A stretch of DNA of 64,000 bases. It comes from Macrostomum lignano. Its lineage: Eukaryota. The position numbers were made by a program, and so were the translations under genes. This document shows positions 1 to 64,000 of the stretch, one piece after another (within the stretch, counting starts at the first letter, position 1; every line of letters begins with the position of its first letter). Below the pieces are notes generated by a model, which had not been told where the DNA came from, made no database searches, and worked only from the letters and a program-made list of their open reading frames with translations. The stretch lies in contig NIVC01002634.1 in assembly GCA_002269645.1 (NCBI GenBank), positions 1 through 64,000 on the forward strand, read 5' to 3'.

Positions 1-372
1 AAATGAGGTCAGCTCAGATCCCAAATGAGGTCAGCTCGAATCGCCAAATGAGGTCAGCCTCAGATCCCAAATGAGGTAGCTCAGATCCCATGAGGTCAGC
101 TCAGATCCCAAATGAGGTCAGTCTGCAGCCATCTCAGATGAGGTCAGCTCAGATCCCAAATGTTGTCAGCTCAGATCCGCAAATGAGGTCAGCTCAGATC
201 CCCAAATGAGGTCAGCTCAGATCTCAAATGAGGTCAGCTCAGATCCCAAATGTTGTCAGCTCAGATCCCAAATGATGTCAGCTCAGATCCAATGAGGTCA
301 GCTCAGATCCCAATGAGGTCAGTCAGATCCCAAATGAGGTCAGCTCAGATCCCAAATGAGGTCAGCTCAGAT
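1..372. repeat. ~22-bp minisatellite (AAATGAGGTCAGCTCAGATCCC)n, intronic to SNRNP200
   Basis: About 16 tandem copies with many single-base indels; lies just upstream of the AG acceptor at 427-428. Confidence 0.95.
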
Positions 373-428
373 TCGCATTAAAGTCCTCACTGAATTGTCA
401 ATTATCACACCCCCCCTTTTTTCACTAG

Positions 429-949
429 GTGATTGTCGCAAGCTCGAAAAGAAGAAATCGCATTCGAGCGCTACTTCGACCTGAGCGTGCACGAACTTGC
501 GAACTGATTCGCAAGCCACAATGGGAAAATCGCTGCACAAATGCTTGCATCAGATCCGCGACTGGATTCTGCGAGTTGTCATCGGGCCGATCTCCAGGTC
601 CTCCGCTGGAGCCGAGCTGTGGCATCACCGGACTTCCAGTGGACGCCAACCTGCACGGCGAATCGCAAGCCTTCTGGATCTTTGAGGATGTGGACTCCGA
701 GATCATCTTGCATCACGAGTATTTCATGCTTAAAGAAAGTTTCCGAGGACGAGCACGTGTTGAAGTTCTACGTGCCTGTGTACGAGCCTCTAGCTCCGAT
801 GTACTTTATTCGGGCCGTGTCTGACCGCTGGCTGGGCTCGAGACCGTCCTGCCGTGTCATTCCGGCACATGATCCTGCCGGAGAAGAACCCGCCGCCTAC
901 TGAACTGCTGATTTGCAGCCGCTGCCCGTTAATGCCCTGCGAATCCTCA
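429..949 (+). CDS. SNRNP200: SNRNP200/Brr2 exon (Sec63 unit of N-terminal cassette), several frameshifts as assembled
   Basis: Pieces in different frames match Brr2: [81 protein letters not shown]. Bounded by AG (427-428) and GTGAGT (950). Confidence 0.85.
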
Positions 950-1069
950 GTGAGTGTTGGGGTGTTGGTTTGGCTGCTAAGTGTGCTGCGCTCTGTTGCT
1001 CTAGTCTCATGGTTTAGTACTCTCTGTTCACTCTGGTATCTGCTTTCCTGTATTGGTACTTGACTGCTC

Positions 1070-1530
1070 TCCTGTTCTTCTCTCTCCTCTTATCTCCCCT
1101 TCTCTCTCTCTTCTCTCCTCTCCTCTCATCTCCCCTTCTCTCTCTTCTCTCCTCCCCTTCTCTTCTCTCCTCTCTCTCTCTCCTCTCATCTCCCCTTCTC
1201 CCTCTTCTCTCCTCCTTTTCTCGCTCTCCTCCTCCTCTCATCTCCCCCTTCTCTCTCTTCTCTCTCCCTTCTCTCCTCTCCTCTCTTCTCTCCTCTCATC
1301 TCCCCTTCTCTCTCTTCTTCGTCCCTTCTCTCTCTCTCTCTCTCTCTCCTCTCATCTCCCTTCCTCTCTCCTCTTCTCTTTCCCTTCTCTCCTCTCCTCT
1401 CCTCTCTCCCCTCCATCTCATATCCCCTCTTCCCCTCTCCTCTCCTCTCTCTCATCTCCCCTCCTCTCATATCCTCTCTTCCCTCTCCGATCCTTTTCTC
1501 TCTCTCATCTCCTCTACACTCTTCTGTCTT
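1070..1530. repeat. CT-rich low-complexity/microsatellite tract (intron)
   Basis: Near-pure pyrimidine tract of CTCT/CTCATCTCCCC units. Confidence 0.95.
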
Positions 1531-1778
1531 GACCTTTTTATATCCTTATTTAGCTGTCGCCATTCTGTCATTTTGTGTTATTTCTCTCTAAAGTCTGCTT
1601 CTGCTTTTATGCAACACATTTATGAAGCAGAAGTCGTAATGTATTCCAGTAAACTTTTGTGTCCATTCTACTCTACTATATGCCGGCAGCAGTGCTGTTG
1701 TAGCAGAATACGAGCCTATGTATTTTCTTTTATTTTTCAAGCAAAGCAATTCAAACTAACCCAACTGCCACCGTCAAG

Positions 1779-1971
1779 GTACGAGGCCCTCTACGCTGCA
1801 TCTCGTTCTTCAACGCAATCCAGACCAGGTGTTCAACTCGTTGTATAACTTCGACGAGAACGTGCTGGTTGCGGCCCGCGCCAGCAGCGGCAAGTCTGTC
1901 TGCGCCGAGTTCGCCCTGCTGCACCTGTTCGCCGCTAACCCTAACGGCCGCTGCGTCTACGTGGTTGCTAG
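1779..1971 (+). CDS. SNRNP200: SNRNP200 exon (start of C-terminal cassette RecA1, motif I region)
   Basis: YEALY..SFFNAIQT-QVFNSLYNFDENVLVAARASSGKSVCAEFALLHLFAANPNGRCVYVVA. CTAAC branch point at 1756, AG at 1777-1778, GTAACT donor at 1972. Contains indels. Confidence 0.85.
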
Positions 1972-2024
1972 GTAACTAAATGAGAGTTGCCCTCTACCCT
2001 GTGATGTCCTTCAGAATCCCCCTT

Positions 2025-2830
2025 CAATATCCTTAAAAATCGCCCTTCAATATCCTCAAGAATCGCCCTCTGATATCCTCAATAATCGCCCTCTGATATC
2101 CTCAAGAATCGCCCTCTGATATCCTCAAGAATCGCCCTCTGATATCCTCAAGAATCGTCCTCTGATATCCTCAAGAATCGCCCTCTGATATCCTCAAGAA
2201 TCGCCCTCTGATATCCTCAAGAATCGCCCTCTGATATCCTCAAGAATCGCCCTCTGATATCCTCAAGAATCGCCCTCTGATATCCTCAAGAATCGCCCTC
2301 TGATATCCTCAAGAATCGCCCTCTGATATCCTCAAGAATCGCCCTCTGATATCCTCAAGAATCGCCCTCTGATATCCTCAAGAATCGCCCTCTGATATCC
2401 TCAAGAATCGCCCTCTGATATCCTCAAGAATCGCCCTCTGATATCCTCAAGAATCGCCCTCTGATATCCTCAAGAATCGCCCTCTGATATCCTCAAGAAT
2501 CGCCCTCTGATATCCTCAAGAATCGCCCTCTGATATCCTCAAGAATCGCCCTCTGATATCCTCAATAATCGCCCTCTGATATCCTCACTAATCGCCTCTG
2601 ATATCCTCAATAATCGCCCTCTGATATCCTCACTAATCGCCCTCTGATATCCTCAATAATCGTCCTCTGATATCCTCAAGAATCGCCCTCTGATATCCGC
2701 AAGAATCGTCCTCTGATATCCTCAATAATCGTCCTCTGATATCCTCAAGAATCGCCCTCTGATATCCTCAATAATCGTCCTCTGATATCCTCAAGAATCG
2801 CCCTCTGACGTCCTGAGAATCGCCCTTCAA
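2025..2830. repeat. 23-bp minisatellite (GATATCCTCAAGAATCGCCCTCT)n, intronic
   Basis: About 34 near-perfect tandem copies. Confidence 0.97.
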
Positions 2831-2937
2831 TTTCTAACAAATGCTGTCTATTTAGATAGCACTGTGCTACTTACAGTAGCTGAAAGGGACAGTAATCTAA
2901 AATATAAGCTATAATTCCCCCATTCCACCCCGCGCAG

Positions 2938-3892
2938 GCAAGAGCTGGCCGAACTGGCGCACGCTAATTTGGCGGCAAAATTTGGCGAACGCCTGGGAAA
3001 AAATGTAGTCCGACTGACCGGCGAAACTGCACAGATTTGAAGCTGCTAGCCAAAGGCCACGTTGTGATCAGCACGCCTGAGCACTGGGACATCCTGTCGC
3101 GGCGTTGGAAACAGCGCAAGAATGTACAATCTGTTCAACTATTTATTGTTGACGGATTGCAGCTCATTCGCAGCGAAGTCGGCCCCGTACTGGAGGTGAT
3201 CTGCTCCCGCATGCGCTACATCAGCAGCCAGATCGAGCACAGCATCCGCATAGTGGCCCTGTCGCATTCGCTAAGCAACGCCAAAGACGCGGCTAGCTGG
3301 CTCGGCGTCAACGCCGGCAACACCTTCAATTTCCATCCGAGCGTGCAGCCGCTTCAGCTGGCTATTCAAGGCTTCAACGTGACTCACAATGCCACCCGCC
3401 TGCTGGCCATGCTCCGGCCGCTGTACACCACCGTCATCCGGTCCAAGCAGTCCGCCATCGTGTTCGTGCCGTCCCGCCGCCTCGCCCAGTCCGTAGCCGT
3501 CGATCTGTTCACCCACGCGCACTCGGAGAGCGCCAGCAGCGATCAGGTCGACGCTTTTGTGCCGAAGCCCGGCTCCGCTGCCGCCGCGGCCGCCGCCGAC
3601 GCCGCCAAGCGTCTGGCCGACTCAGAGCCGGCTCTGTCCGTCTGCGTCCCCAACGGCGTCGCCTTCCTGCACGAGGGCCTCTCGCCGTCGGATCGGCGCA
3701 TTGTCGAACGTCTGTTTCGCGACGGCGCCGCCAGGGTGCTGGTTGTGGCCAAGTCGCTGGCTTGGAGCATCGGAGTCCGCGCGAGGCTGGTGATCCTCAT
3801 GGACACGCAGAGCTATAATGGCAAGACGCACTCGTACGAGGACTATCCGGTGACGGATGTTATCCAGATGGTGTCCAGGGCCAACCATCCTA
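2938..3892 (+). CDS. SNRNP200: SNRNP200 exon (C-terminal helicase cassette RecA1/RecA2)
   Basis: TPEHWDILSRRWKQRKNVQ, GPVLEVICSRMRYISSQIE, MDTQSYNGKTH match Brr2. AG at 2936-2937, GTGAGT at 3893. One 1-nt deletion near 3030. Confidence 0.93.
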
Positions 3893-3934
3893 GTGAGTGT
3901 CCTTTGTACTTTAGGGATCATATGCAACAGCTTT

Positions 3935-6010
3935 GAATGTGTCAGGTGTAGCTTTCAGTGTGTCAGATGCAGCTTTCAGTGTGTCAAAGTTGTTGCTTGT
4001 AGAGTGTCAGGGTGGTGTGGCTTTCAGTGTGTCAGTTGTAGCTTTCGGTGTGTCAGGTGTAGCTTTCAGTGTGTCGGGTGTAGCTTTCGGTGTGTCAGGT
4101 GTAGCTTTCAGTGTGTCAGGTGTAGCTTTCAGTGTGTCAGATGCAGCTTTCAGTGTGTCAAAGTTGTTGCTTTTAATGTGTCAGGGTGGTGTGGCTTTCA
4201 GTGTGTCAGTTGTAGCTTTCAGTGTGTCAGGTGTAGCTTTCAGTGTGTCGGGTGTAGCTTTCGGTGTGTCAGGTGTAGCTTTCAGTGTGTCAGGTGTAGC
4301 TTTCAGTGTGTCAAAGTTGTTGCTTTTAGTGTGTCAGGGTGGTGTGGCTTTCAGTGTGTCAGTTGTAGCTTTCAGTGTGTCAGGTGTAGCTTTCAGTGTG
4401 TCAGGTGTAGCTTTCGGTGTGTCAGTTGTAGCTTTCAGTGTGTCAGGTGTAGCTTTCAGTGTGTCAAAGTTGTTGCTTTTAATGTGTCAGGGTGGTGTGG
4501 CTTTCAGTGTGTCAGTTGTAGCTTTCAGTGTGTCAGGTGTAGCTTTCAGTGTGTCAGGTGTAGCTTTCGGTGTGTCAGGTGTAGCTTTCAGTGTGTCAGG
4601 TGTAGCTTTCGGTGTGTCAGGTGTAGCTTTCAGTGTGTCAGGTGTAGCTTTCAGTGTGTCAGGTGCAGCTTTTAGTGTGTCAGTTGTAGCTTTCAGTGTG
4701 TCAGGTGTAGCTTTCGGTGTGTCAGGTGTAGCTCTCACTGTGTCAGGTGTAGCTTTCTGTGTGTCAGTTGTAGCTTTCTGTGTGTCAGGTGCAGCTTTTA
4801 GTGTGTCAGTTGTAGCTTTCAGTGTGTCAGGTGTAGCTTTCAGTGTGTCAGGTGTAGCTTTCGGTGTGTCAGGTGTAGCTTTCAGTGTGTCAGGTGTAGC
4901 TTTCAGTGTGTCAGGTGCAGCTTTTAGTGTGTCAGTTGTAGCTTTCAGTGTGTCAGGTGTAGCTTTCGGTGTGTCAGGTGTAGCTCTCACTGTGTCAGGT
5001 GTAGCTTTCTGTGTGTCAGTTGTAGCTTTCTGTGTGTCAGGTGTAGCTTTCAGTGTGTCAGTTGTAGCTTTAGTGTGTCAGGTGTAGCTTTCAGTGTGTC
5101 AGATGTAGCTTTCGGTGTGTCAGGTGTAGCTTTCAGTGTGTCAGGTGTAGCTTTCGGTGTGTCAGGTGTAGCTTTCAGTGTGTCAGGTGTAGCTTTCAGT
5201 GTGTCAGGTGCAGCTTTTAGTGTGTCAGTTGTAGCTTTCAGTGTGTCAGGTGTAGCTTTCGGTGTGTCAGGTGTAGCTCTCACTGTGTCAGGTGTAGCTT
5301 TCTGTGTGTCAGTTGTAGCTTTCTGTGTGTCAGGTGTAGCTTTCAGTGTGTCAGTTGTAGCTTTAGTGTGTCAGGTGTAGCTTTCAGTGTGTCAGGTGTA
5401 GCTTTCAGTGTGTCAGGTGTAGCTTTCAGTGTGTCAGGTGTAGCTTTCAGTGTGTCAGGTGCAGCTTTTAGTGTGTCAGTTGTAGCTTTCAGTGTGTCAG
5501 GTGTAGCTTTCGGTGTGTCAGGTGTAGCTCTCACTGTGTCAGGTGTAGCTTTCTGTGTGTCAGTTGTAGCTTTCTGTGTGTCAGGTGTAGCTTTCAGTGT
5601 GTCAGTTGTAGCTTTAGTGTGTCAGGTGTAGCTTTCAGTGTGTCAGATGCAGCTTTCAGTGTGTCACTTGCAGCTTTCTGTGTGTCAGGTGTAGCTTTCT
5701 GTGTGTCAGGTGCAGCTTTCTGTGTGTCAGGTGCAGCTTTCAGTGTGTCAGGTGTAGCTTTCAGTGTGTCAGATGCAGCTTTCAGTGTGTCAGGTGCAGC
5801 TTTCTGTGTGTCAGGTGTAGCTTTCTGTGTGTCAGGTGCAGCTTTCTGTGTGTCAGGTGTAGCTTTCAGTGTGTCAGGTGTAGCTTTCAGTGTGTCAGGT
5901 GTAGCTTTCAGTGTGTCAGTTGTAGCTTTCAGTGTGTCAGTTGTAGCTTTCAGTGTGTCAGGTGTAGCTCTCACTGTGTCAGGTGTAGCTCTCAGTGTGT
6001 CAGGTGTAGC
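3935..6010. repeat. 21-bp minisatellite (GTGTGTCAGGTGTAGCTTTCA)n with higher-order variants, intronic
   Basis: About 2 kb tandem array; it generates the spurious VSGVAFS ORFs. Confidence 0.97.
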
Positions 6011-6142
6011 GTCGGTGTTAGACTAATTTATTTTAATGTCAGACCGGAGTGTCATGAAGTCAAGTTGTCAATATCTGGCGTGTACCATACAGTATCATAG
6101 AGTTCAATAGTTACAAGTGCTTCTATGATTGACCCTAACCAG

Positions 6143-6381
6143 ACAAAGACGCCATCGGCAAGGCCTTCGTATTCTGCCAGTCCAGCAAGCGAGAGTTCTT
6201 CAAGAAGTTTCTATTCGATCCGCTGCCAGTAGAGTCGCACCTGGATCACTGCCTGCACGACCATTTCAATGCCGAGATTGTAACTAAAACTGTTGAGAAC
6301 AAGCAGGACGCTGTAGACTATCTAACCTGGACCTTCTTGTACCGCAGGATGACTCAGAATCCAAATTACTACAATCTGCAG
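6143..6381 (+). CDS. SNRNP200: SNRNP200 exon (winged-helix region)
   Basis: [79 protein letters not shown]. Phases match both neighbours. Not in the ORF track. Confidence 0.95.
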
Positions 6382-6414
6382 GTTAGCTTTGTAATGACAA
6401 AAGTTTACAAGCTT

Positions 6415-7040
6415 ACGATCGATAAACAGTTTCCTAAATCGATAATCAGTTTCTTCAATCGATAATCAGTTTCCCCCAATCAATAATCAGTTTCCCCAAT
6501 CGATAAACAGTTTCCTAAATCGATAATCAGTTTCTTCAATCGATAATCAGTTTCCCCTATCGATAAACAGTTTCCTCAATCGATAATCAGTTTCCCCAAT
6601 CGATAAACAGTTTCCTAAATCGACAATCAGTTTCTTCAATCGATAATCAGTTTCCCCTATCGATAAACAGTTTCCTCAATCGATAATCAGTTTCCCCAAT
6701 CGATAATCAGTTTCCCCCAATCAATAATCAGTTTCCCCAATCGATAATCAGTTTCTCCAATCGATAATCAGTTTCCCCAATCGATAATCAGTTTCCCCCA
6801 ATCAATAATCAGTTTCCCCAATCGATAATCAGTTTCCCCTATCGATAAACAATTTCCTCAATCGATAATCAGTTTCCCCTATCGATAAACAGTTTCCTCA
6901 ATCGATAATCAGTTTCCCCAATCGATAATCAGTTTCCCCAATCGATAATCTGTTTCCCCAATCGATAATCAGTTTCCCCCAATCAATAATCAGTTTCCCC
7001 AATCGATAATCAGTTTCCCCAATCGATAATCAGTTTCCTT
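6415..7040. repeat. 20-bp minisatellite (AATCGATAATCAGTTTCCCC)n, intronic
   Basis: About 31 tandem copies. Confidence 0.97.
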
Positions 7041-7069
7041 CAAAATGATCTCCCCAAACAAAATCCCAG

Positions 7070-7671
7070 GGCGTGACCCACCGGCACCTGAGCGAGAAAC
7101 TCTCCGACCTAGTCGAACAGACCCTGGATGACTTGGAGAATTCGAAATGCATCAAAATCGTTGAGGACATGGACCTCACGCCGCTCAACCTGGGCATGAT
7201 CGCCGCTTACTACTACATTCACTACACTACTATCGAGCTGTTCAGCGGTTTCCTAACTCCGAAAACTAAAATACGCAGCCTAATTGAGATTGTCAGTTCG
7301 GCCGCGGAATTCGAAGACCTGCCAATCAGGCACCACGAAGAGGACACACTGCGCAAAATTGTACCCCGACTGCCGCACAAGATGCAGAGCGCCAAGTACA
7401 ACGATCCTCACGTGAAAGCCCAGATACTGCTGCAGGCTCACATGTGCCGGCTGGCCCTGCCTGCCGAACTGCAAACCGACACAGCCGACGTACTGTTGAA
7501 AGCTATGCGACTCATTCAAGCCGCTGTTGATGTTGTCAGCTCCAGCGGCTGGCTTGCCCCGGCTCTGGCCGCTATGGAACTGTCACAGATGGCTGTTCAA
7601 GCCGTCTGGAGCAAGGATAGCATACTGAAACAGCTGCCGCACTTTGACCAGGCTCTTATTGACAAGTGCAA
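7070..7671 (+). CDS. SNRNP200: SNRNP200 exon (ratchet/Sec63)
   Basis: [19 protein letters not shown]...[21 protein letters not shown]...[17 protein letters not shown] at 7068-7069, GTAAGT at 7672. Confidence 0.96.
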
Positions 7672-7739
7672 GTAAGTGCATTTGTCTAGCTCTTATCATC
7701 TCAAACAGGGCATGCTTCTTTAAGTCAACCACAGATTTA

Positions 7740-8700
7740 CGTCCCAGGGATTCCCCTAGCTTTCCGCCCTTTCCCCTAGATCTCCGTCCCTGAGATTCCC
7801 CTAGATCTCCCCCCAGGGATTTCCCTAGCTTTCCGCCCTTTCCCCTAGATCTCCGTCCCAGGGATTCCCCTAGCTTTCCGCCCTTTCCCCTAGATCTCCG
7901 TCCCAGGGATTCCCCTAGCTTTCCGCCCTTTCCCCTAGATCTCCGTCCCAGGGATTCCCCTAGCTTTCCGCCCTTTCCCCTAGATCTCCGCCCCAGAGAT
8001 TCCCCTGGCTTTCCGCCCTTTCCCCTAGATCTCCGTCCCAGGGATTCCCCTAGCTTTCCGCCCTTTCCCCTAGATCTCCGTCCCAGGGATTCCCCTAGCT
8101 TTCCGCCCTTTCCCCTAGATCTCCGTCCCAGGGATTCCCCTAGCTTTCCGCCCTTTCCCCTAGATCTCCGTCCCAGGGATTCCCCTAGCTTTCCGCCCTT
8201 TCCCCTAGATCTCCGTCCCAGGGATTCCCCTAGCTTTCCGCCCTTTCCCCTAGATCTCCGTCCCAGGGATTCCCCTAGCTTTCCGCCCTTTCCCCTAGAT
8301 CTCCGTCCCAGGGATTCCCCTAGCTTTCCGCCCTTTCCCCTAGATCTCCGTCCCAGGGATTCCCCTAGCTTTCCGCCCTTTCCCCTAGATCTCCGTCCCA
8401 GGGATTCCCCTAGCTTTCCGCCCTTTCCCCTAGATCTCCGTCCCAGGGATTCCCCTAGCTTTCCGCCCTTTCCTCTAGATCCCCGCCCCAGAGAGATTCC
8501 TCTAGATCCCCGCCCCAGAGAGATTCCTCTAGATCCCCGCCCCAGAGAGATTCCTCTAGATCCCCGCCCCACAGAGATTCCTCTAGATCCCCGCCCCACA
8601 GAGATTCCTCTAGATCCCCGCCCCACAGAGATTCCTCTAGATCTCCGCCACAGGGATTCCCCTAGATCTCCGCCCCATAGATTCCCCTAGAGTTCCATCC
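7740..8700. repeat. 45-bp minisatellite changing to a related 27-bp unit, intronic
   Basis: (CCCTAGCTTTCCGCCCTTTCCCCTAGATCTCCGTCCCAGGGATTC)n, then (CTAGATCCCCGCCCCAGAGAGATTCCT)n. Confidence 0.95.
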
Positions 8701-8883
8701 GGGAATTCCCGTTCCAGGGATTCCCGAGGATTTCTTCTTAAAAAAATACCTCCCCTGGCTTAACTGGGATTTCCACCAAAAATTCTGAGTCTCTAGTATT
8801 TTTTTCCTGGGATCCCCACCCTCGGGAGGCATCTACTGGCATCTCACTAACCCTTTCGCGGCCTTCTTCATCCCTTCACCCAG

Positions 8884-9460
8884 GGGGCTCAAAGTGGAGT
8901 CTGTATTCGACCTGATGGAGATGGAGGACGCCGACCGGCTGGAGCTGCTGTCGGACCTCACCAAAGAGCAGCTGGCTGACGTGGCTCGCTACTGCAATCG
9001 CTACCCGAACATTGAGCTCGCCTACGAGCTGGTGGACTCCGACCGCGTTGAGCCCGGCGGCTCGGTTCAACTGGCCGTCAGTTTGGAACGCGAAGACGAA
9101 ATCGTTGGGCCAGTAGCGGCTCCGTATTTCCCGCAGAAACGCGAAGAAGGCTGGTGGCTAGTGGTGTGCGACCCGGCCGCTAACGCGCTCATTAGCATCA
9201 AGCGGACCAGTTTGCAGCAGAAAGCCAAAGTGAAATTAGAGTTCGCCGCCCCGGCGGATCCCGGCGACTACAAGTACACTCTGTACTTTATGAGCGACTC
9301 TTATCTAGGCTGCGATCAGGTCTACCAGTTCGAAGTGGCCGTCGGAGCTTCCGGTGGCGGCGGTGGCATGTCGCCGCAGTCCGGGTCCCGGTCTCCGTCC
9401 CCGGCGCCTCCCACCAAGCGATCAAAGCGAGGCGGCGGCGGCAGCGAGGCAGCTTCTTGA
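8884..9460 (+). CDS. SNRNP200: SNRNP200 terminal exon (Sec63 Ig-like domain plus C-terminal tail)
   Basis: [47 protein letters not shown] at 9458-9460, AATAAA at 9500-9505. Confidence 0.96.
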
Positions 9461-9576
9461 CTTTTCCGTTATTGACTGCACGCAAACTAACAACTGTTAA
9501 ATAAATTTATGAAAATATACACAAAATCATGTTTTACTACTTACATTCAGTAGAAAGTAAAGAAAGTAGTACGAGT

Positions 9577-9840
9577 AAATAAATAATAATAACTGATTAC
9601 ACCTGCCCTAATGGGCAGATGTGCAACCGCCAGTTCAGCCGCTGCGTACGGCTGTTCAGTCCAAGGACTGGGGGGTCGCCACACACAGCCTCAATTACCC
9701 CAGCTAATGCTGGCACCCATTTTACAGCTGGGTTGAACTGAAGCAATGCAGAGTTACGCGTCTTGCTCAAGGACACAAATTGTTCCGAGTGGGATCGGGA
9801 ATCGAACTCTCGGCCTTTAAGTCGGGCAACTTAACTGCAT
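9577..9840 (-). mobile_element. tRNA-derived SINE with CORE-like central domain
   Basis: B box (revcomp of GGAATCGAACTC, 9798-9809). CCCATTTTACAG..AACTGA..TTGCTCAAGGACACA resembles the MIR CORE domain from memory. Short TAA-rich tail. Confidence 0.65.
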
Positions 9841-10759
9841 CAATAATTAGACAGATAATTAGACTATGAACTATAATACTACTGAATTGAAAGTAGTCTA
9901 TAATGCACTTACTAAATGGCCGAGGTCAAAAACTCATTTGACCTATATCCTCTAATTAATAACATCAATCATCTCTCACCTCTTCATTACTAAATAGCGG
10001 TCGAATGACTTATCAAACTAAGCACCAATTAAGTTTCATATTTTTTATAATTTGTCTTGGCCTCAAACTAATAATCCGGTTTGTTCTCTCCGAGATGCAC
10101 TGTTGAATGCATTTGGTGTTCTTTAACAGTGAATTGTCTATAATGCATATGGTTGAAAAAGTTTAAGGGCCGGGAGTTAAACGAATTTTTTTAGCTCAAT
10201 TATTCAATTCAATTACGTGTTTTTATTACTTATTGTACTTTAATCTATTCTGTGTGCACGGCTTGCGTGCCGTGCTTGACAAAGTAATAAACCCGCTCGA
10301 TCGGCTCTGTGTAAGCTTTGTAAGCTTTAAAAAATATAACCTTAATTTCTTTATTGACCCGTATGCGTTATTTAATACGGAAAAACTGCTATTTACTTAA
10401 GTAGTCCTTGGTATCTAAAAACAATTTGGCTTGGAATTAAGAAATCAGAGCTCAGACTGAATTTTATCATAGTCAAGTTGTTTTCTATCAGTTTGAAATT
10501 CACGATTATTAAGTGGAATAATTTAATTCAAGTAATTTAGTCATACTAATTAAACTATCACAGAGCGTCTGCTGCAATTGGGAAATTTCTATAGCATTCT
10601 GGCCAGTTCTAAAGTACAGGTAGGATCATAACATTTTTAGGGTGAAAAAATCCGCGCAGATGTCGCCCATAATCGTAACGGCAAGCTGTGCGTTCTTGAC
10701 TAATGATGTGAAGAAATGTTAGGGCCTGCTCTCTGTGAAATCTGTCAGTTTCCCTCCTT

Positions 10760-10760
10760 G

Positions 10761-10799
<39 letters not shown>

Positions 10800-11142
10800 T
10801 AGTGTTTGTTTGTCTGTCTGTCTGTCTGTCTGTCTTAGTGTTTGTTTGTCTGTCTGTCTTAGTCTTTGTTTCTCTGTCTGTCTGTCTTAGTGTTTGTTTG
10901 TCTGTCTGTCTTAGTGTTTGTTTGTCTGTCTGTCTTAGTGTTTGTTTGTCTGTCTGCCTGTCTGTCTTAGTTTCTGTCTGTCTGTCTGTCTGTCTGCCTG
11001 TCTGTCTGTCTTAGTTTCTGTCTGTCTGTCTGTCTGCCTGTCTGTCTATCTGTCTCTTTCTGTCTGTCTTAGTCTCTATCTGTCTGTCTGTCTGTCTGTC
11101 TATCTGTCTCTTTCTGTCTGTCTGTCTGTCTGTCTTAGTGTT

Positions 11143-11175
<33 letters not shown>

Positions 11176-11284
11176 TAGTGTTTGTTTGTCTGTCTGTCTT
11201 AGTGTTTGTTTGTCTGTCTGTCTTAGTGTTTGTTTGTCTGTCTGTCTTAGTGTTTCTTTGTCTCTGTCTGTCTGTCCTAGTGTT

Positions 11285-11341
<57 letters not shown>

Positions 11342-11426
11342 TAGTGTTTGTTTGTCTGTCTGTCTTAGTGTTTCTTTGTCTCTGTCTGTCTGTCCTAGTG
11401 TTTGTTTGTCTGTCTGTCTTAGTGTT

Positions 11427-11463
<37 letters not shown>

Positions 11464-11618
11464 GCCTGTCTGTCTATCTGTCTCTTTCTGTCTGTCTTAG
11501 TCTCTATCTGTCTGTCTGTCTGTCTGTCTATCTGTCTCTTTCTGTCTGTCTTAGTCTCTTTCTGTCTGTCTGTCTGTCTGCCTGTCTGTCTGTCTGTCTG
11601 CCTGCCTGTCTGTCTTAG

Positions 11619-11659
<41 letters not shown>

Positions 11660-11748
11660 GTCTCTTTCTGTCTGTCTTAGTCTCTTTCTGTCTGTCTGTC
11701 TGTCTGTCTGCCTGTCTGTCTGTCTGTCTGCCTGCCTGTCTGTCTTAG

Positions 11749-11793
<45 letters not shown>

Positions 11794-11820
11794 GTCTCTT
11801 TCTGTCTGTCTTAGTCTCTT

Positions 11821-11863
<43 letters not shown>

Positions 11864-11898
11864 GCCTGCCTGTTTGTCTGCCTGCCTGTCTGTCTTAG

Positions 11899-11933
<35 letters not shown>

Positions 11934-11955
11934 TTCTGTCTGTCTGTCTGTTTCA
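10760..11955. repeat. (TCTG)n microsatellite with interspersed TCTTAGTGTTTGTT units
   Basis: Directly visible 1.2-kb compound microsatellite. Confidence 0.97.
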
Positions 11956-12329
11956 GTGTCTGATCTGCCCATCTTCCTGTATAAGTGTCAGTCCAAGCAT
12001 ATCGGGGTCTGTTCATCTGTGAAAATCATTTCTCTCGGACTGCAGCTGGGGCGGTGACGGAACACGCGCTATCACAAAAGTTCAGAGATTCGAAGACAGA
12101 TCAGCACTGAATCGGAGTTGGTCAGTTCCAATAAGTTCTGAAATCAGCGACTTGACCAGCTCAGCGGCTATCAGAAGATGGTTTATTGCCGGCACATTTT
12201 AAACAAGATTCACAACAAATTACCAGTTTTTTAAGTATTCAGGGCCAGGTTTGCAAAAAAACTATTTAACCGGTTTCAAAATCGACAAAAATAATACGGG
12301 GAGGCAATTATTTTACCTAATTTTTTATT

Positions 12330-13370
12330 CACGCGTCACTCAGCTGGGCTGCATGTGCTATTTAGGCTAAAATAGTTTTTGCTTTTGTAAAGTCTGCTTA
12401 GCTTTATATGTACGAGAAATAACCAGGAAAAATTTGCCTCCCGTCTCTGTCTGCCTCCTGCGTCACCTTTGTCCTTTCTTGTCCTCTGGGTGTAGCTCAG
12501 CTGCACAATCTGTTCTGTCACTCTTTTGTGTTCTCTGTCACTCTCTCCCTGTGCTCTGTCACTCTCTCCCTGTGCTCTGTCACTCTCTCCCTGTGCTCTG
12601 TCACTCTCTCCCTGTGCTCTGTCACTCTCTCCCTGTTCTCTGTCACTCTCTACCTGTGCTCTGTCACTCTCTCCATGTGCTCTGTCACTCTCTCCCTGTT
12701 CTCTGTCACTTTTCTCCTGTTCTCTGTCACTCTCTCCCTGTTCTGTCACTCTCTCCCTGTGCTCTGTCACTCCCTCCCTGTTCTCTGTCACTCCCTCCCT
12801 GTTCTCTGTCACTCCCTCCCTGTTCTCTGTCACTCTCTCCCTGTTCTCTGTAACTCTCTCTGTGCTCTGTCACTCTCTCCCTGTTCTCTGTCACTCTCTC
12901 TGTGCTCTGTCACTCCCTCCCTGTTCTCTGTCACTCTCTCCCTGTGCTCTGTCACTCTCTCCCTGTGCTCTGTCACTCTCTTTGTGCTCTGTCACTCTCT
13001 CCCTGTTCTCTGTCACTCTCTCCCTGTTCTCTGTCACTCTCTCCCTGTTCTCTGTCACTCTCTCTGTGCTCTGTCACTCCCTTTCTGTTCTCTGTCACTC
13101 TGTTCCTGTTCTCTGTCACTCTTCTCCTGTTTTCTGTCAATCTTCTGCTGTTCTCTGTCACTGTCTTCCTGTTCTCTGTCACTCCCTTCCTGTTCTCTGT
13201 CACTCTCTTCCTGTTCTCTGCCACTCTCTTTCTGTTCTCAGTCACTCCCTTCCTGTTCTCTGTCACTCCCTTCCTGTTCTCTGTCACTCTCTTTCTGTTC
13301 TGTCACTCCCTTCCTGTTCTCTGTCACTGTCTTCTTGTTCTCTGTCACTCCCTTCCTGTCACTCTCTCTC
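12330..13370. repeat. Diverged U-module fragment plus 21-bp array (TGTTCTCTGTCACTCTCTCCC)n, downstream of Lin28
   Basis: 12330-12440 aligns with 16650-16730; the array is the same family as 16795-18225. Confidence 0.85.
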
Positions 13371-13458
13371 CTTTCTGTCGCTATTATTGCCATTCATTCG
13401 CCAACCTGACCAGTTTTCAAGTTCCCTCTCGCTCAACCAAAGCACTCGCTCAGAAATA

Positions 13459-13636
13459 TCAATTGTATCCCTGGGCAGCAGCCGCAGGCGGTCCAGTTGG
13501 GGCGGTGGCACAGCCCCAAAACGGGCAGTCCTTGACGAGGTGGTTGACTGAGCGGCAGCGATAGCAGCACTTGGGCAGGGGGCCCAGCGGGCAGTTGGCG
13601 GCGAGATGTTCAGACACCTGGCCGCAGTTGTAGCAC
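13459..13636 (-). CDS. LIN28: Lin28 terminal exon: two CCHC zinc knuckles
   Basis: (K)CYNCGQVSEHLAANCPLGPLPKCCYRCRSVNHLVKDCPFW...GYN*. Acceptor CCCCAG; phase 2 matches the previous exon. The first knuckle has CX2CX5HX4C spacing, as in invertebrate Lin28. Confidence 0.92.
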
Positions 13637-13764
13637 CTGGGGAGAGTCGACAGACCAGCAAACTTATAGGAGCTTTAGCGGGCAGGTGAGATTCGTTCGC
13701 CCTAAAATGAGATCTTATTTTCTGTTTGAATACAAGCTGCCCCTCAGTCCGTTTGAGATCCTAG

Positions 13765-14345
13765 AGTTTCCTAATCCTCACTTTGAGTTCCCTAATTCTC
13801 ACTTTGAGTTCCCCTAATTCTCACTTTGAGTTCCCCTAATCCTCACTTTGAGTTCCCCTAATCCTCACTTTAAGTTCCCTAATCTTCACTTTGAGCTCCC
13901 TAACCCTTACTTTGAGTTCCCCTAATCCTCACTTTGAGTTCCCCCAATCCTCACTTTTAGTTCCCCTAATCCTCACTGAGTTCCCTAATTCTCACTTTGA
14001 GTTCCCTAATCCTCACTTTATGTTCCCTAATCCTCCCTTTTAGTTCCCTAATCCTTACTTTGAGTTCCCTAATCCTCACTTTATGTTCCCTAATCCTCCC
14101 TTTTAGTTCCCTAATCCTTACTTTGAGTTCCCTAATCCTCACTTTATGTTCCCTAATCCTCCCTTTTAGTTCCCTAATCCTTACTTTTAGTTCCCTAATC
14201 CTCACTTTGAGTTTCCTAATCCTTACTTTTAGTTCCCTAATCCTCACTTTGAGTTCCCTAATCCTCACTTTGAGTTCTATAATCCTCACTTTGAGTTCTC
14301 TAATCCTCAAAATGAGTTTCCTAATACTCACTTTGAGTTTTATAA
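13765..14345. repeat. ~21-bp minisatellite (GAGTTCCCTAATCCTCACTTT)n, Lin28 intron
   Basis: Tandem array; recurs at 35293-35590. Confidence 0.95.
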
Positions 14346-14460
14346 CACTCATTTCGAGTTTAAGAAGCTCAATTCGAATCCCTAAAGTAAATTCTAGTTA
14401 AAATATTATATTTAAGTACATCTCAGTCCCACACTTGCAGCCTCATCAATTCAGCCTCAC

Positions 14461-14621
14461 TTCAGCATCCGTCTCTGCCCGACGTTCTCGGCGCCGCGGC
14501 ACGGAACCCCGCCGGGTCCGGTGACCAGACGAGCCTCAAGGCCCTTCTCGGCTGCCCGGGTCTCAAACTCCACCAGCTCATCAGGACAGAGGTTTCGAAA
14601 TCCCGGCATGCAGATGGCGGA
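14461..14621 (-). CDS. LIN28: Lin28 middle exon (second half of CSD plus linker)
   Basis: SAICMPGFRNLCPDELVEFETRAAEKGLEARLVTGPGGVPCRGAENVGQRRML, matching the Lin28 GFRSL..EFT..KGLE...VTGPGG pattern. AG/GT flanks; 161 nt. Confidence 0.92.
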
Positions 14622-14687
14622 CTTGATGGAGATTCAAGAGGGATGCTGTTACATTTGGTGGAACTCAAAGATGTACCAGTGAAATAG

Positions 14688-15000
14688 CAACCAAAACTAC
14701 TCAAGAAAACCACATAGCGACTAAACCTACTGAAAGAAACTCCATTGCAACCAAAACTACTCAAGAAAACCACATAGCGACTAAACTTACTGAAAGAAAC
14801 TCCATTGCAACCAAAACTACTCAAGAAAAACACATAGCGACTAAACCTACTGAAAGAAACTCCATTGCAACCAAAACTACTCAAGAAAACCACATAGCGA
14901 CTAAACTTACTGAAAGAAACTCCATTGCAACCAAAACTACTCAAGAAAACCACATAGCGACTAAACCTACTGAAAGAAACTCCATTGCAACCAAACCTAC
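14688..15000. repeat. 60-bp minisatellite in Lin28 intron (~5 units; ~9 units in copy 2 at 35930-36470)
   Basis: CAACCAAAACTACTCAAGAAAACCACATAGCGACTAAACCTACTGAAAGAAACTCCATTG tandem units. Confidence 0.95.
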
Positions 15001-15242
15001 TCAAGGAAGCCCCATAGCAACCATACCTAGTCACGGCTCAAGAAAACAACAGCAATCAAACCTAATAAAAAACTACTCAAGGAAAGCCATAACAAGAAAA
15101 AACCGACTCAAGAAAACCCCATACCAACCAAACTTTCTCAAAGAGACACCATAGCAATCAAACCTAATACGCCACGACAACCAAAACTACTCAACGAAAC
15201 CCAATAGCAACCGAGGGCTACTCAAGCCCCGCCGCAGCACAC

Positions 15243-15373
15243 CTGATGCACGAAGACATTCCGACCTCTGTCGTCCGGCAGGATGAAGCCGAAGCCTCGA
15301 GCGACATCGAACCACTTGACCTTGCCCGGCCGCCTCACGGAATTAAGTATTTGGGCCGAAAGTTGAAAATCAT
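15243..15373 (-). CDS. LIN28: Lin28 exon (first half of cold-shock domain)
   Basis: [43 protein letters not shown] carries RNP1/RNP2-type motifs. TTTGTAG acceptor, GTGTGC donor. Start-codon exon not identified. Confidence 0.9.
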
Positions 15374-15719
15374 CTACAAAGACGCGAGTGCACAGATCTG
15401 TGGCGATTTCAGGCAATATTTGGTGTAATAAAATCTGTTTTGTCGGCTACAGAGCACTTACCGAAATTCACCTTAATACTTCCGCTCTTTTGCATTGCTG
15501 CTAACAACAGATTATAATTTAGATGCAAGAAAATAGGCCCGTTTGTTTTCTTCATTCTAAAAAAGAAAACCATGCCGTCTTTTATAAGCAAGCTGCAGCG
15601 CTTAAAGACCAATTACCTCAGAACAATTATCCAGTCGCGCTCAGAAGATAGGATTTTTCCAAACAAATTCCACACTTAATTATCAGGCTCAAGACTATTT
15701 TTTAGCAGAGCTTCACCAC

Positions 15720-16445
15720 CTTAAGAAGCACAGCTGCAAAATTCCCCTCAGAACTACCAGAAGCACAGCTGCACAATTCCCCTCAGAACTACCAGAAGCA
15801 CAGTTGCACAATTTTCCTCAGAACTACCAGAAGCAGAGTTGCACAATTCCCCTCAGAACTACCAGAAGCAGAATTGCACAATTCCCCTCAGAACTACCAG
15901 AAGCAGAATTGCACAATTCCCCTCAGAACTACCAGAAGCAGAATTGCACAATTCCCCTCAGAACTACCAGAAGCAGAGTTGCACAATTCCCCTCAGAACT
16001 ACCAGAAGCAGAGTTGCACAATTCTCCTCAGAACTACCAGAAGCAGTGTTGCACAATTCTCCTCAGAACTACCAGAAGCAGAGTTGCACAATTCCCCTCA
16101 GAACTACCAGAAGCAGAGTTGCACAATTTTCCTCAGAACTACCAGAAGCAGAGTTGCACAATTCTCCTCAGAACTACCAGAAGCACAGCTGCACAATTCC
16201 CCTCAGAACTACCAGAAGCACAGCTGCACAATTCCCCTCAGAACTACCAGAAGCAGAGTTGCACAATTTTCCTCAGAACTACCAGAAGCAGAGTTGCACA
16301 ATTCCCCTCAGAACTACCAGAAGCAGAATTGCACAATTCCCCTCAGAACTACCAGAAGCAGAATTGCACAATTCCCCTCAGAACTACCAGAAGCAGAGCT
16401 GCACAATTCCCCTAAGAACTACCAGAAGCACAGTTGCACAATTCC
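15720..16445. repeat. 35-bp minisatellite (CAGAACTACCAGAAGCAGAGTTGCACAATTCCCCT)n
   Basis: About 20 copies; recurs at 37205-38070 and inverted within the macrosatellite. Confidence 0.97.
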
Positions 16446-19400
16446 ACAAAAACTACCAGTCGCTATTTTCCTTCGCCACGCGCAGCAACGATTTCTCCCC
16501 ATCATGTAGGCATCCCAAGCGGAGTAGCATAACAGCAATTATTTAGCGCAATTATTCAGGTGCAGGTGCAGAGAGCCAAACAATTTTTCTTTCGTTAAAA
16601 GCAATCAGGATTTCGGCAGACAAAAAATTCCCATTTTATTCCATCAATGCGTCGCTCAGCTGGGCTGCCTCTGCTAGTTAGAGAAATTTTGTTGCATTTG
16701 CAAGTCTTCTTAGTTAATAAACAGGAAAATTAGTGCTGCAGCTGTGACACATCTGTGAAACTTCTGTTTGGCGACAGATGTGACACACGTTTTCACTCCC
16801 TTTCTGTTCTCCGTCATTCTCTTCCTGTTCTCTGTCACTCCCTTCCTGTTCTCTGTCACTCCCTTTCTGTTCTCCGTCATTCTCTTCCTGTTCTCTGTCA
16901 CTCCCTTCCTGTTCTCTGTCTCTCCCTTCCTGTTCTCTGTCACTCCCTTCCTGTTCTCTGTCACTCTCTTTCTGTTCTCTGTCACTCCCTTCCTGTTCTG
17001 TCACTATTTCCTGTTCTCTGTCACTCCCTTCCTGTTCTCTGTCACTCTCTTTCTGTTCTCTGTCACTCCCTTTCCGTTCTCTGTCACTCTTTTTCTGTTC
17101 TCTGTCACTCTCTCCCTGTTCTCTGTCACTCCCTTCCTGTTCTCTGTCACTACCTTCCTGTTCTCTGTCACTCCCTTTCTGTTCTCTGTCACTCCCTTCC
17201 TGTTCTCTGTCACTCTCTTCCTGTTCTCTGTCACTCTCTTCCTGTTCTCTGTCACTCCCTTCCTGTTCTCTGTCACTCCCTTCCTGTTCTCTGTCACTCC
17301 CTTTCTGTTCTCTGTCACTCCCTTCCTGTTCTCTGTCACTCCCTTCCTGTTCTCTGTCACTCCCTTCCTGTTCTCTGTCACTCCCTTCCTGTTCTCTGTC
17401 ACTCCCTTCCTGTTCTCTGTCACTCCCTTCCTGTTCTCTGTCACTCCCTTTCTGTTCTCTGTCACTCCCTTCCTGTTCTCTGTCACTCCCTTCCTGTTCT
17501 CTGTCACTCCCTTCCTGTTCTCTGTCACTCCCTTCCTGTTCTCTGTCACTCCCTTCCTGTTCTCTGTCACTCCCTTCCTGTTCTCTGTCACTCTCTTTCT
17601 GTTCTCTGTCACTCCCTTCCTGTTCTGTCACTACTTCCTGTTCTCTGTCACTCCCTTCCTGTTCTCTGTCACTCTCTTTCTGTTCTCTGTCACTCCCTTT
17701 CCGTTCTCTGTCACTCTTTTTCTGTTCTCTGTCACTCCCTTTCTGTTCTCTGTCACTCCCTTCCTGTTCTCTGTCACTCTCTTCCTGTTCTCTGTCACTC
17801 TCTTCCTGTTCTCTGTCACTCCCTTCCTGTTCTCTGTCACTCCCTTCCTGTTCTCTGTCACTCCTTCCTGTTCTCTGTCACTCCCTTCCTGTTCTCTGTC
17901 ACTCCCTTCCTGCTCTCCGTCATTCTCTTCCTGTTCTCTGTCACTCCCTTCCTGTTCTCTGTCACTCCCTTCCTGTTCTCTGTCACTCTCTTCATGTGCT
18001 CTGTCATTCTCTTCCTGTTCTCTGTCGCTCCCTTCCTGTTCTCTGTCACTCCCTTCCTGTTCTCACTCCCTTTCTGTTCTCTGTCACTCTCTTCCTGTTC
18101 GTTCTCTGTCACTCTTTTTCAGTTCTCTGTCACACTTCCTGTTCTCTGTCACTCTCTTCCTGTTCGTTCTCTGTCACTCTTTTTCAGTTCTCTGTCACAC
18201 TTCCTGTTCTCTGTCACTCTCTTCCTGTTGAATGTTACTTTCTTCCTGTTTAAAGACGGCCTTGTTTTCTTTTTTAGAATGGATTAGAAAACAGAAAGAA
18301 AGTGACAGAGAACAGGAAGGGAGTGACAGAGAACAGAAAGGGAGTGACAGAGAACAGGAAGGGAGTGACAGAGAACAGGAAGAGAATGACGGAGAACATG
18401 AAGAGCGTGACAGAGAACAGGGAGAGAGTGACAGAGAACAGAAAAAGAGTGACGGAGAACAGGAAGGGAGTGACAGAGAACAGGAAGAGAGTGACAGAGA
18501 ACAGAAAGGGAGCGACAGAGAACAGGAAGAGAGTGACAGAGAACAGGAAGGGAGGGACAGAGAACGGAAAGGGAGTGACAGTGAACAGGAAGAGAGTGAC
18601 AGAGAACAGGAAGGGAGTGACAGAGAACAGGGAGAGAGTGACAGAGAACAGGAAGAGAGTGACAGAGAACAGAAAGGGAGCGACAGAGAACAGGAAGGGA
18701 GTGACAGAGAACAGGAAGAGAGTGACAGAGAACATGAAGGGAGTGACAGAGAACAGGAAGGGAGTGACAGAGAACAGGAAGGGAGTGACAGAGAACAGGA
18801 AGAGAATGACGGAGAATATGAAGAGAGTGACAGAGAACAGGGAGAGAGTGACAGAGAACAGAAAAAGAGTGACAGAGAACAGAAAGGGAGCGACAGAGAA
18901 CAGGAAGGGAGTGACAGAGAACAGGAAGGGAGTGACAGAGAACAGGAAGAGAGTGACAGAGAACAGGAAGGGAGTGACAGAGAACAGAAAGGGAGTGAAA
19001 ACGTGTGTCACATCTGTCGCTAAGCAGAGATTGTCACACATGTGTCACAGTGGCAGCACTAATTTTCCTGTTTATTAACTAAGCAGACTTTTCAAAAGCA
19101 ACAAAGTTGTTTTCTCTAACTAGCAGAGGTAGCCCAGCTGAGTGAGGCATTGATGGAATAAAATGGGATTTTTTGTGCCTTGCATTTGTCTGCCGAAATC
19201 CTGATTACTTTTAACGAAAGAAAAATTGTTTGGCTCTCTGCACCTGCACCTGAATAATTGCTGTTATGCTACTCCGCTTGGGATGCCTACACGATGGGGA
19301 GAAATCGTTGCTGCGCGTGGCGAAGGAAATAGCGACTGGTAGTTTTTGTGGAATTGTGCAACTGTGCTTCTGGTAGTTCTGAGGGGAATTGTGCAACTGT

Positions 19401-22396
19401 GCTTCTGGTAGTTCTGAAAGGAATTGTGCAGCTCTGCTTCTGATAGTTCTGAGGAGTATTGTACACCTCTGCTTCTGGTAGTTCTGAGGGGAATTGTGCA
19501 ACTCTGCTTCTGGTAGTTCTGAGGGGAATTGTGCAACTCTGCTTCTGGTAGTTCTGAGAGGAATTGTGCAACTTTGCTTCTGGTAGTTCTGAGGGGAATT
19601 GTGCAACTCTGCTTCTGGTAGTTCTGAGAGGAATTGTGCAACTTTGCTTCTGGTAGTTCTGAGGGGAGTTGTGCAGCTGTGCTTTTGGTAGTTGTGAGGG
19701 GAATTGTGGAGCTGGGCTTCTGGTAGTTCTGAGGGGAATTGTGCAACTCTGCTTCTGGTAGTTCTGAAGAGTTCATTTGTCATTTTCTTCCTGTTCTCAG
19801 TCACACTTCCTGTTCTCTGTCACTCCCTTCCTGTTCTCTGTCACTTTTTCCTGTTCTCTGTCACTCTTTTCCTGTTCTCTGTCACTCTTTTCCTGTTCTC
19901 TGTCACTCTCTTCCTGTTCTCTGTCACTCCCTTCCTGTTCTCTGTCACTTCCTTCCTGTTCTCTGTCACTCTCTTCTTGTTCTCTGTCACTCTTCCTGTT
20001 CTCTGTCACTTTTTCCTGTTCTCTGTCACTCTTTTCCTGTTCTCTGTCACTCCCTTCCTGTTCTCTGTCACTCTCTTCCTGTTCTCTGTCACTCCCTTCC
20101 TGTTCTCTGTCACTCCCTTCCTGTTCTCACTCCCTTTTTTGTTCTCTGTCACTCTCTTCCTGTTCGTTCTCTGTCACTCTTTTTCAGTTCTCTGTCACAC
20201 TTCCTGTTCTCTGTCACTCTCTTCCTGTTGAATGTTACTTTCTTCCTGTTTAAAGACGGCCTTGTTTTTTTTTAGAATGGATTAGAAAACAGAAAGGAAG
20301 TGACAGAGAACAGGAAGAGAGTGACAGAGAACAGAAAAAGAGTGACAGAGAACAGAAAGGGAGCGACAGAGAACAGGAAGAGAGTGACAGAGAACAGGAA
20401 GGGAGTGACAGAGAACAGGAAGGGAGTGACAGAGAACAAGAAGAGAGTGACAGAGAACAGGAAGGGAGTGACAGAGAACAGAAAGGGAGTGAAAACGTGT
20501 GTCACATCTGTCGCTAAGCAGAGATTGTCACACATGTGTCACAGTGGCAGCACTAATTTTCCTGTTTATTAACTAAGCAGACTTTTCAAAAGCAACAAAG
20601 TTGTTTTCTCTAACTAGCAGAGGTAGCCCAGCTGAGTGAGGCATTGATGGAATAAAATGGGATTTTTTGTGCCTTGCATTTGTCTGCCGAAATCCTGATT
20701 ACTTTTAACGAAAGAAAAATTGTTTGGCTCTCTGCACCTGCACCTGAATAATTGCTGTTATGCTACTCCGCTTGGGATGCCTACACGATGGGGAGAAATC
20801 GTTGCTGCGCGTGGCGAAGGAAAATAGCGACTGGTAGTTTTTGTGGAATTGTGCAACTCTGCTTCTGGTAGTTCTGAGGGGAATTGTGCAACTGTGCTTC
20901 TGGTAGTTCTGAAAGGAATTGTGCAGCTCTGCTTCTGATAGTTCTGAGGAGTATTGTACACCTCTGCTTCTGGTAGTTCTGAGGGGAATTGTGCAACTCT
21001 GCTTCTGGTAGTTCTGAGGGGAATTGTGCAACTCTGCTTCTGGTAGTTCTGAGAGGAATTGTGCAACTTTGCTTCTGGTAGTTCTGAGGGGAATTGTGCA
21101 ACTCTGCTTCTGGTAGTTCTGAGAGGAATTGTGCAACTTTGCTTCTGTTAGTTCTGAGGGGAATTGTGCAACTTTGCTTCTGGTAGTTCTGAGAGGAATT
21201 GTGCAACTCTGCTTCTGGTAGTTCTGAGGGGAATTGTGGAGCTGGGCTTCTGGTAGTTCTGAGGGGAATTGTGCAACTCCGCTTCTGGTAGTTCTGAAGA
21301 GTTCATTCGTCATTCTCTTCCTGTTCTCAGTCACACTTCCTGTTCTCTGTCACTCCCTTCCTGTTCTCTGTCACTCCCTTCCTGTTCTCTTTCACTCCCT
21401 TCCTGTTCTCTGTCACTTTTTCCTGTTCTCTGTCACTCTTTTCCTGTTCTCTGTCACTCTCTTCCTGTTCTTTGTCACTCCCTTCCTGTTCTCTGTCACT
21501 CTCTTCTTGTTCTCTGTCGCTCTTTCTGTTCTCTGTCACTTTTTCCTGTTCTCTGTCACTCTTTTCCTGTTCTCTGTCACTCTCTTCATGTGCTCTGTCA
21601 TTCTCTTCCTGTTCTCTGTCGCTCCCTTCCTGTTCTCTGTCACTCCCTTCCTGTTCTCACTCCCTTCCTGTTCTCTGTCACTCTCTGCCTGTTCGTTCTC
21701 TGTCACTCTTTTTCAGTTCTCTGTCACACTTCCTGTTCTCTGTCACTCTCTTCCTGTTGAATGTTACTTTCTTCCTGTTTAAAGACGGCCTTGTTTTCCT
21801 TTTTAGAATGGATTAGAAAACAGAAAGGAAGTGACAGAGAACAGGGAGAGAGTGACAGAGAACAGAAAAAGAGTGACAGAGAACAGAAAGGGAGCGACAG
21901 AGAACAGGAAGGGAGTGACAGAGAACAGGAAGGGAGTGACAGAGAACAGGAAGAGAGTGACAGAGAACAGGAAGAGAGTGACAGAGAACAGGAAGGGAGT
22001 GACAGAGAACAGAAAGGGAGTGAAAACGTGTGTCACATCTGTCGCTAAGCAGAGATTGTCACACATGTGTCACAGTGGCAGCACTAAATTTCCTGTTTAT
22101 TAACTAAGCAGACTTTGCAAAAGCAACAAAGTTGTTTTCTCTAACTAGCAGAGGTAGCCCAGCTGAGTGAGGCATTGATGGAATAAAATGGGATTTTTTG
22201 TGCCTTGCATTTGTCTGCCGAAATCCTGATTACTTTTAACGAAAGAAAAATTGTTTGGCTCTCTGCACCTGCACCTGAATAATTGCTGTTATGCTACTCC
22301 GCTTGGGATGCCTACACGATGGGGAGAAATCGTTGCTGCGCGTGGTGAAGGAAAATAGCGACTGGTAGTTTTTGTGGAATTGTGCAACTCTGCTTC

Positions 22397-22609
22397 GCAT
22401 GCAATGGCGGGTACAGCACGCCTGTGTAGCATGAGACAGACTAGGCCTACGGGCTAAGGTCTGCGATCCTACACACCTGCACCCCCTCTATTCTGGTGCA
22501 GGAATGGCAGGAGAACTCTCTCCAAGCTGACTCGCAAGCCGACCCAGGGGTTCACGCCCCGCATGTGTTCAAGGCAGCTCTAGGGCTGCTGGACTGACTG
22601 GGCTCCGGC
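22397..22609 (+). ncRNA. Predicted HDV-like self-cleaving ribozyme at the 5' end of E1
   Basis: P1 GCATGC/GCATGT (G1.U), P2 CCCAG/CTGGG, P3 GGG/CCC, L3 TTCACGC, P1.1 partner GT, P4 hairpin 22569-22593, J4/2 CTGA. G1 coincides with the TSD boundary. Confidence 0.75.
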
Positions 22610-22999
22610 GGCGGCAACCCATCCGTGGCCTGTTGGCCAAGTTGGGTACGGGCTCCGCCCGGAAGTGCACCTGTGCGTATCAGGTACCTCTGGCCACGGC
22701 TCTGAGGAACAGGTACCACCCTCTGACCTTAACAGGGTATGCGGCCAGCCCGCAGGCTCCGGAGGCAGTCCTCCTGCTTCCCTCAAGGACCCAGTGTAGT
22801 ACCGTGCTGATGGTCCTTTGGTTCGGTCTCTGGTTTTTCCAAGCCGGGCTCTTAGCCGGGGAGTTTCTCGGTTGCTAGCGGTCGGGCCGGTACGGGCTTA
22901 AGCCACCCCCCGGTCGCTACCTCTTGGCCTGGTTGTTGGGTTTGGGGTTACGGCCCAGCGGCTTCTCACCTTTAGTCCCCACTCGCCTTTCAGCGACTC

Positions 23000-24462
23000 A
23001 TGGAGTATTCACTTACCTCCGACACGTCCGAGGCTGCTGGAGCACCAACCGAGGTTGGCACCGCGGCCCAGCCGGACATTCGCAACACCGGAACCCCCGG
23101 TGCCTCTCAATCTGCCGCTGCCGCCGCTCAGGATAATACCGGAGTGGCTGGACAAGACAGCGGACCTCAGATTTCAAAAAAGAAGGCCCGTAGCATTGCT
23201 CGCTACAAAGCCTTTCTCCAGCGCAAAGCGGAGGAACGGAGGAATGCGAAAGCCGCCCCCCGGCCACCTCTGAGGAGGGTGCCGGTAACTCTGCGAACCC
23301 CGCGGAGGAGCCGACATCCGACAAGGGGGTGGACCCCGCGCGCCGGTCTGATGCGTCAGGTGCCGCCGAAGCTCCTGGTGCGGCTGGCCCCTCCCGTGAC
23401 CGGACCTCTGCCCGTGTGGAAGCTCCCACGGCCGTGGAGGGATCCAAAGCGGGGGGCGCTGGCCAAACCACAAAGCCGAAGCGAACCTACGCGGCTATGG
23501 CCAAAAGGCAGCCGGCCCTGGTTATCCAAGGCCAGGAGACGCCTCTTACGGCCGAACAGCTCGACCTTATCTGGCGCAGGTTGGACTCCCACCTGGTCAA
23601 GATGGCCTTGAGCGGCACTACCATTCGAGTCCAAAAGACGAAAGTCGAGGACCAAGCCCTCTATATCCAGCCCACCGACAGCCAGTCAGGACAGCAGCTC
23701 CTCGAGCTGCTGAAAACCTTCGACTGGGGCACGGAGCTGGAGAACCTGTTCATCTACAGGGAGGACGAGCGACCCCGGACACACCGGCACCGTGCCTGGA
23801 TCCCGGCTCGCAGCTGCATCACCAAGGCCGACGAGCTGCGTCACCTGCTAGTGGCTTCCAACCCGGAGCTACCGGCCAACGGTGTCGTAGTTCACGAGAC
23901 CATCTCCAAGCCAGGCGGAGACGGTTTCACGGCTATTCTTGGACTGTCGGATAGCTGGATGCTCCGCTACCCGGACATGTCCATCATCTCTGTCGGGCTG
24001 TTGCAGATTCAGCTCTTTAGCTTTGAGTCTGACGCCACCCGCCCACCGCCCCCGGAGAAGCGTAAGCGGGCAGTCGGGGGCTCTGCCGGGCGGAAACGCC
24101 CAGGAAAAGAAGCTCCCGGCCGTCACGACCCCTCCGAGGACGTGGACCCTATCAGAGGGAAAGCCGCGAAAGCTGCAGCAACAGGCGGACGTGGGAAGGG
24201 CCGGAAACCCGCCCGGAACACTATCCGCTCTGGTCTGACTCAGCGCGCGAAACAGCTGCTGGACACCGCCAAGGCCCCCAACCGCAGCCACCACCAGCCC
24301 AGTGTCACCACTGCGGCCCCCCGGAAAACCGGGCCGAGAGCGAGAATGCCGCCCAGGTAGCGACCCGCCCTCGACCATGGAATCCATCCGGGAGGAGCCC
24401 ATGGAGCTGGAGCCTGGAGCTATCGGCGAGGCAGAAGAGGCAGCTCTCCTGCACAACTCGCC

Positions 24463-24466
<4 letters not shown>
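23000..24466 (+). CDS. E1 ORF1 (DUF4780-like retroelement ORF1), two apparent 1-nt frameshifts (~23265, ~24350)
   Basis: ORFs 23000-23611 and 23329-24360 join at a C-run. The central domain (PALVIQG..RAWIP..NPELP) aligns with E3 ORF1. The acidic C-terminus ending LLHNSP* parallels E3 LLSKSP*. Confidence 0.75.
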
Positions 24467-28210
<3,744 letters not shown>

Positions 28211-28787
28211 CTGCCCGTGGTCGCCAGGGGTTAGCGAAATGGGCGGCAACGCCTCCTCGCTGTTTCCGGACGCACGGAGCCCCCTGCAGCTAAGTCAAGT
28301 AAGTCAAGTAAGCAACTCTGCTTCTGGTAGTTCTGAGGGGAATTGTGCAACTGTGCTTCTGGTAGTTCTGAAAGGAATTGTGCAGCTCTGCTTCTGATAG
28401 TTCTGAGGAGTATTGTACACCTCTGCTTCTGGTAGTTCTGAGGGGAATTGTGCAACTCTGCTTCTGGTAGTTCTGAGGGGAATTGTGCAACTCTGCTTCT
28501 GGTAGTTCTGAGAGGAATTGTGCAACTTTGCTTCTGGTAGTTCTGAGGGGAATTGTGCAACTCTGCTTCTGGTAGTTCTGAGAGGAATTGTGCAACTTTG
28601 CTTCTGTTAGTTCTGAGGGGAATTGTGCAACTCTGCTTCTGGTAGTTCTGAGAGGAACTGAGCAACTCTGCTTCTGGTAGTTCTGAGGGGAATTGTGGAG
28701 CTGGGCTTCTGGTAGTTCTGAGGGGAATTGTGCAACTCTGCTTCTGGTAGTTCTGAAGAGTTCATTCGTCATTCTCTTCCTGTTCTC

Positions 28788-31680
28788 TTGACCTACTTTG
28801 ACTTAGCTGCAGGGGGCGTCCGGCGGATGCAGCGGGGAGGCGGAGGAGACCGCCCATTCCGCTAGCCCCTGGCGACCAATGACTTCCGATGAAGTGAAGT
28901 CGCTCAGGGGGACCCGTCGGTCTCGCCTGCAGCGCGGTCCTCCTCACCGACGGTGGGGAAGAAATCAGCTCGTCCGGTGTCCCTGAGGTACCGGGCGAGC
29001 AGCGGGATGCTCTCGGGCCTGCAAACGTCGGAGAGAACCGGGTTTGGCCCGAGGTGAGTAAGCCTGGCCCTGGTGAAAACCGGGCAGTGGCAGATAAAAT
29101 GCTCGGCGTTTTCACTGCCTGAGCGGCAGAAGGGGCACCGCTCCTCGGGTACTTGGCCCTGAAGGAAACGGTGGCGAGAGAAGCAGCCATGCCCGGAGAG
29201 GGCCATGCTAACTGCTCTGAGGTCTCTGCGGTTGAGCCTGAGGAGGGCTCTACGCAGGAGAGGGGAGGGGCAGGGGACGGCCGCCCGGGATTGCCTACAG
29301 TTCCGGGTGTCGTGCCACCTGCGGAGATGCTCGGAGTCAGCCCAGCGCTTAACGCGGGAGTTGATCACCGAGGCGGGGATGGGGGCTCCCGGGCCCGGCC
29401 CCAGCAGCGCGCCGGCGAAGCCAGCCTTGGCCAGCAGGTCGGCGCGCTCGTTGCCGAGGAAGCCGGCGTGGCCCGGGATCCATCTGAGCTCCACCTGGTT
29501 GCCTAGCGCAAGCCCGTTGAGCTGGGTGTTGCAGTCCAGGACGGACCTGGAGCTGGTGGTGCAGCGGCAGAGGGCCCGAAGGGCTGCTTGGCTGTCAGAG
29601 TGAAAAATAAGCTTCCGACCGCTAAGCTGCCTTCGGCGCAGTTCTGCCGCGCAGGAGCTGATGGCAAGCACCTCTCTCTGAAAAACACTGGAGTTGAGCC
29701 CCGTGTGCTGGGAGTAGCTCCACGCCACTTCTCCCTTGAAGAAGACGCACGCTCCGAAGCCTGAAAGACCATGCTTCATAGAGCCGTCAGTGTAACAGTG
29801 GACTTCAGAATCGCTCCAGCTGTCACTCGCCTCATGTCGAGGCTGAATAGTGACCTTATACCTTTGGCTCAGGAGAAGGGTGGCTGGGATCGAGTCCGAG
29901 AGGATGTTGAGCCCGCCACATTCTTCTAGAGCCTTGAGGCAGAGGTCAGAGTGCGGGATAAGCGACCGCTTCTTAAAGGCCCGCACTTTCTTGAAGGCCA
30001 CCCCAGCATCCAGAAGACGCCGGGTGCTCTTCGCCGCCTCTCCTTTGATATAAATATCCAGAGGAGGGGTGCAGAGGAAGGCATTCATGCCTTCAAAAGG
30101 AGTAGAGGGTGGAGCGCCCATAGTCATGCGGCAGGCTCTGCCCTGGATTTTGTAGAGAGCGTCGAGGTTACTCTTGACGCCCAGACCGCTAGCCCACACG
30201 AGGCTGGCGTAACTGATCGAGGGGCGGATGATTGCAGTGTAAATCCACCACAGCTTCCTGGGGGTGAGCCCCCAGGTGGTGCCCACGGCGCGCCTGATCT
30301 GAGCCAGGACAGCCAGGGCTTTTTTGGCTTTAGTTTGAATGTGCGGAGTCCAGTTGAGCCTGTGGTCCAGAGTGAGGCCCAGGCAGCGGACCTGCTTCTC
30401 CATGGAAATGTTCTTTCCATAGAGGGTGAGGGGCTTAATGGTCCAGAGCAGTTTGTTGGTAAACATGACCGCTGTGGTTTTCGACTCTGAGAGTCTAAGA
30501 CCACATTGGTTTGCCCAACGCTCCGCTCGTCCCAGAAAGCCCTGCAGAAGATCTCTGATGGTGTCAACCGAGGGGCCCGCGCAGATCGCGGTCACGTCAT
30601 CGGCATAGCCCACCTTGAGAATGGGGTCGTGGAGATCACTGCAAAGCAGCTCATCCATGACCATGTTCCAGAGAACGGGGGTGAGAACTCCGCCCTGGGG
30701 GCCCCCTTTTTGGACAGGCGCCGAAAGAGAGCTGCCGTTCAGGTGGGCCACAACAGTGCGGTTCCGGATCATGAACATGATCCACCGGACAAGGTGAGGG
30801 TGCGTGGCCCTGGATTCCAGGGCTCTGCAAAAGGCCTCGAAGATGACGTTGTCGAAGGCCCCCTCAATGTCCAGAAAAAGCGAGAGGGCAAAGCCGCTGC
30901 CAAGAACGGCCCTCTCCAGGAAGTCAACAATGACATGGAGGGCACTCTCGGTAGACCTGCCCGCGCGGAAGGCGTGCTGGTTCTGCGAGAGTGGGAAGCG
31001 CTTCAGCTCGACTGAAAGTAGGCGCCAGAGCACCAGTCTCTCGAGGAGCTTGAGGCAGAAAGAAGTGAGGCTGATAGGCCTGAAGGCCTTCACCGATTGG
31101 TAGTCGCTCTTTCCAGGCTTGGGGATAAAGACCACCCGGGCCTCTCTCCACGCAACTGGTACATAGCCCAGTTCCACACAAGCTCGGAGGAGACGACAGA
31201 GGAGGTCCAGAAAGCGGTGGTTTTTCGCCGCCTCGTGCAAGAACGCTGGGTAGATGCCGTCGGGCCCAGGCGCCTTGAACGGGTTAAAGGACCTTGCCGC
31301 TCTAATAATGCGGTCTTTGGTGATTATAGACTTTGCTAGGCCTTGCCCTCCCACTGTGTGGTCAGGCGGGCCCTGCTGAGTCGGAGATTTAGGGAAGAAA
31401 CTGTTGAGCATTAGCTCCAGAGTCTCTTCAGAGCTCCCTGTGACCGAGCCGTCAGGTCTCTTTACAACAGAGAGTTTAGAAAAACGGTCATTTGTGAGTG
31501 CCTTAACCACGCGGGCTACGGGGCGAGAGCCCTCAAGCCCTTCGCAGTATTGGCGCCACTTGGCCGTCTTGGCCCTTCTGACTTGGCCCTTAAACTCGTG
31601 GATCGCACGGGTATAGGCCTCTCTGTCAGATGGGTCTTTGGTTTTGAGCGCTCGCCTTTGGAGGGTCCTGGCTCGGCGCC
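28788..31680 (-). mobile_element. 5'-truncated LOA-like LINE (E2) with uninterrupted RT-RNase H-CCHC frame (28904-31680)
   Basis: 12-bp TSD CTTCCTGTTCTC (28776-28787 / 31681-31692). Tail TAAGTCAAAGTAGGTCAA. 868-aa ORF with YADDV, YTDGS, WIPGHAG; the frame stays open to the truncation point. Confidence 0.95.
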
Positions 31681-34513
31681 CTTCCTGTTCTCAGTCACAC
31701 TTCCTGTTCTCTGTCACTCCCTTCCTGTTCTCTGTCACTCCCTTCCTGTTCTCTTTCACTCCCTTCCTGTTCTCTGTCACTTTTTCCTGTTCTCTGTCAC
31801 TCTTTTCCTGTTCTCTGTCACTCTCTTCCTGTTCTTTGTCACTCCCTTCCTGTTCTCTGTCACTCTCTTCTTGTTCTCTGTCACTCTTCCTGTTCTCTGT
31901 CACTTTTTCCTGTTCTCTGTCACTCTTTTCCTGTTCTCTGTCACTCCCTTCCTGTTCTCTGTCACTCTCTTCCTGTTCTCTGTCACTCCCTTCCTTTTCT
32001 CTGTCACTCTCTTCATGTGCTCTGTCATTCTCTTCCTGTTCTCTGTCGCTCCCTTCCTGTTCTCTGTCACTCCCTTCCTGTTCTCACTCCCTTCCTGTTC
32101 TCTGTCACTCTCTGCCTGTTCGTTCTCTGTCACTCTTTTTCAGTTCTCTGTCACACTTCCTGTTCTCTGTCACTCTCTTCCTGTTGAATGTTACTTTCTT
32201 CCTGTTTAAAGACGGCCTTGTTTTCCTTTTTAGAATGGATTAGAAAACAGAAAGGAAGTGACAGAGAACAGGAAGAGAGTGACAAAAAACAGAAAGAGAG
32301 TGACAGACAACAGGAAGGGAGTGACAGAGAACAGGAAGAGAGTGACAGAGAACAGGAAGAGAGTGACAGAGAACAGGAAGGGAGTGACAGAGAACAGAAA
32401 GGGAGTGAAAACGTGTGTCACATCTGTCGCTAAGCAGAGATTGTCACACATGTGTCACAGTGGCAGCACTAATTTTCCTGTTTATTAACTAAGCAGACTT
32501 TTCAAAAGCAACAAAGTTGTTTTCTCTAACTAGCAGAGGTAGCCCAGCTGAGTGAGGCATTGATGGAATAAAATGGGATTTTTTGTGCCTTGCATTTGTC
32601 TGCCGAAATCCTGATTACTTTTAACGAAAGAAAAATTGTTTGGCTCTCTGCACCTGCACCTGAATAATTGCTGTTATGCTACTCCGCTTGGGATGCCTAC
32701 ACGATGGGGAGAAATCGTTGCTGCGCGTGGCGAAGGAAATAGCGACTGGTAGTTTTTGTGGAATTGTGCAACTCTGCTTCTGGTAGTTCTGAGGGGAATT
32801 GTGCAACTGTGCTTCTGGTAGTTCTGAAAGGAATTGTGCAGCTCTGCTTCTGATAGTACTGAGGAGTATTGTACACCTCTGCTTCTGGTAGTTCTGAGGG
32901 GAATGGTGCAACTCTGCTTCTGGTAGTTCTGAGGGGAATTGTGCAACTCTGCTTCTGGTAGTTCTGAGAGGAATTGTGCAACTTTGCTTCTGGTAGTTCT
33001 GAGGGGAATTGTGCAACTCTGCTTCTGGTAGTTCTGAGAGGAATTGTGCAACTTTGCTTCTGTTAGTTCTGAGGGGAATTGTGCAACTCTGCTTCTGGTA
33101 GTTCTGAGAGGAACTGAGCAACTCTGCTTCTGGTAGTTCTGAGGGGAATTGTGGAGCTGGGCTTCTGGTAGTTCTGAGGGGAATTGTGCAACTCTGCTTC
33201 TGGTAGTTCTGAAGAGTTCATTCCTCATTCTCTTCCTGTTCTCAGTCACACTTCCTGTTCTCTGTCACTCCCTTCCTGTTCTCTGTCACTCCCTTCCTGT
33301 TCTCTTTCACTCCCTTCCTGTTCTCTGTCACTTTTTCCTGTTCTCTGTCACTCTTTTCCTGTTCTCTGTCACTCTCTTCCTGTTCTTTGTCACTCCCTTC
33401 CTGTTCTCTGTCACTCTCTTCTTGTTCTCTGTCGCTCTTTCTGTTCTCTGTCACTTTTTCCTGTTCTCTGTCACTCTTTTCCTGTTCTCTGTCACTCCCT
33501 TCCTGTTCTCTGTCACTCTCTTCCTGTTCTCTGTCACTCCCTTCCTTTTCTCTGTCACTCTCTTCATGTGCTCTGTCATTCTCTTCCTGTTCTCTGTCGC
33601 TCCCTTCCTGTTCTCTGTCACTCCCTTCCTTTTCTCACTCCCTTTCTGTTCTCTGTCACTCTCTTCCTGTTCGTTCTCTGTCACTCTTTTTCAGTTCTCT
33701 GTCACACTTCCTGTTCTCTGTCACTCTCTTCCTGTTGAATGTTACTTTCTTCCTGTTTAAAGACGGCCTTGTTTTCTTTTTTAGAATGGATTAGAAAACA
33801 GAAAGGAAGTGACAGAGAACAGGAAGAGAGTGACAGAAAACAGAAATAGAGTGACAGAGAACAGAAAAAGAGTGACAGAGAACAGGAAGAGAGTGACAGA
33901 GAACAGAAAAGGAGCGACAGAGAACAGGAAGAGAGTGACAGAGAACAGGAAGGGAGTGACAGAGAACGGAAAGGGAGTGACAGAGAAAGGGAAGAGAGTG
34001 ACAGAGAACAGGAAGGGAGTGACAGAGAACAGGAAGAGAGTGACAGAGAACAGGAAGAGAGTGACAGAGAACAGGATGGGAGCGACAGAGAACAGGAGGG
34101 GAGTGACAGAGAACGGAAAGGAAGCGTCAGAGAACAGGAAAAGAGTGACAGAGAACAGGAAGAGAGTGACAGAGAACAGGAAGGGAGTGACAGAGAGCAG
34201 GAAGAGAATGACGGAGAATATGAAGAGAGTGACAGAGAACAGGGAGAGAGTGACAGAGAACAGAAAAAGAGTGACAGAGAACAGGAAGGGAGTGACAGAG
34301 AACAAGAAGAGAGTGACAGAGAACAGGAAGAGAGTGACAGAGAACAGGAAGAGAGTGACAGAGAACAGGAAGGGAGTGACAGAGAGCAGGAAGAGAATGA
34401 CGGAGAATATGAAGAGAGTGACAGAGAACAGGGAGAGAGTGACAGAGAACAGAAAGGGAGCGACAGAGAACAGGAAGGGAGTGACAGAGAACAGGAAGAG
34501 AGTGACAGAGATT

Positions 34514-35290
34514 TGCAGTTCAACGTACTAGGCGTCTCGTCAGCAGCACCTGCCGGGCTTGGTTGGTTCAGGGAGGGCTGAGTTAGCCTCTCGTAGGCTT
34601 GAGGTTGGGCTTTAGTGGGGTCTCAGTCAGACCAGTACAAGCAGATTCAGTGTACGCAAAGGGCACTTAGTTAGACACTGACGCACACGGGAGCTTAGTG
34701 GATTCTCCGCAGATAAGAAGCCTCCTTGACGGAAACAAGGGGAGAGGGGTCCTATTTATAGCCGGGAGACACCCACGCACAAGACCTCGTGACTCGTTCT
34801 ATTTTTAGAACTGACGTCACTTGGGGTCTCGGGCAGGGTCTCAGTGCGCGCAAGACCTCGTGACTCGTTCTATTTTTAGAACTGACGTCACTTGAGGTCT
34901 CCGGCCAGAGTACACGCGGCTGTGACTCAGTTGCTATTTTTAGCAACATGAGTCACTCCTCTCCTTAGAGAAGGGAGAGGTCCGAAAGCACGTGATTCTC
35001 CCGGTAAACAGGGCCAACGAGTGCAGTAAACATGTTTACTGCACTTTAAGACTCCAAGAACGCAAGATCTGTCATGTGAGCAAAACGGGACGGGAACGAA
35101 ACAGAAACAGCCTACAGCAGAGAAGCTGAGGGCTGAGAACAGAGACGCAGAAGGGCAGAACAGGCCAAGGACAGCAACAGACGGACAAGGGGGCGGGAAG
35201 CTGACCAGCGGCAGACAGCAACCCAGGGCGAGGGCGAGGGAGACTGCTGACAAAGGGGCCCGCCAAACACTAAACTAGCGGCTCACTACA
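34514..35290 (-). mobile_element. Solo-LTR-like promoter/enhancer element
   Basis: Ends TGCAGT...ACTACA (imperfect TG..CA inverted termini). TATA-like CTATAAATAG on - (34752-34761). Duplicated 43-bp enhancer-like unit. No TSD found. Confidence 0.5.
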
Positions 35291-35702
35291 CAATCCTCAC
35301 TTTGAGTTCCCTAATCCTTACTTTGAGTTCCCTAATCCTTACTTTGAGTTCCCTAATCCTCACTTTTAGTTCCCTATTCCTCACTTTGAGTTCCCCTAAT
35401 CCTCACTTTTAGTTCCCTAATCCTCACTTTGAGTTCCCTAATCCTCACTTTGAGTTCCCTAATCCTCCCTTTGAGTTCCCTAATCCTCCCTTTTAGTCCT
35501 CCTAATCCTCACTTTGAGTTCCCTTATCCCACTTTGAGTTCTCTAATCCTCAATATGAGTTTCCCAATTCTCACTTTGAGTTTTATAACACTCATTTCGA
35601 GTTTAAGAAGCTCAATTCGAATCCCTAAAGTAAATTCTAGTTAAAAATTATATTTAAGTACATCTCAGTCCCACACTTGCAGCCTCATCAATTCAGCCTC
35701 AC

Positions 35703-35863
35703 TTCAACATCCGTCTCTGCCCGACGTTCTCGGCGCCGCGGCACGGAACCCCGCCGGGTCCGGTGACCAGACGAGCCTCCAGGCCCTTCTCGGCTGCCCG
35801 GGTCTCAAACTCCACCAGCTCATCAGGACAGAGGTTTCGAAATCCCGGCATGCAGATGGCGGA
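35703..35863 (-). CDS. LIN28: Lin28 copy 2, middle exon
   Basis: Same protein as 14461-14621; 2 substitutions seen, both synonymous; splice sites intact. Confidence 0.8.
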
Positions 35864-36736
35864 CTTGATGGAGATTCAAGAGGGTTGCTGTTACATTTGG
35901 TGGAACTCAAAGATGTACCAGTGAAATAGCAACCAAAACTACTCAAGAAAACCACATAGCGACTAAACCTACTGAAAGAAACTCCATTGCAACCAAAACT
36001 ACTCAAGAAAACCACATAGCGACTAAACCTACTGAAAGAAACTCCATTGCAACCAAAACTACTCAAGAAAACCACATAGCGACTAAATCTACTGAAAGAA
36101 ACTCCATTGCAACCAAAACTACTCAAGAAAACCACATAGCGACTAAACCTACTGAAAGAAACTCCATTGCAACCAAAACTACTCAAGAAAACCACATAGC
36201 GACTAAACCTACTGAAAGAAACTCCATTGCAACCAAAACTACTCAAGAAAACCACATAGCGACTAAACCTACTGAAAGAAACTCCATTGCAACCAAAACT
36301 ACTCAAGAAAACCACATAGCGACTAAATCTACTGAAAGAAACTCCATTGCAACCAAAACTACTCAAGAAAACCACATAGCGACTAAACCTACTGAAAGAA
36401 ACTCCATTGCAACCAAACCTACTCAAAAAAACCACATAGCGACTAAACCTACTGAAAGAAACTCCATTGCAACCAAAACTACTCAAGGAAGCCCCATAGC
36501 AACCATACCTAGTCACGGCTCAAGAAAACAACAGCAATCAAACCTAATAAAAAACTACTCAAGGAAAGCCATAACAAGAAAAAACCGACTCAAGAAAACC
36601 CCATAGCAACCAAACTTTCTCAAACTTTCCCATAGCAATCAAACCTAATACAAAAAACTGAAACGCCACGACAACCAAAACTACTCAACGAAACCCCATA
36701 GCAACCGAGGGCTACTCAAGCCCCGCCGCAGCACAC

Positions 36737-36867
36737 CTGATGCACGAAAACATTCCGACCTCGGTCGTCCGGCAGGATGAAGCCGAAGCCTCGAGCGACA
36801 TCGAACCACTTGACCTTGCCCGGCCGCCTCACGGAATTAAGTATTTGCGCCGAAAGTTGAAAATCAT
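36737..36867 (-). CDS. LIN28: Lin28 copy 2, CSD exon
   Basis: Same protein as 15243-15373; 3 substitutions seen, all synonymous; splice sites intact. Confidence 0.8.
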
Positions 36868-37204
36868 CTACAAAGACGCGAGTGCACAGATCTGTGGCGA
36901 TTTCAGGCAATAATTTGGTGTAATAAAATCTGTTTTGTCGGCTACAGAGCACTTACCGAAATTCACCTTAATACTTCCGCTCTTTTGCATTGCTGCTAAC
37001 AACAGATTATAATTTAGATGCAAAAAACCCGGTTGTTTTCTTATTCTAAAAAAGAAAACCAGGCCGTCTTTTATAGGCAAGCTGCAGCGCTTAAAGACCA
37101 ATTACCTCAGAACAATTATCCAGTCGCGCTCAGAAGATAGGATTTTTCCAAACAAATTCCACACTTAATTATCAGGCTCAAGAATATTTTTTAGCAGAGC
37201 TTCA

Positions 37205-39300
37205 CCACCTTAAGAAGCACAGCTGCACAATTCCCATCAGAACTACCAGAAGCACAGCTGCACAACTCCCCTCAGAACTACCAAAAGCACAGCTGCAAAA
37301 TTCCCATCAGAACTACCAGAAGCAGAGTTGCACAACTCCCCTCAGAACTACCAGAAGCAGAGTTGCACAATTTCCCTCAGAGCTACCAGAAGCAGAGTTG
37401 CACAATTTCCCTCAGAGCTACCAGAAGCAGAGTTGCACAATACTCCTCAGAACTACCAGAAGCAGAGTTGCACAATACTCCTCAGAACTACCAGAAGCAG
37501 AGTTGCAGAATTCCCCTCAGAAATATGAAAAGCAGAGTTGCACAATTCCCCTCAGAACTACCAGAAGCAGAGTTGCACAATTTTCCTCAGAACTACCAGA
37601 AGCAGAGTTGCACAATTCTCCTCAGAACTACCAGAAGCACAGCTGCACAATTCCCCTCAGAACTACCAGAAGCAGAGCTGCACAATTCCCCTCAGAACTA
37701 CCAGAAGCAGAGTTGCACAATTCTCCTCAGAAATACCAGAAGCAGAGTTGCACAATTCTCCTCAGAACTACCAGAAGCAGAGCTGCACAATTCCCCTCAG
37801 AACTACCAGAAGCACAGCTGCACAATTCCCCTCAGAACTACCAGAAGCAGAGCTGCACAATTCCCCTCAGAACTACCAGAAGCAGAATTGCACAATTCCC
37901 CTCAGAACTACCAGAAGCAGAATTGCACAATTCCCCTCAGAACTACCAGAAGCAGAATTGCACAATTCCCCTCAGAACTACCAGAAGCAGAGTTGCACAA
38001 TTCCCCTCAGAACTACCAGAAGCACAGTTGCACAATTCCCCTCAGAACTACCAGAAGCAGAGTTGCACAATTCCACAAAAACTACCAGTCGCTATTTTCC
38101 TTCGCCACGCGCAGCAACGATTTCTCCCCATTATGTAGGCATCCCAAGCGGAGTAGCATAACAGCAATTATCGTATTCAGTGCAATTATTCAGGTGCAGG
38201 TGCGGAGAGCCAAACAATTTTTCTTTTGTCAAAAGCAATCAGGATTTCGGCAGACAAATGCAAGGCACAAAAAATCCCATTTTATTCCATCAATGCCTCA
38301 CTCAGCTGGGCTACCTCTGCTAGTTAGAGAAAATAACTTTGTTGCTTTTGCAAAGTCTGCTTAGTTAATAAACAGGAAATTTAGTGCTGCCACTGTGACA
38401 CATGTGTGACAATCTCTGCTTAGCGACAGATGTGACACACGTTTTCACTCCCTTTCTGTTCTCTGTCACTCCCTTCCTGTTCTCTGTCACTCTCTTCCTG
38501 TTCTCTGTCACTCCCTTTCTGTTCTCTGTCACTCTCCCTGTTCTCTGTCACTCCCTTCCTGTTCTCTGTCACTCTCTTCCTGTTCTCTGTCACTCCCTTC
38601 CTGTTCTCTGTCACTCTCTTCCTGTTCTCTGTCGCTCCCTTTCTGTTCTCTGTCACTCTCCCTGTTCTCTGTCACTCCCTTCCTGTTCTCCGTCATTCCC
38701 TTCCTGTTCTCTGTCACTCTCTTCCTGTTCTCTGTCACTCCCTTCCTGTTCTCTGTCACTCCCTTCCTGTTCTCTGTCACTCTCTTCCTGTTCTCTGTCA
38801 CTCCCTTCCTGTTCTCTGTCACTCTCTTCATGTTCTCTGTCATTCTCTTCCTGTTCTCTGTCACTCCCTTCCTGTTCTCTGTCGCTCCCTTCCTGTTCTC
38901 TGTCACTCCCTTCCTGTTCTCTGTCGCTCCCTTCCTGTTCTCTGTCACTCTCTTCCTGTTCTCCGTCATTCCCTTCCTGTTCTCTGTCACTCTCTTCCTG
39001 TTCTCTGTCACTCCCTTCCTGTTCTCTGTCACTCCCTTCCTGTTCTCTGTCACTCTCTTCCTGTTCTCTGTCACTCCCTTCCTGTTCTCTGTCACTCTCT
39101 TCATGTTCTCTGTCATTCTCTTCCTGTTCTCTGTCACTCCCTTCCTGTTCTCTGTCGCTCCCTTCCTGTTCTCTGTCACTCCCTTCCTGTTCTCTGTCGC
39201 TCCCTTCCTGTTCTCTGTCACTCCCTTCCTGTTCTCTGTCACTTCCTTCCTGTTCTCTGTCACTCTCTTCCTGTTCTCTGTCACTCTCTTCCTATTCTCT
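37205..39300. repeat. 35-bp array, U module and 21-bp array upstream of Lin28 copy 2
   Basis: Same order and orientation as 15720-18225. Confidence 0.95.
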
Positions 39301-39521
39301 GACTGTTTTATCCATGCTATCCCATCATGGCTGTTATATTCTATCCACCCCTTATCAATTAGTGGCATGGTTTAAGAAAATAAAAGGCGAAAGTCGCAAT
39401 AGCGAAGAAAGCAATGTTTTTCATCCAGAAACGTCTCAAAATTGGGACATTGCACCATTCAAACTGAGCTAAAGCTAATTATTCATTTTTATTGACTTAT
39501 TCAATTAGTTCATTCACTATA

Positions 39522-39707
39522 TTAGTGAGTGCCTCTTTCAGACATCGACCGGCCGCGGTTACTAACAAGGCAGTTGCTAACGCCACCTCCCAGGGTGCTC
39601 TCTGTGAATTCAAAGATCATTTGCTTGACGGTGAGGCCGCCATGGACAGACACGAAGGTGTCCAACTTGTGATTCACGGCACTCTGGTTGGCCCGTTCCA
39701 GGTGCAC
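39522..39707 (-). CDS. Putative orphan terminal exon of an unidentified gene
   Basis: CTGAC branch plus TTTCTCTAG acceptor, 61 codons with high GC3, TAA stop, AATAAA about 30 nt downstream (+ strand TTTATT 39488-39493). Confidence 0.45.
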   Translation of the reverse strand: MHLERANQSAVNHKLDTFVSVHGGLTVKQMIFEFTESTLGGGVSNCLVSNRGRSMSERGTH

Positions 39708-40003
39708 CTAGAGAAATCTGTCAGTAAAATATAATTTACGAATACTACTTACTAAACTAAGTAATAAGGCCGAATTGAAGGCTCGATTTTTTGCACTAAA
39801 TAACCAAGCAGCCCTCACCTTCATCATAACTTGAAAGAATAGTTAGGAATGCCTTTTGCCTACATCTATTGTTTGACGATAAGCAGATATCATACATGTA
39901 TTCAGCCTACTAAAAATTTGCGATTAAAACGTTATCAAGGCCAAGAATTGTCCCAGACTCACTTCTACGCTCCAGAGTCATTCCAGAGTTGTTACAGGTA
40001 CAA

Positions 40004-40041
<38 letters not shown>

Positions 40042-40050
40042 GCAACAACA

Positions 40051-40157
40051 CCCACCGGACTCTACGTTCGGTCTACAACCTTGTTGTAGCTCCTACTTGG
40101 CGCCGCGTTTTTGTCGCGGAGGGGAAACACGCCCAATGGGGGTGTACGAAGAGCGCC
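40051..40157 (+). ncRNA. Degenerate HDV-like ribozyme candidate at the 5' end of E4
   Basis: P1 CCCACC/GGAGGG (1 mismatch), P2 TGGCGC/GCGCCA, P3 GCG/CGC, L3 TTTTTGT, P4 40127-40145, J4/2 CGAA. Confidence 0.45.
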
Positions 40158-40234
40158 ATAACCCGGACACTGCGTCCAGCGAGCGTGATTGTACTGGAAG
40201 AGGAGCCCGTATCGGTTTTAACACCGGGGGAGCC

Positions 40235-40306
40235 AAGTATCCGGCCCGCTACCTCCCCGCTCTTCTGTTGCTCAGGGCCGGCGATGTGGAGACCAACCCG
40301 GGGCCT
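40235..40306 (+). other. 2A-like StopGo peptide (YPARYLPALLLLRAGDVETNPGP)
   Basis: Exact D(V/I)ExNPGP motif preceded by a Leu-rich helix, N-terminal to the PHD/APE domains. Confidence 0.88.
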
Positions 40307-43012
40307 GCCAACAGCTGCGGATACGTCAGCTGCGGCCGCCCTCTGCGTGGCAAGTTCCTCACCTGTGCGAGATGTAACAGCCGCTTCCATCTGCAGAAGG
40401 ACTGCTCCGGGTTGAGTCGCTGGGCCGCGAACAAGGCCGCGGACGCCCAGGAATGGCACTGCGCCAATTGCGTGATCAGACCCACCACCCAGACAGACTT
40501 GTCGTCCTCTGACCAATCGTCCACCTCTACCTGCCAGCCCACGGAAGAGCACGCCACCCGCAGGCAAGCCCTGCTCAACCGTATCCGGCAAGAGAAACCT
40601 AAATGCAATCATTGTCGGAAACCGATGCGCGTCAGCTCCACCATCGCCTGCTGCAATGCCTGTGAAGGCTTCTTCCACAACGCCTGCACGCAAGCCTCGC
40701 GCGACCAGATCAAAAAAGAAATCAGTCGCGGGCTTTGGAGATGCGGTCATTGCACTGAAGCCGCCTGCCTCCAAGGCCCGCCCTCCCCTGAGGACCCTGA
40801 CCCCACTCCTGCTGGGGGGAGCCACCCGGAAGAGGGGTGGGACTGCAAGAAACCCGAGCTCAAAATCATTCAATGGAACGCGGACGGGATCAGCAACAAA
40901 ATGGGGGAGCTTGAGGACCTCGCATCTCGGCTTCAGGCCGACGTTATTGCGGTTCAAGAGTCGAAGCTCACCTCCTTCAACAAAACCCCCCGCATCCCGG
41001 GTTTCAGCACATTCGCAAGGACCGTAGAACCGCCCGCTGCGACCCGAACGTAAAAGGCGGCGGCCTGCTCTTCTTTATCCGGCAAGGCATCCCGTTCAAT
41101 AAACTCCAAGGATGGTCTGGAGGAACCACCGAAGGCTGTAGAATATCGATCAGCACCTCGGCCAGACAAAAACTTGTCATCGCCAACATTTACCGCCCCC
41201 CCCATCCGGCGCGTGGAAGGCGAAGATCACCGTGAGCACCCCAGTGTCGATTCCTGGCTCAGATGCTTTCACAGGGAAATCCTGCTTGGTGACCTAGCAG
41301 GATGGGTTGGTGATCGGAGCCGAGCTCGGTGAGCGGTTTTCCGCTCAGAACACACCACACACACTGCCTGGGGCAGCGATCCCAATCAAGGACCTGAAGG
41401 TGCAGCACAAGCTCAGTGCCTGGTCGACCGGTGCAACTCCGTGGACTACCGCATCCTGAACTCAGGGGAACACACCTGCGTTGACAGGCGCACCGGACGG
41501 ACTAGTGCCCCCGATCTCACCATCGCTAGCCAATCTGTCGCCGACCTCTGTAAATGGCAACCGCTCACCGAGCTCGGCTCCGATCACCAACCCATCCTGG
41601 TGACCGTCCGGGAATCCCGCGAAACCTCGAAAATCAATGACGGCTCCATCAAGAAACAGATTGCCAGGCTCTGCTCGGGCATGCTTAAAGCAGTCAAAGC
41701 TGCTATCCCGCTCAAAAAAGTCTCTGCCAAAAACAAGCCATACTGGGATGAAGAACTTACCGAAATTCGCGACACTCGGAACCGGCTTAGGGAATCTGGC
41801 GCCCATCCTGGCGAGTGGCTCGAAAAAAGTCACGAACTGTCCAAACTCTGTGCCATTAAGAAAGCCGAATTCTGGAAGGAGTATATCAAGAAAATGTCCG
41901 ACTCTGCCGACCCAAAACAAGTCTGGAGGACCAATAAGTGCCTCAGCAACGGCAAGCAACAAGCTCCTCCCAACGAATCTCTCATTGTTGACGGTCGAGA
42001 ACTGCGCACCGACAAGAAGAAGGCCAACGCCTTTGGCCGCTATTACCAAAACATCAGCACTCTGAAACACTCGGCGGCAGACCGCAAGGTCAAAGTGGCC
42101 ACATCCCGTCGCCTGGCCCAATACTCCACCGACGACGACCTTTACTGCCGTGACTTCACCCCTGGTGAGCTGGAACGGGCCATTGGCAAACTTGACCCCA
42201 GCAAAAAATGCGGTCCCGACGAAATCGAAGCTGCCTTCTTCATCCACCAGCCGGACTCTTGGATGACGGCCTGGCTGGCCGTCTTCAATCGTTGCTGGCG
42301 TACCGGACACTGCCCTGGAGTCTGGAAAAAGGCCGTTATCGTCCCTCTGCCAAAAGACGGAAAGGACCCCAAAGACCGCGGTAGTTACAGGCCTGTCAGC
42401 CTCACCTCCGTCTGCGGGAAGACCCTCGAACGGCTTATCCTCGATCGCCTCTATCGCTGGCTCGAGCTTCACAACATCATTCAGCCCTGGCAGGCCGGTT
42501 TTCAACGCAGTCGCGGCTGTGAAGAGCAAATCGCCCGCCTCGTTCAGTCTATTCAAGATGGCTGGGAGAAACGCCCGCACCTGAAAACCGTGGCCGTCAT
42601 CATCGACTGCTCTCGCGCTTTCGACCGTGTTTGGCGCGCTCGCCTTATTGGTCGCATGATGGATGAAGGCGTCCCTGCCTGTATGGTGCGTTGGTTCACC
42701 AGCTTTCTAGAAGGCAGGCAGATCGCTGTGCGGATCGGCTCCTCGCTTGGGAAATGGCGCAGACTGAGGGAAGGCGTCCCCCAGGGCGCCGTCAGCTCGC
42801 CTGCCCTTTTCCTCCTCTATGTTAACAAGTGGTCCGGCCACACCATGCCCCTCGTCGACTACAGTGGCTATGCAGACGACCTTGCCCTCTGGAGCACGGG
42901 CCGGAACCTCCCGGAAATCCAGGCTCGCCTCCAATCCGCCCTGCAACTTGTCGAGGAATGGGCCGCTCATCTGCGCATCGACATCAACCCCTCAAAAACT
43001 GAGGCATGCCTC

Positions 43013-43368
43013 AGGGGGCCGTAGCCCAGCGGTAGCGCAGCTGCTCTGGTGTGCCAGCGACCCAGGCTCGATTCCAAGTGCAGTCACATTAATTTGGGAC
43101 TGAATTGGAATCTCGGCTTGGCTCTGCTCGTGCAATTAACGGCCTTGAGAGCCAACCGCCCAAGGCGCAGTGAAGTGTACATGACTAAATATAAAGTTAG
43201 GGCCGCAGTACACTCCTGTGTGAGTGTGTGCCTGCGTACGTATCCGCGCGCTTGTATGCCTGCTCAGGGGAGTCGGCGGAATGGGCAGTAATGCCTCTCG
43301 CCGGTTGTGTGCCCATGTCGCTTAAAGTGTGCCAGGGTGCACACAACCCCCCTGCCTCTAAAAAAAAA
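43013..43368 (+). mobile_element. tRNA-derived SINE (~356 bp) inserted in the E4 RT
   Basis: 12-bp TSD GAGGCATGCCTC (43001-43012 / 43369-43380). A box TAGCCCAGCGG, B box GGCTCGATTCC, poly(A) tail. The E4 RT frame resumes after the TSD. Confidence 0.92.
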
Positions 43369-44974
43369 GAGGCATGCCTCTTCTCTCGTGACAGATCTGA
43401 CCGTCAACGAAACCCCAGCCTTACCCTCCGGGGCCAACAGATTCTTTTCAAGCAGGAGATTAAGTTTCTCGGAATCTGGATTGACCAAGGTCTGCTATTC
43501 GAAAAGCAAACTGACTCCGTCAGGGAGAAAATGTTTCGCCGAGCTGCCATTCTCCGTGCCCTAGCCCACCGTGAATGGGGCTGGGATCGCAAGCTACTGC
43601 TGCGAGTCTACCGGGCTCTTGTGGAATCCGTCGTGTGCCACGCCGCCGCGGCTTGGACGCCCTGGCTATCTGCGACCCGTCTCAACGCCATCGACCGTGC
43701 CCAGCGCGAGGCCCTCCGGGTTGTCACTGGTCTCCCTCGCTCGACACCGGTTGAGGCCATCTACTTTGAGTCGGGAATCCTTCCCATCAGCCTCGAAGCC
43801 CGCCGAAGATCGCTACTTGCGGTTGAGAAAGCGCTCCGCAGACCCCCCCCCCCACCCCCGACGACCCCTTCTGGCAGCTTTGCGAGCGCCGCCAGGACAC
43901 CCGGCTTTCTGCCAACCGTGGCCTCCGCGAACAAGCTAGACGAATCACCGATGAGCTCCTTGGCGGACATTGCCTTGCTAACAGCCACATCCGGCTCCCA
44001 CCCTGGAACTCTTTGGCCGACGCCGGAGTGCGCATGTTCACTAAGCTGCTGTTCGAGCCACTTGAAACCGACGCCGTCCAGGCGGTCCAAGCCACCACGA
44101 CCGCGCGCTGCCCGAACGCCGCCACTTACTTCACCGACGGATCCGTCTCGGGTGGCGTTAAAAACGGAGGCGCGGCCTGGATTCTCTTGAGCCAGGACGG
44201 CTCTATCAGCCGGAGCGGGCGAGTGGCCGCGGGCCGCTGGTGCAGCTCCTTTGAGGCTGAACTCATCGCCATCTTCCAGGCGCTAAGCGACATCACTGCC
44301 AACCCCCCGAAAGAGGCTGCCATTCTCACCGACAGCCAGAGCGCCATCGCGGTTCTAAAATCCGATCGTCCATCCACTAACCCGCTCGTGGAGAGCGTTA
44401 AGAATGCCTTTACACCGCCGCCCGTCGTTCGAAGATCATCCTGCAGTGGGTGCCCGGGCACGCCGGAATCCCCGGAAACGAACTTGTGGATGCCGAGGCC
44501 AAACTAGCGGCCACGCTGCCTCAGGAACATGTCGGCATCACCCTGGATTCGGCGAGGGCCCGCATCCGAGGGGCTGTTAATTACTCGCCCAACATGACAG
44601 GCCACCTGTTTGAGGTCTATGGCCAAAAGATTACGATGCATGAGAGCCCGCACAGACAACAGGTCCTGGTCTCGCAGGTCAGCCCCAGCAGCTAATCGCC
44701 GGGCACTGTCCTGCATCGACCTACTACCGCAACCGCATTAGCATTGAGGTCGGGGGCAACTGCCGTCTCTGCGCGGAAGAGGTTGATCAGTACCACCTCC
44801 TCAACTGCCCGGCCCTGGACGTCCAACGCCGTACTCACTGCATTACCGAAATGTGTCAACTCGCTCGCTCAGACGCAGTGGCGCTTCTCCTAGGGGCCAT
44901 CGGTTGGTGTCCCCTTTAGGAGAGGCTCACCGCATTCAACAACAACAAAAGCAACAACAACAACAACAAAATAC

Positions 44975-46447
44975 GCGACCCAGCATGCACAGTCACAGTT
45001 AGAGCAGGGCACGTCAGATGGCGCGCCGCAGAGCCTGGGAGCGAATAAAGTCCGCTCCGTTGGCAGTGTCGGGCGCCCCAGCGTCGCACAGCAGGCAGTC
45101 CACGTATCGGCGGGTTCGGGCCTGACCCCGCCTTCTTCGCCGGCATCGTGAACGCGCCCGCGTCGCCGCTGCCCGCTAGCTTTGCGCTCCCACTGGACAC
45201 GCCGCTCCCAGCTGAGGAGGATATCTGCACCAGACCAGTCACCACGCAGGACGTTGTGCTGTACGCGCGGAAAACATCAGGCGGCAAGGCGCTCGGCCCC
45301 GACGAAGTCCCGGTCGAAGCGCTGCGGCTCCGCTGTGTGGCCTCCCAGGTCACAGGCGTCATGAACCGCGTGCCCGCCGGCGCTCCTGCGCCTACCGAGT
45401 GGACCGTCGCGCACATCGTGCCGATCCCGATGAAGGCAGGGACAACGCGGAAAGAAGACCACCGCGGGATCTCGCTGATGTCCTGCACCGCGAAGCTCTT
45501 CAACCGGCTGCTGCTCGATCGTCTGCAGTCGGTGCTGGACCCGTACCTGCGGTACGAGCAGAACGGATTCCGGCCGCAACGCGGTACAGTGACACAGATC
45601 CTCGCACTCCGCCGTGTCATCGAGGAGGCGCGCATCCGCCAGTCTACGCTGATCATTGTCTTCGTTGACTTTCGAAAGGCGTTTGACTCAGTGTTGAGAG
45701 CCGCGCTTCCCTTTGTCCTTCGAGCCTAGCGGGTACCCCAGCAGCTAATCGACGCTGTCATGGTGCTATATTGCGATACTCGAGCTGCTGTGGTGACGGG
45801 GGACGGCCTGTCTGACCTGTTCGATACTTCATCAGGAGTTCTGCACGGCGACACGCTAGCTCCGTTCCTCTTCGTGCTGCTGCTGGACTGGGTGCTTCGG
45901 ACCTCACTCCCCACGGCTAATGACGGCTTCCTGCTGCGCAGACGCATCGATCGCCGCCACGGCGGAAAGCGCCTAGGCGTGCTTGGCTACGCCGACGACC
46001 TCGCCCTCCTGTCCTCGTCCGTTGAAGGCGCCCAGCGCCAGATCGACAGGCTGGTCGAGGTGGCATCGAGCGTCGGTCTGATCGTCAACACGCTGAAGAC
46101 CGAGGTGCTGACTGTGCCGGCCGACATCCCAGCGGACCTGACGTGCCGCGGCGCAGAAGGGCAGACGACCAGGCTTGCATGCTGCAAGCGGTTCACCTAC
46201 CTCGGCGGTCTGGTGCCCCACGTGGAAGAGGACCTCCGGCGGCGCAGAGGACTTGCCTGGGCGGCCTTTCGTTCGATCCGAGCCGTCCTCCAGTCCGAAG
46301 CGCTGCCCGACCGCCAGAGGGCTCGGCTGTGGCAGGCGGTGGTCGAAACCGTCCTGCTCTACAACGCCGAGACGTGGACGCTGACGGCTACGCTAGAGCG
46401 GTAGCTGGACTCGGCGCACTCAGGGCTGCTCCGAGAGCTGACGAGAG
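44975..46447 (+). mobile_element. Degenerate RTE/RTEX-like LINE, 5' part (RT domain)
   Basis: YEQNGFRPQRGT, FVDFRKAFDSV, GVLHGDTLAPFLF, YADDL; in-frame TAGs at ~45728 and ~46402. Confidence 0.8.
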
Positions 46448-46448
46448 T

Positions 46449-46696
46449 GCACGCGAAGGCGTATTCAGCATGCCAGTGAAGTATGAGACAGACCAGGCCT
46501 TTGGGCTAAGGTCTGCGATGCTTCACGCCTGCCCCTATCTTTAGCAGGTCAAGGCTGGTGGGAGGTCTGCACCCTCTATTTGCCTCTGGCAGCCGCAGAC
46601 CCCCCCCCCACGCTGTCTCGCAAGTCGACCCAGGGTACTCGTCCCCGCGTGTGTTCAAGGCAGACCCTAGGGCTGCTGGACAGACTGGGCTCCGGC
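46449..46696 (+). ncRNA. Predicted HDV-like ribozyme at the 5' end of E3
   Basis: P1 GCACGCG/CGCGTGT (G1.U), P2 CCCA/TGGG plus extension, P3 GGG/CCC, L3 TACTCGT, P1.1 AC/GT, P4 46655-46680, J4/2 CAGAC. Confidence 0.78.
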
Positions 46697-46967
46697 GCTG
46701 GCGACCCTATCCAGTGGCTTCGGCCGAATTTGGGTATGCGGGTCTGGCTCGCCGACCTGCAGGCCGTGGTACTGCTCAACGTACTCTCTAATGCCTAAGG
46801 TGTTGACCGTGCCGATGGGCTGGAAGGCCGGGGAGTAGTCCGGTCGCAAGCGGTCCCCCTCCTGGTGTCGGGCCAGCCTTGAGGGTTCGATTGGCCTACT
46901 GCCCGGTCAGGTGGAGCGGCCGGGTGGGTACCGCGCCCCTTTGAGGGTAGCCCACCAACCTTTTATC

Positions 46968-48476
46968 ATGGCCTTCGAGCCGACTATGGATAAACAAGCT
47001 ATTTCTAGGGACGGGGACCCTTCTAAACCCCAACCTCAGTCCGAAGGACCGGCCGGCCCTGCTGGCAGATCCCAACCGACTGATTCAACTGTGGCAAAGG
47101 AAGGACCGGCTGGCTCTGCTGGCAGATCCGACCAGAGCTACCAAACTCAAAATACCCAAAGACCTGCCAGCTCCGCTGGTGGATCTAAGGGAACCGCGAG
47201 CTCTGAGCCTAAAGGACCGGCCAAATCTGGCAGATCCGATGAAGCTCAGCGGGCTCGGCTTGAGCGCAAACGCGCTAAACAACGCGCCAAAAGGCAGGCC
47301 AAGAAGGGAGCTGCGGGGGCCAAAGCGGCGGCGTCCACCATGGATGCTGAAGCGACTGGAGTCCCAAGGCAACCAGGCGGGCCGGCCGGTGGAAGCTCCA
47401 GTAGTTCAGCGGCGGCGCTCCCTGGAGCTGCTGCCGCGGCTGCTGAGGCCGAAACCACGGCGCAACAAATGGCCACTGCCAACAAGGAGGTTCCTTCGGG
47501 AGCTACCTTTGCGGCGAAGGCCAAGGCCAAAATCCCGGGAGTGATCATCCAAGGTCGCGACCAGGACTGGACCACTGATCAGCTTCAAAAAGTGTGGAGT
47601 GCTGTTGACTCCTATCTGATTGAGCTGACTGTCGAGGAGGGAATCTCCATCGGCATTGAGCGGATGGTGCTGCGAAGCACATTCGTTCTTATTGCTCCTA
47701 GCAGCGAGGAGGACGCTCGGCGGCTGCTCCAGCGGCTGCCGACGGTCTCCTTGGATGCTGACCTTGGCGGAGCTCTTTTTCTTCGCGAGGGCCAGCGTCC
47801 AAAGACGATACCCTACGTGGTTTTCGTCCCTGCTAAGAGCACCGCAGCTGGACCACCTGACGTTATCCGCCGGGTCCTACTGCGTCTGAACCCCGACCTC
47901 CCTGCTAGTGGACTGGTGTATCACCGCCGAGTCCGCAGGGGGGAGACGGGCAACTCAATTGTCCTCGGCCTTTCCAGCACTTGGGCGAGTCGGTACCCTA
48001 ATGGATCCTCTTTCCAGCTGGGTGCCCTCAAGCTCAAGATGCGCCGAGGAAAGTCTGCCAAAGGGAAGGCTACTGCCAACCCCGGCATCTCCGGCAAGAG
48101 CGGGGCGCAGTCTAAGGCCCAAGGAAAGGCGCAAGCCGATCCCAAAGCCAAAGCTGTGTCTCGCCCCTCTGCTAGCAGCAGTTCGGCAACCGCGGTAACG
48201 GCTCCGGCCAAGCCCCGGGAACCAAATCTGCCAGTCGGAGAAGGAGTTGAGGACGAGGCCGGGTCTTCGGAATCCGAGCTCTCCTCGGCCACCCTGGTGG
48301 GGTCTGAAGGTAAAGATGCAGATGAGGAAGCTTCCTCCATCCTGTCGTCGGAGCCTGAGGACTCTGCTGGGGGGGCCGGTGGGGGTGAGGAGGCCATGGA
48401 CGTCGACCAACTCCCATCTCCCAGTCAAGCCCCAGCGGCCTGGGACGAGGACGATCTGTTGTCCAAGTCTCCTTGA
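46968..48476 (+). CDS. E3 ORF1, intact (DUF4780-like central domain, low-complexity termini)
   Basis: Open frame 46911-48476 with first ATG at 46968; PGVIIQG..WTTDQLQKVW..VVFVPA..LNPDLP aligns with E1 ORF1. Confidence 0.8.
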   Translation: MAFEPTMDKQAISRDGDPSKPQPQSEGPAGPAGRSQPTDSTVAKEGPAGSAGRSDQSYQTQNTQRPASSAGGSKGTASSEPKGPAKSGRSDEAQRARLERKRAKQRAKRQAKKGAAGAKAAASTMDAEATGVPRQPGGPAGGSSSSSAAALPGAAAAAAEAETTAQQMATANKEVPSGATFAAKAKAKIPGVIIQGRDQDWTTDQLQKVWSAVDSYLIELTVEEGISIGIERMVLRSTFVLIAPSSEEDARRLLQRLPTVSLDADLGGALFLREGQRPKTIPYVVFVPAKSTAAGPPDVIRRVLLRLNPDLPASGLVYHRRVRRGETGNSIVLGLSSTWASRYPNGSSFQLGALKLKMRRGKSAKGKATANPGISGKSGAQSKAQGKAQADPKAKAVSRPSASSSSATAVTAPAKPREPNLPVGEGVEDEAGSSESELSSATLVGSEGKDADEEASSILSSEPEDSAGGAGGGEEAMDVDQLPSPSQAPAAWDEDDLLSKSP

Positions 48477-48515
48477 TGGCCCTGGGCTCTAGCCAGACAT
48501 TGCATTTAATACAGT

Positions 48516-51500
48516 ATGACTAAGCTCCACGCTGCCAAAGGAGCGACATTCTGTCTGCAAATAAATCTACAGCATTGCGTATCTGCGTCAGTAAATCTGA
48601 TGAAGATTGCTGAGCTGTACAGGCCAGGCCTCATCCTGATCCAGGAACCCTGGATGCGCAACGGTAAGTTGCCCAACATTCCCTCTGGCTACTCTGATTT
48701 TTATGTGTGTGGCCCGGGGAACAGCCGCCCTAGAGCGGCTATCCTCGCTGCTAGCCATCTCCAGGCTTGGCTGAGGACTGATCTCTCTGATGGAGACCTT
48801 TGCGTCATCCAATCTAATCATTTCTCTCCGCGTACGTGTCTTGTTGCCTCGGTTTATATCCCAGGCGACAGAGACCCTGCTCCCGAGAGTTTACTGCGCC
48901 TTGCGCAGTACTGCCAGTCCCAGAACGCTGAGCTGTGCTTAGGGGGCGACCTCAACGCGCACCACAAGCACTGGGGCAGCAAAGATACCAACACTAGAGG
49001 AGAGGAGCTTCTGGCCCTCATCTCTAACACAAACCTCATGCTCTGCAACCGCGGCAGCACTCCTACCTTTAATAATGGCAGATGGACCGAGGTCCTCGAC
49101 GCCACACTCGTTACCCCAAGACTCTTTGACAGAGTTGAGGAGTGGAGAGTCTGGTCTGAGGAGCCCTCCCTGTCTGACCACTGCTTTATCGCCTTTAACA
49201 TCGCGGACACTAAAACCCAGTCTCCGATCACTTGGAGGCGCAATATCCGCAACACTGATTGGGCGGCCTACAAGGCTGCCCTTGATCTGCACCTGCAGGA
49301 ACTCACGGACTTACGTCCGATTGAGACCTGCGAGGATGTGGATCATATGGCTGAGACGCTGACAGGTTGCATTATTGCAGCCTACGAAGCGGCTTGTCCT
49401 GCTCGCGCCTACAAAGGCAAGACCTCGGCGCCGTGGTGGAACCCGGAGCTGGGGAAACTCAGGCGGAAGGCCAAAAGCCTTCATCGCCGTGCCATGAAGA
49501 CCGGAAACCCGGAGGACATGGAGCTTTTCCGGCAAGCCTCCCGCAATTTCAAATCTGAAGTGCGCAAGGCCAAGGAATGTAAGTGGCGCCAATTCTGCAA
49601 TGAATTGGATCAAGACAGACCTACTTCTAGGCTTGTCAAGGCCCTTACAATGGACAAAATGTCCAAATTAGCCATGATCAAAAAAGATGATGGCTCTCTT
49701 ACTAAAGACCCTGAAGAAGTGCTTCAGCATATGCTTAGCACATTCTTCCCGAGGGTACCTACTGCTAGACCTGAGCCCAACCATTGGATGGATGGAGCCA
49801 CCCTAGCGGCGGGCATTGTCACTGAAGACCTAATCGCACGTGCGGTCAGAACCTTCAAACCCTTCAAATCTCCTGGACCTGATGGTATCTACCCTGTTCT
49901 CCTTCGTGAAGCAGCCAAGATACCCTCGTTCCTGAGACTCACCCGCAATCTTATGCGGGCCTCTATCCAGCTGGGATACGTTCCCAAATGCTGGACTGAA
50001 GCTCGAGTAGTCTTTATTCCCAAACCTGGGAAGGGTGACTACCAAAGCGTCAAGGCCTTCCGGCCTATTAGCTTAACGTCAGCAATGCTTAAGCTCACTG
50101 AGAGGCTTATTCTCTGGCGGCTGCTCTCCTGCGAGCTGACAGCGATGCCCCTCAGCAATAATCAGCACGCCTTCCGTACCGGGAGGTCGACTGACAGCGC
50201 CCTGCATGCGATTGTCGAGAAGATTGAACGGGCGGTACTGGGTGACGGTTACGCCCTGGCTCTCTTTCTTGACATTGTTGGCGCCTTCGACAACGTTATC
50301 TTTGAAGCGTTTCAGAGGGCCCTTCAAAATCGCAAAGCTCATGCTACCCTCATACGGTGGATCATGTACATGATCTCCAACCGTACGGTCACTGCCCAAC
50401 TTCTTGGGAAACTGCCTCCACCAGAGTCTGTAAGGGTGGACCCCAAGGCGGAGTCCTCACCCCGACGCTCTGGAACCTGGTCATGGACGCTCTTCTGAGT
50501 GACTCCCGACCCGACCCCGTCTTCAAAGTCGGGTATGCTGATGACGTCACGGCCATTGTGGCAGGACCGTCTCCCAGCACGCTCAGGGATCTGATGCAGA
50601 GCTTTATCCGCAAAGCAGAATCCTGGGCCAATGACAATGGTCTGGAACTCTCTGAGCCCAAAACCGTTGCCATTATGTTTACCAGCAGACTACGCTGGAA
50701 CATACGTCCTCTGCAGCTCTACGGCAGAGATATTGCCTTCGCGCACCAGACCAGATGTCTCGGGGTCACACTTGACCACCGGCTCAACTGGTCCTTCCAC
50801 GTGAAAGCAAAAGCCAAGCGTGCCTCAGCCATCCTGGCCCAGCTCCGACGAGCACTTGGCACTTCTTGGGGTCTATCCCCAAAGCGGCTTTGGTGGATCT
50901 ATACTTCCGTAGTTAGACCTGCCATTACGTACGCCTCTGTCGTCTGAGTTAGCGCTACCCAGGTCAAAAGCCATGCAGACCTGCTTAACACGATCCAAGG
51001 CAGAGCGTGTAGGCTCATCTGCAACGCCACCAGGTCCACGCCCTTTGCTGGCATGGGGGCCTTCCTTAATCTACCGCCTCTTGACCTCTTCGTCAGGGGT
51101 GAGGCGGCTAGAACGATGCGGCGTCTAATTGATGCCGGCTTCAAATTCATTTACATGAGAGCACCTGCTAAGCGGAACCTTGTCCCGCATAGCGACCTGT
51201 GCCTCAACTTTCTCAACGAGTGTCAGGCCAATCGCGTCTTCACCGATCGCATTGCCTCAACGCTCAACCTGAGACAGCGCTACTCCGTAGCTATCGACTC
51301 GCGCGATAACATCAATGACCAATGTAACCTTGGTGAGCTTCATTGCTACACCGACGGTTCTAAGCAGTCAGCCAACACCGGCTTTGGTGTTGGAATCTTT
51401 CTGAACGGGAGGTCATCGCTACCCACGCTCAATACACTGGGGTCAACTCCAGTGTTTTCCAAAATGAAGTTCTGGCCATCAGCTCCTGCACTGCAGAGCT

Positions 51501-52254
51501 TCTCGCCACTGGCGTTACTGGTAAGAACATCATTTTCCATTCGGACAGCCAAGCTGCCTTGCACGCCATCAGTGGCTGCAGCACCAACTCTGCTACAGTC
51601 CTCGACTGTATCAAACTCCTCAACGTGTTGGGTTCCACCAACAAAATTACCCTTAAGTGGGTTCCGGGGCATGTGGGGATCCGAGGAAATGAGTTGGCTG
51701 ACACCCTTGCAAAAGTTGGTGCCTCCGGCTCCTCTCTCGGCCCCGAACCCCTTGTCCCGATTCCTGGCTGTGTCATCGACTCGCGCATCAAAGCGTGGAT
51801 CAGGACCCAGCACCGCTCGACTTGGGCGAACTGCACTACCTGCAGGCAATCCAGAGGCGCTGTCCCTCAGCCCTCTCACCAGCTCCGGAAGCTCCTCTTG
51901 CGCCTCTCGCGCAGAGACATCCGGGCTGCCACCATGACCCTCTCTGGTCACGGCTGCTTCTCCAGGCACCAGTACCTGCAGGGCAACGCCACCAACGCCA
52001 CCTGTAGTTTCTGCAACTCAGGTGACGAAACCGCTGAGCATTTCGTCAGCATCTGTCCCGCCTTCACGCGGGCCAGACTCACTTACCTCGGGCCACACAC
52101 ATCTATTACTGAAGCGTGCAAACCCGAAAACTTTAATCAGCTCATGCGCTACCTTCGGGCCACCCGCAGGGCTGAACTCTCCTTTCCAGAGAGCACTATA
52201 GCTGCTGGCGACACTGGGGGACCTCCCTGGGCGGCGCCAACCCTCCGTCCATAG
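48516..52254 (+). CDS. E3 ORF2 (APE-RT-RNase H-CCHC), disrupted by frameshifts (~50405, ~51410) and a TGA (50945-50947)
   Basis: LQINLQHC, GDLNAHH, SDHC, YADDV, YTDGS, WVPGHVG, CSFC..EHFVSIC. Confidence 0.9.
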
Positions 52255-52350
52255 CGACGCGTCGGCCGTTCAGGGACTAGCGGAATGGGCGCCCGCGCCT
52301 TCCCGCTGTGTCCCCTCCGGGACAGCCCTGCAGCTAAGTCAAGTAAGTCA

Positions 52351-52530
52351 AGCTGACGAGAGCGTCGGGACCGAGGCCCTGTATGATCGGGCCAAGCTGC
52401 AGCGCCCGTCTATCATCCTGCGCCGGCGGTGACTTCAACTGGCGGGTTACGTGATCCGGGCCTAGGGCTACTGCCCCAACCTGTTCAGGACGTCCTGCTG
52501 CTCACCTTGCAGGGTCCGTTCAGGTTGCTA
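52351..52530 (+). mobile_element. 3' continuation of the RTE-like LINE after E3
   Basis: ADESVGTEALYDRAKLQRPSIILRRR*LQLAG continues the RT C-terminal region interrupted at 46447. Confidence 0.7.
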
Positions 52531-54284
52531 AGGTAAAAACATTTTTTGTTTTATCGTATGCAAGTTTTTTATTAGTTTGAAAATGCAATACCCGAAGTAT
52601 TTAGAGACAAATTGATTTTTAACTAGTATTATTGGTTCATTGAGTTTAATTAAACCTATTTTTTTCATCTTAAAATTTAACTTGAACTGTCATAGATCAT
52701 CCGAGGAATTCTAAATCTAGCAACTGGAATGACAACTAAAATATCAGCTATACAAGATGAGGCCAAGATTAGAGATTGCAAGCGTGCGACGTAAACACAG
52801 AGTATTTAAAAAAAAGGATCGTATTTCAAAGTATATTTCCGAAACAATAACAAAAGCAGAGGAATGAAACGCGACACAAGAAGACGTTGAAATTATATCA
52901 ATTTCTAGATGTAACAAGTAGGCACGAGTATTTCAAGCAAGCAAAGCAAGAGTAGATGGCTTATAAACTGTATTGAGAAACTGTAACAAAGAGTAAACAA
53001 AAAGAAACGAAAACTGCAAGCAAAATTCAGAAATGTCTGGCAAGCAAAGAAAGAACACAGCAATAAAACTAAATGAATCTCACTTTTGCCAGGCCAGTTA
53101 CGCCAGTCTGGCTATACGCAAAATTGTTAGCGGGCACCACGCATCAAAATCAATCTCTCGTCAACTTCCTCTTCACTTTGTTTGCTTTGTCTCAGCTTGA
53201 TTGATCCGCTTTGTTAGCATCTTGGACATGCAATTAAAAAACCTGTTGATGATCTCGCGGACCGGATCATGGCCAGCGGTGCAGTGTGTCCTACCATGCT
53301 ACCAAATGGAAAGTCACCATGATCTGTCAGCACGAGGTCCATCACGAGATAAAATGTCTCCCTTTGATTGGAAGATGCTGATTCTTCTTAGTGGCAATCT
53401 AAGTTGATGCGGTAAACAAAATCCTGTGTCTGTGGCAGTCGCAGTAAGCCTCATCTTGTATAAAAAAGTCCTCACCGCTACTTCAGTTGTCAATCCAGTA
53501 GGATTTAGAATTCCTTGGATCATCTGTTACAGATTTCAGTATAATTGTGAAGAGAATTTGGCCAGTTCTAGGGTGTAGAATATTGAAAATATTCTAGGGT
53601 GAAAAAAATCCGCGCATGTGTCGTCTATAATACAATGGTTGAGTTAGGCCCCTAGCTAGCCCCCTACTCGATTCTTGATTCATATAATTAAGTATATAAA
53701 AATATTAGGGCACTCTCTATTACCATTAAATCTTTCATTTTTCTTCCTTTGCTCAGCCCAGTCACTGATCCAACAATTGACAATGATCTGAAAAGTGAAG
53801 CATAGTTCATGTATATAACTTTGGCCGATCGGTTTTTACCGACGTTAAACCGACGTTAAAATGTACATAGAGGGGGTGGGGTGGCTGCACACTGATGACA
53901 AATAGAATGGGGTGGCTGACAGGGAAATCCCCAAGGCCACCACAAGGCGCCTTACCAATAAAAAGCAAGGCAAACTAAGCAAGTGGCGTGATTCTGCATT
54001 GAGGACTCACTCGACACTCCTTACCTCTGTCTCTGTGCGCAACTACATGTATATACTGTTTGCATTTAAATACATTGCCGACGTAATTTTTTTCGACGCT
54101 AACTTTTCATCTTTAAATACACTGCTGATGTAAGGGATAGCGACGTTCGCCAGCCGACTTTTGCGAGACGACGTTCGCCATCAGACGTTTGCCAGCCGAC
54201 GTTTGCCAGCCGGACATTAGTGTGCGGCAATGGGTTAAAGAATTATGCCCTCTCTAGGCTTACATGTACTTGCATTTGAAAACT

Positions 54285-54570
54285 GCTAAAAAAAGCCCTG
54301 GCTGTCCTGGTCCAGATCAGGCGCGCCGTGGGCATCACCTGGGGGCTCACCCCCAGGAAGCTGTGGTGGATTTACACTGCCATAATCCGCCCCTCGATCA
54401 GTTACGCCAGCCTCGTGTGGGCCAGCGGTCTGAGCGTCAAGAGCAGCCTCGACGCTCTCTACAAAATCCAGGGCAGAGCCTGCCGCATGACTATGGGCGC
54501 TCCACCCTCTACTCCTTTTGAAGGCATGAATTCCTTCCTCTGTGCCCCTCCTCTGGATATTTACATCAAA
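54285..54570 (+). mobile_element. E2-type LOA fragment, 5' piece
   Basis: Near-identical to E2 ([12 protein letters not shown]...PPLDIYIK); the frame continues at 56559. Confidence 0.88.
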
Positions 54571-56558
54571 TGATGGGTTTCGACCTTCGGGCTCCTTGTT
54601 AGGGGAGCCGTCGGGCCTCAGGCTCAGAAATAAATCAATTAGAGACCTGGCCCCCACTCCTGTCAGATGGTCAGCCCCATGGTAGCTTGATCGTGTGGCG
54701 AGCAGTCTAGGTCCTATAGCTAAGAGAGGGACAGCGAGAGACGAGCAGGGAGAATTTTGAAAGTAGAAATTAGCTAATCCGTAGATCAACTAACTTGCTG
54801 CCACCAGCCCGTGCGCCCTGGCTCACCACACCGGGACTCTCGAAATCGGGCTTCCGACTAGAAGGGGCTTTGCACTTACCTGCCAACTAGTGTCTTTTTG
54901 CTGTCAATCTCGAAGTCATAGCCGATGATAAGGGACACTGCTGGGACTAGATCGCATTGGCCATGCAGGTACAGAGGGGACTTGTGCATGGGATTCTTGC
55001 GGGGGCGAGACTATGGGGTAGCTACATGTACTATTACATTGCTAAATACGAAGATATGTACTTTTGGCCTTCAACGCGCCAACTAGCCTCTCATAGCGCT
55101 GATGATAGACTAACTCGAACTTCAGAGACCACATGATTCATTTACCCGAGCCGCTTGGCTACCCTAGAGTGCACAAAGTACATCTCTGGCGCCGATTCTG
55201 CACTTCTGGCAGTTTTGCTCACTAATTTGATAGATTGGTCGACTGAGAACTGCCTTGCCATTGGTCCACTGTGACCGGCGCCTACTAGCTTAGCTACTCA
55301 TCTGAGCCATCGGCGAACAAAGAAATAAAACCGATAAAAATAACTGTTAGATCTAACCTTCTCCTTAGTTCACTTCACACTTCAGATTTAATTGGAGTCT
55401 TAGACTACTAGCAGTATTATTAAATGATTTCTGCCTCAGCAACAGCACTACTGAACAAAATGAGCAAAAGTGTGCGCCTAATTCAGCTACTGCAACAGGG
55501 GACAGATAAGGGATCACCCAATCAAGCAAGTCTAGGTAGCCTCTCACCCAAACAATCAGAAACTCAACAGCCGGAGACCAGGCAATCCACAGTGACCGAA
55601 TCGGCTTGATGCTTCGCAGCTGTAGACTCGGGATGATGCTGTCACGATCTTCGCTGATAGCTAGCAGGTGATGATCTTTGCTTGATGTTCGCTGCTGTCG
55701 ACCGGGGGACTCGTCCTTGATGATGATGGGGGAAGTCGCAATCCGGGGATCAAGAAACGACGGTCGTGCTCCGGGAACCAGAAGTTGCGCGCTGGGCCCG
55801 AGCCAAAGTTGAGTCCGAGCGGGCCAAAAACTCCGGTTTAAATAGCCGCCAACTGGACCGCAGTTTGTTATAATGGAACACGTCGATTCTGATTGGCTGA
55901 GCCGTTTTGTTAAAATGAGCGCCGAATTTTCTGATTGGCTAAGCTTGTTGCTACCCAGAATCACGTGACCGAGAGATCCTATCAGTTCCCACAGGGTCGT
56001 AAAAAGATGACAGGTGCGGCCATAAATCACTCAAAATCGCAACAAAATGATTTATGACTTTTCGCGTAGGATTGACAGAAATTAACGAAAAAATATACAT
56101 TAGAAAGCTCTTATTAAATAGAAAGTGAAGATAATGAAGAGAAATCGCTAATCGCTAATCCCAAGGTACTTTTAGGGGTAAAACGCATAGCTGTCAAAGC
56201 TGTCACACGCTTGAGTGAACACGAACAATAGGCTCTGACCTCATAAATCTTGATGGCCTGTCAAAATGATGAGAAAAAAAAGCTACCGCCCGCATCCTCT
56301 CAGACCATCTGGCGCCCACCTCAACACTGAGTGAGGCGCAGGTGGCTGTCAGACCAGCTTCGCAAGCGATGATTTATGACCCAAAAAGCTGCGCCTATGT
56401 TATTATGACTACTAGTATGGCCAGACATTATATCTAGTATAGATTCTATGAAAATTCGCAGAAAAAGGATAAAAATGCCCATTGCCCACTGTTAGTAGGC
56501 AAGTAAGTTCAGAGCCCATGTGCTAGCGCGGGATTTGGGAAAAAGTGCGTCCTCATCA
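54571..56558. mobile_element. ~2-kb insertion with TGATG...CATCA ends and 4-bp TSD (CAAA); candidate large solo LTR
   Basis: Splits an E2-type reading frame precisely (ATCAAA | GTAGAGACGGCG). Non-coding interior with two ATTGG/CCAAT boxes and a TATTTAAA-like motif on -. Confidence 0.6.
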
Positions 56559-57372
56559 CAAAGTAGAGACGGCGAAGAGCACTTGGCGTCTTCTGGATGC
56601 TGGGGTGGCCTTCAAGAAAGTGCGGGCCTTTAAGAAGCGGTCGCTTATCACGCACTCTGACCTCTGCCTCAAGACTCTCGAGGAGTGTGGCGGGCTCAAC
56701 ATCCTTACGGACTCGATCCCAGCCACCCTTCTCCTCCCAGCCGATCCCAGACAAAGGTATATGGTCACTATTCAGCCTCGACACGAGGCAAGTGACAGCT
56801 GGAGCGATTCTGAAGTCCACTGTTACACTGACGGCTCTATGAGGCATGGTCTTTTAGGCTTCGGAGCTTGCGTCTTCTTCAAGGGAGAAGTGGTGTGGAG
56901 CTACTCCCAGCACACTGGGCTCAACTGCAGTGTTTTTCAGAGCGAGGTGCTTGCCATCAGCTCCTGCGCGGCAGAGCTGCGCCAAAGGCAGCTTCTTTCA
57001 GGGCCAAGTACCCGAGGAGCGGTGCCCCTTCTGCCGCTCAGGCAGTGAAAACGCCGAGCACTTTATATCTGTCACTGCCCGGTTTTCACCAGGGCCAGGC
57101 TTACTCACCTCGGGCCAAACCCCGTTCCCTCCGACGTTTGCAGGCCCGAGAGCATCCCGCTGCTTGCCTGGTACCTCAGGGACACGGGACGAGCTTATTT
57201 CTTCCCCACCGCCGGTGAGAAGGACCGCGCTGCAGGCGAGACCGACGGGTCCCCTGAGCGACGTCACTTCGATGGAAGTCATTGGTCGCCAGGGGCTAGC
57301 GGAATCGCGGTCTCCTCCGCCTCCTCGCTGCATCCGCCGGATGCCCCCTGCAGCTAAATCAAGTTAAGTCAA
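56559..57372 (+). mobile_element. E2-type LOA fragment, 3' piece with internal deletion and tail
   Basis: RLLDAGVAFKKVRAF, YTDGSM, 3'UTR matching E2, tail TAAATCAAGTTAAGTCAA. Confidence 0.88.
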
Positions 57373-57374
57373 CC

Positions 57375-57650
57375 TCCCTGGCGATCAATTCACTTCTTGA
57401 AATCGGTCGCGCAGCGCCCGGATGTCGCTAGTGTACATGTATGTGTACGTGTAGAACTCAGAACTCTGCCGATTGATTCTCCAGCCACTGGTTGGCAAGG
57501 TTCCTAGAGACTTAGCTCTTCGTTAGACTCGAAATGGGGCCCACGGAGCAGCCGCTTATTTGCATGCAAAAGTTGACAGAGCAGCTTACATGTAATTATA
57601 AAGTTGGAGGGTGCCAGGTCTGGTGAATTGGCCAGGGCCGCGTCGCCATG
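57375..57650 (-). mobile_element. Degenerate mariner-type transposase C-terminal relic
   Basis: SPDLAPSNF (YSPDLAP motif), LRGPHFESNEEL and IRALRDRFQEV resemble a mariner C-terminus. Confidence 0.55.
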
Positions 57651-57879
57651 GATTTTATGGTGGGGGGACAAAGCCGGGAATTCTACATGTACATGTACAT
57701 GACTGAATTCGTACACGTACATTTTTTTTCAGAATCGGTGTTCTCATCGCTCATTTTGGCGCCGCAGGCATTTAGCAACAGTAAAAGGTATCAAAGCAAC
57801 CGGTGTAACCAAAAGTGTCCGAACTACATGTATCTACTAGCAGCATCAAAGCGTGGCATAGCTGCTGAGGCTGGACCTG

Positions 57880-59027
57880 GAGCTGCGGTCTCAGGTTCTC
57901 TGAGTCTAAAACCGTGGCTATTATGTTCACCAGTCGCCGAAACTGGAGGATCGAACCGCTCTCCCTCTATGGCAAACCCGTTGCCATGGAAAAACAAACC
58001 AGATGTCTGGGCATCACCCTCTCGACCACAGGTTGAACTGGACTCCACACGTCCAAACCAAAGCCCGCAAAGCTCTCGCGATTCTCGCGCAGATCTGCAG
58101 AGCTTTTGGCGCTACCTGGGGCCTCACACCCCGTCGCCTCTGGTGGATTTACTCTGTCATCGTGAAACCGGCCATCTCCTTCGCCGGCTTCATTTGGAAC
58201 AGTTCCCTAGAGGTGAAAGGGGTTCTCGATGCTCTTAACAGGGTGCAAGGCCGCGCTTGTCGAACTATCATGAGCACGGATCCCTCTACACCCTGTGCTG
58301 GTATGAACTCCTTCCTGGACATCCCCCTTAACCTCTTTGTCAGAGGGCAGGCAAAGAAGACCAACCCGACCCGCCGTCTGCTTGACGCGGGTGTCCCCAT
58401 CCAGAAGCAGTTCGCCTTCAAAAAGCAGAACCTCTGGCCGCACGAGACCTGGAAGCAGTAGGAAGCATGCTGACCCTCTCGGACGGAATCCCGCCCACGC
58501 TTTGCCCTCCGCTGAAATTCAAAACCAGCATTCCACCACGCCATGAGGCTAGGGACAACCGGAAACCCCGTGAAATCAACTGCTTCACTGACGGGTCCCA
58601 AATCAACTCCGCCTCTGGCTACGGCTACTGCTTCGTGTCCATTCTGGAGGGAGAACTGTTGTGGCCTTCTTCCCAGCACACCGGCACCTGCTCCACCGAT
58701 TTCCAGAACGAAGTTCTCGCCATCAGCTCCTGCGCCATCAGCGCGTCTGGGGGAAGGAGATGATCTTCCACTCGGTCAAGCGGCGATCCACGCCCTTGAG
58801 CGCACACCATCACCTGCTCTCGTACAGTCCTCGACTGCATCAGGCAGCTCAACCGCTTAGTCGCATCTAACAAGGTGTCCCTATCCCCGGGCACTCGGGC
58901 CACCCTGGCAACGAGCTGGCCCATCGCCTGACCAAGGCTGGCTCGACAGGTTCCTTTACTGGTCCCCTTGCCCGTGGCCCCCTCCCCCAGATGCACGGAG
59001 CCCCCTGCAGCTAAGTCTAAGTAAAAA
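57880..59027 (+). mobile_element. Degenerate E1-type LOA 3' fragment
   Basis: Aligns with E1 26585-28310 with indels and a large deletion; ends CCCCTGCAGCTAAGTCTAAG. Confidence 0.88.
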
Positions 59028-62000
59028 ATTCCCTCTAAGATGTACATGTTACACCACGGGAGAGCTCTAATCGGACTCATCTTCACTTCCCCATCCCCAT
59101 GCCGCTTCGAATCCATCTTGGAGGAAAGACATTAATCTAGGAGGAAAATTCTCTTTTAGAAATTTATTTATGCATGCGAATAACAGTGAAAAAGTTGGAC
59201 TAAAAACGGTTTTTGACGCTGAGACATGCGTCGAGAATGATTGATAAAAGTTTCAGAGCAATTGATTGAAGCATTGAGACGCAGCGATAAATCAAACTTT
59301 TTGTTGATCAACGATCTTCAACCAAGATCAACCAAAACTTTGATTTATCGCTGCGTCTCTATGCTTCAATCATTTGCTCTGAAACTTTTATCAATTCTTG
59401 ACGCTGTCTCAGCTTTGCAATGACATCTTAGACACATGGTTGCCTTTTGTATTTTTCGAGATATTCGCTTCCAAAATGTGTTTGTAAGGGGTGCCAAATG
59501 AATTCGTCTTTCGACATAATTTGCATTCGTGCCGATGTTTTTTCCTTTGGGACAGAAAATTTCTGCTCACAAATTTTTAAACCTGAATATGGCGTCAGAA
59601 TAAGGAATATATCCCGAAACATGAATTCATTTTTTGTTTGAACTATCTGTTCGAAGGAAAAAATATCTGTCGGGAGAATATTGAGGCTTTTCATATTACC
59701 AATTCCAGAAACAGAACCGGTTCGGATCTTCCAAGAAAAACAGCAGTATAACTATTTAATTCTGTTGAATGTTTGACTGCCTTAACAGCCTCACTTTGCA
59801 CGATTTTTCACTTTCTTCTTGGCGATTATCATTCAATAATAAAAACTTTATAGCACGTATCTCCCTCGACCCTCTAGTTATGGAGACAAAAAGTTATACT
59901 TCACAAATTGCTTCTGGTTCTGGAACCAGAACAAGCAATATGAAAAGGCCCTATCTGTCGGGGAGAAGAACCCACACATAGGGGCCTATCACAGCCTTAG
60001 CAACTTTAGGCCTACTGGCGATCCTGAAGATTCCCGCGTTTAATTATTTTACGGAATTATTTCGCCCTCTATTCAAGGGTGGTGGGGGGTGGGGGTTATA
60101 ATTAAACGCGGGAAAGTTAATGATCGCCGGCCTACTTTTTTATTTTTTTTTGATATTTTTTGTTTTTATTTTTGTATAATGTAACAAAGAGAATATTATT
60201 TTTTGAAATAAAAAACTATGTAAAATTATATTATTTTGCTAATTTTTATGCTAGATTCATAGATGGTTGACAGTTTGACCTTTTCTCCCCTTGGCCTCTC
60301 AGTCCATTGTACTAGGCCTAGGTCTAAGCCTAGTATAAGTCCTAGAGAAAGAATAACACATTTTATATAAACCATGCAAAGTTAATGTTCTTGGTGTTAT
60401 TCTGTAGATTTCTCTTTTTTTATATTCTAAAGGCCTATTGGGAGAATAGAATTTTTTTTACCAATTTAGGCCTAATTTCATTGATAGGCCTATATAATAT
60501 AGTATACTAAATAAAATATCTTGAAAATTCTGTATAATTATAAATTTTATCTTAAATATTTCTATTTATATAGCATTAGCCGTAGGTGTTACAATTTCTA
60601 TGTTTCTGTTATAGGGCTACTTTTCTAATTCCTATTATTGAATGTCCTAAAGCTGCCACCAAAGTTGTCCTAGGGTTATTTCTTCTTATTAATCTTACTG
60701 GTTATTACTTGCCTTTTACTAGTAGCACATGTACCGATGTATATCTATTGGTAGTGTATCTGTGTATGTACTTTTATTGGTAGCATCTGTACTTCTATTG
60801 GTAGTGTATGTACTTCTACTAGTAGCATGTGTACTTCTATTGTACTTTCTGGCCTGAGCAGTCTTTTAGGCACTGTCTATCCTATTCCTATACCCTTCTA
60901 AAGATATTATTCTCTCAGTCCTGGGCATTCCTGGGATCAGAGGGTCACAGCTTACTTGCTGGGTATTCTGCCCTGAGGCGGGTTTCTTAGACTCTGAGTC
61001 TGGACTTCTCTACCTTGTGGTAGAATTTCTGCTTTCTAAAGGCGAATTCTCAGATTCTAGATCTGGATTTCTTGTTCTTCTAAGAACGGTTTGAACTCTC
61101 CAATTTTGGGGCTTCTTAATGCTTTTACCTAAATAACTAAATCAATAAGTATTGAATAAGGCTTCAATTTCAAGATACTAGAACAATTTCAAGCTTGAAG
61201 CAAGAAGACTGACAAGGTAAACTGAAACAAAAATGAAGACGAAAATGATTCATTTTTCTTGGCATCCAGCAGGCTCCCTTTTATAGTAAAGTTTTGTGAT
61301 ACAGTTTATAACAAATGATAATATTCAAAATATACAGAATATTTTGCTTATGGAAAATGTTTATAATTTTTGTACAGTATAACAATAGTAGTACTTTCAA
61401 AATGCACAATTCCTAGAAACTAATGGCATAAAAATGAGGCCTATTACATTTTTTATAACTCATTAAGATAGCCTATCTTAATTCTTATCTTTCTTTCAAT
61501 TCAGAGAGATAAATAGGCCTATTTATTCTCAATATAAATGAAAAGAGCTATTTAATTCCCATGGCCATGGTTTAAGATTCTAGGTCTATACTTATATAGT
61601 ATAAATAATAAATACTAGGCCTATGTTCTAAATCATATAGTGTGTATATGCCAAAAAAATTGGGCATGCATTGGCCTTGCATGCTAAAAGTAGGCTAAGC
61701 ATACACAGTTGGTATGCATCACTCAAAAGAAAATAGTATGCATGCATACCTGGTGTGCACTTTATAGAATCACGTAGAAGAGTTAGTGTTAAGTAGAAAA
61801 AAGATGCAAAAAGTTTCTTTTTAAGTTCAATTTCAAGCTTTCAAGCTTTTAAGCTTATATTAAAGTATTTAAACAAATCTTTGCATGTATCAATTTTCTA
61901 CTATAAATAGTATCCTTGAAAAACTATAAAAATCAACCAAATTATCTGCCAAAAAGGTTTTTATACAATTCAAAAACTTATTTAGTGTCACAACACTGAC

Positions 62001-63249
62001 ATAATTTTCAGAATAGGCAGGCAAGCAATTTTTTGGCATACATTTATAATTATTCAATTTTTGTTTAGGCATGCACCTAGCATAATCTGGACTATGGGAT
62101 AGATATAACCTTAGCCATTCTTGTTTCTTATACAATATATAAATTAGATATTGTTAATAAGTGATAGGTTAAACTATTATTGTTATTCTTTATTCTCCCA
62201 TTATATTATAGTAAATAATGAAGAAACTATTGGTATTATTATAGTACTATAGGGCAAGTTTTAGGAAATTAATTAGCTTTAGATATAGATTTGCTATAGG
62301 AAAATTAGATATAGCTATAGATATAGATGTCAGTAATTTTTGCATTTGTAACTCTAAGTGACCTTCATGAAATTTTCATATTGTAGGATTCTATCAAAAT
62401 CTAAGATAAATTTTTAACCTTTACTTGTTGCAATATTACTAATGTTTTTACTCAGGAAACATGTCTATAAATAGACTAATAAAATAACAAAATCTTATCT
62501 ATAAAACATTTTTGCTTTCAGATATAAGACAATAAAGGTGGACACTAAAGACAATATGACATTAAAGGTTGTGGCACTTTTGTTTGTGCCATTAAGTAAA
62601 AGGACTTTGTAGTATATGATCATACAGTATGATTGTAAATTGTTAAATATTGGATTTTGTTTATGGCTGTATATAAATACTGTATTAATCATATTAAAAT
62701 CCCAATTTTGTTTTTTTAATAATATAATTTTATTGAAGGTTCCAATTTTTGGTTTAAACTATTTGTTTCTTAGCTGTGGTATTTTCTGAGCTTATTTATT
62801 CAAAATTAGTTTTTTGTATATATAATTTGTTTAATATTATCAGTGTCCAAATACTTTTTTCTATTCATTTTTAGAAAAAAAGTAAGGTTTTTGTTTAAAA
62901 TGTTTTTTTTGCAATAATTGTCTGTACAAATCCTTGTTCAATTTTTTTCTGCTGAACACATTTATGTAGGCATATGTTTGCTGTTGTGTACTTTGTTGTT
63001 GAAATCTCTTCTGTGATTCAAGATTCTTTCCTTTTTTAACTGATAAATTTAGTGCATGGTGTCCTTGTTTTTAGATTTTGTTCATAATCTAATTGTTTGT
63101 TAATACATGCTAACAGGGATCTGTTGGTCAGTCTGGCTGCATTGACATTCCACCTTGAGATTAGAATTGGATTTTTATCACTCTGGTTATACAGTCGCCC
63201 TAGTAAAAATTATCATCCCTAGTTGCTGGGCCACCACCACCCACCTATA

Positions 63250-64000
63250 TCCTCAGTTGCTGGGCCAGCCTCCCAGAACCTCAGTTGCTAAGCCAGCCTC
63301 CCAGATCCTCAGTTGCTGGGCCAGCCTCCCAGATCCTCAGTCGCTGATACAGCCTCTCAGATCCTCAGTTGCTGAGCCAGCCTCCCAGATCCTCAGTCGC
63401 TGAGCCAGCCTCCCAGATCCTCAGTTGCTAAACCAGCCTCCCAGATCCTCAGTTGCTGGGCCAGCCTCCCAGATCCTCAGTCGCTGATACAGCCTCCCAG
63501 ATCCTCAGTTGCTGAGCCAGCCTCCCAGATCCTCAGTCGCTGAGCCAGCCTCCCAGATCCTCAGTTGCTAGGCCAGCCTCCCAGATCCTCAGTTGCTATG
63601 CCAGCCTCCCAGATCCTCAGTTGCTAGGCCAGCCTCCCAGATCCTCAGTTTCTCAGTTGTTGGGACAGCCTCCCAGATCCTCAGGTTCTTAGTTGTTGGG
63701 CCAGCCTCCCAGATCCTCAGTCGCTGAGCCAGCCTCCCAGATCCTCAGTTGCTAGGCCAGCCTCCCAGATCCTCAGTCGCTGAGCCAGCCTCCCAGATCC
63801 TCAGTTCTTGGCCAGCCTCCCAGATCCTCAGTTTCTTAGTTGTTGGGCCAGCCTCCCAGATCCTCAGTTGCTAAGCCAGCCTCTATGATCCTCAGTCGCT
63901 GAGCCAGCCTCCCAGATCCTCAGTCGCTGAGCCAGCCTCCCAGATCCTCAGTTGCTAGGCCAACCTCCCAGATCCTCAGTCGCTGAGCCAGCCTCCCAGA
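63250..64000. repeat. ~28-bp minisatellite (GCCAGCCTCCCAGATCCTCAGTTGCTGG)n
   Basis: About 26 tandem units running off the window end. Confidence 0.96.

Follow-up and report, generated by a model that had tools for sequence, protein, structure and literature searches.

A probable HDV-like ribozyme at the 5′ end of a LINE family in Macrostomum lignano

Positions 46449 to 46696 of a 64,000-nt stretch of Macrostomum lignano DNA (contig NIVC01002634.1, positions 1 to 64,000; hereafter the window) probably encode, with a likelihood that we put at roughly 0.8 from the sequence, an HDV-like nested double-pseudoknot ribozyme that would process the 5′ end of a LINE, here called E3. The fold starts at the first base of the element, and it is conserved and covaries among members of the family. 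Self-cleavage and a role for it in the life cycle of the element are suggested by analogy with R2, L1Tc, Baggins and RTE (PMC3774820, PMC6765202, PMC3185411). HDV-like ribozymes at LINE 5′ ends are already well known, having been established in these same four kinds of element with J1/2 regions of tens to hundreds of nucleotides (PMC3774820, PMC6765202, PMC4908430); the copy described here is itself well supported.

E3 is a full-length non-LTR insertion that begins at G46449. The initial annotation of this DNA had placed the start at this G, after a single T, and both the target-site duplication and the point at which similarity to a second copy, E1, sets in agree with that placement. The elements and their parts in the window are as follows.

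46449 to 52352, forward strand: E3
46438 to 46447, with the 3′ copy at 52353 to 52362, forward strand: target-site duplication of E3, CTGACGAGAG, 10 bp, perfect
46448, forward strand: additional T that follows the duplication and precedes G1; it would be nucleotide −1 relative to the predicted cut
46968 to 48476, forward strand: ORF1 of E3, counted from the first in-frame ATG
48516 to 52209, forward strand: ORF2 of E3, encoding AP endonuclease, reverse transcriptase and RNase H, in three frames with changes near 50408 and 51400
52330 to 52352, forward strand: 3′ end of E3 with its (TAAGTCAAG)n tail
22397 to 28312, forward strand: E1
22385 to 22396 and 28313 to 28324, forward strand: target-site duplication of E1, CAACTCTGCTTC, 12 bp, which abuts G22397 directly
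about 31678 to 28777, reverse strand: E2, a third family copy

The empty-site sequence continues as GAGAG/CGTC at 52362/52363, and T46448 is probably an untemplated junction base. In blastn alignments E1 and E3 become similar precisely from G22397/G46449 onward, and the 5′ flanks of the two copies are unrelated, E1 lying inside a 35-nt satellite and E3 inside an older LINE; in both of these independent insertions the element begins where the cut is predicted. The placement known from LINE 5′-end ribozymes was found, at the extreme 5′ end, upstream of the ORFs and behind unrelated flanks, in elements with duplications and a (TAAGTCAAG)n tail. ORF1 of E3 shares 86–98% identity with TE-derived parts of UniRef entries from Macrostomum lignano, which by itself assigns the DNA to this flatworm or a very close relative. 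E2 is 5′-truncated at about residue 307 of ORF2, is 63% identical in ORF2 to a further family member, L001 (below), and is without the ribozyme; it lies tail to tail with E1, with a 35-nt satellite array between them (28312–28756).

The host of E3 is an older, unrelated non-LTR element in the same orientation, 25–30% identical to ORF2 of L001; E3 interrupts its reverse transcriptase ORF, which occupies 45208–46447 and resumes at 52363 to run to about 52530, and a second old reverse transcriptase fragment occupies 41441–44190. Short rearranged pieces of the 3′ half of the family ORF2, with 47–70% amino-acid identity and none with a 5′ end, are scattered over 54289–58988. The 3′ tails of the family consist of (TAAGTCAAG)n after a conserved CCCUGCAGC, without poly(A) (52330–52352, 28287–28312 and, in L001, about 5940–5957). 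The window has a eukaryotic look, its non-LTR retrotransposons being GC-rich and accompanied by long satellite arrays with units of 21, 35, 45 and 60 nt, among them a higher-order satellite with blocks of about 1.5 kb, each made of a 35-nt array, a 21-nt array and an inverted 21-nt unit (19336–22396, 28312–28756 and 31681–34511), into which both E1 and E2 were inserted; the 35-nt and 21-nt units recur in the opposite orientation at 15724–18998 and 37213–39301. Unrelated tandem arrays with units of 22, 23, 20, 45, 27, 4, 28 and 60 nt occur within positions 1–14339 and 63249–64000, including about 300 copies of (TGTC)n at 10763–11951.

The assignment of an HDV-like double pseudoknot held up when it was checked base by base, and every helix and motif that had been listed for it was found within 46449–46696. 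Its parts in E3, and the copy in E1 used for comparison, are given below in RNA letters.

46449 to 46455, forward strand: P1 5′ strand, GCACGCG; G46449 opens the element and would be the 5′-terminal base of the cleaved RNA
46456 to 46623, forward strand: J1/2 insertion domain, 168 nt, containing small hairpins and a C-run according to RNAalifold and individual folds
46476 to 46526, forward strand: long conserved J1/2 hairpin, 51 nt (22424 to 22474 in E1; 28 to 78 in L001)
46624 to 46632, forward strand: P2 5′ strand, consisting of the extension GUCG (46624 to 46627), an unpaired A46628 and CCCA (46629 to 46632)
46633 to 46635, forward strand: P3 5′ strand, GGG; G46633 could alternatively pair with C46685 as a fifth P2 pair
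46636 to 46642, forward strand: L3, UACUCGU, of which positions 2 and 3 form P1.1
46643 to 46645, forward strand: P3 3′ strand, CCC
46646 to 46652, forward strand: P1 3′ strand, CGCGUGU, giving a 7-bp P1 closed by G46449·U46652
46653 to 46654, forward strand: P1.1 3′ nucleotides, GU, forming the pairs C46638-G46653 and A46637-U46654
46655 to 46658, forward strand: J1.1/4, UCAA, in which CAA is invariant in E3, E1 and L001
46659 to 46677, forward strand: P4 hairpin with the loop CUAG and a bulged A46664
46681 to 46685, forward strand: J4/2, CAGA(C); comparison with HDV-like ribozymes (PMC3774820) makes C46681 the candidate catalytic cytosine
46686 to 46696, forward strand: P2 3′ strand, consisting of UGGG (46686 to 46689), the loop CUC and the extension CGGC (46693 to 46696)
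22397 to 22609, forward strand: the ribozyme of E1, with P1 formed by 22397 to 22402 and 22561 to 22566, L3 at 22551 to 22557 and the predicted catalytic C at 22594

Both P1 helices were as first described, GCACGCG/CGCGTGT in the DNA of E3 and GCATGC/GCATGT in that of E1, the latter being 6 bp long and followed by an A7×C mismatch. The compensatory change reported for P1 was recovered at position 4, where the U-A of E1 is C46452-G46649 in E3; the two bases are 197 nt apart, somewhat farther than the "about 190" given originally. L3 of E3 (TACTCGT in DNA) allows the two Watson-Crick pairs of P1.1 that had been proposed, and in E1, with L3 UUCACGC, P1.1 consists of one C-G pair and a U×U, again as noted before. 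The J4/2 readings, CAGA(C) in E3 and CUGA (CTGA in DNA) in E1, likewise agree; the last C of the former had been bracketed because G46633 cannot serve both as the fifth pair of P2 and as the first pair of P3. P4 was rightly said to be retained, but the claim that it carries a different loop did not stand, since E1 and E3 share the loop CUAG; the two P4 hairpins differ instead by the additional bulged A46664 and by a change of U·G to C-G in the stem. The G-run has three G in E3 (46633–46635) and four in E1, with G46633 common to P2 and P3, and in effect E3 is shifted by one nucleotide relative to E1, with a P2 of 4 bp and a P1 of 7 bp as against 5 and 6.

The ribozymes span 213–248 nt, a large part of which is taken up by J1/2 (168 nt in E3, 135 nt in E1 and 157 nt in L001). 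A segment of 35 nt in J1/2 (46569–46603) is present in E3 and L001 and is missing from E1, probably by a derived deletion in E1, judging from this distribution. In E3 it leads into a run of ten C (46600–46609); the homopolymer lengths at 46600–46609 and at the GGG of 46633–46635 may be distorted by errors of long-read assembly. Forced folds also gave a possible helix closing J1/2, of 8 bp in L001 and 6 bp in E1, where one pair is compensated, and of only 3 bp in E3.

A single compensatory pair between E1 and E3 is weak evidence by itself, and it is a third sequence, L001, that makes the case. L001 is a Logan contig of 6492 nt from run ERR14788467 that was reached through a search with ORF2. 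The element in it is full-length, and its ORF2 shares 76% identity with that of E1 and 56% with that of E3. Since the fold had been defined on E1 and E3, L001 provides an independent test of it. The first base of the contig is the G homologous to G46449. P1 of L001 is GCCUGC/GCAGGC, with C-G in place of A-U at position 3 and G1-C in place of G1·U as the closing pair, and P2 is CUCAG(A)/(U)CUGAG, with U-A in place of C-G at position 2. Both P1.1 pairs covary, being U-A and C-G in L001 and C-G and A-U in E3. P3 is unchanged, L3 (UCUCCGU) retains the U...CG pattern, and J4/2 is CUGC(U), in which the C is present and the final A is absent. At the site of P4 an unrelated 11-bp GC-rich hairpin is found, a replacement that fits expectation because P4 is a peripheral helix. 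At position 4 of P1, L001 has U-A, as does E1, so the difference at this position separates lineages rather than reflecting private decay of one copy; CpG decay as the sole cause of the U-A/C-G difference was ruled out by the same observation.

The two ends of L001 are not alike. On the 3′ side the contig continues for about 540 nt beyond the tail, into unrelated sequence that holds an ORF on the reverse strand, yet on the 5′ side it opens exactly at the G that follows the predicted cut. Were ERR14788467 an RNA-seq run, such a difference between the ends would be direct evidence that the 5′ end is processed; with a DNA run, the start may merely mark a break in the assembly graph.

Pairs were tabulated for each sequence separately; MAFFT misplaced P4 and the P2 3′ strand of L001 and shifted E3 by one register relative to E1. 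All 20 pairs form in E3 and in L001 and 19 of 20 in E1, as against 5–11 of 20 when the 3′ partners were slid by 1–3 nt. For P1, P2, P3 and P1.1, 56 of 57 cells (19 homologous pairs in three sequences) are paired, with 18 of the 19 pairs kept throughout. Five of the 19, namely positions 3 and 4 of P1, position 2 of P2 and both pairs of P1.1, have changed on both sides and still pair, and two more have gone from G·U to G-C or C-G. When partners were shuffled, a mean of 0.68 double-sided pairs was obtained and none of 20,000 shuffles reached five, a comparison of three sequences that ignores their relatedness; with the seven variable pairs alone, 13 of 20,000 shuffles attained the observed pairing. 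For a sample of three sequences this covariation is strong, but it is below the grade expected of R-scape. HDV-like ribozymes have a conserved G in L3 with a U partner, a catalytic C in J4/2 and, ahead of P2, an A that is constrained (PMC3774820). Here, L3 reads U-N-N-N-C-G-N in E3, E1 and L001, with U1, C5 and G6 invariant, and a C lies in J4/2 4–5 nt before P2 in all three. The pair closed by G1, which is also the element boundary, is G1·U in E3 and E1 and G1-C in L001.

Conservation is concentrated in the ribozyme, as had been claimed from the divergence of the ORF proteins. When E3 is compared with E1, identity is 84% over the core, taken from CUCGCAAG through the last base of P2, and 85% over the long J1/2 hairpin, but falls to about 64% in ORF2 DNA and about 38% in what is left of J1/2; elsewhere in the 5′ UTR there is only one match, of 29 nt, and blastn found none between the two copies in ORF1 DNA. 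Compared with L001, the hairpin is 73–75% identical and is the best-kept block of the 5′ UTR, above the ribozyme core. RNAalifold showed double-sided changes that keep pairing at 3 of its 20 pairs. Its apex reads AGACCAGGCC-NNN-GGGCUAAGGUCU, and no match to it was found in Rfam.

That the best-conserved block is this hairpin and not the catalytic core would also be expected if G1 were the start of transcription from an internal promoter and the structure served protein binding, translation or RNA stability, with cleavage absent or irrelevant. Such a promoter would explain the shared G1 end equally well, E1 lies in a satellite array where transcription from upstream is not obvious, and L1Tc is reported to have its promoter and its ribozyme in one and the same 5′ stretch (PMC3383444). 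A promoter acting at the DNA level, however, leaves unexplained both the compensation between bases 190–200 nt apart and the covariation of P1.1, and the HDV hallmarks, the U..CG of L3 and the C of J4/2, are present. We regard this explanation as unlikely, and note that promoter and ribozyme may coexist in the same 5′ bases here, by analogy with L1Tc.

The ORFs of E1 and E3 each contain at least two changes of reading frame, ORF2 being read in three frames in either copy, and differences seen in a single copy, such as the U×U of E1, may therefore be decay or assembly error. The initial annotation expected the ribozyme of E3 to cleave faster than that of E1, its P1.1 being complete, a prediction that looks at a single helix. 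Against this weigh the shorter P2 of E3, with four free pairs as against five in E1, and its weaker closing helix, so that the order of the two rates is not readable from sequence; in large HDV-like ribozymes the rate can shift by close to three orders of magnitude through a helix in J1/2 (PMC4908430). The frame changes would also suit the view that these copies are dead, or that an HDV-shaped pseudoknot has been kept as a structural or protein-binding RNA after the loss of catalysis. The U×U in P1.1 and the A7×C mismatch of E1, the J4/2 of L001 without its last A and the shortened P2 of E3 point the same way, and the R2 protein is known to bind a pseudoknot within the 5′ ribozyme region (PMC6765202). 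On the other hand, the candidate catalytic C, the U and CG of L3 and the G1 closing pair have been kept across a divergence of about 40% in ORF2 protein, the perfect duplications suggest recent insertion, and indel errors in long reads could account for the frame changes. Either form of this explanation, dead copies or a family that has lost catalysis, is judged improbable.

A permissive HDV descriptor gave seven matches on both strands of 128 kb, two of which start at nucleotide 1 of E1 and E3, and its sole match in L001 also starts at nucleotide 1; the other five sites in the 128 kb make the motif by itself a weak criterion, and looser descriptors match about once per kb. The first loose descriptor missed E3, since it required a 5-bp P2 separate from P3, and this exposed the shared G46633. 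A rough estimate with forced folds gave −101 versus −103, −94 versus −92 and −139 versus −131 kcal/mol for the pseudoknotted and the nested minimum-energy folds, respectively, which would put the former level with or ahead of the latter. P1 and P2 were not recovered in the nested minimum-energy folds, and z-scores were modest (−1.65 and −2.67).

No match was obtained when the whole window was scanned against Rfam at gathering score, and at E≤10 no HDV-type family, including HDV ribozyme, drz-Agam-1, drz-Agam-2-2 and HDV-F-prausnitzii, matched 46000–47200, 22380–22640 or L001. Since there is no match at gathering score, the E3 ribozyme falls outside every curated Rfam HDV-type family; the models of these families allow neither a J1/2 insert of 135–168 nt nor pseudoknots. 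The descriptor matches elsewhere and the silence of Rfam are what would be seen if GC-rich sequence with a long permitted J1/2 had been threaded into an HDV-like scheme by chance, an explanation that is barely credible when 3 of 3 family 5′ ends match from nucleotide 1, none of the 20,000 partner shuffles equals the five compensated pairs and the pairing collapses in the slid controls.

Further copies were sought by several routes. Within the window no other copy with a 5′ end was found by blastn, tblastn or nhmmer. Protein searches with ORF1 returned only chimeric M. lignano UniRef models, which come without DNA, and the search with ORF2 returned one close full-length contig, L001, together with a 57%-identical match without a 5′ UTR and a 47%-identical match that is 5′-truncated. 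ORF2 found nothing in collections of viral and prokaryotic genomes. More than 120 metagenome matches to a conserved 17-mer, GGGCTAAGGTCTNCGAT, were all discarded as chance by blastn and nhmmer. More distant relatives (L003, L005, L126, L127 and L128; ORF2 30–39% identical) showed no HDV motif in 5′ UTRs whose true 5′ ends are not fixed, even to a descriptor that elsewhere matches about once per kb, and the HDV-like feature may be confined to the family of E1, E3 and L001.

If the 5′ end of E3 is indeed an HDV-like ribozyme, its action can be pictured from the known systems. E3 would be transcribed either from its own promoter or within a longer read-through transcript, the element lying inside an older LINE of the same orientation. 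P1, P1.1, P2, P3 and P4 would fold once the 3′ strand of P2, which ends at 46696, has been made. C46681 and a Mg2+ held by the U/G pair of L3 would then catalyze a reaction in which the 2′-OH of nucleotide −1 attacks the phosphate preceding G46449. The upstream RNA would be released, and the RNA of the element would begin with a 5′-OH G1 and retain the whole ribozyme as its 5′ UTR. Target-primed reverse transcription would produce copies that start at G1, each full-length daughter carrying the ribozyme. Our guess, again from other large HDV-like ribozymes, is that the 168-nt J1/2 domain brings P1 and P2 together, binds a protein of the element, or does both.

The closest parallel in position is L1TcRz, the ribozyme of L1Tc/NARTc in Trypanosoma cruzi, which is also HDV-like and starts at nucleotide +1 of a LINE encoding AP endonuclease, reverse transcriptase and RNase H. 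Like E3 and E1, L1Tc is not site-specific and makes duplications of about 12 bp, and the proposed task of its ribozyme is to free the RNA of the element when it is made as part of longer co-transcripts (PMC6765202, PMC3185411). L1TcRz differs in lying within the first 77 nt, where it is also a promoter, while the ribozymes of E1 and E3 extend over 213–248 nt with a J1/2 of 135–168 nt; there is no sequence similarity between L1Tc and the E3 family, the hosts belong to different phyla, and the E3 family has two ORFs. The 5′ ribozymes of R2 elements in arthropods and other animals share with E3 the double pseudoknot, the G/U of L3, the C of J4/2 and compensation in P1 (PMC3774820). Their P4 is variable or absent, and their J1/2 ranges from 23 to more than 700 nt, part of which is sometimes required for activity (PMC3774820). 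R2, however, has a single ORF and a restriction-like endonuclease, inserts only into 28S rDNA, is co-transcribed by Pol I and is often cut upstream of the junction, whereas E1 and E3 encode an AP endonuclease, sit within a satellite and within another LINE, respectively, and have P1 wholly inside the element.

In the LINE-associated drz-Agam-2 type, a structured J1/2 (P1.2) joins P1 and P2 and makes cleavage faster by nearly three orders of magnitude (PMC4908430). Unlike drz-Agam-2, the E3 family has several hairpins in J1/2, and among its members only E1 and L001 show a clear closing helix. Ribozymes are also associated with Baggins and RTE elements, often without a promoter of their own (PMC6765202). 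Nearest in host is the Perere-3 LINE of Schistosoma mansoni, another flatworm element with an AP endonuclease, whose 5′ self-cleaving ribozyme defines a transposition intermediate (PMC8501958); Perere-3 belongs to a different element family, and its ribozyme is a twister variant rather than HDV-like. Twister variants were the only flatworm LINE ribozymes found in a literature search (PMC8501958), and the search turned up no paper combining Macrostomum with HDV-like ribozymes.

A further proposal, which we advance only tentatively and consider rather doubtful, is that the J1/2 hairpin is an obligatory second module, either an activator of folding or a site for an element protein that couples 5′ processing to RNP assembly, and that the family is the first of HDV-like LINE ribozymes in flatworms. 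If true, the 5′ end would be a composite unit of ribozyme and recognition, and, together with Perere-3, it would mean that flatworm LINEs independently recruited two ribozyme classes for one job.

The E3 family leaves the picture of the nature and function of HDV-like ribozymes unchanged. It does offer natural variants for studying the tuning of HDV-like ribozymes by their peripheral domains, with a P1 of 6 or 7 bp, a P2 of 4 to 6 bp, a P1.1 that is complete or not, a P4 that has been swapped and a J1/2 with or without the 35-nt segment, and it adds a flatworm lineage to the LINEs that would use HDV-like ribozymes. Knowing where the family begins helps to annotate TEs and to interpret 5′ RNA ends in the Macrostomum genome. 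For an abundant LINE family in Macrostomum, a model for regeneration and the germline, it supplies a precise 5′ end and a likely transposition intermediate.
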